From Geosiphon pyriformis uo1 (Eukaryota; Fungi; Glomeromycota): DNA of 64,000 bases. Both the position numbers and the translations under genes were made by a program. Under the pieces are notes generated by a model. The model did not search any database. It had not been told where the DNA came from and worked only from the letters and a program-made list of their open reading frames with translations. Below, one piece after another: positions 1 through 64,000 of this stretch; the stretch's first letter is position 1, and the number at the start of each line of letters is the position of its first letter. The stretch spans positions 124,001 through 188,000 of the forward strand of contig JAAOMT010000503.1 in the NCBI GenBank assembly GCA_016748015.1, written 5' to 3'.

Positions 1-619
1 TTAACAGATAACAAACTGACTACCAAAGAGACAGCAGAGCCATTGCTTGGCAGCAAACTATATTTCTCATAAAAAAATCTTAATTTAGCAGCAGACAGCC
101 AAATGCTGGATCTGTAATACCCAACAATATTGTGAACCAATCCGATGATCACATCACCACCAGACTGAAAGCCAAAATGGCGGGCAGCATCCGCCACCCA
201 GCTTTTTAAAACAAACTCTTTGGCCAATATTATGTATAAGCCACCAGCAGATCCAGTCTCATGAAGAGACTTAATAATTACATTCTCTAGGACCAAACAA
301 CCAACCATCCCACACCATTTTACTCGAATGGTCAACAATAAAGCCTCACTGATACTATCATCCTGCACACACAAAAAAGAGTGATCTGAATCTTCAACTA
401 AATCACATTTGATGCACAATACACTGGGATATTTGGGATCATACAACCTCTTTTTCATAACAACTGGCAAGTGATAGTGAAGTGACTTCATAAGATATGA
501 ATGCAGCGAAGCTGAAAATAAACTGGTGTAACCTGACTGGATCTTACCATCTGGATGCCAAACACTAAAAAATCTACTTATATCAACTATACAGGTGACA
601 TTCTTGTTTACAACATCGG
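1..619 (-). pseudogene. LINE-1st copy, ORF2 C-terminal fragment (Cys/His zinc-finger region); the 3' end runs off the window
   Basis: Manual minus-strand translation gives WHPDGKIQSGYTS...SLHYHLPVVMKKRLYDPKYPSVLCIKCDLVEDSDHSFLC, matching KKLPVAIHKRLYNKCYPGIFCLMCGDVELSDHVFTC of the LINE at 54501-54848. The frame rejoins 10829 across gypsy A (…NWESKYAS-(G)-VVNK). Confidence 0.9.
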
Positions 620-1487
620 TGTTACAGATGAACTTTGTTGGTTGTTAAAATAAATAACAAACCTGTAACTTGGTGCTCAAAACTGTTGTCAATGATGGCA
701 ATCTGAAGGTGTGTTTATCTGAAGGTTTTGGTTGAGTCTTTTGTATAATAGACAGAGATTCAGTAGTAATAGTTTTTTCCATAACTTTTCGAAACTGCAG
801 TTTCATCAATTTCTTTCTCAGTGTGATGGCCAGTGTTTCTTCTGGTAAGCTAACCTCAATCAAGTGTTCTACTCTTATTTCTGGATTTTTTACCAGTGTT
901 ATATCCTGACGTCCGTACTCTGCATGTTAATCCTCAATAAAGTTAGTAATAACAAAAATTAAGACAAGAAAATAACAGAAATAACATAAAGAAATAAGTT
1001 AAGGCAATGAACAAGTTAGTATCTTGTCAATAGCCATGATCAAGAGCTATTGGTCTAGTGTGGTTACATATTAATAACTATCAACATAAAGTGTTGATAG
1101 TGGAGAGTGGAATTGGATGGTAAATGATTTTTTTTATTTATTATTTGTGAATAAAAGATTTCTAACTAATGAATTCTCTCTTTCTACTTTTAACACTACT
1201 GCTATATATACATAATTGATGTTTTATGAGATTGCTCATATTTCCGAGCAATGTGCTATGATTTTTTGAGCAATGCTTACATTGCTGAGTGATGTGTTCT
1301 AATTTTCTAATATCACTCCATATTGCTAAGCAATATGCTGTGTTTTCTGATATTGCTTTATATTGCTGAGCAATGTGCCATGATTTCTGATATTGCTCCA
1401 CATTGCTGAGCAATGTGTTCACATGCTAAATACTATTCTCTCATTGGTCTGTTATTTTCTATATCTGTTTTTTTTTTATGAGTAACA
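620..1487 (-). repeat. 3' LTR of gypsy A
   Basis: Ends tgttaca...agtaaca; colinear with 9957-10824; abuts the PPT. Confidence 0.95.
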
Positions 1488-1503
1488 TTATCTCCTCCTT
1501 TTA
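1488..1503 (-). promoter_or_regulatory. Polypurine tract (PPT) of A
   Basis: Minus strand reads AAAAGGAGGAGATAA immediately before the LTR start TGTTAC. Confidence 0.9.
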
Positions 1504-2217
1504 ATATTGAGCTCCATCAAAATCTTTGTTTTGAATTAATTCTAATACTTCTTTTTCAAGTATTGTTTGTTCGACTTTGATTTTCACTTTTTTTACTTGT
1601 GTATTGTTTATTCTTCTCTATTGGTTAATGGTTATGGTTTCCATGTCAGAGTATAACAATATTTCTGGATAGTTCTAAAATATGTTGTGTAGTCGGTATA
1701 TTGTTTTAACATGTAGTGTTAAATTAGTTTTCTTTCCAATAAATTCTTCAATTTGTTGTATCATGTCTTAGTTAAATATTCTCTTGGATTTGTCAATATA
1801 CAACTCCTGAATATTCAACTTTCGATCTAACTGGTAGTAGCAATATGATATTGGAAGTCATTCTGTCTATTGCTTTCAATTTTTTTTTGTAAGCTCTTTT
1901 GTTGGTGCCATAATAGATATTTTCCCAAAAGTATTCTTCACTTTTTCTATTAAGTTATTTGTTCAGTTTTTATTATTCTTTGGTGGCTGCTAATATGATG
2001 TATTTTTTGTCTTTCTTTTTGTGTTTTAATAGCAAATTGTTTGGTTGTTGATGACAATTTCTATGTCTAACTGTTGTTAACTTAGTGCCTGGAACAGTTG
2101 TTGAGCTATAGTGTAAATGTGATCTGGTATTTCTATTTTTCTTGGTTGCTTTTGTCGTGTGTACTGTGTCTTTATATCCTCTTTTGGTTGTTCAATTCAA
2201 TGTGTTTGGTTCAATAA
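1501..2217 (-). pseudogene. ORF3 (env-position ORF, unknown function) of A, degraded
   Basis: Colinear with D 46013-46728; contains the KTIYRLHNIF..YPEILL motif shared with ORF3 of B and C. Confidence 0.65.
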
Positions 2218-3573
2218 CTATGATTGGTTTCAGATCTCATAGAATCTTATCTGGTTGAACTATTATCCTTTGTACTCCCAACTGTAGAATGGTATTGGTG
2301 AATGATGATGCTATCTGGTAATATGGTTTTACTCGATTACCATGTGCTGCTTTGGCTAAAATTTTGTTGTCTTATCTTAATTTATAAGCTCTATTTCCTA
2401 GAATTTCTTCTATGTGAAATGGTTTGTCTCATTTGGAGTTGAATTTTTCACTTCATTGTTTTTCCACTTTGGTATAATGTAATAGTACTTTGTCTCCAAT
2501 CTTGAATTCCATTGGTTTATCTGGTAGTTGATTATTGTGTTGTTCTTTTTGCTTTTCTTGTGCTTTTTGGATATTATTAGCTGCTTTTTATTGTCTGTTT
2601 TCTAGTGTTTCTATTAAGTTATATGTTTTTTTCAACAATGTTTCTTGGAAATTATCTTCTGTTATTGGTTTAGCTAGATATGTATTGATCTTTATTTTAA
2701 CTGGTAATGTTGCTGTTTTACCGTATACCAATTTAAATGGTGTTGCTTGTGTGGTATCTTGCTTCATTGTCCAATAAGCAAATAATACTGATGGTATAAA
2801 CAAATTCTATTTGTCCTGATTTTCTTGGCTGATTTTGGCAATTGCTTCATACAGTGTTCTATTAAATCTTTTAATTAAGTTATTTATTTGTGGATGGTAT
2901 GGTGATGATAATGGTCTTTTTATTCTAAATCTCTGGCTTAATTCTGCTAATGTTCTGTTCACAAAGTGAGTTCTCTAATCTGATAATAGTTCTTTTGAAC
3001 ATCCATATTGACAAATTAAATCTTAATGAATGAATTCGGCAATGGATTCTGCATCTGCTCTTTGAATGGCTTTTGCTTCTGGCCATTTTGTAAGATAGTC
3101 CATGACTACTGCAATATATCTGTTGCCTCTGCTGGTGATTGTTAATGGTCCGACTAAGTCAATTCCAATATGGTTGAATGGTTGTCCCACTTTGATTGGT
3201 CTTAATGGTTCACTGGGTTTTGTTTCACCTCTTCTCTGACAAGCATCACAATTCTGAACATATTGAATAATATTCGAATACATTGATGGCCAATAGTATT
3301 TTTTCTGATTCTTTTCATGATTGCTTCTTTGTGAAAATGTTCTGCTGTTAGATCTGAATGCATGTTGAATAATATTGTCTCTTTCTCTGGTTCTGTGATA
3401 ACTCTTATTAGTTGATCTAGATTTCTTTTGTTTTTTTAGTAAAGTATATTTTTATAATTGATAAAATGTTTTGATTGTTGTTTGATATTATTTCATTCCT
3501 TTTGAGATAATTTCTTCTTGAACTGTTGAGTATTTATATAATGTTGTAGTTGTTGATATTTTTGTATGTTCAT
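2192..3573 (-). pseudogene. Integrase of A (HHCC, DDE core, GPY/F), own ATG
   Basis: Starts MNIQKYQQ; contains CDAC, GIDLVGPL, DYLTKWPEA, PYHPQ and TPFKLVYG; many premature stops; no chromodomain seen. Confidence 0.9.
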
Positions 3574-3634
3574 CTTTTGTTATATTTTCGTTGGGTTTGT
3601 TCTGGTTTTGTTATATTTTTATGTTGAGATGTTT

Positions 3635-6600
3635 TTAGATTTGTCTCATTCATGACAAACTGTTGGCATTTCCATTGTCTTTTCTCTTTTTATAATGTAT
3701 AGTGTAAGTATATGATAATAGTGCCATTTTCTATCTTAATTGTCTTCTATCTCCAAATTTCTGTTTATGAAATGCTGTTAATCTTTTATGGTCTGTGTAT
3801 ACATCAAACTTCTGGCTCAAGTATTCACTCCATTTCATGACTGCCCAATAAATTACTAAATGTTTTAATTCTGGTGTTCCATAATTTCTTTCAGCTGGAG
3901 TTAAACCTCGGCTGGCATATGTGACTGGATGTTCTCTTCCATTTGGTCCTCTCTGTGATAGTACTGCTTCCAATGCTTGGCCTGATGTATTAGTAATAAT
4001 AATGAATGGTTTATTGTAATCTGAATAGATCAGTATTGAAGCTTGTATAAGCTTTCTTCTTAGAATATTAAAAGCTTCTTGTTGTGTTTTTGTTTATTCA
4101 TATTTCACATTTTTGGTTTGGAAATAATTGAATGATTGGGCTATCTTGGAAAAATTTTTAATAAAGCATTGATAATAGCCTGCGAATCTCAAAAATGACT
4201 TTAACTCTGTCACATTGGTTGGTACTGGAAAGTTCTTAACTATCTCTATCTTTTCTGGATCCGTTTTGATGCCGTCTTTGCTTACTATGTGCCCTAAAAA
4301 GTTTAATTTTGTCTTGCCAAAGAAGCACTTATTGGTATTTAACTTTAGTCCTGTTTGTTGTAGCCTTTCAAACACTTGTTGTAGATAATGCAAATAATCA
4401 TCAAATGTTTTGGAGAACACATTGGTGTCATCTAAATAAACAACTACTGATTTCCACAATAAGCCAGTATATACTATTTTCATTAGTCACTGGAATGTAG
4501 CTGGAGCATTTGTTAAGCTGAATGGTATCACTTTGAATTCAAAATTTCTCTCCTGTATTGTGAATGTGGTTTTTTCTTTGTCCACTGGATCCATGGCTAC
4601 TTGCCAGTAACCACTATCTAAATCCAATGTTGAGAACCATTTGTTTCCCCCAAAAGCATCAAATAATTTTTGAATCTGTGGAGTTGGATAGCTGTTTCCA
4701 CGCATGACTCCATTAAGCTTTCTGTAGTCTATGCAAAAGTGGATTTTCCCATTCTTTTTCCAAATGAGTACTACTGGTAATGACCATGGGCTCATTAATG
4801 GCTGAATTAACCCATTGTTGAGCATTCAGTTGATTTCTTGACAAATGATCTCATGGCTGGTGGGTGGTACTTTGTATGCTTGTTGTTTTATTGACATAAT
4901 ATTTTCAGTTTTGATTTGGTGCTAGATGATATCAATTCTACCGAATTCATTCTCACTGGTGAAGATATTATTGAACTTGTTGAGCAACATCTTCAGCTGC
5001 ATGTATTGGAGTGGGTCTAGATTCCCCATGTTCATTTGTTCCAATTGTTCTGGTTGAAGCAAATAACATTTATTTCGTCTATATATCATTTGTAATGTGA
5101 TGTCAACATATCCACAAAGCTGTGAAAAGTCTGGAACAGGGTTTGGTGGTTGGTCTTCTATTTTAGTAGTTAAATGTCCTATGATGGTTCCTTCTGGTAT
5201 CTCTATAACTTTTCTGGTGTTGTTGTAAATGGGAATTTTGATGTGGCTATAGTTCCTGGCTGGTATGTAGAGATTGATGAGTCCAATTTCTCCTGATTCA
5301 CAACATGCTGCTTTTGCTTCAAAAATCTGGTTCTGATCCTTCACTTTCTTTTATATGACTATCATATATTGGTCATATAGTGGAATAGAAATTGGTTGAC
5401 CAGTAAAGATAATTTCTCCCTTGTCAATAATCTCTTCTTCCACTATATTAACTGGTATATCTACTCTACCCATTGATCCAAATCTCTGTATCTTTCTAGT
5501 TGTGATCTCTAATTCTTGCCTGTTTCCCACTAACACTAACTGAGCTATTTTAACCAAAGGCAGGAATATTGCCTGCACTATCTTTTTATTTGGGTCTATT
5601 ACATAGGCTTTTTCTGAATCGTTTTGTAACATAGCAATAATATTTTCCACATATCCTGCATCAATTATTCCTCTTCTGATGTTGATTCCTTTTTTTGCTA
5701 GACTACTTCTAGATGCTAGTTGAACCATTGTGGTTGCTGAAATTTCCAGTGCTATTTTCAGATCAATACAAGTGTGCAAATGTGGTTCCAATTTAATGGC
5801 ATCTTTTCCAGGATATCTCAGATCAAACCTTGCATCAGTATTATGTGCACGCTCTGACATGATACCTTCATTATTGTCACTGAACCACTTTAGTTTTTGC
5901 TCCTTGGTGAGATTAGGGAGTGCTATAAATGTTTTGGAGTTTGGATCTGAGTTCAAATTACTATTATCTTTATTGCCATATTGAATAGAGCTGGAACTGG
6001 TGTTTTTGTCATCATCATTGTCAGAGTTTGAATTGGAATTGAAAATTGATTCCAATTCTAATGTGCAGCTGCTGATTGGTTCTTTTTCTTCTGGGATTGT
6101 GTAGATTATGCAGATCAGTGGGTTGTAAATAAGATCACACTCATTACAATATTGAAAATCACATGGGATCAAACAGTGGTTACATAGTCGAGTGTTTAGC
6201 TGTGCTAGCTGCTGCTTCTACTTTTCTCTTGTGAATGCCAAGTTTTGGTAATGCTCATGGAAGTCTTCTGAGTTGGTTTCTATGTCGAGAAAGGTGTCTG
6301 GATTTGGAACAAGGATGATGTCAACCTGTTCAGACAGATTGTTTTTAATTTCTAGAATTTTACTGGACATGGTTCCTTGAACTTTGGCATTTGCCATTCA
6401 CCAGATCTCATCCTCATTATGTGAGTAGCCATCCAATCAGTTAATTGCTCTATGCCAAGCTGCTGTTATGGGCATGTCATGACTCACTCAGTCACTGATG
6501 AGAATCATATACTGGCATAAAGCATCACATGTTCTTCCTCAACCAGGAATGTCATTCCACATTCCTTCATCGAGTAGCTGTTCACCACAAGTGAAACATA

Positions 6601-9600
6601 GTTTGTTGTCTCACTTGCCTTGGCACTTTGGATATTTATAGCATTTATGATAGCACAGTTTGCAGTAATAATGTGTTTGCATCCAGTGGTTTTTATCTAG
6701 CACAATTCATTCTCCCATAGACAAGAGTTTCTTTCCACAGTCTTTGCATTTAAGTAGAATAAATAGTGGCTGTGGTAGCAGCTGGCAAATGGAGTATGAA
6801 CTTGTCCATCCTTTGATTGTGTCTTCTATTGGTTTGATTTCTCCAGGTACATTTTCTTCTTTTTCCTTTCCTTTTCCTTTTTCCTCCCAGCTTATTGTTA
6901 GTAGCAACTCGCTTTGGTTGTCGTCAGTCCAAGCGTCAATGGTGGTTCCCCAGATATGTTCTTCTCTTTGTTTTCTTTTTTTATTATCATTGTTGTCCCA
7001 GGAAAGTATTGGCAGTAGTTTGTTGTAGTCGTCATCAGCCCATAAGACTTGATAGGCTTCCCAGGTAGTTTTTTTTCTTCTTCCTCAAACTTAATAAGTA
7101 GTGCTGGTGTGTTGATGGTCTTAAAATGGCCACATGTGGCTGGTACGCATATATATTGACCATTTTGGCTGAGTTAGAGCTCTTGTGTTGTCCAATCAAG
7201 TATGGCATTTGTTTTAGTAAGCCAGTCATTACCAACTAGTGCTTGGTATTGAGTGGCTTCCATTACCAAAACTTTGATAAGGACTATGATGCCATTGACT
7301 TCAAATGGGAAGTCGTCAATCTCACCAATAAAAGTTTTGGTTGCTCCATCAGCTGTGATGATCTTTGTGCAGGCAGCTCTGTCAACTCAGCAACCTAATT
7401 GATCCATGAGTTGTTTGGTAATGATACTGTCAGTTAATCCACTATTCAGGATCAGTTTGATATACTGATCAATAACTTTGGCATTAGTATACATTGTGGT
7501 TATTGGTTTGGTGTCCAGAGCAGCTCCATTAAACAATGAAACTGATGTAATTTCCTCAAGTTTAAATAAGAATATAACAGCAAGTGATTTGTCTTTGGTG
7601 CTGGCAGCTGATGGAATGTTGTGAGTAAGTGGCTTTTGGTTGGTTTCCTGTTTGCTGGACGCAGTATCTTCTAGGTAACCAGAAGACTTAAGTAGTTCTG
7701 AAAACTCAGGTTTTGGTTATACCCGGTTCTTGAACTTTACTGGCGTGATCCTGATGGTTGATTTGTTGAACTGGGAATTGGTTGGTGAACTACTATCGCC
7801 AATCTCCAGTTTTGGGTTACTTTGGATCTGGGGTTTCTGGATGTTATTGTAGCTGGGTTTTGTGGTGGTATTTGAATTGTTTGTTGTGGTTGATAGACTA
7901 TTTGTGGCTGTGGTTAATATATTATGGGTGGCTGTGGTTGATATATTTGAGATTGATATATCAGTGTTTGATAGATTGGCAGTAGCATCATTGGCAGGTA
8001 AGTAGATTGATATTGATTTTGATTCGAGTAATAATTTGGAGTTGGAAACCAGCAATCAAGATTCTGATATTAATTTCCTGATTGTGGATTATTATAAGCA
8101 CAGCAATCGGCTCTAAAGTAACCTTGTTTACCACAGTTGTGGCAAATTCGCATTTTTTGTTGCCATGGCTAATTTGTTGATAATAATAGACACGACTGAT
8201 TTTGGAAATGATTTACGTTTCTTTGATTATTACATCATTGAAGAGACTGATAAATTGGGTAATTGTCAACTAAGTATCTCTTTAATTTCCAATTAATGGA
8301 ATTACTAAATTGTTTCAGTTTAGAATTCAAGTCAGATGATCTATTCATTACTAAATTTACAGCTTGGGCATGGTTGGCTTCTAACTTAGCAGCTTCAAAA
8401 TCTCTTGCCTAAGTGACTGCAGTAAGAAGATCTACCAGATGTATTGGACATACTCATTGGAGGATGCTGCTGCATAAGTCTCTGATGAACTGATTTAAGA
8501 TTTGTGGCACTGTAAAATAATCAGCTTGAATAGCTTAAATTTGGCACAGATTTTTGTGGAAGTGTCCCAAGTAGATGGTAACTGCTTCTGTGTCCCCTTG
8601 TTTTAAAGTAGTAAAAGTACTTGCCAGGCAGTTGATGCTGTTATTATTACTGAAATATCTTAGGAATTCTATTTTAAATGCATTAAAATTTTGGGGTTTC
8701 TGGGACAAGCTATAATACCATAAGTCAGCAGTATCTTTTAGGAAATATGGAATGACTTGCATAGTTCTTGTGTCATTCCAATTATTTGCAATAATGGCTT
8801 TGGCAACGTCATTGATCCATGCCTGGGCATCGTTCTCTTCACTGGTAAATTTCTTAAGTTTTGTGATTGATATAAAAGCCATTAGCACAATTGGTTGCTG
8901 TTGTTGTATTGGTAGTTGAAGCTGTTGTTGCAGTTGTTGAACTGGTTACTGAATAAGTTGCTGTAATGGTGGCTGTTAAAGGGATATTTGTTGCTATTAA
9001 ATTGGTTTGATAATTGGTTTAATTGGTGGCTGATTGATGATGATATTTAGAGATAAGTTTTGTTAATTAATTAAGTCAGAGTTTCGGTTGTTCTGATTTG
9101 GTGGAGTTTTGATTTCTGGATTTTCTAGATTTTGATCTTGCTGAGTTTGAAAATTTGGGGTTTTTATATTCAGATTCCCAATAATTGGGTTCTGGTAAGT
9201 GAATTCTTGATCTTTAAATTCTCCTTCCTCTTTTTCTTCTTGTTCTTTTTCCAATTTGGTTGGTTTCTACAAATCAGTAATTCTGAAATCTGGTTGAAGT
9301 GGTAGTGATCAAATTCCTGATGGCATTGGTAATCTCGATTTGAATCCTTTAAAGTACACACCATATGGTCCTAATAGATCTTCTTTCCTTTGTTTACTTT
9401 GGAATGGAAATTGTCCAAATGTTGATGTCATGTTTGATGTAGACATGCCTGCTGATGCAATATTGATGGCACTTTTAGGAGTATAATAATATGATGGATT
9501 TGTAGGTGATTCAATTCTGTGTTTCTTCCAAATGGGTGGTTGGATCCATTGAGGTGTTACTGCTAGTGTTTGTAATTTTTCTTTGCATAAGTAATTGGGT

Positions 9601-9896
9601 ATTTTTGTTGTGTGTAATGTTTAATTTCCTTATTAATCTCAGTAATGATGGATGTGAAATTATAAATTTGTTGGTAAACTGGTGTTTTAGATTAATTCAT
9701 GGTAAAAAGTTTCTCTCACTGATTCAGTGTTTACTGGTATTCCTAACAAATAGGCAATTTTTTCATTAATGTAGAAATTGAAGGCTGATTTTGCTGATAT
9801 CTGATTGTGGTTCAATCCCAAGTGTTGACAGTAGTGTTGAAATAAGAATTTTGCAAATCCTAAATGGTTTGCTCCTATACTTTCTGATTCTGCCAC
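3635..9896 (-). pseudogene. gag-pol of A: N-terminal extension, capsid, CCHC, protease, Cys-rich domain, dUTPase, RT, RNase H
   Basis: ORF pieces: KLKKFTSEENDAQAW (capsid), CHNCGKQGY (knuckle), ARFDL/ASRSSLA/GIIDAGY/RFGSMG (dUTPase ~5470-5870), SPWSLPVVL/LDLDSGYWQ/YLDD (RT), AVLSQ..HPVTYASR..ERNY..TDH (RNase H). Confidence 0.92.
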
Positions 9897-9939
9897 TGTT
9901 GATTTATTTGTTGGTGCCAGTTCTTTGTAAGATTATATC

Positions 9940-9954
9940 TTACAGGGAGTACCA
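9940..9954 (-). promoter_or_regulatory. Primer-binding site of A
   Basis: Minus strand: LTR end, TT, then TGGTACTCCCTGTAA (other copies TGGTGCTC..); TGG is complementary to the tRNA CCA. Confidence 0.85.
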
Positions 9955-9956
9955 AA

Positions 9957-10824
9957 TATTACAGATGAACTTTGTTGGTTGTTGGAATAAATAACAAACC
10001 CATAATTTGGTGCTCAAGGCTGTTGTTGATGATAGCAATCTGAAGGTGTGTTTATTTGAAGGTTTTGGTTGAGTTCTTTGTATAATAGACAGAGATTCAA
10101 TGATAATAGTTTTTTCTATAGCTTTCCAAAACTGCAGTTTTATTAATTTCTTTTTCAACATAATGATTGGTATTTCTCCTGGTAAGCTAACCTCAATCAA
10201 GTGTCCTACCCTTATTTCTGGGTCTTTTACCAGTGCTATATCCTAACGTCAGTACTTCGTGCATTAATCCTCAATAAAATTAGTAATAACAAAAATTAAG
10301 ACAAAAAAATAACAGAAATAATATAAAGAAATAAGCCAAGGCAATAAACAAGTTAGTATCCTGTCAATAGCCGTGATCAAGAGCTATTGGTCTAATGTAG
10401 TTACATATCAATGACTATTAACATGAAGTGTTGATAGTAGAGAGTGGAATTGGATGGTGAATGATTTTATTTATTTATTATTTGTGAATAGAAGATTTCT
10501 AACTAACAGATTCCCTCTTTCTACTTTTAACACTACTATTATATATACATAATTGATGTTCTATGAGATCACTTATATTTCCGAGTGATGTGCTATGATT
10601 TTTTGAGCAATGCTCACATTGCTAAATGATGTGCTCTAATTTTCTAACATCGCTTTATATTGCTGAGCAATGTGCCATGTTTTCTGACATTACTCCACAT
10701 TGTTAAGCAATGTGCCATAATTTTTGACATTGCTCCACATTGCTGAGCAATGTGCTCATGTGCTAAATACTATTCTCTTATTGGTCTGCTATTTTCTATA
10801 TCTGTTTTCTTTTTATGAGTAACA
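9957..10824 (-). repeat. 5' LTR of gypsy A
   Basis: Ends tattaca...agtaaca; homologous to 620-1487. Confidence 0.95.
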
Positions 10825-12114
10825 CTGGAAGCATACTTGGATTCCCAATTGGCAAAATTAATAGCATCAAACAAACTCCTAACAAAGTAACACGCATTTC
10901 CTGAAACAGGCTGGTTTTCCACACCAAGAAAGTGGTACAGCACATTGAAAGAAAACACAGACTTAGAAATGACTGCCGTATTAGCAAAAAAATCAGCTCA
11001 CTTGTTTCCAACAACACCCAAATGTCCTTTGACTTTCTTCCATGTAACCAAAAGATTCTTTTTTGAAATAGAATGATGAATGTGTTTCTTTTCCAACCAA
11101 CATTTTTTGCAAAAATCAGGACCAAGTGCACTCATGCAAGTTTGCATATATCCAGTGACGCTTGACTGTCCATGTACAAAGTAACAGCACTATAAGCAAG
11201 CACACACTCTAAAGCTAAAGTGATAGCTTGTAATTCTACCAATGTCAAAGACAACAAGCCATGAACTTTCATCCAAATACTCACGTCAGCTGCTGGAAAG
11301 TATGCAGCAGCACTACCACAGATACCAATAGTCCCCATACCCTTAACAGAACTATTTGTGTAAATTTCAATGGGACCACTATCAGAGGCAAAGATGCACT
11401 CAAAAATAAAACTGACCTCACAAGACATATTAGCACAAGTATAATGAGACACTAAAGCCATGCTACCATCCAAACCACTATTCCTAACAAAATCAGATAG
11501 GAACATGAACCAGGCAGAAATTGGACTTCTGGGATCCAGTCTTTTCCATTTGCAAAAAGTATCCCAAGTGAAGCATGCTCTCTCCTGATTCAGAATTTGA
11601 TTAACAAAGACAAAGCCATATCTTTTGAAAAATTTGACTACACTCATATACACATCTAGGCCCAGCATATTCAAAATGAGTATGCCAGACCCAGCTTGAA
11701 ACACATTAGAAATTGCACCATCCAAGAAAAGATTGCACGAAATAAGAGCATGGGTAGTTCCAGCCAAAAAACAATCCAATGGACTAATAGGCAACATGAT
11801 TGGAAAATGTAGAGAATACTGAGGCGTCCAACTTGCCACTTGCAAATCCATCACTCTATAATCAAAAAATCTACCAAGAATTCTACCAGCATTGGCAAAA
11901 TTAATTAAGTTAGCCAACAAATTCTGTGTCAGTACTTGCTCAAAGGTCTTCATTTCATAAAACTCAAGATGATGTAACACCTTGCTAGGAAAGTCTTTAG
12001 GCAGATTAGCTTTGAACTTTAGCCTCTTTCTTAATAATCTGTTCCACTTCTCACATACACTCTTGGAGGCAAAGCTAAATTGCAGTCTGTAATCAACAAT
12101 AGGCTGTAAGACAG
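10825..12114 (-). pseudogene. LINE-1st copy ORF2 fragment: RT thumb region and RNase H
   Basis: Contains LQPIVDYRLQFSF..KFKANLPKDFP, IYTNSS (YTDGS), VELQAI..ALE and MDSQA; homologous to 54987-56200. Confidence 0.9.
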
Positions 12115-13134
12115 TATTATCTGAGTAGAAAAACCGATCCAAAGTTATGAAGAAACATGACCAAAATGTGACATAACACAGAATAGTGTGCAATAATGTT
12201 GGATAATGTGTTATAACATAGGATAACGTGTTATAATGCAGAATAACACAGAATAACATGTAATAACATCAGATAATGTGTTATAACATAGGATAACTAG
12301 TAATAACATAGAAAAACGAAGCAATAACAAAAATAACAAATTAATAGCTAGTGATAGCAAGACAATTAAAAGCAATTTTATAAAACCAAAAGAATATATA
12401 AAAACAAGTAGTTGTAGAAGTTAGAAAAAAAGACAGATAGATATGAACCTTTAGACAAGAATCAAATATCTATACCCCTTCATCATTTATTATCTTTTCT
12501 ATTTCATCTTCTGAAATAAACCAATTATTAAAAAAATCAGAATCACAAATTCATGTTCTTAAACTTTGTGGAATTTACATGAATTAATCCTTGTCTTATA
12601 CCTTCATTTTAGGACAGATGCTCTTAACATAACCACTTCAAATAATTAACAATTTGGACCAATTGCTCTTAATCACAACAATTGATGATACTAATTTATC
12701 TTTCTTTTCTTTTCTTTTCTTTTTCTTTTCTTTTTCTTTCTTATTTTTTGTGAAGTGGCAATATAGTAAAATTGACTGTCTGGGAATAGACTTTGTAATA
12801 GTCTGGTAAAAGAGAAAAGCTCCCCCTAAGTTTTGGATATTAATGTTATCTTGTTAGCTTACTAGAAAAGCAAAAAGACAATGCCAAACCCTAACAACTG
12901 CACTCGTTAGCTCAGAGAAGAAAGCTCACATCTACAAAAAACGTTGCAATCAATGGAAAACAAACTCTGTGCCTTATAACAAAAGAACTCAACGGATAAA
13001 TTTACATCCAGGAATAGATTTTCAGATACTGATAACTAAGACTAAGCCAACAAAATTATGTGAAAAATGCATCCCCAATAATTGAGAGCACTAAATGTTA
13101 CCAGTTCTATTACCCACCAAGTTTACCTATAACA
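12115..13134 (+). mobile_element. Solo LTR E (1020 bp, third LTR family)
   Basis: Perfect ACAG TSD (12111-12114 and 13135-13138); degenerate termini tattat...tataaca. Removing it restores LINE ...LVSAVLQPIV. It has a decamer array at the left end and an anti-PBS at the right end, like the other LTRs. Confidence 0.85.
12171..12310 (+). repeat. Decamer array NNATAAYRYR x14 in solo LTR E
   Basis: ATA falls at the same phase in every 10-mer from 12171 to 12310. Confidence 0.9.
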
Positions 13135-14444
13135 ACAGCTGAGACTAAGTACAAGAATTGTTTTTCAGTGATGGTTTTCCTCAAAACCACATTCGTAAAA
13201 AACTTGACATCAACATACGCTTTGGCTAAGCTGGGCTTGGACAAGTCATTAGTTGATAAAAAAATACCCAGGTATTTGTGAGACTCATATTTTCTTGCCA
13301 CTGAAATCCTAGAACCACTAATAGACAGAACAGCATCCCAGGCACCCTGATTAATAGGTATGGCAATTGTTTTTTCTGTGTTTATTAAAATGTCATTGAT
13401 AGCAAAAAACTCACTGGCTATGTTTAAAATATTCTGTATAGCTGTTAAACAGTTGCCAACCCAGATTGTGTTATCTACAAAAGCGCCAGCAGCAAAGAAA
13501 AAAGTCAGGTTACTCTTTGGATCAGGCTTGTCAGTCCTTGTGAAAAACTTAGAGCACATCCTATAACTATATAAATGTTCATGCTTCTTTACCTCGCAAA
13601 GAAGTGGATCATAAAATATCCTCCATAACAATAGTGAAAACACCTCTTCTTGATTAAAGCCATTATGAACAACATAATCATCAGTTAAGCCAAAATCTGT
13701 CATCACCCAATTGATCCTACCTTTGTGTATATTGCCAAAAAAGTTAATAAAGTGAGAACACATTTTGATCCTGACTAAGCTATTGAGTAAATGAGACTAC
13801 TTAACAGAATTGTAGGTCTTGTGCATATCCTGAAGAACAAACCAGAGAGATCTTGTTTGACAGAACCTTGGACAAAATTTTCTGAGCAGTTTCAATCAAT
13901 GCAATCGGATGGGTGTTGGTAAGAGTGCCCTCCCAATCATAAGGTTTAGGAATCATGGACACCCAGGACTTTTTCCACTGCACAAGAACTTTTTCGTATT
14001 TTAAACAACAATTAAAAATAAACAAAAGACCACTAAAAACCAACACATTACCATGTTTCTATAGCTCATTAGGAATGCCAGAAAGCCCAGCAGCTTTCCC
14101 ATCAGACAGGTTCTTTATAACACACATAAGCTTGTACATATTTATATTACCCATAACCTTCGAGAATGTAACCTTATTAACATAATCCAAAGGAATATAT
14201 TGTCCATGTCAATGATTGAGGAGAGCATCTGAAGCCAAATGCTTTCTTGTCCAACTCTCCATTATTGTGTCAATTAAAGACTTAACCACCTGTGGTTCAA
14301 GGATGAAGTTGTCATTAACAATTAAATGATCAAGAACCACTTTCTTAAATGGTCAATCCAAAATGCTCTTAATCATCCTTCTCTTATCTGAACAAAAATT
14401 TTCCATGCGTCTTTTAACAGCCTTTTTAATGAAATCATTCCTGG
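13135..14444 (-). pseudogene. LINE-1st copy ORF2 fragment: reverse transcriptase
   Basis: Contains GKAAGLSGIPNEL, MIPKPYDW..THPIALIE, GFNQEEVFS, AGAFVDNTIW and KYLGIF; colinear with 56097-57653. Confidence 0.93.
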
Positions 14445-15438
14445 TGTTACCAGTAAAATTTTAGCTATTAATTAGCATGAAATTACTCTTATAATTCCTA
14501 TAATTAATTACTATATTAATATTATTTCAAATTATCATTTATTATTTAATCAATTATCACATATTATGATTCAATTAAAATAATCTAATTAGTATAACAG
14601 AAAGTAGGATGATCAAATTACACAATACTCTGAACTTTGTAATATTCTAAAATTCGCCAAAATTTATAAGAAATTCACCAAAATTTACAGAAATTCGCCG
14701 AAATTATGAATAGTTCACCCAAATTAATCAATAGTTCAGTGAAATAACTTGTAGTTCATCAAAATGTATCTTTAGTTCACCAAAATTTGAGCAAAGAGAA
14801 AAAGTGCAAGTTTATAGACTAGTACTACAACAAGTTATATAAAAAAAGAGCTTTTCTCTTCAAGAAAATGTATCTTACTTTAAATTTATTACTTAGAATC
14901 ATTCCTACACACACAAAAAGAAATAAAATATCAAATAATTCGAAAAACCAATTTCTTTAAATATTGTACTTAGAAAATCTCCAAAAACCCAACTAACATT
15001 TTGAAATTGATTAGCTACCAATTTCAGTAAACTGTTAGTGACTCCAGGCCTGGATAGAAAACGTTTCTCTTAACAGAATTCTATTTCTTTTACATTTCTT
15101 TTATTTTTTTTCTTTTTTTTTATTATAATCATTAGAGTAGTCTACAGACAAGATTTCTGTAAAAGAGTTGACTTTCACAGCAAAGTAACTACACATTTTT
15201 AGTGAGCTTCCAGACAAGCAATTCCTGGGAAAGAGTTGACATTTACTACAACATAACTACATAAAGCAACTGGCACAGAATTGGCCATTCCACTTATAAG
15301 CCCAGCAGTTCAAATTATAGAAGATAATTTGAAGATAAATTCAGTTATTGGAGGTTCAACTACTTTTAGAAAATGTGAATTTGCAACCAACAGACATTTA
15401 AAATATTCAAGAAAAGAAACCAAAAACCTCTGGTAACA
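14445..15438 (+). repeat. 5' LTR of B (994 bp)
   Basis: Ends tgttacc...ggtaaca; candidate TATA (tatataaaa) at ~14836. Confidence 0.95.
14649..14788 (+). repeat. U3 tandem array of TTCGCCGAAAT-like units (~20-21 bp period) in B/C/F LTRs
   Basis: aattcgccaaaat, aattcaccaaaat, aattcgccgaaat, agttcacccaaat and so on; 7 units here, 8 at 33508-33666. Confidence 0.88.
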
Positions 15439-15440
15439 TT

Positions 15441-15456
15441 TGGTGCTCTCTTATGG
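15441..15456 (+). promoter_or_regulatory. PBS of B
   Basis: TT, then TGGTGCTCTCTTATGG directly after the LTR. Confidence 0.85.
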
Positions 15457-15483
15457 AAATGACACAGCAAAAACAACTTCAAA

Positions 15484-18400
15484 ATAGTGACCACACCAGA
15501 CGCAACAACTCTAGAGTATTACCAGTCAATTTACACCCACTGCAAGTAAAGATTCAACATCTCAGATGGAATTGAAGTTATCAAGAAATCAGTATACCAA
15601 TACATTGAAAACCGCATTAACAATTATCTTTTTAGAAATTACAACATCTCAAAAGTTAGAAGCAATCTTTACAATAATTTCATTATTCACAGTTGGAAAC
15701 TGAAGATCTTAACAGTGAAACACTTGCCACTTACTTTCAAGAACTTAATTTTAACATTATCCAATACTGTGAAGAAACATATCCAGTACAGTCTTAATAC
15801 TCTATTGATTTTGAATTAAAGACAGAAACAAGCAACAAAGACAAACAAAAACTGAAGCAATACTCAAAAACCACCCCAAATACTCCAATACTACCAAAAA
15901 CAACTGCCAAACACTTGCAAACACTTGAACAAAGAACCAGTGTCAAATTATCACTTTCTATTACACTATTTCCAATTTCATTTGTTCAACCACAAACATT
16001 AAGTTCACTACTTAAATGTTTCTCCAGACCAGAAGATTATTAGCCACCTAAAAATCCCACTCAACAGCAGGAACCAATATCAACAAGTGCCAATATCATT
16101 GATTACTTACAAGAAAACGAAAATAATCATTTAGAGAGTCTGGAACGTGAAGAAACTGAATCAAAACAAGAAGAAACTACAGAAAATGAAGAAGAAATGG
16201 TAACTGCTTACATTGCAAAAATTCCGGAATTTACTGGTAAAGATAATGATACCAGTTCTTAAGAATGGCTTGACAAAGTTCAAAAAGCAGGAGATGCAAA
16301 TGGTTGAATTGCAGCAAGAATGCTCAAAGTGATCCCATATTTTCTCCAAAGAACTGCAGGAGAATGGTTTGAAAACTTAGAAAAACTATTTGAAAACTGG
16401 CAAGCATTTAAAGATGCTTTTTTACAACAATTCACTAACAATAACATCTCTATTACTCTCCGCAATCGCTTTCACAATATCAAACAAGAAACATCTGAAA
16501 CTGTTATGACTTATCTTGGAAGATTCAACAAACTTCTTCAACAGATTCGACAATTGGAGACCAATGATTATTATTCTGATGCTCAGATTCTGGACCAGTT
16601 TATAGCAGAGTTAAAAGACAAACTGATTAAAAAAGTCCACCCACATGCTCCAGCAGACTTAGCAACTGCTATCAGACATGCAAAGAACTATGAAATGGCT
16701 ATGGAAGAAGCAAACCACACCAAACTCGTCAACCTAGCTATTGGAGAAACCAGTTCAGCAGCTGAAGAGAAAATAGACCAACTCACAAAAAAGATTGAAA
16801 GCTACTTCACAAACCAACAACAACAGCAACAACAATTACAAAAATATCAACCCCTACAACAACACAACCAAAACAACTTTAGATCACCCTCCAACAACCA
16901 ATCTCAAAATTGTCATTATTGTAGAATTTTAGGACACTGAAAATGAGATTGTAAGAAATTACAAAGAGACCAACAAAATAAGAGTAATCAATGTTACTCT
17001 TCACCACAACAATTTTATTACCAATCTCTACCACCAATCTATTATTCACCAAGACCACAAAATCAAAACAGTTACTATTCATCAGCTCCACAACCAATGC
17101 AGCAACAATATCAGCAACCTTTACCAATCCAGCAATATCAAACACAATCCTCTCAACAATATCAAATACCAGCCAGAAGATTGGTTTAACATAACCAATT
17201 CACACCTCAAAATCAATTTTAGAATAATACCAATAGGATCAATCCAAATAACCAATTAATTCCCTGAAATTCTGGTCAGCAAAGACCCAATCACTATCAC
17301 ACTCAACCCAGTTATCTTACAATACCAGAAGAATCGGATTTTCAACAAACTGCACTTTCTGAAGATGAAGTTGCAGCACCAAAATCAAACCCTTCTAACC
17401 ATACCATTCTACCAGCTCAAATTGCCCAAAATGCCAATTTGTTAGATATATTTCCATTTGAATTTAAAGCAAATGAATTACCATTTCTGCTTAGTAATGC
17501 AGTAGTCAATGAACAGAAAGCAATTACTGCTATGTACACAGAAGCTACAGTGGAAGAAAAACCCATTTGCTTAATCTTAAATAGTAAATCGACTGGAAGT
17601 ATCATTACTTACCAGCTGATGCAACAACTCAAACGAAACGTAGACAGACAAGCTCAAACAGTTATTGTCACAGCTGATGGTATAAAAAAGATTCCAGTAG
17701 AAAAAATTGATGATTTCTCCTTTTCAATTAATGGAATTACTATTCCAGTTAAAGTTTTTGTTATGGATGCACCCTAATATCAAGCTCTAGTCAAAAATGA
17801 TTGGCTTCTCAAGACCAATGCAAACCTGAACTGGGAAACTCAAGAACTTAAAATCTCATACCAAAGACAATATATCATAGTACCTACAACCTGTGGTACC
17901 TTTAACAAATACAAAGATTGCAACAAAAAACTTTCATCAATGGGAGCATGTATTTTTCCAGAAGAGGAATATGAAACTTGTACTTGTTACTTTTGTAAAG
18001 CATGTCATAGAAAACGATTTGGATCTCCAAAAAAAAGTGGAAAATAGGACAACACATCTTGCCTTACATGTGGAGAAATGCTACCAAAAGAATGCAATTG
18101 GATTGATGTAGCAATGAAAGAAGGAGTATGTGATCAAACCTATCAATATGCTCTATCAATTTCGGAAAAAGTCAGAAGAGAAACACCATTTGATGCAGCA
18201 TACAACAGTGCTCTCAATAAACTTTACCACTACTCTTATAATGCTGAAATGATTTTTGACCTAGCAATGGCATTGATCAATAGAGCCACCCAAGAAGATG
18301 TCTGCCAAATAAAAGAAGCTGAATATATTGAGTATACAATAGAATTAGCTGAATTTGATTATGAAGATGAAGTAGAAACCTACCACCAAATTGCAAGCCA

Positions 18401-20905
18401 CACATATCCGACCAAAGAAGCTCAAATTCAACAATTAAAGCAAATAAACATTCAATTGTGTGAAGAATGTGTTATGCCTTGTGATGACCAATGGTGTTTA
18501 GAATGTTATGCTTTTAGCATTCCTCTGCCAGATGAGAATGATGAAAATAAAATCGAATTTGGAGTATTTGAACTAGTAGAAGAACTACCAACCACTCTCA
18601 TTTATCTTCTTGAAAAGCAACCACCTCTACAACTTAAATATTTTGACAACCATGGCCAAGGAATCAGACCAGAAAAAGCACACGAAATTGATGCTGGATA
18701 TAACCTAAGATACCCAAAAAAAGATACTTTGGTTCTTCAACCAAAGTCCTTGACAAAAATCAATCTCAAAATTGCTTTTGAAATTCTACCAGGAGCAATA
18801 GTTCAAATTGCCTCCAGATCATCATTGTCAAGCAAAGGAATCAATATTAGAGGAGGAGTTATAGATGCAGAATACACTGGAGACATTACCATCATGTTAC
18901 AGAATGAGATGAACAAACCATTCAAAATTGAACATGCTGAAAAAATTGCTCAAGCAATTTACTTACTCTTAATCAACATTTCGAGATTACAATCAGTAAA
19001 CAACAGAGAACAATTGGAAAAAAGTGAAAGAGAAACTCAAGGTTTTGGTTCAACTAGACGATTTATAGTTCCAGTAAACATAGCTCTTAATACACAAAAT
19101 GAATCTCACCAGATTCTTCAACTTCTCCAGCCAATTACCATTTTACCTTTTGGAGAACATCACGAAATTTACACTTGCTCAAAACCCACCACTATATCAC
19201 AAATCTTTGAATCCAATAAACAAATTTGTTTAAAGCATAAAATCTCAATTCCAAACATTTATATTCCCAAATAAATGAAAAAATTTTAAGTTATATTCTA
19301 CAACCCCAATAATTACCCTATTGTCTTATTAAACAAACTAGAGATTGGAATCATACACAGCAATATTTTTCAAGATGAAAACCCTCAAATTGTTTCTAAT
19401 TTCATCGAAATTGTAAGGCACACCCTACTCTCAAATCCAAATATTATTCTCACTACTGAAAACTACTACTTTTTGGAAAAAAAACTCTCTCAAATCAACA
19501 TGGGTCCTTTAAAACTTCAACAAAAAAGACAATTGAAACAATTGATAGCTGAATTTGCAAATATATTTGCAAAAGACAACAATGACTTGGGAAAAATGAA
19601 CATTGTTCAACATCAGATCCATACAGGAGATGTTTTACCAAAATGTCAACAAGCTTATCGAGTGCCACCTGCCAGCCACCAATTCATCAGAAAAGAGGTC
19701 CAAAGAATGCTCAATAACAGATTGATTCAACCATCAAGAAGTTCTTGGGCCTCATCAGTAGTTTTAGTTAAAAAGAAAAACGGAAAAATCAGATTTTGTG
19801 TTAATTATAGACAACTGAATAGTGTTACAATTGAAGATGCCTACTCTCTTCCAAGAATTGATGACATGCTAGATGCTCTAGGAAAAGCCAAGTTTTTCTC
19901 AACTTTAGACTTGGAAAGTGGATACTGGCAAGTCAAAATGGACCCAAAAAACCGACCCAAAACAGCATTTACCACCCAGAGAGAAAACTATGAGTTTAAT
20001 GTTATGCCTTTTGAACTCTGCAATGCACTAGCAACATTTCAGCAACTCATAGATGTTGTATATAAAGGACTCTTGTGGCAATTAGTAGTTGTCTATTTTG
20101 ATAACACTAATATATACTCATCAAGCTTTAAGACTCATTTTATTTACTTGCGAGAAGTTTTTTAACGATTACGGAAAGCAGGATTAAAGTTAAACATTGA
20201 GAAATGTCATTTTGGAAAAACAAGCTTGATTTTTTTTGGACACATAGTTAGTAAAGATGGAGTCAAACCAAATCCAGGAACAATTAGTGCTGTTAAAAAC
20301 TTTCAAACCCCCAAAAATACTACAGAACTAAGAGGATTTGTAGAATTAGCCTCTTACTATTGAAAATTCATAAAAAAATTTTCAGAAATTGCTAAACTAC
20401 TCAATTATCTTATCAACAAAAATGTACCATACAAATGGACTGAAGAACAACAAAAAGCTTTTGAAACTTTCAAAACAAAATTGACAACAGCTTCAGTTCT
20501 TGCTTACCCAGACTTTAACAAACGATTCTAATTAGCCACTGATGCTTTACACATAGCATTTGGTGCCATTTTATCACAATTGGATGAAAATGGCCAGAAA
20601 CAAGTTATTGCCTATGCCAGCAAAACATTCAAGCCAACAGAACTCAAATATGGCTCAACTGAATTGGAAGCTGCTGCAGTCATCTGGGCTCTCAAACACT
20701 TTCAACAATACCTGAAGAATGGAAAAAAATTTGACATAATAACTGACAATATTGGCCTCAAATGGCTTAATAAAAGAAAACTGAACAAAGTGCCAAACAG
20801 TCTCAATAGAATGACTTCCTAGCAGACTACAGATACATTGTACATCACAAACCAGGAAACCTACACACCAATGTTGATAGTCTCTCAAGAATGAGACAAT
20901 ATTAA
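15484..20905 (+). pseudogene. gag-pol of B (capsid through RNase H in one frame, premature stops)
   Basis: ORFs at 16320, 17439, 18078, 19473 and 20580 are all in the same frame. Motifs: CHYCRILGH (knuckle), LILNSKS (decayed DSGS), DAGYNL/ASRSSL/GGVIDAEYTG/KIAQ/QGFGST (dUTPase ~18630-19060), LDLESGYWQ/YFDN (RT), VIAYAS..ITDN..VDSLSR (RNase H), then TAA at 20903-20905. Confidence 0.93.
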
Positions 20906-20908
20906 TAC

Positions 20909-21887
20909 TGTTACTGGAGGTTTTTGGTCTCTTTTCTTAAATGTTGTTGATGCTTGTTTGCTGTGAATTCACGTTTTCTGGATGTGGTTGAACCTCCAGT
21001 AACTGAATTTATCTTCAAATTATCTCCTATAATTTGAACTGCTGGGCTTATAAGTGGAATGGCCAATTTCTTGCCAGTTGCTTTATGTAGTTACATTGTA
21101 GTAAACATCAACTCTTTCCCAGGAATTGCTCGTCTGGAAGCTCACTAAAAATGTGTAGTTACTTTACTGTGAAAGTCAACTCTTCTACAGGGATCTCGTC
21201 TGTAGGCTACCCTAATGGTTGTAATAAGAAAAGAAAAGAAAATAAAAGAAATGTAAAAGAAATAGAATTCTGTCAAGGGAAACGTTTTCTATTCAGGCCT
21301 GGAGTCACTAACAGTTTACTGAAATTGGTAGCTAATCAATTTCGAAATGTTAGTTGGGTTTTGAAGATTTTCCAAGTACAATAATTAAAGAATTTGGTTT
21401 TTCAAATTATTTGATATTTATTTCTTTTTGTGTGTAGAGGGATGGTTTTTAAGAGATAAATCTAAGATAAGATACATTTTCTCAAAGAGAGGAGCTCTTC
21501 TTTTATACAACTTGTCGTAACACTATTCTATGAACTTGAACTTTGCTATTTTCTAAAATTTCACTGAACTAAAGATACATTTCGGCAAATTACAAGTTAT
21601 TTTGGCAAACTATTAGATATTTCGGTGAACTATCAATTATTTCGGCAAATTTCTACAAATTTTGGTGAACTTCTGAATGTTGCATAGTTCGGGGTATTGC
21701 ATGATTGATTATCGCAATTAAGTTACATTTGTGTTGTGTACAATTTGGGTTATTAATTAAATGATAATTTCAGACATTTTTGCTAATGTAATAAGTGATC
21801 ATTTGAAATGATAATATATGCTAATTAATGATAGGAATTATAAGATAATTTCATGCTAAATAATATCTCTAATTTTGTCTGGTAACA
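20909..21887 (-). repeat. 3' LTR of C
   Basis: Ends tgttac...ggtaaca; followed on + by taatctcctcctc (PPT GAGGAGGAGATTA, 21888-21900). Confidence 0.95.
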
Positions 21888-21889
21888 TA

Positions 21890-22440
21890 ATCTCCTCCTC
21901 AAGACTGAGCTCCATCGAAGTCCAAGTACTGTCTGTTATTTCCAGATAATAATCCAAAATTATTGAAGAAATTTGGTCTGAAAATTGTTGAAATTTCAGT
22001 TCTGTGAGCTTTCCAATGTATTAAATCTTCAAAGGTTGAAAAATTGGGTTTTGTAGTACGTTTTCACAGGTGTGGAATAGGTCATAAAGTCTAAGAGCAG
22101 CTCTAAGCCTGTAGCGACTGTTTGTTGATCCAGTTGTTGTTTTGAATTCGTTGTGGAGTTGTTTCTGAATAGCCTCTTTTGTAATATTTGCTGTTGTAAG
22201 TTCCAGTTTCCATTCGTAGAATGTTTTTCCTATGTGAAAATATCTATAGATTGGAGGATATTTAGTGTTTTCCTCATTGAGACACAGTTAAAGTTTTTGT
22301 TGAATTGTAGCATTTGGTAGAATACTAATTGGAGTGGGCATTAGATTTTCTTTTAAAGCAAGCTTTAAAAGTTCTGGGAGGTGAATTCCAGTATAACTTC
22401 TTGTGTTTTTTTTTTTTTTTTTTTTGTTTTTTGAGATTGT
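21890..22440 (-). pseudogene. ORF3 of C
   Basis: Manual translation TRSYTGIHLPELLKLALKENL...IYRYFHIGKTFYE...RLRAALRLYDLFHTCENVLQNP...YIGKLTELKFQQFSDQI matches 32616-33323; it has two premature stops. Confidence 0.8.
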
Positions 22441-22475
22441 TTCTAAATTATAAGAAAATAACTAGTAAAATTAAA

Positions 22476-23861
22476 TTAAGTGTTCAGGTTGGAAGGTTGT
22501 TCAATGACAATTATTGGTTCTAAGTTTCAGAGAATGTCTTCAGGATTGACCAAAGGGGAATGTGTACCGATTTGTGGAATTAATGGTTCAGGATTGTTTC
22601 TGAAATGATAGTGTTTCAAACAATTTCCATGTGCAACTTTTGCTAGGATTTTGTTATTAAGTCTTAGCTTGTATGATCCACTGCCTAAGACTTCATGGAT
22701 AAAGAATGGTCCATCCCATTTATTTTCAAATTTTCCACTCCATTGTTTTTCAGCTTTAGTTCTGTGTAAGAGAACTTTGTTTCCAATTTTGAATTTATTG
22801 GTGACTGAAGGCAATTTGTTATCATGCCATTCTTTTTGTTAAGCTTGGGAGTGTTCAATATGGGTGGCTGCTATTCATTGTTTTCCTTCCAATGTGCTAA
22901 GCAGAGTGTAGGCTCTTCGCTGAAGCATTTCTTGGAAATTGTTTTTATTGATCAGTTGTGCTGGGTATGTTTCCACTGTGAAACTAATTGGTAACATTGC
23001 CGTTCTTCCGTAAGTTAAATCAAATGGTGTGTGTTTTGTGGTATCTTGTTTTAATGTCCTATATGCTAGTAACACTGATGGGATAAAGAGATCCCATTCT
23101 TGCTCAAAATCAGTTAAGACTTTGGCTAATAACTTACACAATGTTCTGTTAAACTGTTCCACAAGTCCATTTGTTTGTGGATGGTAGGGTGAAGACAGAG
23201 GTCTTTTGACATTGAATTGTTCACAAATTTTTTGTATCAGGTTGTTCACAAAGTGTGTTCCCTGATCAGATAAAAGTTCAATTGAACATCTATGTCTACA
23301 AATGATGTCTTCGTAAATGAAATTTGCTACTGATTTTGCATCTGCTCGTTGAATGGCTCTGGCTTCAGGCCATTTAGTAAGATAGTCTACAGCTACTGCA
23401 ATATAACGGTTTCCTTGAGTGGTAATAGATAGTGGTCCAACTAAATTGATACCAACTCTGTCAAAAGGCTGTCCAACTTTGATTGGATTTAAAAGTTCTG
23501 TAGGGCGAGTTCCTTCTCTTCTTTGACAAATATCACAAGATTCGACATATTCGTGAATGTCTTTTCTCATTCGAGGCCAAAAGTAGTATTCTATTGTTCT
23601 TTGGGTGGTGCTATCTTTTCTGAAGTGTGCTGATGAAGGATCTGAGTGCATATTGTATAAAATGGTCTCTTTTTCCTGTTCTTGTATTAATTTGAGTGGT
23701 TTGGTTGGGTTTTTGAGATTTCGATGATAGATAATGTTGTTGTGTAGAAAATATTGTTTGGCTTGTTGTTGTAACCAATGTTTTTCATCTGGGGACCAAT
23801 CTGTTGGGATTGTTAATGTCTTCAAATATTGTTTGAGATTGTTGTAGTTTTCGGGGTTCAT
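22476..23861 (-). pseudogene. Integrase of C, own ATG
   Basis: Starts MNPENYNN; H..H/CDIC, GINLVGP, LSDQGTHF, PYHPQTNGLVE and WDGPF present; few stops. Confidence 0.94.
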
Positions 23862-23886
23862 TGTTTGTTGTTTTGATGCTGTTAAT

Positions 23887-26800
23887 TCAAATGGGTGTTG
23901 GTTTTGTTTTCTGATCTTGCCTTATTCTTGAGAGACAATCAACATTGGTGTGGAGTTTTCCTAATTTGTGGTGTACGATGTATTGGTAATTAGCTAAAAA
24001 TCCTGTCCATCGGGTTTGTTTTGCATTCAGCTGGGTGTTTTTGTTTTGAAGCCATTTAAGTCCAATATTATCAGTGATAATATCAAATTCTTTGGGTCTG
24101 AGATAAAGGTTGAAGTGATGTAGGGCCCAGATTACTGCTGCGGTTTCTAATTCTGTTGCGGGGTAGTTCTTTTCGGCTGGTTTTAATGTTCTACTAGCAT
24201 AAGCAATTACTCGCTCATTTCNNNNNNNNNNNNNNNNNNNNNNNNNNNNNNNNNNNNNNNNNNNNNNNNNNNNNNNNNNNNNNNNNNNNNNNNNNNNNNN
24301 NNNNNNNNNNNNNNNNNNNNNNNNNNNNNNNNNNNNNNNNNNNNNNNNNNNNNNNNNNNNNNNNNNNNNNNNNNNNNNNNNNNNNNNNNNNNNNNNNNNN
24401 NNNNNNNNNNNNNNNNNNNNNNNNNNNNNNNNNNNNNNNNNNNNNNNNNNNNNNNNNNNNNNNNNNNNNNNNNNNNNNNNNNNNNNNNNNNNNNNNNNNN
24501 NNNNNNNNNNNNNNNNNNNNNNNNNNNNNNNNNNNNNNNNNNNNNNNNNNNNNNNNNNNNNNNNNNNNNNNNNNNNNNNNNNNNNNNNNNNNNNNNNNNN
24601 NNNNNNNNNNNNNNNNNNNNNNNNNNNNNNNNNNNNNNNNNNNNNNNNNNNNNNNNNNNNNNNNNNNNNNNNNNNNNNNNNNNNNNNNNNNNNNNNNNNN
24701 NNNNNNNNNNNNNNNNNNNNNNNNNNNNNNNNNNNNNNNNNNNNNNNNNNNNNNNNNNNNNNNNNNNNNNNNNNNNNNNNNNNNNNNNNNNNNNNNNNNN
24801 NNNNNNNNNNNNNNNNNNNNNNNNNNNNNNNNNNNNNNNNNNNNNNNNNNNNNNNNNNNNNNNNNNNNNNNNNNNNNNNNNNNNNNNNNNNNNNNNNNNN
24901 NNNNNNNNNNNNNNNNNNNNNNNNNNNNNNNNNNNNNNNNNNNNNNNNNNNNNNNNNNNNNAATTTCTAAATTATTTAATAAAATTATGGGGTAATTATT
25001 GGGGTTGTAAAAAGTAACTCGGACTTTCTTTGTTCCTTCTGGAATATAAATGTTTGGGATCAAAATATTATGTTCCAAGCAGATTTGTTCATTGGACTCA
25101 AAAATTTGTTGTGTGGTTGTTGGCTTTGTGCAAGTGTAAATTTCTGGATGTTTTCCAAAGGGTGAGATGGTAATTGGTTGTGGAAGTCTGAGAATCTGGT
25201 GGGATTTGTTCTGTGTGTTAAGAGCTATATTAACTGGAACTGTGAATCGTCCAGTTAAACCAAAACCTTGAGTTCCTCTATCGCTTTTTCCTAATTGTTC
25301 TCTTTGATTGACTAGTTGCAAACCCGAAATGTTGATTAAGGATAGGTAAATAGCTTGGGCAATTTTTTCAGCATGTTTGATCTTGAATAGTTTGTCAGTC
25401 TCATTTTGAAGCATCACTGTTATGTCTTCAGTATATCCAGCATCGATTATTCCTCCTCTGACATTGATTCCTTTGCTTGCCAGAGAGAACCAAGAGGCGA
25501 TTTGAACCATTGCTCTTGGTGGGATTTTGAGTGCAATTTTGAGATTGATTTTTGTGAGAGATTTGGGTTTGAGAACAAGAGTATCCTTGCCTGGATATCT
25601 TAGGTCATATCCAGCATCAATTTCATGTGCTTTTTCAGGTTTTATTCCTTGTCCGTTGTTGTTAAAGTATTTAAGTTGTAAGGCAGGCTGATTTTCGATA
25701 AGGTAGATGAGTGTTGTTTCAATTTCTTCCATTTCTTCAGGTTCTCCAAATTCAATTTCATTCTCATTATTTTCGCTGGGCAAGGGGATACTAAGAGCAT
25801 AGCATTCGGAACACCATTGTTCATCGCAAAGCAAAGTGCATTCTTCACATAGCCTAATGTTCATTTGCTCTAATTGTTGAATTTGAGCTTCTTGGGTCAG
25901 GTAGGTGTGACTTGCAATTTGGTGATAGACTTCTACTTCATCTTCATAATCAAATCCAGCTAATTCCATAGTGTATTCAATGTATTCTGCTTCTTTCATC
26001 TGACGAACATCTTCTTTGGTAGCTCCATTAATTAATGCCATTGCTAAGTCAAAAATCATCTCGGCATCATGAGGGTAGTGATAAAGTTTGTTGAGAGCAC
26101 TGTTGTATGCTGCATTAAAGGGTGTTCCTCTTTTTACTTTTTCTGAAATTGATAAGACATATTGGCAGGTCTGATCACAGATGCCTCTTCTCATTGCTAC
26201 ATCAATCCAATTGCATTCTTCTGGTAGCATATCTCCACAAGTCAAACAAGCAGTGTTGTCCCATTTTCTGCTCCTTTTTATTAGATGGCCCCATTGTTCT
26301 CTGTGGCAAGCCTTGCAGTAATAACAAGTGTGATTCTCATATTCTTCTTCAGGTGAAATGCAGGCTCTCATTGACGATAATTTCTTGTGGCAGTCCTTAC
26401 ATTTAAGGAGAATATAGGGGCATTGTTTTCTTAGTTCAGGTTTTGAGTAAGGTATATTTCATCCAGAGGTTTCGGGTTTAGTGTGTGGGGTAAAATGTTC
26501 TTGTTCTGTTTCATCGGCCTAGTTGGACATTGATCCAAGAGCCATGAATGTTTCGATTATTGGTTTTTCTTCTTCTGGTTCAAATTCAAAAGCTGGGGCT
26601 TTTTCAGAGCGTTTGTTGAATGTACCACAAATGGCAGGTACCCAGGCATGTTGTCCTTGGTAGGAAATTGTTAACTCTTGTGTTTCCCAGTTTAGATTAG
26701 CATTGGCTTTTTGAAGCCAATTATTTCCGATGAGAGCTTGGTACTGGGGTGCATCCATTACAAGAACTTTGACTGGAATGGTGATTCCATCAAGAATGAA

Positions 26801-29032
26801 TGGAAAATTGTCAATTTCTCTTACTGGTGTCTTTTTCATGCCATCAGCAGTGACAATTACTGTTTGAGCTGGTCAGTCGACATTTCTTTTCAACTGTTGC
26901 ATTAGCTGGTAGGTAATAATGCTTCCGGCGGATCCACTGTTTAGGATCAAGCAAATTGGCTTTCCTTCTACTTCAGCTTCTGTGTACATTGCAGTGATGG
27001 CTTTTTGCTCATTAGCCACTGCATTGCTAAGCAAGAATGGTGATTCATTTGCTTCAAATTCAAAAGGAAAGATATCAGAGAGATTGGCGTTTTCAGCAAT
27101 TCGGGCTGGTAGAATAGTAGTGTGATTATGAAAAGGGTTTTGTTATTGTTGTGCTGCAGCTTTATTTTCCGAAAGTGTAGTATGGTAAAAATCCTGTTCT
27201 TCTGGCATTGTTAAATAACTGGGTTGAGTGTGGTAGTGGTTGGGTCTTGGTTGAGTGGAATTTCGGGGAACCAATTGGTTGTTCAGACTGATTCTATTGT
27301 TGTTTACTTGGTATCAGTTTTGTGGTGTGAATTGATTTTGTGTAATCAGTCTTTGAGCAGGCACTTGATAATGTTGTGTGGGTGGTTGTTGGTATTGCTG
27401 TTGGATTGGTTGTGGGGCAGGCTGATAATAGTTATTTTGGTACTGGGATCTTGGTGGATAGTAAACTGGTGGTGATGGTTGATAATAAGATTGCTGTGGT
27501 GGAGAGTAACGTTGATTACCCCTGTTTTGTTGGTCTCGCTGTAGCTTTCTGCAATCTCTTTTTCAGTGGCCAGAAATTCCACAGTAATGGCAATTCTGGG
27601 GCTGGTTATTTGAAAGTGGTGCAAAGTTATTTTGATTTCGTCTTTGGGGTGGTTGATATCTTTGGGGTTGTTGTTGTTGTTGGTTGGTAAAATAGTTTTT
27701 GACCTTCTTTGTAAGTTGGTCAATTTTTTCCTCAGCTGCTGAGCTGGTTTCTCCAATTGCCAAATTTACAAGTTTTGTACGATTGGCCTTTTCCATGGCT
27801 ATTTCGTATCTTTTCGCATGCTTGATGACAGAGTTTAAATCTTCTGGCGCATGTGGGCGAACCTTTTTAATTAATTTATCTTTTAGACCAGCAATAAATT
27901 GATCCAAGATTTGAGCATTGGAATAATAATCATTTGTCTCGAGTTGGTGAATCCGTCTGAGAAGTTTGTTGAATTTCCCAATATAAGTCATAACGGATTC
28001 GGAGGGTTCTTGTTTGATATTTCAAAAACGATTGCGAAGAGTGATAGAGGTATTATTGTCAGTAAACTGTTCAAGGAAGGCTGCTTTGAAAGCATTCCAA
28101 TCATTGAATGGGGTGGCAAGGTTTTCAAACCATTCTTCTGCTGTTTCTTTGAGAAAGTAGGGAATCGTTCTTAACATTCTGGCAATGTTCCATCTATTTG
28201 CATCTCCAGCTTTAGTAACTTGGTCAAGCCATTCTTGGGGACTGGTCTCAATATCTTCTCCATTGAATTCAGGGATTTTTGCAATATATGTTGTCATTTC
28301 GTATTCTTTGTTTTCACTGTCTATTGATTCTTCTTCGGTTATTTCAGAGTTGTTTTCTTCGTTTGCTGCTGTCTTAGAGTGTTCACTTTGATTTTCAGCT
28401 AGAAAATCAAGAAGATTAGAACTAGTTTGAAGGGGTTCTTGTTGTTTGGTAGAACTTCTGAGTGATGTAAAATCTTCTGGTCTTGCAAATCGATTCAAGG
28501 GTGAATTAGGTGTTTGTGCTTGTGCAAGTGAAGCTGGAAAAGGTGTGATAGTAAGTGGAAGTTTTGAACTGGTTCCTTGTTTAGGTGTTTGTAAATGTTT
28601 GGCAGTTGTTTTTGGTAGTGTTAGAGTATTTGGGGTGGTTCTTGAATATTGCTTTAATTTGTTTTTGCCTTTGTTGCTTGTTTCTGTTTCCAATTCAAAA
28701 TCGATAGTGTATTGAGACTGCACTGGATATGTTTCTTCACAGNNNNNNNNNNNNNNNNNNNNNNNNNNNNNNNNNNNNNNNNNNNNNNNNNNNNNNNNNN
28801 NNNNNNNNNNNNNNNNNNNNNNNNNNNNNNNNNNNNNNNNNNNNNNNNNNNNNNNNNNNNNNNNNNNNNNNNNNNNNNNNNNNNNNNNNNNNNNNNNNNN
28901 NNNNNNNNNNNNNNNNNNNNNNNNNNNNNNNNNNNNNNNNNNNNNNNNNNNNNNNNNNNNNNNNNNNNNNNTGCAGTGGGTGTAAATTGATTGGTAATAC
29001 TCTAGAGTTGTTGCGTCTGGTGTGGTCACCAC
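23887..29032 (-). pseudogene. gag-pol of C (single frame from GTG 29032 through dUTPase; RT hidden by Ns; RNase H end at 23887-24221)
   Basis: ORFs starting at 29032, 27991, 26839 and 26371 are mutually in frame. Motifs: CHYCGISGH, DAGYDL, GGIIDAGYT, RGTQGFG; RNase H ends VDCLSRIRQDQKTKPTPI*. Confidence 0.92.
24222..24961. other. Assembly gap (740 N)
   Basis: Run of n. The equivalent interval in B is ~1.25 kb, so the gap size is probably underestimated. Other gaps are at 28743-28971 and 61685-61703. Confidence 0.98.
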
Positions 29033-29059
29033 TTTGAATTTGTTTTTGCTGTGTTATTT

Positions 29060-29075
29060 CCGTGGGAGAGCACCA
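29060..29075 (-). promoter_or_regulatory. PBS of C
   Basis: Minus strand TGGTGCTCTCCCACGG after LTR+TT; implies a primer tRNA ending ...GAGAGCACCA (identity not assigned). Confidence 0.88.
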
Positions 29076-29077
29076 AA

Positions 29078-30056
29078 TGTTACCGGAGGTTTTTGGTCTC
29101 TTTTCTTAAATGTTGTTGATGCTTGTTTGCTGTGAATTCACGTTTTCTGGATGTAGTTGAACCTCCAGTAACTGAATTTATCTTCAAATTATCTCCTATA
29201 ATTTGAACTGCTGGGCTTATAAGTGGAATGGCCAATTCCTTGCCAGTTGCTTTATGTAGTTACATTGTAGTAAACGTCAACTCTTTCCCAGGAATTGCTC
29301 ATCTGGAAGCTCACTAAAAATGTGTAGTTACTTTACTGTGAAAGTCAACTCTTCTACAGGGATCTCGTCTGTAGGCTACCCTAATGGTTGTAATAAGAAA
29401 AGAAAATAAAATAAAAGAAATGTAAAAGAAATAGAATTCTGTCAAGGGAAACATTTTCTATCCAGGCCTGGAGTTACTAACAGTTTACTGAAATTGGTAG
29501 TTAATCAATTTCGAAATGTTAGTTGGGTTTTGGGGATTTTCCAAGTACAATAATTAAAGAATTTGGTTTTTTAAATTATTTGATATTTATTTCTTTTTGT
29601 GTGTAGAAGAATGGTTTTTAAGAGATAAATCTAAGGTAAGATACATTTTCTCGAAGAAAGAAGCTCTTCTTTTATACAACTTGTCATAACACTATTCTAT
29701 GAACTTGAACTTTGCTATTTTCTAAAATTTCACTGAACTAAAGATATATTTTGGCAAATAACAAGTTATTTCAGCAAACTATTAGATATTTCGGTGAACT
29801 ATCAATTATTTTGGCGAATTTCTACAAATTTTGGCAAACTTCTGAATGTTACATAGTTCGGGGTATTACATGATTGATCATCGCAATTAAGTTACATTTG
29901 CGTTGTGTACAATTTGGGTTATTAATTAAATGATAATTTCGGACATTTTTGCTAATGTAATAAGTGATCATTTGAAATGATAATATATGCTAATTAATGA
30001 TAGGAATTATAAGATAATTTCATGCTAAATAATATCTCTAATTTCGTCTGGTAACA
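29078..30056 (-). repeat. 5' LTR of C
   Basis: Near-identical to 20909-21887; differences are mostly transitions. Confidence 0.96.
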
Positions 30057-30124
30057 ATACCAACATCAACACCAACAAAACACCAACAAACTTAACAACA
30101 AAACAAACAACAAGATTAACAACA

Positions 30125-32470
30125 ATGAATCCAGAAAACTACAACAACATTAAAAACTATTTGGAGACTCTCACCATGCCAGAAAATTGGTTTCCAAGTG
30201 AAAAACATCGATTACAACACCAATCCAAACAATATTTTATACATCATAACAAAATATATTACAAAAATTGTAAAAACCCAAACCAACCACTCAGATTAGT
30301 ACAGGAAAATGAAAAAGAAACAATTCTATACAACATGCATACAGATCCTTCTTCAGCATACTTGGAAAGAGATAAAACAATTCAAAAAACTCTTGAACAT
30401 TATTTTTGGTCTCACATGCAAAAAGACATTCGACAATATATAGAATCTTGTGATAATTGTCAAAGAAGAGGAGGAACTTGTCCCACAGAACCTTTAAATC
30501 CAATCAAAGTTGGACAATCTTTTGACAGAGTTGGAATTGATTTAGTCGGACCATTACCTATCACAACCCAAGGAAATTGTTATATTGTAGTTGCAGTGGA
30601 TTATCTTACCAAATGGCCTGAAGCTAGAGCCATCCAAAAAGCAGATGCAAAATCAGTAGTAAATTTCATCTATGAAGACATTATCTGTAGACATAGATGC
30701 TATTACCAGACAAAATTAGAGATATTGTTTAGCATGAAATTACCCTTATAAATCTTATCATTAATTAGCATATATTATTGTTTCAAATTATTACTTATTA
30801 CATTAGCAAAATGTCTGAAATTATTATTTAATTAATAACTCAATTTGTACATAACACAAATGTAATCTAAGTGCAATAATCAATCATGCAATACCCTGAA
30901 ATATGTAACATTCAAAAATTTGCTGAAATTTGTAGGAATTTGCCGAAATAATTAATAGTTCACCGAAATATCTAATAGTTCGCAGAAATAACTTGTAATT
31001 CGCCGAAATGTATCTTTAGTTCAGTGAAATTGTAGAAAAGAGCAAGTTCAAGTTGTATAAAAGAAGAGCTTCTTTCTTTGAGAAAATGTATCTTACTTTA
31101 GATTTATCACTTAGAACCATTCTTACACACACAAAAAGAAAAAAATATCAAATAATTCGAAAAAAACCAAATTCTTTAATTATTGTACTTGGAAAATCCT
31201 CAAAACCCAACTAATGTTTTGAAATTGATTAGCTACCAATTTCAGTAAACTATTAGTGACTCCAGGCCTGGATAGAAAACGTTTTCTTTGATAAAATCCT
31301 ATTTCTTTTACATTTCTTTTATTTTTCTTTTCTTTTCTTATTATAAGCATTAAAGTAGCTTACAGACGAGATTCCTGTAGAAGAGTTGACTTTTACAGCA
31401 AAGTAACTACATATTTTTAGTGAGCTTCCAGATGAGCAATTCCTGGGAAAGAGTTGATGTTTTCTACAATGTAACTACATAAAGTAACTGGCAAGAAATT
31501 GGCCATTCCACTTATAAGCCCAGCAGTTCAAATTATAGGAGATAATTTGAAGATAAATTCAGTTATCGGAGGTTCAAACACTTTCCATAGTCGTGAATTA
31601 ACAGCATTACAACAAACATACAAGAGCTAAGAAGAGACCAAAAACCTCTGGTAACAATGCTCAATTGAACTCTTATCTGATTAAGAAACACATTTTGTGA
31701 ACAACTTGATACAAGAAATTTGTGAACAGTTCAATGTCAAAAGACTTCTATCATCACCTTATTACTCTCAAACAAATGGACTTGTAGAACGTTTCAACAG
31801 AACATTGTGTGAATCTCTAGCCAAAGTCTCAACAAACTTTGAGCAGAAATAGGATATCTTTATTTCATCAGTGTTACTAGCATACAGAATGCTAAAACAA
31901 GATACTATGAAACACACACCATTTGATTTTATTTATAGAAGAACAGCAACATTACCAATTAATTTCACAGTGGAAACATACCCAGTGCAACTAATTAATA
32001 AAAAAAACTTTCAAAAAACACTCCAAAAAAGAGCCTACACTCTTCTTAGTACACTGGAAGAAAAAAGAAAAATAACAGCAACTCATATTGAACATTTCCA
32101 AGCTCAACAAAAAGAAAGACATGACAACAAATTACCATCTATTACCAACAAATTTAAAGTTAGAAATAAAGTTTTCTTACACAGAACTAAGGCCGAAAAA
32201 CAATGGAGTGAGAAATTTGAAAACAAATGGGATGGACCATTTTATATTCACAAAATTCTAGACAATGAATCATACAAGTTAAGACTTGATGATAAAATAC
32301 TAGCAAAAGTTGCACATGGAAACAGATTGAAACACTATCATTCCAAAAACAATCCTGAACCATTAATTCCACAAATTGGTACACATTTCTTTTTAATTAA
32401 TCTTAAAAATATTCCCCGAAATTTAGAACCAATAATTATAATAAAACAACAACCAAACTTGAACACTTAA
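30125..32470 (+). pseudogene. Integrase of B, own ATG, split by solo LTR F
   Basis: MNPENYNN...CDNC...GIDLVGP...IICRHRC | SIELLSD..THF...WDGPFY...QPNLNT*. Confidence 0.93.
30701..31656 (+). mobile_element. Solo LTR F (956 bp, B/C family)
   Basis: Ends tattacc...ggtaaca; perfect ATGC TSD (30697-30700 and 31657-31660); homologous to C LTRs. Confidence 0.95.
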
Positions 32471-32615
32471 ATTTTACAATAATTTTCTAATAAAAACACA
32501 AAGACAAAAATAGTAAATAAATTACAAAAACACCCAAACCCAAAAACAAATAAAAACTCCATATTCCAAAAATAATTTTCTTTATTCTCTCTTTTCATAA
32601 TTAGTCAATTTTATT

Positions 32616-33323
32616 ATGATTATTCTCCGAAATATTCAACAAATATCCCAAAAATTAATGTTAGTCTTAAAAACACTTCCTGACTTATCCATAATGATTA
32701 ATGGAAGTCAAATTAATTACATTCAGAAAGAAATCACAGCTCCAGTAGCAAATCATTCACAGAACTATCCCTCCTATAGAAGAAAAACAAGAAGTCACTC
32801 TGAAAATAGGTTACCAAGACTTTTGAAGCAAGCACTAAAAGAAAATCTTTTAATTGCCCCTATTGACATTCCACCAAATGCTACAATGCAACAAAAACTT
32901 CTACTACTTTTCAATGAACAGAACAATGAACACACCCTTATCTATAAATACTTTCACATTGGAAAGACACTTTATGAACAAAAAATGGAACTTGAAGCAA
33001 CAAATCTCACTCCTGAAGCTATACAAAAACAAATCCACAATGAATTCAAAACAGCAGCTGGACCAACAAACACTTGCTACAAACTTAGAGCAGCTTTTAG
33101 ACTCTATGATTTGTTTAATACTTGTGAAAATGTTTTACAAAATCCAATACTGCAACCAATGAAAGTCCAATACATTGGCAAACTCACAGAACTGAAATTT
33201 CAACAATTTTCAGACCAGATTACTTCAATTATTTTGGATCACTATCTCAATATTACAGATAGTACTTGGATTTTGATGGAGCTCAGTCTTGAAAAGGAGA
33301 TTATGTTACTAGTAGAATTTTAG
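32616..33323 (+). CDS. ORF3 of B, 235 aa, uninterrupted, unknown function (env position; overlaps the PPT and LTR start)
   Basis: Long ATG-started ORF between the integrase and the 3' LTR; homologs at the same position in C, A and D. Confidence 0.75.
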   Translation: MIILRNIQQISQKLMLVLKTLPDLSIMINGSQINYIQKEITAPVANHSQNYPSYRRKTRSHSENRLPRLLKQALKENLLIAPIDIPPNATMQQKLLLLFNEQNNEHTLIYKYFHIGKTLYEQKMELEATNLTPEAIQKQIHNEFKTAAGPTNTCYKLRAAFRLYDLFNTCENVLQNPILQPMKVQYIGKLTELKFQQFSDQITSIILDHYLNITDSTWILMELSLEKEIMLLVEF

Positions 33324-34316
33324 CTATTAATTAGCATGAAATTACCCTTATAATTCCTATAATTAATTAGTATATTAATATCATTTCAAATTATTATTTA
33401 TTATTTAATCAATTATCACATATTACGATTCAATTAAAATAATCTAATTAGTATAACAGAAAGTAAGATGATCAAATTACACAATACTCTGAACTTTGTA
33501 ACATTATAAAATTCGCCAAAATTTACAGAAATTTGCTGAAATTTATAAGAAATTTGCTGAAATTTACAGATATTCGCTGAAATTATAAATAGTTCATCCA
33601 AATTAATTAATAGTTCAGTGAAATAACTTGTAGTTCATCAAAATGTATCTTTAGTTCGCCGAAATTTGAGCAAAGAGAAAAAGTGCAAGTTTATAGACTA
33701 GTACTACAACAAGTTGTATAAAAGAAAAGCTTTTCACTTCAAGAAAATGTATCTTACTTTAGATTTATCACTTAGAATCATTTCTACACACACAAAAAGA
33801 AATAAAATATCAAATAATTTGAAAAACCAATTTCTTTAAATATTGTACTTGGAAAATCCCCAAAAACCTAACTAACATTTTGAAATTGATTAGCTACCAA
33901 TTTCAGTAAACTGTTAGTGACTCCAGGCCTGGATAGAAAACGTTTTTCTTAACAGAATTCTATTCTTTTATATTTCTTTTATTTTTTTTCTTTTTTCTTA
34001 TTATAATCATTAGGGTAGTCTACAAACAAGATTCCTGTAGAAGAGTTGACTTTTACAGCAAAGTAACTACACATTTTTAGTGAGCTTCCAGACAAGCAAT
34101 TCCTAGGAAAGAGTTGACATTTACTACAACATAACTACACAAAGCAACTGGCACAGAATTGGCCATTCCACTTATAAGTCCAGCAGTTCAAATTATAGGA
34201 GATAATTTGAAGATAAATTTAGTTATTGGAGGTTCAACTATTTCTAGAAAATGTGAATTTGCAACCAACAGACATTTACAACATTCAAGAAAAGAGACCA
34301 AAAATCTCTGGTAACA
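33304..34316 (+). repeat. 3' LTR of B (1013 bp)
   Basis: Preceded by PPT gaaaaggagatta (33291-33303); has one more ~20-bp U3 unit than the 5' LTR. Confidence 0.95.
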
Positions 34317-35533
34317 TTGGCCACTTTGAATTCATAATATTTAGATTTGTGGTAACTCTTCTTGACACTTGAAATGTGATGCAAAATAACATTAACCCAA
34401 ACTCTATTACTAATCATAAGATGAACTTTGGAAGCTTCCATTTCATTAATGGTCAACCAAGTATTAACCAGATAGTCAACTGTCAAACCCAGCTCTGAAC
34501 TCAAACTTTTGACAATCTTGAACAACAGCAGTTCCAACCTGAAAAATTTTGAAGATAACTTATTTCTAGCACAATTGAACTTGTTATACCAGAGCCGAGA
34601 AAAAATAATATTAGCAGAATCAACCACCACTTCTCTGAGAATCTCTCACATCACATCCAAGTCGCCACTGTGTTCTGCATTAAAAAACTTCTCAGCTTTC
34701 ACCAAAAATCTCCTTGAAAAACACAACCTAAAACATTTCCACCCACTATCATCCACCTCCTTCAAATTGAACTTCCAACAATCTTTATTAGTCTGTTTGC
34801 ATGCATTGTTCAAGTGAACATTCAGAAGGCCCCCCAAGCCCACAGAGATGGAAACAGCACTATAATCAGTATCAAAAAACTCAGAAATGGAACCAAAATT
34901 ATGGCCAGCCACTGCTAAAATAAAACTCTTGCTAACAAAAATGTAGTCAATAACTCTATTAACACCCTTAGAGTTGTTCTATATAGGTGTACTTGCCAGA
35001 GAATGATCACCAAAAGAATTAACTAAGCTCAAATTTGAACAAAACCCAAGACTTGCACTTCTTCTAGCTCTATCCTCATTAAAATCACCACCCAAGATGA
35101 CAAAAGTACTAGAATTAACCACTCAGGCAATAAAAGAATTGATCTCTGAGGCCAGACTAAATCTAACACCAGAAAAAACACCAGCGTATAGACCGATAAT
35201 TGAAACTGAAGTTCTGTCCTTGAAGAAAAAACAAACTGAGACAACACAACCAGGAATCTCCTTCACCTTTGAAACATAACATGCCAAGGAATTGTTCATA
35301 ATAATAGCCACACCAACACCAAGAAAACTCTTATCCAAACCAGAAGTAAAAATCTGCACTCCATTGAACTTGTTCATGATCCAAGGCCTAATGTTACATC
35401 TCAGCTTTGTTTCTGTTATTATTGAAATCATATTCCCAGAATCCTTGTGCCAGCGCACAACATCTTCCTGTTTAGCAAGCACATTGATGCCCTGAACATT
35501 GCACATAGCTATTTTCCATATCAAACTACTCAT
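34317..35533 (-). pseudogene. LINE-1st copy ORF2 N-terminus: APE endonuclease
   Basis: Contains MSSLIWKIAMCNVQG, ITETK, LGGDFN, VIDYIF and DTDY (SDH-like) APE motifs. Confidence 0.92.
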
Positions 35534-37406
35534 TGGGATGAAGAAAAAGACAAGGGACCTGAATCAGCATACAAGTGATCTAATTTTACCAAAACTGAAC
35601 CAACAAAAGCTTTAAGAGCCACCAGTTTAGATTTCAAACTGCCAACTTTAGTTGTCAAGACTTTTAAGCTGTTTAGACTCAAGATTGACACACTAGAGGA
35701 AGCAGATGAGGGGAGTGAAAGTACCAACTCAAGACCATCCACAATTATATCCAAAGCCAAATTTTTCTCGGCAGTAACAAAGGTAGCTGAAACTTTAGAG
35801 GAAGGAGATAGAGCTTGTGGCACCAATTCCATGTTGCTGAGCTTACACACAATACCAGAAACTTGGTCAGTCAACAGCTTCAACGATTGTTCCAAAAAAG
35901 CCAAGTGAGCATCCAAAGATGAGTTGTCAACCAAAGCAAAAGAAAGACCATCATTTAAACCTGAGATGCCAGAAGAAGGAGAACCAAAGCCAGAAGTAAA
36001 GTGAAAACTATCAGAAGAACCAACAAGTGAGACTACCTGGGCCCAAAATTTGCCATCAAAGGCAGTGAGGCGAGATATCAAAACACTTTTTTTCTCATAC
36101 AAATTCACCAACTAAAGACGATGTTTATCAGATGTAACTTTTTTAAATAGCTTTGAAGACTTAGAAATGGACACAGTAAGTACATCACATTCTAAAGCAG
36201 AATGTCCAAACTTCCCACATTTCTTATACCAAACCAGATCCAATTTTGTCCAAGAAAGTTTTATCTCATTAAAGACAGGCTCTGTAAGAAAGGCAGATTC
36301 TAGATTATTATTAGAGGCAAAACTGACTATCACACAGCAAATCCTATTACCATTTTCTATGAATTTGTTTATGATGCATGTTTTCCTACCAGCCTTTTTT
36401 AAAAGATTGCCCAAATATGAGCAGTTGTTCTCACAGGTAGAGTAAACAGAAGTGCTCTGAACCGATCCTTAGATGCCCAAGTCTCACAATCCCCTACTGC
36501 TTTGGCTACATGCACAGAATTTTTACCAATCAGAAATGACTACTTTGAGGCCAACAAATCAGCTTAGTCTATTTCAGCAAACTCCACCACAGTCTTTTGC
36601 CACATTTCAATTAATTGAATTCTGATCAACTTAATTTCCCCAAATTCAGATACTATGGTGATGATCATATCTTTAGGCGTATTCATGGGAATTTCCTTGA
36701 TTATCACAGCCTGATCTGATCTCATTCCTTGTTTTTTAAGATTATTGTTTACATCAATCCCTTTTTCTCTGGCCAATGATGTGGCCATTTCCATGCTTTC
36801 TTCAGAAGTAAATGTTGATCAGATAATCTCTTCAAATTTTGAGGGGGTAGTGGCCCCTCTAAAACCATTGACTGTTGAAAAATTTTTTCTAATTAACTAA
36901 GTCTTTGCCATTGCCAATTTATCTTCTATAGCTGAGAGATTAATATCCAAAGCAAATGACTTTTTAATTGACACTTCCATAGAAGTCTTGATAATTTTAG
37001 GGTCAATCCACTTTTTTTCTAGAGAGATAGACAAGTAAGAAGGGAGCACCACTTCTTTATCATCCATATAAAAGTTGGGAGAGCCAAGTAGAAAACCAAA
37101 GCCAGCACCAGTGTTGACTCGCTTTGCCTTGAGTGTAGTAACAGCTGAGCCCAAAAGAGACTCACCATTCACTTTAGACATGCTAACATCCTCATCCTCA
37201 CCAGATAGACTCTTCACATCAAAATAAACACTGCCACTAGATCCAGATTTGCTCAAAAATATATCCCTTTCATCACCAGAGTATTTTATATTGTTAAGAA
37301 CAACTTTTTTCTTCTGAGAAAAAAAGCCACCAGCAGAACCGTGAAAAGCACCCTTAGGAGCCTTCTTCTTAAGTGTGGTGCTACTAGCAGTAGCCTTCAT
37401 ATCCAC
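35530..37406 (-). pseudogene. LINE-1st copy ORF1 (RRM-like, CCHC knuckle, coiled coil)
   Basis: Contains VIIKEIPM..SEFGEI..WQKTVVEF and YKKCGKFGHSALEC; colinear with 58859-60673. Confidence 0.88.
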
Positions 37407-37497
37407 GAAAAATGGGTTATTATTAGGTGAAAAAATATTGATATAGATTAAAAAAAACAAAAAACTTTTTTTTTTTTCAGAAAATGCACTTTTTCAG

Positions 37498-38381
37498 TAT
37501 TACTCATAGAAAAAACAGATATAGAAAAATAATAGACCAATAGAAAAACAGTATGTAGCATGTGAACACATTGCTTAGCAATGTAGAGCAATGATAAAAA
37601 TCACAGCACATTGCTTAGCAATGTGGAGCAATGTCAGAAAACATGGCACATTGCTCAATAATATGAAGCAATATTAGAAAATAAGAGCACATTGCTCAAC
37701 AATGTGGAGCAATATTAGAAAATGAAAGCACATCACTCAACAATATGAGCATTGCTCAAGAAATTATAGCACATTGCTCAGGAATATGAGCGATCTCATA
37801 GAACATCAATTATGTATATATAGTGATAGCATTAAAAGTAGAAAGAACAGAATTCATTAGTTAAAAACCTTTCACATTACAAATATCAATAAATAATTAT
37901 TTACTATCTCAATTCACTCTCCACTATTAACACTACATATTAATAGTAATTGATACTTAATCACACTAGAACAATAGCTCTTGATCATGGCTATTGATGG
38001 GATATTAACTTGCAATTGCTTTCATTTATTTCTTTATTTTTCTTTTATTTTTTTTGTTTTAGTATTTCTTTGGTTTTACTAAAAATTAATTAAAGATTAA
38101 GTGCTGTCATAGTAACTGGTAAAAAACCCATAAAACAAGGGTAAAACACTTATAGATTTGAGAATAGCTTACCAAGAAGATTATTAGCCACCACACTGAG
38201 AAAGAAATTTGACAAAACTGTGATTTTGGGAAGCTATAGATAAAATCATCAATTAAAATCTCTGTCTATTATACAAAGAACTCTACAACAAAACTTTCAG
38301 ATATCAACATCTGAGTATCAACCAAGCACCAAGTTACGGATTTGTTATTTGACCTGAGATCCCAAATAATTATCTGTAACA
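37498..38381 (+). repeat. 5' LTR of D
   Basis: Ends tattactc...tgtaaca; followed by TT and PBS TGGTGCTCTCTGTAAG (38384-38399). Confidence 0.95.
37567..37790 (+). repeat. U3 tandem array of palindromic CACATTGCT-N-AGCAATGTG units (~40-41 bp period); also at 1245-1420, 10580-10755 and 46812-46995
   Basis: Directly visible. Confidence 0.9.
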
Positions 38382-38441
38382 TTTGGTGCTCTCTGTAAGA
38401 TATAATCCTACAGAGAACCAGCACCAACAAATAAATCAACA

Positions 38442-41400
38442 GTGGCAGATTCAGAAAGTATAAGAGCAAACCATTTAGGATTTGCAAAATTCTTATTTCA
38501 ACACTACTGTCAACACTTGGAATTGAACTACAATCAGATATCAGCAAAATCAGCCTTCAATTTCTATGTCAACAAAAGAATTGCCTATTTTTTAAGAACA
38601 CCAGTAAACACTAAATCAGCGAGAGAAACTTTTTACCACGAATTAATCCAAAACACCAGCTTACTAACAAATTATAATTTTGCATCCATTATTACTGAGA
38701 TTAATAAAGAAATTAAATATCACACACAACAAAGATACTCAATTACTTATGCCAGTAAAGACAAAGAAAAATTACAAACACCAGCAGTAACACCTCAACA
38801 GATCCAACTACTCACTTGGAAAAAACACAGAATTGAATTACCAACAAATTCATCATATCACTATATACCTGGAAGTGCTATCAACATCATATCAACAGGC
38901 ACATCCACATCAAATACAACATCCACATTTGGACACTTCTCATTTCAGAGTAAACAGAAAAAAGAAGATCTTTTAGGACCATATAGTGTGTATTTCAAAG
39001 AATTTAAGTCACAATCGCCAATGCCATTAGGACTTCAATTTTCACTACTGTAACCAGATTTCGGAACTGCGAGTCTCTGGGAAGTAACAGATTCGGAAGA
39101 AGAACAAGAAGAAGAGAAAGAAAAATCTGAAGATCAAGAATTTACTTACCAGAACCCGATTCCAAAAAACTTGAACATTGAAACCCTGAATTTTCAGACT
39201 CAGCAAAATCCAAATTTAAAAAATCCAGAAATTGAGACTCCGAATTTCCAAATGCAGCACCATCAAAACAATCACAACTCTGACATCAATAATCAACAAC
39301 ACTTACCTCCAGTAATCATGATTAATTCAGCTCCACCAATTGACAAACAGCAACAGCAGCTACTTCAACCATCTCAACAACCATAGCAGCCACTTCAACA
39401 GCCATAACAACAACTGTAATAACCAAATGTTGATCCAATGGCTTACGCTCCGATAGTAAAACTTAAGAAATTCACCGGTGAAAAAAACGACACCCAAGTG
39501 TGGCTAAACAATGTGAAAAAAGCCATCATAGCCAATGGCTGGAATAATGCCAGAGCCATGCAGGCCATTTCTTATTTTTTCCAAGATACCACCAATTTAT
39601 GGTATCAAAGCTTGGCTAACAAACCCCAAGATTTTGCTGCATTTAAGCTTGCATTTCTACAATATTTCAGCAACAATAATAGTATTAATCAGCTAGCAAA
39701 CACTTTCACCACTATCAAACAAAGGGAAAATGAAGCAGTCACTACTTATCTAGGACACTTCCATAGAAATCTGCACCAGATTCAAGCAATCCAGGCTGAC
39801 TATTTTACAGTGCTCCAAATCCTAAACCAATTTATTAGAGGTCTGTATAGTAGCATCTTCCAACGCATATGTCCAATGCATCCAACAGACCTTCAAGCCA
39901 TAGTTACCAACACCTGAGATTTTGAAGCAGCTAAACTCGAAGCTAACCATGCCCAAGCTATTAACCTAGTAATGAATGGATCATCTGAATTGGATTCTAA
40001 ATTGAAACAATTCAGTGATTCAATTAATCAGAAATTGGAAGGATACTTAATTGACAATCATGCAATTTATTAATCACCACAACAATGCAATAATTCAGAA
40101 AACCTGAATTGTTTCCAAAATCAGTTACATCTATCATCATCAAATCAGTTGTGGCAACAAGAGACGCATGTTTGCCATAATTGTGATAAACAAGGCCATA
40201 TTAGAGCCAACTACTGATTTTATAATAATAACCCATGATTGGGAAATCAATATCAAAACTCCAATCCCTGGTTTTCAACTCCAAATTACCAATCCAACCT
40301 AGCACTATATCAACCGACTTACCTGTTAATGACACAACAGCCAATATATCAACCACCCATATATCAATTTCCAGTTTATTAACCACAGCCACTGGTAATA
40401 TATCAATCACTGCAGCCACAAATAATTTATCAAACACCTGCAGTTCAAACACTACCATCAAACCCCACTCAAATGACATCAGGAAACTCTAGATTGAGAG
40501 TCATCCAAAACTGGAAATCGGTGATGGTTGTTCACCAACTGATCTCCAGTTCATTCAACTAGCTGTTAGAATCACAACAGCAAAGTTCAGGAACTGGGTA
40601 TACTTAAAACCCGAGTTTCCAGAACTATTTAAGTCTTTTGGTTATCACAGAAGATGCCTCACCCAACACTTGGGAACCCAAACAGAAGCAATCACTTACC
40701 AATATTCTGCCAGCTACTGTCATGGAAAACGAGTCTCTAGCAGCTATATTTCCCTTCAAAATTGAGGAACTGACAGAAACTCCTTTGTTCAGTAGAGCCA
40801 CACTCAAGGAAAAACCTATTACAGCAATGTACACAGATGTCAAAATTGATGGTCAGTCTATCAAACTGATCCTAGATAGTGGATCAGCCAGCAGCATCAT
40901 CACAAGACAACTCATGGACCAATTAGGTCACCGAGTTGATCGAGCTGCCAGTGCAAAAATAATTACAGCTGATGGAGCCACCAAGACTCTAATTGGTGAA
41001 ATAGATAACTTGCCCATAGAAATCAATAGTATCACTGTACCAATTAAGGTATTAGTCATGGAAGCCACTCAATACCAAGCACTAGTGGGTAATGACTGGC
41101 TGTTTAAAATCAATGCGACACTTGACTGGAACACCCAAAAGCTCCAGCTTAGCCAGAATGGACAATACACACGTGTACCAGCCATGTATAACCATTTCAA
41201 ACCCATCACTATGCCATCAGCTCTATTTATCGAATTTGAAGAAGAAAAAGAGAAACCTACTTGGGAAGCATACCAAATCTCTTGGGCCAACAAAGACCAC
41301 AACAAGCTACCACCAATACTTTCTTGGAACAACAAGGGAAAAGAAAAGAAAAACAAAGAACTTACCTGGAATACCAACCAAAACTGGGAAACAGATAACA

Positions 41401-44400
41401 ACCAAGATGAACCAGCCAACTGGAAGTGAAAAGAAACTGATAAGAGAAAGGGAAAAGAGAAAGAAGAAGAAACCACTTTCATCAACAGCACTTATAGTTC
41501 AGATGTTTACACTTCATCACTACCATTCAATTATTGTCAACCAAAATTGGAATGTGTCAATTGCAGCAAAAAATTGTCATTAATGAGTGCATATTGTGGT
41601 GATGACAAAGAATACTCCATGGCCACAAGATTCTACTGCTGCCCATGTGTTATAAAGTGCTTTGGACAACCGAAATGACAAGGAAAGTGGAATAACCAAC
41701 TATGTCTCACATATGGAACTATTCTACCTGACAAAGAAATATGGAATAACATTTCTGGGCATAGAGAAACATGCAACAAGACATACCAGTACACCATACT
41801 AATAAACAATTAGATAAGCAAAGGAACACCAATTAACAATGCATAGAAATGAGTGTTGTGATGATTAAAAGAATATCCCCACAATGAAGATGAACTATAG
41901 AGAATAGTGTATGCGAAAGCAGAAGACGTGACAACTAGCGAATTACTAGAGATTAAAAATAATCCTCTATTTCTTCCTGAACCCAAATACATTCAAACTT
42001 TTGATGTCTTTGGCAACATTGAGGATGACCCAGAAGAATTTCATGAACATTATCAGCATTTGGCATCTACTAGGGAAGAACAAGAGCAGTATTTAGAACA
42101 GTTGAACACTTGATTATGTTAACATTGCTTAATTCTATATGACTTTCAGTATTGTAATGAGTGTGACCTCATTTACAATCTATCACCACACATGATCTAC
42201 ATAATCTCAGAAGAAGATGAACCAATGAACAGCTGTGCATCCGAATTGAAATCAATTTTCAATCCCAATTCAAACTCCAACAACGATGATGATGAAAACA
42301 ATGGTTCCAGCTTCACTCCAAATAGCAATGAAAATGACAACGATTCAAACTCCAATTCAAATCCTGAAACATTTATCATACTTCTTAACCTTTTCAAAGA
42401 ACAGGAACTTAAATGGTTCAGCGATAATGATAAAGATATCATGCCAGAACGCATGCATGATACTAATACAGGATTTGATCTAAGATATTCAGAGAAAGAT
42501 CCCATCAAATTGGAACCACATTTGCGCACTTACATCGATCTGAAAATAGTACAGCAACAACAATAGTTCAACTAGCATCCAGGAGTAGTTTAGCAAAAAA
42601 AGTGATAAACATTAGAGGAGAAATAATTAATGCAGGATATGTAGGAAATATCATTGCTATGCTACAAAATAATTCAGAAAAAGCATATACTATAAATTCA
42701 AATGAAAAGATAGCACAGACAATATTCCTACTTTTGGTGAAAATAGCTCAATTAGTGTTAATGAGAAACAGAGAAGAATTAGAGATTACTGCTAAAGAGA
42801 TACAGAGATTTAGATCAATGGAAAAAATAGATGTACCAGTTAATATGGCAGAGGAAAAAATTATTGACAAAGGAGAAATTATCTCAATCCATCAATCAAT
42901 TTCTGTTTCATCATATGACCAGTATATGTTAGCCATAAAAAGAAAAGTAAAAGATCAAGCTCAATTGTTTGAAGCAGAAGCCATCATTTGTGAATCAGGA
43001 GAGATTGAACTCACTAATTTCTACATATTAGCCAAAAGCCCCAAAAACATCAAAATTCCCATCTATAATGCAACTGGAAAGATCATTGAAATACCAAAAG
43101 GAACTATCATTGGATATTTAACCACTCAAGTTGAGGATCAACCACCAAACCACATTCCAGATTTTCCACAACTTTGCAGATATGTGGACATTACATTACA
43201 GACTATATATGGATGAAGTGAATGTTATCTAATCAGAACAATTGGAACAGATCAACATAGGAAATCTAGATCCACTCCAACAAATGCAACTAAAGATGTT
43301 ACTTAGCAATTTCAATGACATCTTTACAAGTGAAAATGAATTTGGCCGCACCAATATCATTTAGCATCAGATCAAGACTGGAGATACAATGCCAATTAAG
43401 CAAAGAGCATATAGAGTATCACCAACTAGCCATGAGATCATTCATTAAGAAATCAATTAGATGTTCGACAATGGGCTAATTCAGCCATCAATAAGTCCAT
43501 GGTCGTTACCAGTAGTACTAATCTGAAAGAAGAATGGAAAAATTTACTTTTGTGTAGATTACCAAAAATTGAATGGAGTAATCAAAGGAAACAGCTACCT
43601 AACTCCAAAGATCCAAGAACTATTCAACATCTTTGGAGAAAATAAATGATTCTCAACACTAGATTTAAATAGTGGTTACTAGCAAGTAGTCATGGACCCA
43701 GCTGATAAAGAAAAGACTGCATTCATGACAAGAGAAGAGAATTTCGATTTGAAGTTATACCATTTGGCTTAATAAACACTCCAGTGACATTCCAATGACT
43801 CATGGAAATTGTCTATACTAGATTACTATGAAAATCAGTAGTCATATACTTAAACAACACAAATGTATTTTTTAAGACATTTGATGACCATCTACATCAT
43901 CTCCAACAAGTGTTTGAAAGACTCAGACAAGCAGGATTGAAACTAAATGCCAACAAATGCTTCTTTGGCAAAACTGAGCTCAAGTTTTTGGGACATGTAG
44001 TAAGCAAAGATGATATCAAAACAGATTCAGATAAGATTACAATAGTAAAAAACTTTCCAGTACCAACAAACTTGCCAGAACTAAGAACATTTTTGGGATT
44101 CACAGGCTATTATTGCCACTTCATCAAGAACTTTTCTAAACTAGCCCAGCCACTTCACTATCTACAAACCAAGAATGTGAAGTATGAATGGACTGAAGCT
44201 CAACAAGAAGCATTTGACATATTAAGAAGAAAGCTTATTCAAGCTCCAATATTGATGTATCCAGACCACAGCAAACCATTAATCCTCACTATGGATGCAT
44301 CAGGTCAAGCATTGGGAGCAGTACTATCACAGAAAAGACCAGATGGAAGAGAACATCCAGTAGTTTATGCTAGTAGAAGCTTAAGTTCAGTCAAAAAAAA

Positions 44401-44649
44401 CTTTGAAATACCAACACTAGAACATTTAACAATCTATTGGGCAGTTATGAAATAGAGAGAATACTTGAGCCAAAAGTTTGAAATATATATGGATCACAAG
44501 AGATTGACTTCAATCCAGAAACAAAAATTTGCAGATGATTGCCATGCCAGATGAAAAATAGAACTTTCATCATTTAATTATACAATACATTATAAAAAAA
44601 AAAAGACAATGGAAATGTTGACAGATTGTTGTGAATGAGACAAATCTAA
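38442..44649 (+). pseudogene. gag-pol of D
   Basis: Contains MAYAPIVKLKKFTGE (capsid), CHNCDKQGH, LILDSGSA (intact protease DSG), TGFDLRY/SRSSLA/IINAGY (dUTPase ~42410-42830), RT, and MDASGQALGAVLSQ (RNase H); ends ..MRQI* at TAA 44647-44649. Confidence 0.93.
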
Positions 44650-44679
44650 AAACATTTCAACCCAAAAATATAACAAAAC

Positions 44680-46038
44680 ATGAATATGCAAAAATACCAA
44701 CAACTTCAACATTATATAAATACTCAATTGTTCAAGGAAAAATTATCTCAAAAAGAACAAAACAACATAAAACAACAATCAAAATATTTTATTAATCATC
44801 AAAATATACTTTACCAAAAGAACAGAAGAAATCCAGATCAACCAATTAGAGTAATCACAGAACCAGAAAAAGAGACAATATTATTCAACATACACTCAGA
44901 CCCAACAGTAAGACATTTTCATAAAGAAGCAACCATGGAAAGAACCAGAAAAAGATACTATTGGCCATTAATGTATTCAAATATCATCCAATATGTTCAA
45001 AATTGTGATGCTTGTCAGAGAAGAAGAGGAACAAAACCCAGTGAACCATTAAGACCAATCAAAGTAGGACAACCATTTGATTGCATTGGAATTGACTTAG
45101 TTAGATCATTAACAATCACCAGCAAAGGCAACAGATATATTACAGTAGCTATAGATTATCTCACTAAATGGCCAGAAGCAAAAGCCATTCAAAGAGCAGA
45201 TGCAGAATCTGTTGCCGAATTCATTTATCAAGATTTGGTTTGTCAACATGGATGTCCAAAAAAACTACTATCAGATCAAAGAACTCACTTTGTGAATAGA
45301 ACACTGGCAGAATTAAGTCAAAGATTTGAAGTTAAAAGACCATACCATCCACAAACCAATAGACTAGTTGAAAGATTTAATAGAATACTGTGTGAAGCAG
45401 TTGCCAAGATCAGTCAAGAAAACCAGAATAAATAGGATTTGTTTATACTATCAGTACTATTTGCTTATTGGATAATGAAGCAAGACACTACACAAGCAAC
45501 ACCATTTAAATTAGTATATGGTAGAACAGCAACATTACCAGTTAAGATAGAAGTCAACACTTATCCAACAAAACCAATAACTGAAGACAATTTTCAGGAA
45601 ATGTTGCCAAGAAAAACATATAACTTGATGGAAACTCTAGAAAACAAGCAACGAAAAGCAGCTGATAATATTTAAAAGTCACAAGAGAAACACAATAACC
45701 AACTACCAGACAAACCAGTTGAATTCAAGATTGGAGACAAAGTACTTCTACATTGTACTAAAGCGGAAAAACAATGAAGTAAAAAATTTGACCCGAAATG
45801 GAATGGACCATTTCACATTAAAAAAATTCTTGGAAATGGAGCTTATAAATTAAGATGGGACAACAGAATTTTAGCCAAAACAGCACATAATGATTGATTA
45901 AAACCATATCACCAAATAGTATCATCATCTACTAATAACATTCCACAACTGGGAGTACAAAAAATATTAGTCCAATCAGATGAGATTCCATGAGATCTGA
46001 AACCAATCATAGTTATTGAACCAAACACGTCAAATTGA
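44680..46038 (+). pseudogene. Integrase of D, own ATG
   Basis: Starts MNMQKYQQ; contains CDAC, GIDLV, LSDQRTHF, PYHPQTNRLVERFN and WNGPF. Confidence 0.93.
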
Positions 46039-46728
46039 ACAAACCAAAGAGTATATAAAGACACAGTATATACGACAAAAGCAACCAAGAAAAATAGAAA
46101 TACCAGATCATATTCACACTATAGCTCAACAATTATTCCAGGCCTTAAGTGAACAACAGTTAGACATGGAAATTGTTATTAACAACCAAATAATTTGCTA
46201 TTAAAACAACCAAAGAAAAACAAAGAATACACCATACTAGTGACCACCAAAAAACAATAAAAACTGGACAGATAACTTAATAGAAAAAGTGAAAAACACT
46301 TTTGGAAAAATTCTTGTTATGACATCAATAGAAGAGCTTATGAAAGAAAATTGGAAGCAATGGACAGAACGACTTCCAATATCATATTGTTACTACCAAT
46401 TAAGTCAAAAGTTGAATATTCAGGAGTTGTATATCAACAAATCCAAGAGAATATTCAACCAAAACATAATACAACAAATTGAAAAATTTATTGGAAAAAA
46501 ACAAATTTAACACTACATGTTAGAACAATATACTGACTATACAACATATTTTGGAACTATCCAGAAGTACTGTTACACTCTGACATGGAAACCATAACCA
46601 TCAACCAATGAGGAAGAATGAACAATACACAAGTAGAAGATGTGAGAAACAGAGTCAAACAAACAATACTTGAAAAAGAAGTATTAAAATTAATTCAAAA
46701 CAAAGATTTTAACAGAGCTCAATATTAA
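46013..46728 (+). pseudogene. ORF3 of D, degraded (stops and one frameshift)
   Basis: ORFs 46016-46204 and 46289-46510, plus the shifted tail LHVRTIY*LYNIFWNYPEVLLHSDMETITINQ*GRMN; colinear with A 1501-2217. Confidence 0.68.
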
Positions 46729-46742
46729 AAAAGAGGAGATAA

Positions 46743-47595
46743 TGTTACTCATAGAAAAAACAGATATAGGAAAATAATAGACCAATAGAAGAACAGTATG
46801 TAGCATATGAGCACATTGCTCAGCAATGTAGAGCAATAATAAAAATCACAGCATATTGCTTAGCAATATGGAGCAATATCAGAAAACATGGCACATTGCT
46901 CAACAATGTAGAGCAATGTTAGAAAATAAGAGCACATTGCTCAGCAATGTAAGCATTGCTTAAAAAATTATAGCACATTACTCGGAAATGTGAGCAATCT
47001 TGTAGAACATCAATTATGTAATATAGTGGTAGTGTTAGAAGTAGAAAAAGCAGAATCCATCAGTTAGAAACCTTCCACATCACAAATATCAATAAATAAT
47101 TATTCATTATCTCAATTCACTTTTCACTATCAACACTACATATTGATAGTAATTGATACTTAACTACACTAGAACAATAGCTCTTGATCACAGCTATTGA
47201 CAGGATATTAACTTGCAATTGTTTTCGTTTATTTCTTTATTTTTCTTTTATTTCTTTTGTTTTGGTATTTCTTTGGTTTTATTAAAAATTGATTAAAGAT
47301 TAAGCGCTGAGATACAGATGTCATAGTGACTAGTAAAAGACCCATAAAACAAGGGTAGAACACTCATAGATTTGAGGATAGCTTATCAGAAAGATTACTG
47401 GCCACTATACTAAGAAAGAAATTTGACAAAACTGTAATTTTGGGAAGCTATGAATAAAACCATCAATTAAAATCTCTGTCCATTATACAAAAAACTCTAC
47501 AACAAAACTTTCAGATATCAACACCTGAGTACTAACCAAGCACCAAGTTACGGATTTGTTATTTGACCTGAGACCCCAAATAATTATCTATAACA
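46743..47595 (+). repeat. 3' LTR of D
   Basis: Preceded by PPT aaaaaagaggagataa; ends tgttactc...tataaca. Confidence 0.95.
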
Positions 47596-47620
47596 TCGGA
47601 GATTTGTGGAGGTAAGAGAG
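47596..47620 (-). promoter_or_regulatory. Displaced extreme 5' end (putative internal promoter) of LINE-1st copy
   Basis: Minus strand CTCTCTTACCTCCACAAATCTCCGA versus second LINE CCTTCTTACCTCCAAAAATCCCCAA. The promoter role is inferred from general LINE biology. Confidence 0.65.
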
Positions 47621-47929
47621 AAAAAAGTTTTTAAGATTATATATAAATAAATTAAATAATATTTTATTTAATAGTAAGTATAAAAATATAAAGAAAATAA
47701 AATAAAATTTTTATTAAGTTAGAAATAAAAAATAGTTTTTTTTAAAAGAATGAGTTTTGTTTTCTGTTTGTCTTTTTTTATTTGCTAAAATTACTTATTT
47801 TTTATATATAATTTTTAATTTTACAAAATTGCTTTTAATTATTAAGTTTTTTTTATGTTATTATATTTTAGTTATGTTTTTTCAATAGCTTTTAAATTGG
47901 TTTTTTTACTCAGGTAACACTAATAAAAA

Positions 47930-48830
47930 TTTTTAAACATCTATGTTTGTTTATTATTAATAATCTTAGCCATATAAACAGAATTTTTTTTATAAACATT
48001 AACTACTTAACTATAACCAAGTTAACAATTTCAAATAATTTAAATTTCATTTAAGTTTTTTACCAAAGACCAATAAACTGCATTTAATTAATACAATCTT
48101 ATTAAATTTAGAAAAAACTAATTTTATAATTAATTTAAAAAAATTAACAGAAATTTTTTAACAATTATTTTCTAATCTAAACAGTTATTTACTTTCTTAA
48201 TATTAATATTTATCAAAATTTTCTTACTAATAACCAATTTTTTAATCTTATTTAGATTTAATTTTAACATAAAAAATAATTTGATAATTTTTGAATTTTT
48301 AAAAAAATAGATATTCTCCCAAAATTATTTATCTAAAACACATAATTTGACCAATAACAATTGTTTAGAGCCAATAAACTTAAAATTTAGAAGTAACAAA
48401 ATATTATTGTTATTATTACTCAAATTATCAAAAAAAAATTTTTTAGCTTGTTGTTCAAAACATATATCTTAATATATATTTTTTTAAGCATAGCCTTATT
48501 TATTATATTATTTATTTTTAAATTCAAATTTACATAGCTAGTTTTCTTAACAAATGTGTTTTTTATATTCTTAATATTTAAAATCTTACTAATACTGTTT
48601 ATTTTACTGTTGACTTTGCTACTCTAAAACTTTACAGACTTAGAGTCATCAACTTTTATATTACTAATATCTAAAAAGTTAACAAACAATTTAATAACTT
48701 TATTATTAACAACAGACTTTTTTGGTTTCTTATAGAACATATTATATAAATAAACATTTTCAAAATATTTGTTCTTAATATTAAACCAGGTTTTCAATTC
48801 AGCCAAATCAGAATTAAACTATTAGTAAAA
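47930..48830 (-). pseudogene. Extremely AT-eroded 5' part of another LINE ORF1
   Basis: Manual translation KKLVISKKILININIKKVNNCLD*KIIVKK...LVFSKFNKIVLIK..MQFIGLW...NSVYMAK aligns (with frameshifts) to AREKGIDVNNNLKKQGMRSDQAVIIKEIP..VSEFGEIKLIRIQLIEMW..NSVHVAK of ORF1 at 36500-36794. Confidence 0.6.
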
Positions 48831-48841
48831 AAGTCTATTAG

Positions 48842-51120
48842 TTTTTTTTTTTATTGCTTAATAAATACAGCCCAAAAGCCAACCTAGTACAATACATCAA
48901 ACTAAATGATCTAAACTAGGCATTAAGCATGTGCTTTTTACATGTAACTAATTACTTGGACCAATTAAGAATACACTACACTAAAGCCTTAAAAGAAAAC
49001 TTATTCAAAGAAAACATTCTTTGAATAATTTCAAACAATGTAGTACTATCAATCAATTCAACTAGTCATTTAGCTATTTTAAAGACATCAGTCTTTACAA
49101 TAGCAGATTCATGTTTTCAAAAAGACATCAAGTTAGAAAACACCTTATCACTTAAACCAAACAGATGCTCTGAATCACCAGACATATTAACATCCTTTAT
49201 GCAACATTTTTTTTAAAGAAACCACTTTTCTTCTCAACTTATCAACAATTTTACTAAAGAAATCCATATGTATCATAACCTCATTAATCCTAAAGCCAAG
49301 ATTACTGCTTGAGATTAAATCCCTATTAATAAATTGTTTAAACAATTTGACCAAAGAACCAACTGGTTTAACAATAGACTCAACCAAAACAGAAAGCTTA
49401 ACCAAATCAAATTCCAAAGAAGCCAATTGAAAAGACATCAATAAATTATTAACAACCATAAAAAGAGGAGTAAAAACTGCCAAAAAAAAAACTCAGAAGA
49501 ATTCAGAGAAACAAAAGCCTTTACATAAAAAACACCACCTACAAAACATGTTTTAAACATCTTAGGAGCCTTAAAAGAAGAAAGTAGAGAAACTTTGCAG
49601 TCTATAATTAGATGGTCCACTTCTTGACACTTAAAGCAATGCCAACAACCAGAAGTTTCTCACCAAATATAGCATTTTTTTAAGATACCAGTCTTGATAA
49701 CTGCAGAATCCAAATCAACTTGAGAACCAAATATAACCAGAGCAAACTGGAAATAATAATCAGACTTAGGAGAATGAAAAATGAAACATGTCTGACTACC
49801 AACTTGGGAAATTAAATTACTAATCTCAAAAGCAGTGCAGCAAGAAGAAAGATTGACCAATTTGGTCTTAAATTTATCATGAGACAGAATAGTCTCATTT
49901 TAATTCATCAAGGAGAAAATTCTAATACTATTCTTGCCTACCAAAACTAATTAATGATTTAAAGCAGACACAACAAAATTCAACTTCTCAAAATAAACAA
50001 CTACATATTGCCAAATGTCAATAAGCTTTAGCACAACATGATTAACCATACCAAAAACACTGAAAGCTGTCTTAATATTAGCAGCAGACACACCTAAAGG
50101 CACATTATGCAGCACAACAGCAGCAGAAGGGAAGCCAAACTCAGAAATCACCAAAGACTTGGCAATTTTAAGAGTGGCAAGATGAACAGAGCTTGAAAGC
50201 TCGACCAAAAATGCAGCATTCAAAGAGTTTTGGGAAGCAAACACCATACAAAAAAGTTTTACATTGTCTTTTACAACTGATTTCACATTCAAAAAACCAT
50301 GCACAGATTAAAAAACAGCTCTAACATAAGCCAATTTAATCTTAAAAATAATACTAGACACCAAAATAGAGACTATCTATCCAGCAAATCTTTGATAACT
50401 AGTAATAGTTTCTCAAGCACTACTAACAACAGCATCAGAAACCAGAGGAGAAGATGATTCAGTTTCTATTTGGTCAGCCCAGTTCTTAATAACAGATGAC
50501 ACCACAGAAGATGATTGTTTTATTTCTAAAACCAATAATAATCTGTTAAAAAACACTATATTTGACAATTCAACCAGTAGTTGATCTTGGCCCATCTTAG
50601 ATAATATGTCAGATAATACAACAAAAATCTTATTTAAGATCTTATTTGAAACCACAAAGGAGTTCGGTGTAACAATAGCAGAAACAAGCAATTGCTCCTA
50701 TTTTTCTGAATTTTTGGTCTTTTTGACTATTTTTTTTGAAGAGGAGGTGCTAAAAGCAAACATTAAAGCTATAAAGAAAAATACCAACTTGTTAACTGGT
50801 CTATTATTAAACACTTTTAGACTCTTAGTAGGGATGGAGACAATACTGGAACTAACCCAAGTGTGTTTTTTTGAAAGAATTTTTACTGATAAAAAACCAG
50901 CCAAAGATGGGGAGGTTGCTTTAGTAGCTACCAAAAACAGCTTTTCACAATTACTAAATAAAGGGAATACTTCTAAAATGTTCTGTCTGGTTGTTTTTAC
51001 AACAGAAAAAGCTTCTCTGGTTGAAATTTTATTAGATATCTTAGGAAAAATATTAGATACAGCTTTTTCACTCTTTGCTCTGGTCATAGTCATAAAATTA
51101 AGAAAACAAAAAGTTTATGA
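48842..51120 (-). mobile_element. ORF1-only non-autonomous non-LTR element, copy 1 (~2.3 kb)
   Basis: Single decayed ~700-codon ORF (51093 to stop at ~48976) with RRM-like segments and CFKCQEVDHLIIDC, followed directly by the LINE-type 3' tail and poly(A); no APE or RT. Confidence 0.82.
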
Positions 51121-51683
51121 TTCTATTAGTTTTATAATCACAAACAAAAATATGTTAAAAAAAATAGTTAAAAAATATAAAAAAAAGGGAAATAAAAAAA
51201 ACTATTTTTTTATAAAAATCTTATGTTTTTATTACAACCAGAAAATTAGCAAAAAAAAACTTTTTAATTATAATATTGTGATTATAATTAATATAATTAA
51301 AAACAAATCAATTGATTATATTTTTTGGTAATTATTTTTAAATAATAAATACAGATATAAAATATTAAAACATAATAAAATTTGTTGTTATTAAATTACA
51401 TATATTAATTTCTAATTTTTATTGGCATTTTTTAGATTGTCAAGTTTTTTGTATCTAATTTAGATTTGTAATTAAATTGTATTATAATTGAACTAATTGT
51501 TAATTTGTTATTATTTTGTTGTTAATTAATATTTATTAAATTAATTTTAATAATATAATTTTTTTTACATGTTTTTAATATTAATTTTTATAATATATAT
51601 TGTAATTTTTTGCATGAAAGTATTATATTTAATTTAAAATATTATAATAACATTATAAATTAAAAATAGTATTTATTTATTTA

Positions 51684-53945
51684 TTTTTTATTAAAGTTTA
51701 ACAAGTGAAACCCAAAAGCTACCTAGAATAATACATTAAAGAATCAATCTAAACTAGGAGTTAATCATGCATTTTTTACATGTGATTAGCCACTCAGACC
51801 AGTCAAAAACACACTATGCTGATGCTACAGAAGAAAACTTACCCAAAGATGACATTTTTTGAATAACAGAAAACAAAATTACACTGCAAGAAACCAAACC
51901 AACTAGTCACTTAGCAGTTTTAAAGAGATCAGTTTTAACATTAACAGACTTATGCTTCCAAAGGGACATTAAGTTGGAAAACACCTCATCACCCACAACA
52001 GACAGAAGCTCTGAATTACCAAACATATCAATGTCTTCCATACAGCATTTTTTTTTTAAAAAAACCACTTCCCTTCCTAACTTATCAACAGTCTTATTAA
52101 AGAAACCCATATACACCAAAATCTCATTAATCTTAAAACCAAGAGCACTACTTGAAACCAAATCACCATTAATAAACTGTTCAAAAATTGTAACCAAAGA
52201 GCCAATAGACTTAACAATAGACTCAACCAAAACAGAAAGCTTAGTCAAATTAGATTCCAAAGAAGACAGTCAGAATAGCACCAAAAGATCACTAACAACA
52301 ACTGGAGAAAAAACAAGAGGTAACAAAGATGGAAATCCAGAGGAGGCCAAAAGAGCAGAAGTCTTAGCATAAGACTTAGAACCAACAAAGTGTGGTATAA
52401 ACATCTTAGAAAACTTGGAAGGGGAAGGTAAAGAAATCTTACAATCTGCAGCCAGATGGCCTAATTCTTGATGCTTGAAACAACACTAACAATCAGGAGT
52501 TTCCTATCAAATATGGCATTTTCTCAATGTATTAGTTTTGACAATAGCAGAGTCCAAATTAGCTTGAGAACCAAATATGACCAAAGCAAACTGGAAATAA
52601 TAACCAGATTCAAGAAAATGAGGGATAAAACATGTCCGACCATCAACTTAAGAAATTATATTACTGATTTCAAAAGCTGTGCATCCAGAAGAAAGATTGA
52701 CCAACTTGGCCTTAAACTTATCACAAAACAAAATAGTCTTATATTGATTCACCAGAAGAAGGATTCTGACACTATCTTTGTTCACCAAAACTAATCAATA
52801 ATTCAAAGCAGATATAGCAGAGTCCAATTTTTCAAAATAAACCACTACATACTGCCAAACACCAGTAGATTTCAGCACAACACGAGTGACATTACCAAAC
52901 ACACTAAGAGCCATCTTAATGTTAGCAGCAGACACATCCAAAAGCACATCATGCAGTACAACAGCAGCGGAAGGAGAACCAAACTCAGAAATTACCAAAG
53001 ACTTAGCAATTTTGAAGGTGGCCAAATGTACAGAGCTTGTAAGCTCAACCAAAAATGCAGCTTCCAAAGACACTTAAGAAGCAAACTCCACACAAAACAG
53101 TTTTACATTGTCTTTTAATACTGACTTTATACCCAAGAAACCATGTACTAACTGAAAAACAGTCTTAACATGAGCCAATTTAATCTTAAAAGTAGCACCA
53201 GATACCAGAGTAGAGGCCACTTACTCAACAAACTTTTGACAACTAATAATAGTTTCCCAAGCACCACCAAAAGTAGCACCAGAAACTAGAGGAGAAGATA
53301 ATTCAGTTTTTATTTAATCAGCCCAGTTCCCAAAAACAGGTGACTCAACAGGAGAAAATTGTTTTGCTTTTAAAACCAGTGATGATTTACTAAAAGACAC
53401 CACATTTGGCAACACAGCCAGTGGTTAATCTAAGTCTATCTTGGACAACATGCCAGATAATACTATAGAGATCTCATCTAAAATCTCATTGGAAACCACA
53501 AAGGGGTTCAGTGTAACAATAGCAAAAGCAAGTAACTGCCCCCACTTTTCTGAACTTTTGGTCTTTTTGACCATTTTTTTTGAAGAAGAGGTGCTAGCAG
53601 CACCAAATGTAGAAGCTATAGAGAGAAAGACCAGCTTGTTAACTGGAGTGGAGACAACACTGGGACTAATCCAAGTATATCTTTTTGAGGGAACTTTGAC
53701 TGGTGAGAAACCAGCCAAAAATGAGGAAGTTGCTTCAGTATGCTTCAGTAGTTACTAAAGGCAGCTTATTACAATTACTGAGTAAAAGAAAGGCTTCTAA
53801 AATGTTCTGTCTAGTTGCTTCTACAACAAAGAGAGCTCTTTTGATTGAAATTTTATTAAATATCTCAGGACAGATATCAGGTACAGCTTTTTTACTCTTT
53901 GCTCTGGTCATGATCATAAAATTAAGGAAAAAAAAAGTTAATTTT
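51684..53945 (-). mobile_element. ORF1-only non-autonomous non-LTR element, copy 2
   Basis: Colinear with copy 1 over its whole length (MTRAKS.KAV.., VELTSSVHLAT.KIAKSLVISEFG, CFKHQELGHLAADC); ORF runs 53917 to stop at ~51814; same 3' tail. Confidence 0.82.
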
Positions 53946-54176
53946 TCTGTTGCTGCATTTATTTTTTGTTTAATTTTTTATAATTTTATCTATTTTAAAT
54001 TTAATATTGCTAAAAACCAAAATCAATTTATTATTATTATTATTATTTTTTTATTTCGTTTAACAAATGCAGCCCAACCACTATCTAGTATACAGATACA
54101 AGCTAAGTAAATCTAACTAAATATGGCTCACACATTTGCTACATGTGACTAGTCACTCAGGCCAATCTAGGCAATA

Positions 54177-57100
54177 CTACACACCTACATAAACTTTGAT
54201 ACTATCACAAATACCAGAAAAAAAAAGGCTAGCCTTACGCAAATCAAAACTGATAGCAAATGTCTCATCAATCCCAAGAAGACGAACAATTCTACCAGAC
54301 AAATGTTTAATAGAGTCAGCTGAAAGACCAATGGGAATTTCCAAAGCACAAACCAAACCACAATGTTCTATGTCCACTCTAAACTTAGTCCTGGGTAACC
54401 ACAAACCACACTGGTGTTTTTCAGCCAGGCGTCAAACAAAATCAGCCACCACCAAAACAGTCCGATTATGATCCTTGAAATGCACAGTAGCTTCATTGAC
54501 TTATTCTCTTAGTACAAAGCCTTTACACAATTGCATATACACTCCTGAATTATGACAATCAGCAAGCAGAATACACAACATAGGAGAGGATGCCGAAAAG
54601 CAGTCCACTAGCAATGACTTCCACAAAGTGGTCCTGCCCAACAAAATATCAGCATGCACAGCTGCTTCACTTCGACAAGTAAACACATGATCCGACAATT
54701 CAACATCACCACACATCAAACAGAAAATCCCAGGATAACATTTATTATACAATCTTTTATGAATGGCAACTGGTAACTTCTTATAAACCACCTTCATTAA
54801 ATAAGTACAGAGAACAGCTGAAGCTTGGCTTGTAAAGCCCAACAGCATGTGAGAGTCTGGGTGCCAAACTGAAGCCGTACACTTCTAATCAACCCTTACA
54901 ATCAAATCTTCATTGATCACTACAGAGCCAGGACCAGCTTTCTATTGAGCACGACAAATAGATCTATAAATATCCCGAACAAAATGTCAAGCATTGTCCA
55001 AGACAACCTGACCATGAGCCATGACATACCTTTCCCGAACACTTATAAGAAGAGACAAATTGGAGTGAGCAGTGTGCCCAGCCAAAGCATTGGCCTTGTT
55101 ATTGTGAGCATCATCCAAATGGCCCTTTACTTTTACCCACCCAACAGAAAAGTTCTTATCCTCAATCAACTTGTGAATATAATGCCTTTTCATCCAACAT
55201 TTGTTCCTGAAATCAGGAGCAATTAAACCCAATTCTGAAGCACACACATCAATAGTAGTCTGACTATCAATGTTAATAACAACCAAGCATGAAAAAGGAA
55301 CACATTTCAGTGCCAGGACAACAGTGTGAAGTTCAGCCATAGTAGAAGAAAGCAACCCACTGACCTCAATGCCAATACCCATACCAGCATCAAGAAAATA
55401 AGCTGCAGCCCTACCCACAACCTCAGCAGTGTTCAAATGAGACAAAGAACCATCAGTATACACTGTGAAGGTATCAGACCAGAATTCATGCAAATGTTTT
55501 CGAACAACCAAATATCTTTCCAAATCAAAAAAGTTTGAGCCACCAGAGACTGTGAACAAACCACCAGGAATGAGACAGTGACCATCCATGTATGCAGAAA
55601 CTTTGGAGTACCACAAGAGTACAGGACCCCTGGAACTTAGTTTCTTCCAGTGGCGAAAAGTCCTCCAACTGAGAACTGATCTATCTTTGCCTAATAACTT
55701 GTCACCAAAGGCAACACCAAAACACTTTAAAGAGAAAACCACACCAAAATAAAAAGAGCTATCCAAAATCGTCGACACAGGGAAGCGACCAGCACCACAA
55801 AAAGCACAAAGCAAATTGTTGACCAGATATATATCATTGTTCAAAAAAATTCTAACCATACCAGTAAGAAAATTGTTAGAGAGATTAACTCTCAACTTAA
55901 CAGAATGTCACAAAGAGTTTAACAGAGCTTACCCTAATATCTGTAGATCCAAAAAATGGTGTTCAAACAAATGCCCCAGAATACCAGATGCATTTGAGAA
56001 CCAAACCAATGAAGCCACCTTTCCTTCAGCCTGGATCTGTTCAAAAGTCTTCATGCCATAAAGGGAGAGATAATGTAAAGCCTTACTGGGAAAATCTCAA
56101 GACAAATTTGCTTTAGATTTGAGACCCTTTCTTAACATAACATCCCATTTCAAGCAGACACTCTTAGAAACAAAGCTGAATTGTGTGTGATAGCTGACAA
56201 TAGGTTGCAGGACTGAAGACACCAAGTACACAAATTGTTTATCCGTCAAAGCTTTCCTGAGAACCATATTGAAAAAGAACCTGACATCCGATTGAGCTTT
56301 GGCTAAACTAGACTTAGACAATCTGTTTGTTAACAAGAAAATGCCCAGATATCTATGAGTCTCACCCTGTTTAGCAATAGAGATAAATAGTCCATTAATA
56401 TGCAGAGACGCATCTGAAACTCTTTTGTTGATAGAAATTGCCACAGTTTTTTCACTGTTAATTGTGATATCATTGATCTCAAAAAATTTGCCCACAATAT
56501 CCAATATATGTTGTGTTGATGCTTGATTATTACCAATCCAGATAGTATCATTCACAAATGCACCTGCCATAAAAAATGAAGACTGACCACCACTAGACTC
56601 AATATGGCCAGATTTTGCTACAAAGTTGGTATTAATTCTGTAACTATATAAATGTTCATGATCTTTAACCTTACACAACAAAGAGTTATAAAAAATCCTC
56701 CACAAGAGAGAAGAGAAGACCTCTCCTTGATTCAAACCATCCAGCACGCAGTATTCATCCAAAAGGCCAAAATCAGTCATCACTCTATTAATCCTGCTCA
56801 CATGTAAGTTTCCAAAAAATGACACAAATCTGTCACACATTTTGATTTGCTTCAAACTGGCTTCCAACTGCTGCCAACCAACATAATCATAGGTCTTACG
56901 CATATTCTGCAACACCAACCAAACCTCCCTATTTTTCTCCAGAACATCTTCCATGATTGAACCAACAGCAAAAACTGGAGATTGAGTGGAAATACCCTTC
57001 AGAACTGAGAAATTGTCACCCTGGAGAACATCAAATCCAGAACAGGCCAAAGAAATACAGTCAGACAATAATTTAGAGAGTATCTTTCTGGCTGTCTTAA

Positions 57101-58862
57101 TTAATGCAATGGGCCTTGTATTCATAAGAATGCCATCCCATTTATATGGTTTGGGGATCATAGAAACCCAAGCTCTTTTCCAAAGGGCCAGAATCTCACT
57201 GATATTTAGGCAAAAATTTAAGAGACCCAATAAACACTTAAGCATATCATTACTACAATGTTTCCATAGCTCATTAGAGATACCAGACAAGCCAGCTGCT
57301 TTGCCATCAGATAGGTCCAAAATCACATTCACTAATTCACTGAAATGGATGTCATTTATAACATCAGAGAAGGCATTATCTTTCACATAATCCAAAGGCA
57401 CGTATTGGTGGGCCCACCTGAAGGACATCACTGAAGGTGAAATACGCTCCTTCATCCAGTTAACCATAATACTATTGACCCTGCTTTTCACCTTAATTGG
57501 ATCCAAAACCAGTTTATTGGCTATGACCAAGTGGTCCAAAACAACCTTATGAAAAGACTGCTCCAAAATACTTCTAATTATGTCCCCTTTGTTAGAACTG
57601 AAATTCTCTATGCATTTATTGATGGCACTCTGGATCGCTGTATTCCTCGCCACTCTGGATTTATAATACTTAGACTTCTTATAACACTTTCTAACCTAAA
57701 ACAGATGCTTGAACACCTCCACCAAATCAGCCCCATTTTAAACCAAAAAATCAAACTTGAAAGTCTCTTTATAATCAACCAGAAACTACCTCTTGATTAG
57801 ATGATCACACTTACACTTATCACTTGTATTCAAACTCTTGACAATCTTAGCCACCAATAACTCAAGTCTAAGGAACCTCGATGAATGTCTGTTTTTTGAA
57901 CAGTCAAATTTGCTAAACCAGCGCTTAGAAAACATAGCATCAGCAGCTCTTACCATAATTCCACACAACACGTCCCATATCTCATCCAGATTACTGAGAA
58001 CCTTAGCACTCAGAAAACTGCCTATGACCAAAGAGAGAACAGCAGACACATTATCCTTAAACTGTAATTATTTGGAAGGATCAGCATCCTTAAAGTCAAA
58101 CTTCCATCTGTTTCTGTTGGCCTGTTTGTGAATACTGTTTAGCTGAACATCAAGAAGACTCACCAATCCAATTAAAACTGAAATCATCTTATAATCCATA
58201 TCAAAAAACTCCATAACTGCGCCAATGTCCCACTTCATTAGAACAGAAACCAAGTTTTCACTGACAAAAATATAATCAATAACTTTTTCCACATCTTTGG
58301 AGTTGTTCCATGTAGGTGAACTAGCCAAAAAATGTTCTTTAAAAGAGTTAACAAGACCCAGATCTGCACATTTTCTGAAACTAACACTTTTCTTGGTATC
58401 TAATTCATTGAAGTCTCCACCCAAGATAACAAAAGAGCTTAAGTTGATAGCACTAGTGATTAAAGAGTTGACAGCAAAAGCCTGACCAAATTGCACACCA
58501 GCAGACACATCTGCATAGATACCCAAGATTGTAACCAAAAGTTTGCCCTTAAATAAGAGGCTAATTGAAATCAACTGACCAGGAATTTCATCAATTTTTG
58601 AAACATGCCGAACCACAGAAGAGTTTATAATAACAGCCACGCCAGCACCAAAAGAACCTGTATCAAGCTCTGATGTGAAAATGCAAACACCAGGGAACTT
58701 ATTCATGATCCACGGCTTAACACCAGATTTTAACTTTGTCTCCGTAATGATAAAAATGTCATTTCCAGAGTCCATGTGCCATCTAACTACATTGTCCTGT
58801 TTGGCAGGAATGTTCATGCCTCTCACATTACATGTCGTAATTCTCCAAACCAAACTGTTCAT
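54177..58862 (-). pseudogene. LINE ORF2: APE-RT-RNase H-Zn finger
   Basis: APE: TCNVRG, ETK, GGDFN, IDYIF. RT: RPIAL, QGEVFS, FVND, YLG. RNase H: YTDGS, AEL, DSQ, VKGH, N..AN.LA. C-terminal CLMC..E..DH..C. Confidence 0.94.
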
Positions 58863-60673
58863 TGAAATAAAGAAGAGACTGCAGAACCTGAACCAGCACA
58901 CATCTGATCTAACTTTTCCAATACTGAACAAACCAAAGCTTCGAGAGCCATCAACTTTGACTGCAAACAGCCCACTTTTGAAGTCAAAATTTTTGAATCA
59001 TTTGAACCCAAATTCAAGACACCAGAAGAAACTGAAGAGGGAGGAAGAACCACAGACTTAGAATTATCCAGAACCATATCTAAACCAAATTCCACATTTG
59101 CCATAACAGAGATAACCAAGGGCTGAGAAGAGGAGGCAAGAGTCATGAGCACCAGATTTAAATTGTTAAGTTTGTTTACAATACCAGACACTTTATCTGT
59201 GAGAAGTTCTAAAAAACACTCCAAAGAAGCGAGACAAGTCTCCAAAATTGAATAAACAGAAACCACAAGAGACAAATGACCAACCACATCTGAGACACCA
59301 GAAGAGGAGCCAAAACCAGAACCAAAACCATTAGACGAAGATACCAGAGAGACAACCTGGGCCCATAATTTGCCACCAAATACAGCTGGTCAAGAAATAG
59401 GCACACTCTTTTTCACATACAGCTTGGCCAACTAGAGATAGTTCTTATTAGAAACAACCCTTTTAAATAACTTGGACAGTTTAGGAGAAGTTGAAATCTC
59501 AGCATCACACTCTAGAACAGAATGACCAAGTTTTCCATACCGTTCACACTGAACCAGGTCCAATCTAGCCCAAAAAAGTCTCACCTCACCAAAAATAGGC
59601 TCCATACAAAATGCAGACTCTAATGCCTCATTATTTTCAACAAATCATAGCACAACAAACTCTATTGCCAGTGTCTAAGGATCAATTTATGACACAAGTT
59701 TTTCCATTAGCTCCTGCCAAAAGATTACCAAGATCATGAGCTGTTGTTCCCACCAGCAAAGTAAACAAAAGTGCCTTATACCAATCTCTAGATGCCCATG
59801 TCTCACAATCTCCCACAGTCTTGGCCATGCGCACTGAATTTTTTCTGATCAAGAAAGACCACTTAGCTGCCAACTGATTTCCCTGACTCGATTTGGCAAA
59901 CTACCAAACTCGGATACTACAGTGATGATCATGTCCTTAGGCATATTCATGGGAATTTCTTTGATCACTACAGCCCAATCTGAGTGAAGCTCTTGTTTTC
60001 TTACATCATTGTTTATAATGATCTTTTCTTTTTTGGCCAATAATACAGCTTTCCTCATGCTCTTCTCAGAAGTAAATGTCAATCAGATGATCTTTTCAAA
60101 TTTTGAGGGGGTAGTGGTTCCCCCAAAACCATTGATTTTTGAAAAAATTTTTCTGATGAACTGAGTTTTTTGCATAGCCGATTTCTCTTCCATAGCCAAA
60201 AGATTGATGTCTAAAGCAAATGATTTCTTAACTGACACCTTCACAAAAGTTTTGATGACCTTGGAATCAATCTAAATCTTATCCAAAGAAACCTTTTTCC
60301 TAAGAGGAAGCAGAAAGGGCTCCACCTTTTCATCCATTTCAAAGTCAGGAGAACCAATAGAAGAACCAAAATTCACACCAGTATTCACATGTTTAGCCTT
60401 GGAAGTATTAACAGCCGAGTTCAAGAGAGAACCATCAAAACCACCAAACATATTAACATTTTCATCATCCCCAAATAGGCTCTCCACATCAAAATATACA
60501 CTAGCACCAGAATCAAACTTCAAAAAAATATCCTTTTTATCACCAGAGTGTTTAATATTTCCAAGAGAAGCCTTCTTTTTTTGTAAAAATGAACCACCAG
60601 CAGGACTGTGAAACATGCCCTTAGAAGTCTTCTTATTAGACATGCTGCCATTAAAGACAGCCTCCAAATCCAT
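58859..60673 (-). pseudogene. LINE ORF1
   Basis: Homologous to 35530-37406; zinc knuckle CERYGKLGHSVLEC near 59505-59550. Confidence 0.88.
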
Positions 60674-61601
60674 AACAAAAGAATTGTTAGTTAAAGAAAT
60701 GTTAATATATTATTAATAAGAAAAACAAAAAACTTCTTTTTCAGAAAATAACTCATTGGGGATTTTTGGAGGTAAGAAGGAAAGAAGTTTTTTTTTATTT
60801 ATTATTAATTATAAAATAATTTAAAATTATTTTTTAAAATATTTTTGATTATATAATTTTTATTATTATTAAAATTTTAAAATTATGTCTTTATAAACAC
60901 TTTTTTAATTAAATTATATATAATTTTATAAATAGATTTTTATATTTTTTTATATTTTTATATTTTGTTTTTAACTAAAAACATTTTTAAATTAATTTTA
61001 CTTAATATTATTCATATTTTTAAAATTTTATTTTTATTAGTTTTTGTTTGTTTATTTTTATAAAATAATTAATTGTATATTCAAAAAATTAATTAGATAT
61101 ATTAAAATAAAAATAGTTTAATAATTAATATTAAAAAACTTTTTTATATTCAAAATTTTTTAATTGATCACAATATTAATAAATAAAACAAAAAAAAATA
61201 TAATTAATTATTTTTAAGTTTTTCTAAATAATTGTTTTAATTATTAAACTATTTACTAAAAAGTTAACCAAATTAAAATTTAATTATTTTTTAAAACCAA
61301 TGTACTTTTTAAATCTGTTTTTATTAAAATTATTATTTAAAATTACAAAAAAATTCTTATTTATAGTTTTAATTATTTATAAATTAATATTATAAACTTA
61401 AGCTATTTGTGTTTTTATAAAAATATTAATATAAAGCTTTAAAATTAAAACAAAAAATTTATTTTTAAATAGTAATTTAATTAATAATTTTAAAAACTTT
61501 GCAAATATATTAAAACAAATTATTATTTATTATAATTACAATATTAAAACTTAATAACCATAATCCAAATTAAAAATAAAAATTTTTATGTTATTAAACT
61601 T

Positions 61602-61602
<1 letters not shown>

Positions 61603-61662
<60 letters not shown>

Positions 61663-61723
61663 TTTTTTTTGGATTTTGGTTTGTNNNNNNNNNNNNNNNN
61701 NNNNTTTTTTTTTTTTTTTTTTT
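61603..61723 (-). repeat. Long poly(A) tail (poly-T on +) containing an N gap
   Basis: Homopolymer directly downstream of the LINE 3' tail AAGCAATAAA. Confidence 0.85.
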
Positions 61724-63222
61724 ATTGCTTAACAAGTGAGGCCCAAACACTATCTAGTGCTATACATCAAAAAATTGATCTAAACTAGGTGTGAATCATG
61801 CATTTTTTACATATGACCAGCCATTTGAGCCAATCAGAACAACACTATGCATCTATATGAACTGATACTGAATTACCTACACCTGAAAAAAACAAACAGG
61901 ACTTGCGAAAACCAAAATGAACACTCAAAGCATCAGTGATACCAAGTAATTTAACCACTCTTGCAGAAAACCTTGAAGCCAAATCATGAACTGAGATAAC
62001 AGCCGAACCATCCGGTGAGATCAATCCATTCTTTTCCATATAAGCACGATGCTTAGCATGAACTGACCAGACATTTTCCCTAAAAGCAAGACCAAGAAAA
62101 CGCACAAACTTGACAATCTCTAAAACTGTAATTTTGGGGTTGTGAAAGATGCAAACAGTCTCACAAAACCAACCATTGAAAACAAAGTCTTTAAAAAAAG
62201 CCATGAACATGGAGGAATCAGATACACAGAATGACAACAAATGTAAAATATCCGAAGAGAAAAAAGAGAAACCAGAAAGCATCTTCCAGACTCCTACATG
62301 AGAATTCAGCAACTGATGTCAAGTAAATTCATCAATTTTGCAAAAGAATACATGATCCAACACCTCTATCTCACCACAATATAAGCATAACACACTAGGA
62401 TAATGTCTATTATAAAGGCATTTTCATACAGCAACTGGCAGCCAATAGTGCAGAGCCTTCATAAAGTAAGTGCGCACACTGGCCGAAGGCCTGCTGATAA
62501 AACCCATAGCCATGTGCAAGTCAAGATGCCATACCAATGATGAGTGGAGCCAATCAACCTCGAAAAACAGATGTCCCACCAAAACCTCAGAACCAGAACC
62601 AACCTCCTAGTGTGCATGACAAACAGAACGATAAATATCACGAATAAAATGTCTTGCATTCCCAGAAACAACACCACCATTAGCTGTCAAGAAATGTTTA
62701 CTCAAGCAAAAGGGAAGATACCACTTGGAGAAAGAAGTGGCACCAGCAATTTTATCAGCACGCTCGTTCCCCAGAACACCAGAATGACTTTTTACCTTGT
62801 AAAAACTAACCTCCAAACTCTTACTGCAAATCAAGTTGACAATATGATGATGTTCAACCCAACACTAATTATGAAAATCAGGACACACCAGACTCAACTC
62901 TGACCTGCAAGCATCTAAAGCTGATTGACTATCTGAAAACAAACGGACAGAACTTGACAAGGGAACACATTCCAGAGCCAAGGCAATAGCCTGCAACTTT
63001 GCCAAAGTAGACGACATCAAACCTGACACATTAACACCCAAATCCACGCCAATGTCCTCAAAAAAAACAGCAGTGCCAGCTTTACAGCCAACTGTGCCAA
63101 GATTACTAAGGGACCCATCCATATAAACTGACAAACTGTTAGCACCAGTTGCCAGGAGACAATCACAAACAAGCACATATTCACTGAATTCAAGAATGTT
63201 TAAAGAGCCACTGTTACCCAAA
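61704..63222 (-). mobile_element. 5'-truncated LINE, 3rd copy (RNase H, Zn finger, 3' tail)
   Basis: Contains YMDGS, AKLQAI, SDSQ, VKSHSGVLGNERADK and CLYCGEIEVLDH; stop at 61845; homology ends abruptly at ~63222. Confidence 0.9.
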
Positions 63223-63451
63223 TGTTTTTAATTTAAATTTTAATATAACTTCTTAATTTGATTTTAATAATAATTGTTTATATTTTTGTGTTATCTTATA
63301 ATGTTTTTTTGCTTTATAAATTTTTAATTTATATATTATATATAACAATTTTTTAAATTAAACTAATTATTAAAAAAAATATATGTAGTTTGTTTTCAAA
63401 AAACAACTTATTAAGTTTTAATATTATAATATTTTTTTAATAATATTATTA

Positions 63452-64000
63452 TTTATCAAGTGAGATCCAAACACTACCTAGTGCTATACATTAAGAAAAT
63501 AATCTAAACTAGGCATGAATCATGCACTTTCTACATATAACCAGTCACTTGGACTGATCAGAACAATACTATGCAGTTATATAAACTGAGATCACATTAT
63601 TTATATCTGAAAAAAATGAGCAAAATTTGTGAAACCCAAAACAAACACCAAAAGCTTTGGCAATGCCAAGCAATTTAATCACACCAGTTGAAAACCCTGA
63701 CACCAAACCAGAAATCGATACAAAAGCTGAATCATCCAATAGAATCAATCTAGTTTTCTCCATATAGGCATGATATTTAGCATGAACCATCCAAATATTA
63801 TCTCTAAAAGCAAGACCAAGAGAGTGCACAAATTTGACAACCTCTAAACTGGCAATTTTGGGGTCATGAAAGACAGAAACGGTCTCATGAAACCAATCAT
63901 TAAAAACAAAACCCTTATAGAAAGCCATGGACATAGAAAAATCAGAAACACAAGATAACAACAGCTGCAGCATACTTGAAGAAGAGTAAGAGAAACCAGA
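63452..64000 (-). mobile_element. 3' end of a 4th LINE copy (runs off the window)
   Basis: ORF 63569-63973 is closely similar to 61845-62312 and is followed by the same 3' tail. Confidence 0.9.

Follow-up and report, generated by a model that had tools for sequence, protein, structure and literature searches.

How does an LTR retrotransposon make its integrase (IN) when the reading frame for its other enzymes closes at a stop codon before the IN gene begins? This question is raised by a 64-kb stretch of DNA (the window) from Geosiphon pyriformis, a genome in which LTR elements account for 41% according to the available part of one report (PMC11952901). The window contains four decayed LTR elements and one solo LTR. 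The initial annotation had sorted the four copies into two families, A/D and B/C, and the LTR identities bear this out, with 85% between B and C, 77% between A and D and 49% between B and D, against 88-96% within elements. All LTRs have the termini TGTTAC...GTAACA or a variant one transition away. The 4-bp target site duplications (TSDs) described earlier were recovered at all five insertions; they are exact for C and the solo LTR, differ by one transition in B and in D, and by two transitions in A. LTR pairs show a transition rate of 0.56 at CpG and 0.15-0.24 elsewhere.

Element B (14445-34316, plus strand) by itself fills the whole span that the initial annotation had covered. Its 5' LTR (14445-15438, plus strand) is 95% identical to its 3' LTR (33304-34316, plus strand). 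Element C (20909-30056, minus strand; LTRs 29078-30056 and 20909-21887; TSD ATAC) is nested in the spacer of B between RNase H (RH) and IN, and the solo LTR of the B/C family (30701-31656, plus strand; TSD ATGC) sits in the IN gene of B. The two members of the other family lie outside 14445-34316: element A at 620-10824 on the minus strand (RH stop ending at 3635, IN AUG at 3573, ORF3 at about 2150-1510) and element D at 37498-47595 on the plus strand (RH stop ending at 44649, IN AUG at 44680).

The window copies share the order gag, protease (PR), Cys-rich module, dUTPase, reverse transcriptase (RT), RH, stop, AUG-free spacer, AUG-started IN and ORF3. In B, Pfam recognizes gag/Ty3 capsid, aspartic protease, dUTPase, RT and RH in a single frame. 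On the plus strand of this element follow an N-terminal Gag extension devoid of an in-frame AUG (15463-16197, with one frameshift near 15700); the capsid, a CCHC knuckle (about 16914-16955) and a Q/P/Y tract (16198-17400); PR (17493-17882); the Cys-rich module, in which two Cys clusters flank a predicted helical part and which has no Pfam family (17907-18563); dUTPase (18645-19064; Pfam E 3e-20); a weakly dUTPase-like module (19068-19400); RT and RH (19572-20905, small frameshift near 20807, stop at 20903-20905); the AUG-free, A/C-rich remainder of the RH-IN spacer (30057-30124); IN as a stand-alone ORF split by the solo LTR (30125-32470, AUG at 30125); and ORF3 (32616-33323), which encodes 235 aa with predicted helical structure and extends through the polypurine tract (PPT) into U3. 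Element C carries gag-pol at about 29053-23887, with two N gaps inside, IN at 23861-22476, which Pfam places in a separate ORF, and a 5'-deleted ORF3 at 22404-21859, all on the minus strand. Using tblastn, capsid, PR, Cys-rich, dUTPase, dUTPase-like, RH and IN modules were detected at least partly in all four copies, except that the dUTPase-like module of A was seen by HMM only; RT is present in A, B and D, and the RT region of C is an N gap. IN is thus encoded as its own ORF, unlike in the canonical Pol polyprotein. The three-cistron layout with separate IN and ORF3 that had been described for these copies holds up, and neither a collapse to an ordinary gag-pol nor a loss of ORF3 was seen.

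Stops left by deamination abound in the window copies, so the split could be a product of decay; alternatively, programmed frameshifting or readthrough could still yield a fused Pol-IN protein. We examined metagenome loci, taken as the best 80 of 540 matches to a stand-alone IN profile and including some near-copies. An RH-IN fusion was found in none of the 56 loci among these that have RH upstream, and in none of the four window copies. Related intact copies encode gag-PR-RT-RH in one ORF of 1,606-1,849 aa that ends in a stop, with IN apart. Among 51 junctions of relatives, the +1, +2 and 0 phases occur 25, 15 and 11 times, and 16 are stop/start overlaps, some of them of the form UAAUG (L025, L077) or AUGA (L027, L039, L041, L071). 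The absence of fusions, the use of all three phases and the overlaps argue that the split is not decay; moreover, the IN Met is kept, and nearly all of the N-termini read for IN relatives begin with a Met in a common position. We consider decay or a recoded fusion very improbable. The position of the RH stop varies between the B/C copies and may have been shifted by deamination.

The distance from RH stop to IN AUG in the window is 25 nt in C, 61 nt in A, 30 nt in D and 67 nt in B (after subtraction of C), and all four spacers are AUG-free, unstructured and A/C-rich. The spacing in relatives ranges from -20 to +147 nt. In 29 spacers (1,983 nt) there is no ATG, compared with 16.4 +/- 3.1 in dinucleotide shuffles, none of 500 of which reached zero; four loci with spacers of at least 190 nt, which carry 16 ATGs in total, were excluded from this test. 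Out-of-frame ATGs remain common in RH until about 30 nt before its stop. An A occupies position -3 at 51 of 67 IN starts, more often than at internal ATGs (124 of 410; p 1.5e-12), and does so in all four window copies.

On the basis of these sequence patterns, we somewhat favor termination-reinitiation as the route by which IN is made in this decayed, non-chromoviral Ty3/gypsy lineage with separate IN and ORF3 genes. Ribosomes would terminate at the RH stop and restart at the next AUG on the same RNA, giving a low supply of IN made in cis, perhaps a few percent by analogy to the hypovirus CHV1, in which reinitiation was measured at 2.5-4.4% in the portion of the report available (PMC2699510). 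In that case IN would need to reach the particle unfused to Gag-Pol. ORF3 would be translated from its own subgenomic or spliced mRNA. Termination-reinitiation has precedents in HvV190S and SART1, as described in the accessible text of PMC10275272. The available part of PMC11921876 states that reinitiation after a long ORF usually wants stop and start close together, and spacers of up to 147 nt therefore count against this proposal, as does the fused element P0497, which falls inside a supported group of split elements. A reinitiation signal shared across the lineage was not found.

Alternatively, IN could be translated by cap-dependent scanning of its own subgenomic mRNA, produced from a promoter near the RH end or by splicing from the LTR leader. 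The AUG-free leader and strong -3A suit ribosomes that scan from a cap close by, several of the spacers have a T-rich, promoter-like sequence, an AG lies just past the RH stop of C, and spliced messages are the typical source of ORF3 in LTR elements in the account available in PMC5408684. Against this origin, the AUG-free zone follows the RH stop in spacers of any length from 19 to 147 nt; for elements with an overlap, the mRNA would need to begin within conserved RH codons, 7-72 nt 5' of the AUG; and exact stop/start overlaps would be unneeded. A splice acceptor is not conserved 5' of IN, where the most frequent YAG position, -5, accounts for only 7 of 67 starts and 11 of the 67 lack any AG over a distance of 60 nt. 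We regard a dedicated IN message as possible, if on the unlikely side. An AUG-free leader and a strong context would likewise result if an mRNA began close to the RH stop. The spacers between IN and ORF3 contain 28 ATGs versus 32.7 expected, and since they are not AUG-depleted, a subgenomic or spliced mRNA of its own is likely for ORF3.

In one sub-clade, a new covarying stem-loop of 40 nt was found 3-17 nt 5' of the IN AUG. Its helices are paired in 96.5% of cells and 44 cells are compensatory, totals that include one mis-specified pair (helix 4); none of 500 shuffles matched it. The element occurs in 23 of the 80 loci and in none of the window copies; it has no Rfam match, and its exact pattern was not found in viral or prokaryotic contigs. 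Such covariation favors internal ribosome entry in the spacer, with the stem-loop as the entry element, and the unstructured, A/C-rich window spacers can be read in the same direction. Nonetheless, the restriction to one sub-clade, the overlap elements without any spacer, and the fact that the stem-loop could equally serve as a SART1-like reinitiation element make internal entry improbable.

With respect to classification, the elements have the LTRs, PBS, PPT, capsid and nucleocapsid and the PR-RT-RH-IN order of Metaviridae, and their RT and IN are nearest to Ty3/gypsy; Ty3 is the best PDB match of both IN (E 2e-49) and RT (E 2e-38). The IN of C contains H2C2, rve and SH3 domains only in Pfam, and a chromodomain was found neither there nor in the precomputed domains of the 120 relatives listed. 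In an RT-RH tree with outgroups mostly lacking clade names, 35 split elements and P0497 form a supported group (97/85); in a first tree, the SH-aLRT value was only 36 for 38 split rows alone. This group sits among fused elements, the named ones being spider and pseudoscorpion proteins labelled as Pol of transposon 297 or K02A2.6-like. Judged by these comparisons, the group with separately initiated IN and conserved ORF3 is a non-chromoviral Ty3/gypsy lineage, large and distributed much more widely than the G. pyriformis genome. Its hosts are probably fungal. Searches of viral contigs gave three weak matches for IN and none for the intact relative P0422. The three-cistron layout is not described in the literature searched, a search that did not extend to Repbase and GyDB.

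The accessory modules had been proposed to define the clade, a proposal that is contradicted by their distribution: HMMs for the dUTPase, Cys-rich and dUTPase-like domains matched none of the 80 related loci and one of 150 RT relatives. Both the dUTPase and the Cys-rich module were added later and locally, in the branch of the window. The first dUTPase domain is well supported (Pfam E 2e-20 over positions 8-129 of 129 in P0422) and displays what we take to be the five conserved motifs of trimeric dUTPases, recognized by eye; it is predicted to limit uracil in cDNA. The label of the second domain is weak, with E 0.023 and a probability of 2% by hhalign, and in Pfam E 0.097 in D and nothing in A or B. 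A structure model of the Cys-rich/dUTPase region had a pLDDT of 36.5, and the ESM Atlas returned dUTPase only.

The ORF3 family is kept in 44 of the best 80 loci. In the window it is whole in B; the copy in A is riddled with stops and homologous to the ORF3 of a relative (E 3e-8), and that of D is frameshifted and was paired with A by DNA alignment; the family HMM matched neither A nor D at E 0.01. A pyrimidine tract and an AG lie immediately 5' of the ORF3 of B. The peak 19-residue hydropathy is at most 1.46 in all 39 members investigated, which indicates that there is no transmembrane segment, and the structure model is soluble and helical. No Env of the transmembrane and surface type was thus found downstream of IN in any of the 39, and the description of the elements as retrovirus-like is not sustained. 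The members have no Pfam family in common, and fold searches gave no PDB or viral-fold match (ESM Atlas matches below 0.9; best Z 5.7 in VIA; best E 0.28 in BFVD); a new fold does not follow from an absent match. The model and hydropathy suggest that ORF3 is probably an intracellular accessory protein rather than Env.

The AUG-less N-terminal extension is real in the window: the A/D version is under purifying selection, with 0, 0 and 7 transversions at the three codon positions (p 0.0009), and about 200 codons of it contain no shared in-frame AUG. No alignment was obtained between the A/D and B/C extensions. A complementarity between U5 and the PBS was present in all four copies as claimed (in B at 15413-15458, plus strand, with the TGG of a tRNA-type PBS 2 nt past the LTR end), but it beats shuffles in D only (38325-38390, plus strand; z -5.0), with z -0.6 to -0.9 in A, B and C. 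Because the gag of intact relatives begins with Met and no U5 complement exceeding 7 nt was seen in any of 19 relatives examined for a PBS, the lack of a start AUG and the hairpin in U5 are features of these families. We set aside self-priming of the Tf1 type, as the PBS has a tRNA-like form and the anti-PBS sits at the 3' end of the LTR. At PBS position 16, the four window copies and the 15 relatives whose PBS is clear all carry a G, the base predicted by pairing with the invariant C61 of tRNA. The primer is likely a host tRNA, judging from the PBS; no tRNA genes were found in the 64-kb window.

A more far-reaching reading, which we offer tentatively and think rather unlikely to hold in full, is that these elements constitute an undescribed, polycistronic, genus-level clade of Glomeromycotina Metaviridae, in which IN would be made by reinitiation from genomic RNA (in one branch via a new RNA element) and packaged without Gag-Pol fusion, and in which ORF3, with a new fold, would serve the element as its own factor for reinitiation or packaging, the LTR-element counterpart of the caulimovirus TAV. 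IN is usually delivered inside Pol, and a large, old lineage with a separate IN raises the questions of how it is dosed and packaged. If reinitiation is true, the lineage would supply many naturally occurring variations on how translation restarts downstream of a long ORF in a fungal host. Annotation is also affected: 203 database proteins match ORF3, the best 120 of which are all "hypothetical" Geosiphon genes, and the Rhizophagus genes labelled "integrase core domain" are, by sequence, probably IN cistrons of such elements.

Several known systems share parts of this organization. CHV1 (UAAUG), HvV190S and SART1 have overlaps of the UAAUG/AUGA kind that also occur at the RH/IN junctions of relatives, as far as the accessible text describes (PMC2699510, PMC10275272); these two RNA viruses and a non-LTR element use a fixed overlap, whereas the spacing varies here and the mechanism is read from sequence alone. 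Bdelloid LTR elements also carry an additional, non-Env ORF3 in the interval from IN to the 3' LTR, which in the available account encodes GDSL, DEDDy, coiled-coil or transmembrane proteins (PMC5408684); members of the ORF3 family described here have no Pfam family in common. Lokiretroviruses have three-ORF LTR genomes as well, consisting of gag, pol and env, with no separate IN mentioned in the part of the report available (PMC7947760). A dUTPase between PR and RT, rightly noted before as known from fungal elements, is found in PosPlaTy3-5 (PMC2864245) and planarian Burro (PMC6431247), and dUTPase-bearing gypsy elements are also reported from Phanerochaete and Tuber (PMC2864245) and from bdelloids (PMC5408684). 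The window elements share this placement and differ in the Cys-rich module that precedes dUTPase, in an IN free of a Pfam chromodomain, and in the separate IN, which the available portions of these reports do not describe. In the ICTV profile of Metaviridae, IN is part of pol and the third gene is env (PMC7879559). The lineage described here has the LTRs, PBS, PPT, capsid, CCHC knuckle and PR-RT-RH-IN order of canonical members, and departs from them in encoding IN as its own ORF, followed by an ORF3 without a transmembrane segment.

Self-comparison and six-frame translations of the window resolved four LTR elements and one solo LTR. Element B (14445-34316, + strand), whose interval is that of the initial annotation, carries element C (20909-30056, − strand) inserted three bases 3′ of its RNase H (RH) stop and the solo LTR (30701-31656) within its integrase (IN); elements A (620-10824, − strand) and D (37498-47595, + strand) form the second family. 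The annotated division into two families with dissimilar LTRs held up, as B and D LTRs are only 49% identical, and so did the 4-bp target site duplications, which are compatible with all five insertions (two exact, three with one or two transitions). LTRs of one pair are 88-96% identical and differ by 262 transitions versus 9 transversions; the transition rate peaks at CpG (0.56) and is still appreciable elsewhere (0.15-0.24). For three of the five target sites (616-619, 14441-14444 and 37494-37497) CCGG or TCGG is a possible ancestor, hinting at a target preference centred on CpG. The PBS starts with TGG two bases past the LTR, and its position 16 is G, as in the PBSs of relatives. U5-PBS pairing, previously claimed for every copy, is possible in all four but significant in D alone. 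The window also contains a LINE-like element encoding an endonuclease, an RT and an RNase H (54990-58997, − strand), partial copies of it near 34758-37485 and 13141-14111, and a repeated family with AT-rich blocks (48843-54249 and 61705-64000), the single scanned ORF of which (50585-51328) had no Pfam match.

The integrase is split from the polyprotein throughout the lineage, in agreement with the separate cistron proposed initially. In the window copies 25, 61, 30 or 67 AUG-free nucleotides separate the RH stop from an AUG with A at −3. A protein search restricted to 243-776 amino acids, a limit that hides fused forms, returned 1,050 IN relatives; the best 120 have 359-453 residues, and nearly all N-termini inspected start with Met at a common position. 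Those bearing names are Rhizophagus genes. In metagenome DNA, 540 stretches encode an IN relative, and among the best 80, which were analysed (loci with L numbers), RH lies upstream in 56 and is fused to IN in none. Setting aside five of the 56, in which the RH frame is broken or no AUG aligns, leaves 51 clean junctions with phases +1, +2 and 0 in 25, 15 and 11 cases, respectively, and with RH and IN overlapping in 16. The occurrence of all three phases together with the overlaps excludes a fixed frameshift or readthrough giving Pol-IN.

The sequences around the junction provided information on how IN may be made. Adenine occupies position −3 at 51 of 67 distinct IN starts versus 124 of 410 internal AUGs. 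The 29 spacers shorter than 190 nt contain no AUG, versus 16.4 ± 3.1 in dinucleotide shuffles (0 of 500 reached zero), and other triplets are not depleted; this test left out four spacers of 192-506 nt from one sub-clade, which all contain AUGs and one of which has an extra small ORF. Out-of-frame AUGs occur in RH at about 2% per base and are halved in the last 30 nt; since their level is kept until there, the clean zone starts at the RH stop at any spacer length. The overlaps include UAAUG and AUGA, and no splice acceptor is conserved before IN. The −3A starts, AUG-free spacers, stop/start overlaps and missing acceptor somewhat favor post-termination scanning and reinitiation, in which ribosomes would terminate at the RH stop, scan on and reinitiate at the IN AUG. 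A subgenomic mRNA starting near the RH stop would account for most of the same data, and we regard it as a possible, though less likely, source of IN. Of the unusual translational control suggested originally, the separate AUG-started IN and the AUG-free spacers are observed, and reinitiation is our reading of the junction sequences.

In 23 of the 80 loci (L037:4469-4506 and 22 others), a stem-loop of 40 nt that bears an 11-nt purine bulge lies 3-17 nt before the IN AUG. The model was built from 19 of the 23; covariation is strong, a search of Rfam gave no match, and the stem-loop is absent from the window. In five carriers (L024, at 4831-5719, L061, L037, L078 and L064) RH is extended by 290-440 residues without a Pfam match. 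The added part includes an acidic stretch along with a Cys/His motif that is conserved, C-x3-C-D-x-E-N-H-H-L-H-T-x-C-x2-C.

ORF3 was likewise confirmed as a third cistron. Throughout the lineage IN is followed by a related ORF: 44 of the 80 loci were matched by an HMM whose alignment included 34 of these 44, many unmatched loci end before ORF3, and the ORF3 of A matches that of L001 with an E value of 3e-8. The AlphaFold model is confident and mostly helical (pLDDT 83, pTM 0.67); neither PDB nor BFVD gave a convincing match, and no transmembrane segment was found in ORF3. The plain reading is a predicted intracellular accessory protein; a bolder one is a candidate factor in reinitiation or IN packaging. 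The IN-to-ORF3 spacers are not depleted in AUGs (28 vs 32.7 expected) and in B the ORF3 AUG is preceded by a pyrimidine tract and AG, which suggests that ORF3 likely has its own mRNA. In 5 of 34 loci ORF3 lies at −11 to +5 nt relative to the end of IN, in a short overlap or nearly abutting it. A (near 2150) and D (near 46100) have ATA at the Met position of a relative's ORF3. Two loci (L015:6546-6944 and L049:1524-1889) encode a different protein after IN, with a C-terminal end that by eye resembles a helix-turn-helix, and two others (L025 and L055) have an additional ORF between IN and ORF3. A and D differ by transversions at 8 of 620 sites in IN and 10 of 668 in ORF3 (D 44680-46730 compared with A 3573-1510) versus 115 of 691 in the Cys-rich module; this much greater closeness in IN and ORF3 suggests a recombinant history.

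Cistron 1 was ancestrally a single ORF. Element B encodes capsid, protease (PR), dUTPase, RT and RH in one frame (Pfam); in C, RT is masked by an N gap. In in-frame comparisons most stops were private to single copies: 1 of 10 gag-PR stops of B is common to C, at a knuckle position where Trp is expected, and 2 of 10 PR-dUTPase stops are common to D and A. The question is settled by intact relatives, namely L024, L061 and L078, with gag-PR-RT-RH as one ORF of 1,606, 1,621 and 1,849 amino acids, and P0422, an unnamed ENA protein that extends without a stop from the Q/P/Y tract into RT and includes PR, the Cys-rich module, dUTPase and the module after it. In the capsid, PR and Cys-rich module of both families, and in the B/C dUTPase, IN and ORF3, transversions are enriched at third codon positions; the test was not significant for the A/D ORF3, dUTPase and dUTPase-like module (p 0.3-0.9). 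In all five examined members of one sub-clade an in-frame TGA followed by CTA stands just before RT (L020:2884, L021:1517, L023:2500, L036:5334, L075:88), between PR and RT wherever the locus includes PR. UGA-CUA is a leaky readthrough context.

The AUG-less N-terminal extension was coding in A/D, as its transversions fall 0/0/7 by codon position (p 0.0009), and the first AUG common to A and D lies about 200 codons in; B has no AUG ahead of the capsid. A stop occurs eight codons past the LTR end in each of the four copies, and in both families a GTG follows shortly. The gag start may be a GUG, an AUG brought in by splicing, or an AUG that decay has since removed. The extension is unlike the pre-capsid domain of many relatives, in which Gag begins with Met and has His residues and a C-x2-C motif (L003:3226, L005:3046, L014, L015, L023, L037, L049, L051, L066).

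The accessory modules proved not to define the clade. HMMs for dUTPase, Cys-rich and dUTPase-like modules matched none of the 80 loci and, among 150 RT relatives, P0422 only, indicating that they mark a branch. The best 120 ORF3 and best 120 Cys-dUTPase matches are all labelled Geosiphon pyriformis, which makes this Glomeromycotina fungus or a near relative of it the likely host. The annotated dUTPase was recovered, and the second module aligns with it in register, albeit weakly; its HMM weakly matches fused outgroup elements (best E 2e-4), so this module may be a linker domain that is common in gypsy elements.

Searching 1.84 billion representatives from the RT side yielded mainly fused elements (67 of 142 sequences kept, vs 37 that are split loci or window copies). 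A careful RT-RH tree had 71 rows, three near-duplicate split rows and 39 others being left out; all 35 split rows grouped with one fused database protein, P0497, at 97/85, and 26% of bootstrap trees separated the split rows by themselves from all others. In a quick 113-row tree, support was 85 for a 40-row group and 36 for the split rows by themselves. Named outgroup members are arachnid proteins. The split layout is a real variant of Ty3/gypsy and probably undescribed so far; as the undescribed Metaviridae clade first envisaged, it includes the fused P0497 and lacks clade-wide accessory modules. Searches of full-text literature found no account of it, though Repbase, GyDB, REXdb, subscription papers and supplements may hold one, and a separate IN is not described in the available portions of PMC3248453, PMC11952901, 10.1101/2021.03.30.436303, PMC7947760 and PMC12440569.

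In the ICTV Metaviridae profile IN lies within pol and env is the sole third gene described (PMC7879559), whereas the window elements have IN outside pol. Their PR-dUTPase-RT order is already known from dUTPase-bearing gypsy elements (PMC2864245, PMC6431247, PMC5408684). The UAAUG stop/start overlap at RH/IN junctions of relatives resembles those of the hypovirus CHV1, which reinitiates at UAAUG with an efficiency of 2.5-4.4% (PMC2699510), and of SART1, where reinitiation at UAAUG requires structure downstream of the stop (PMC10275272).
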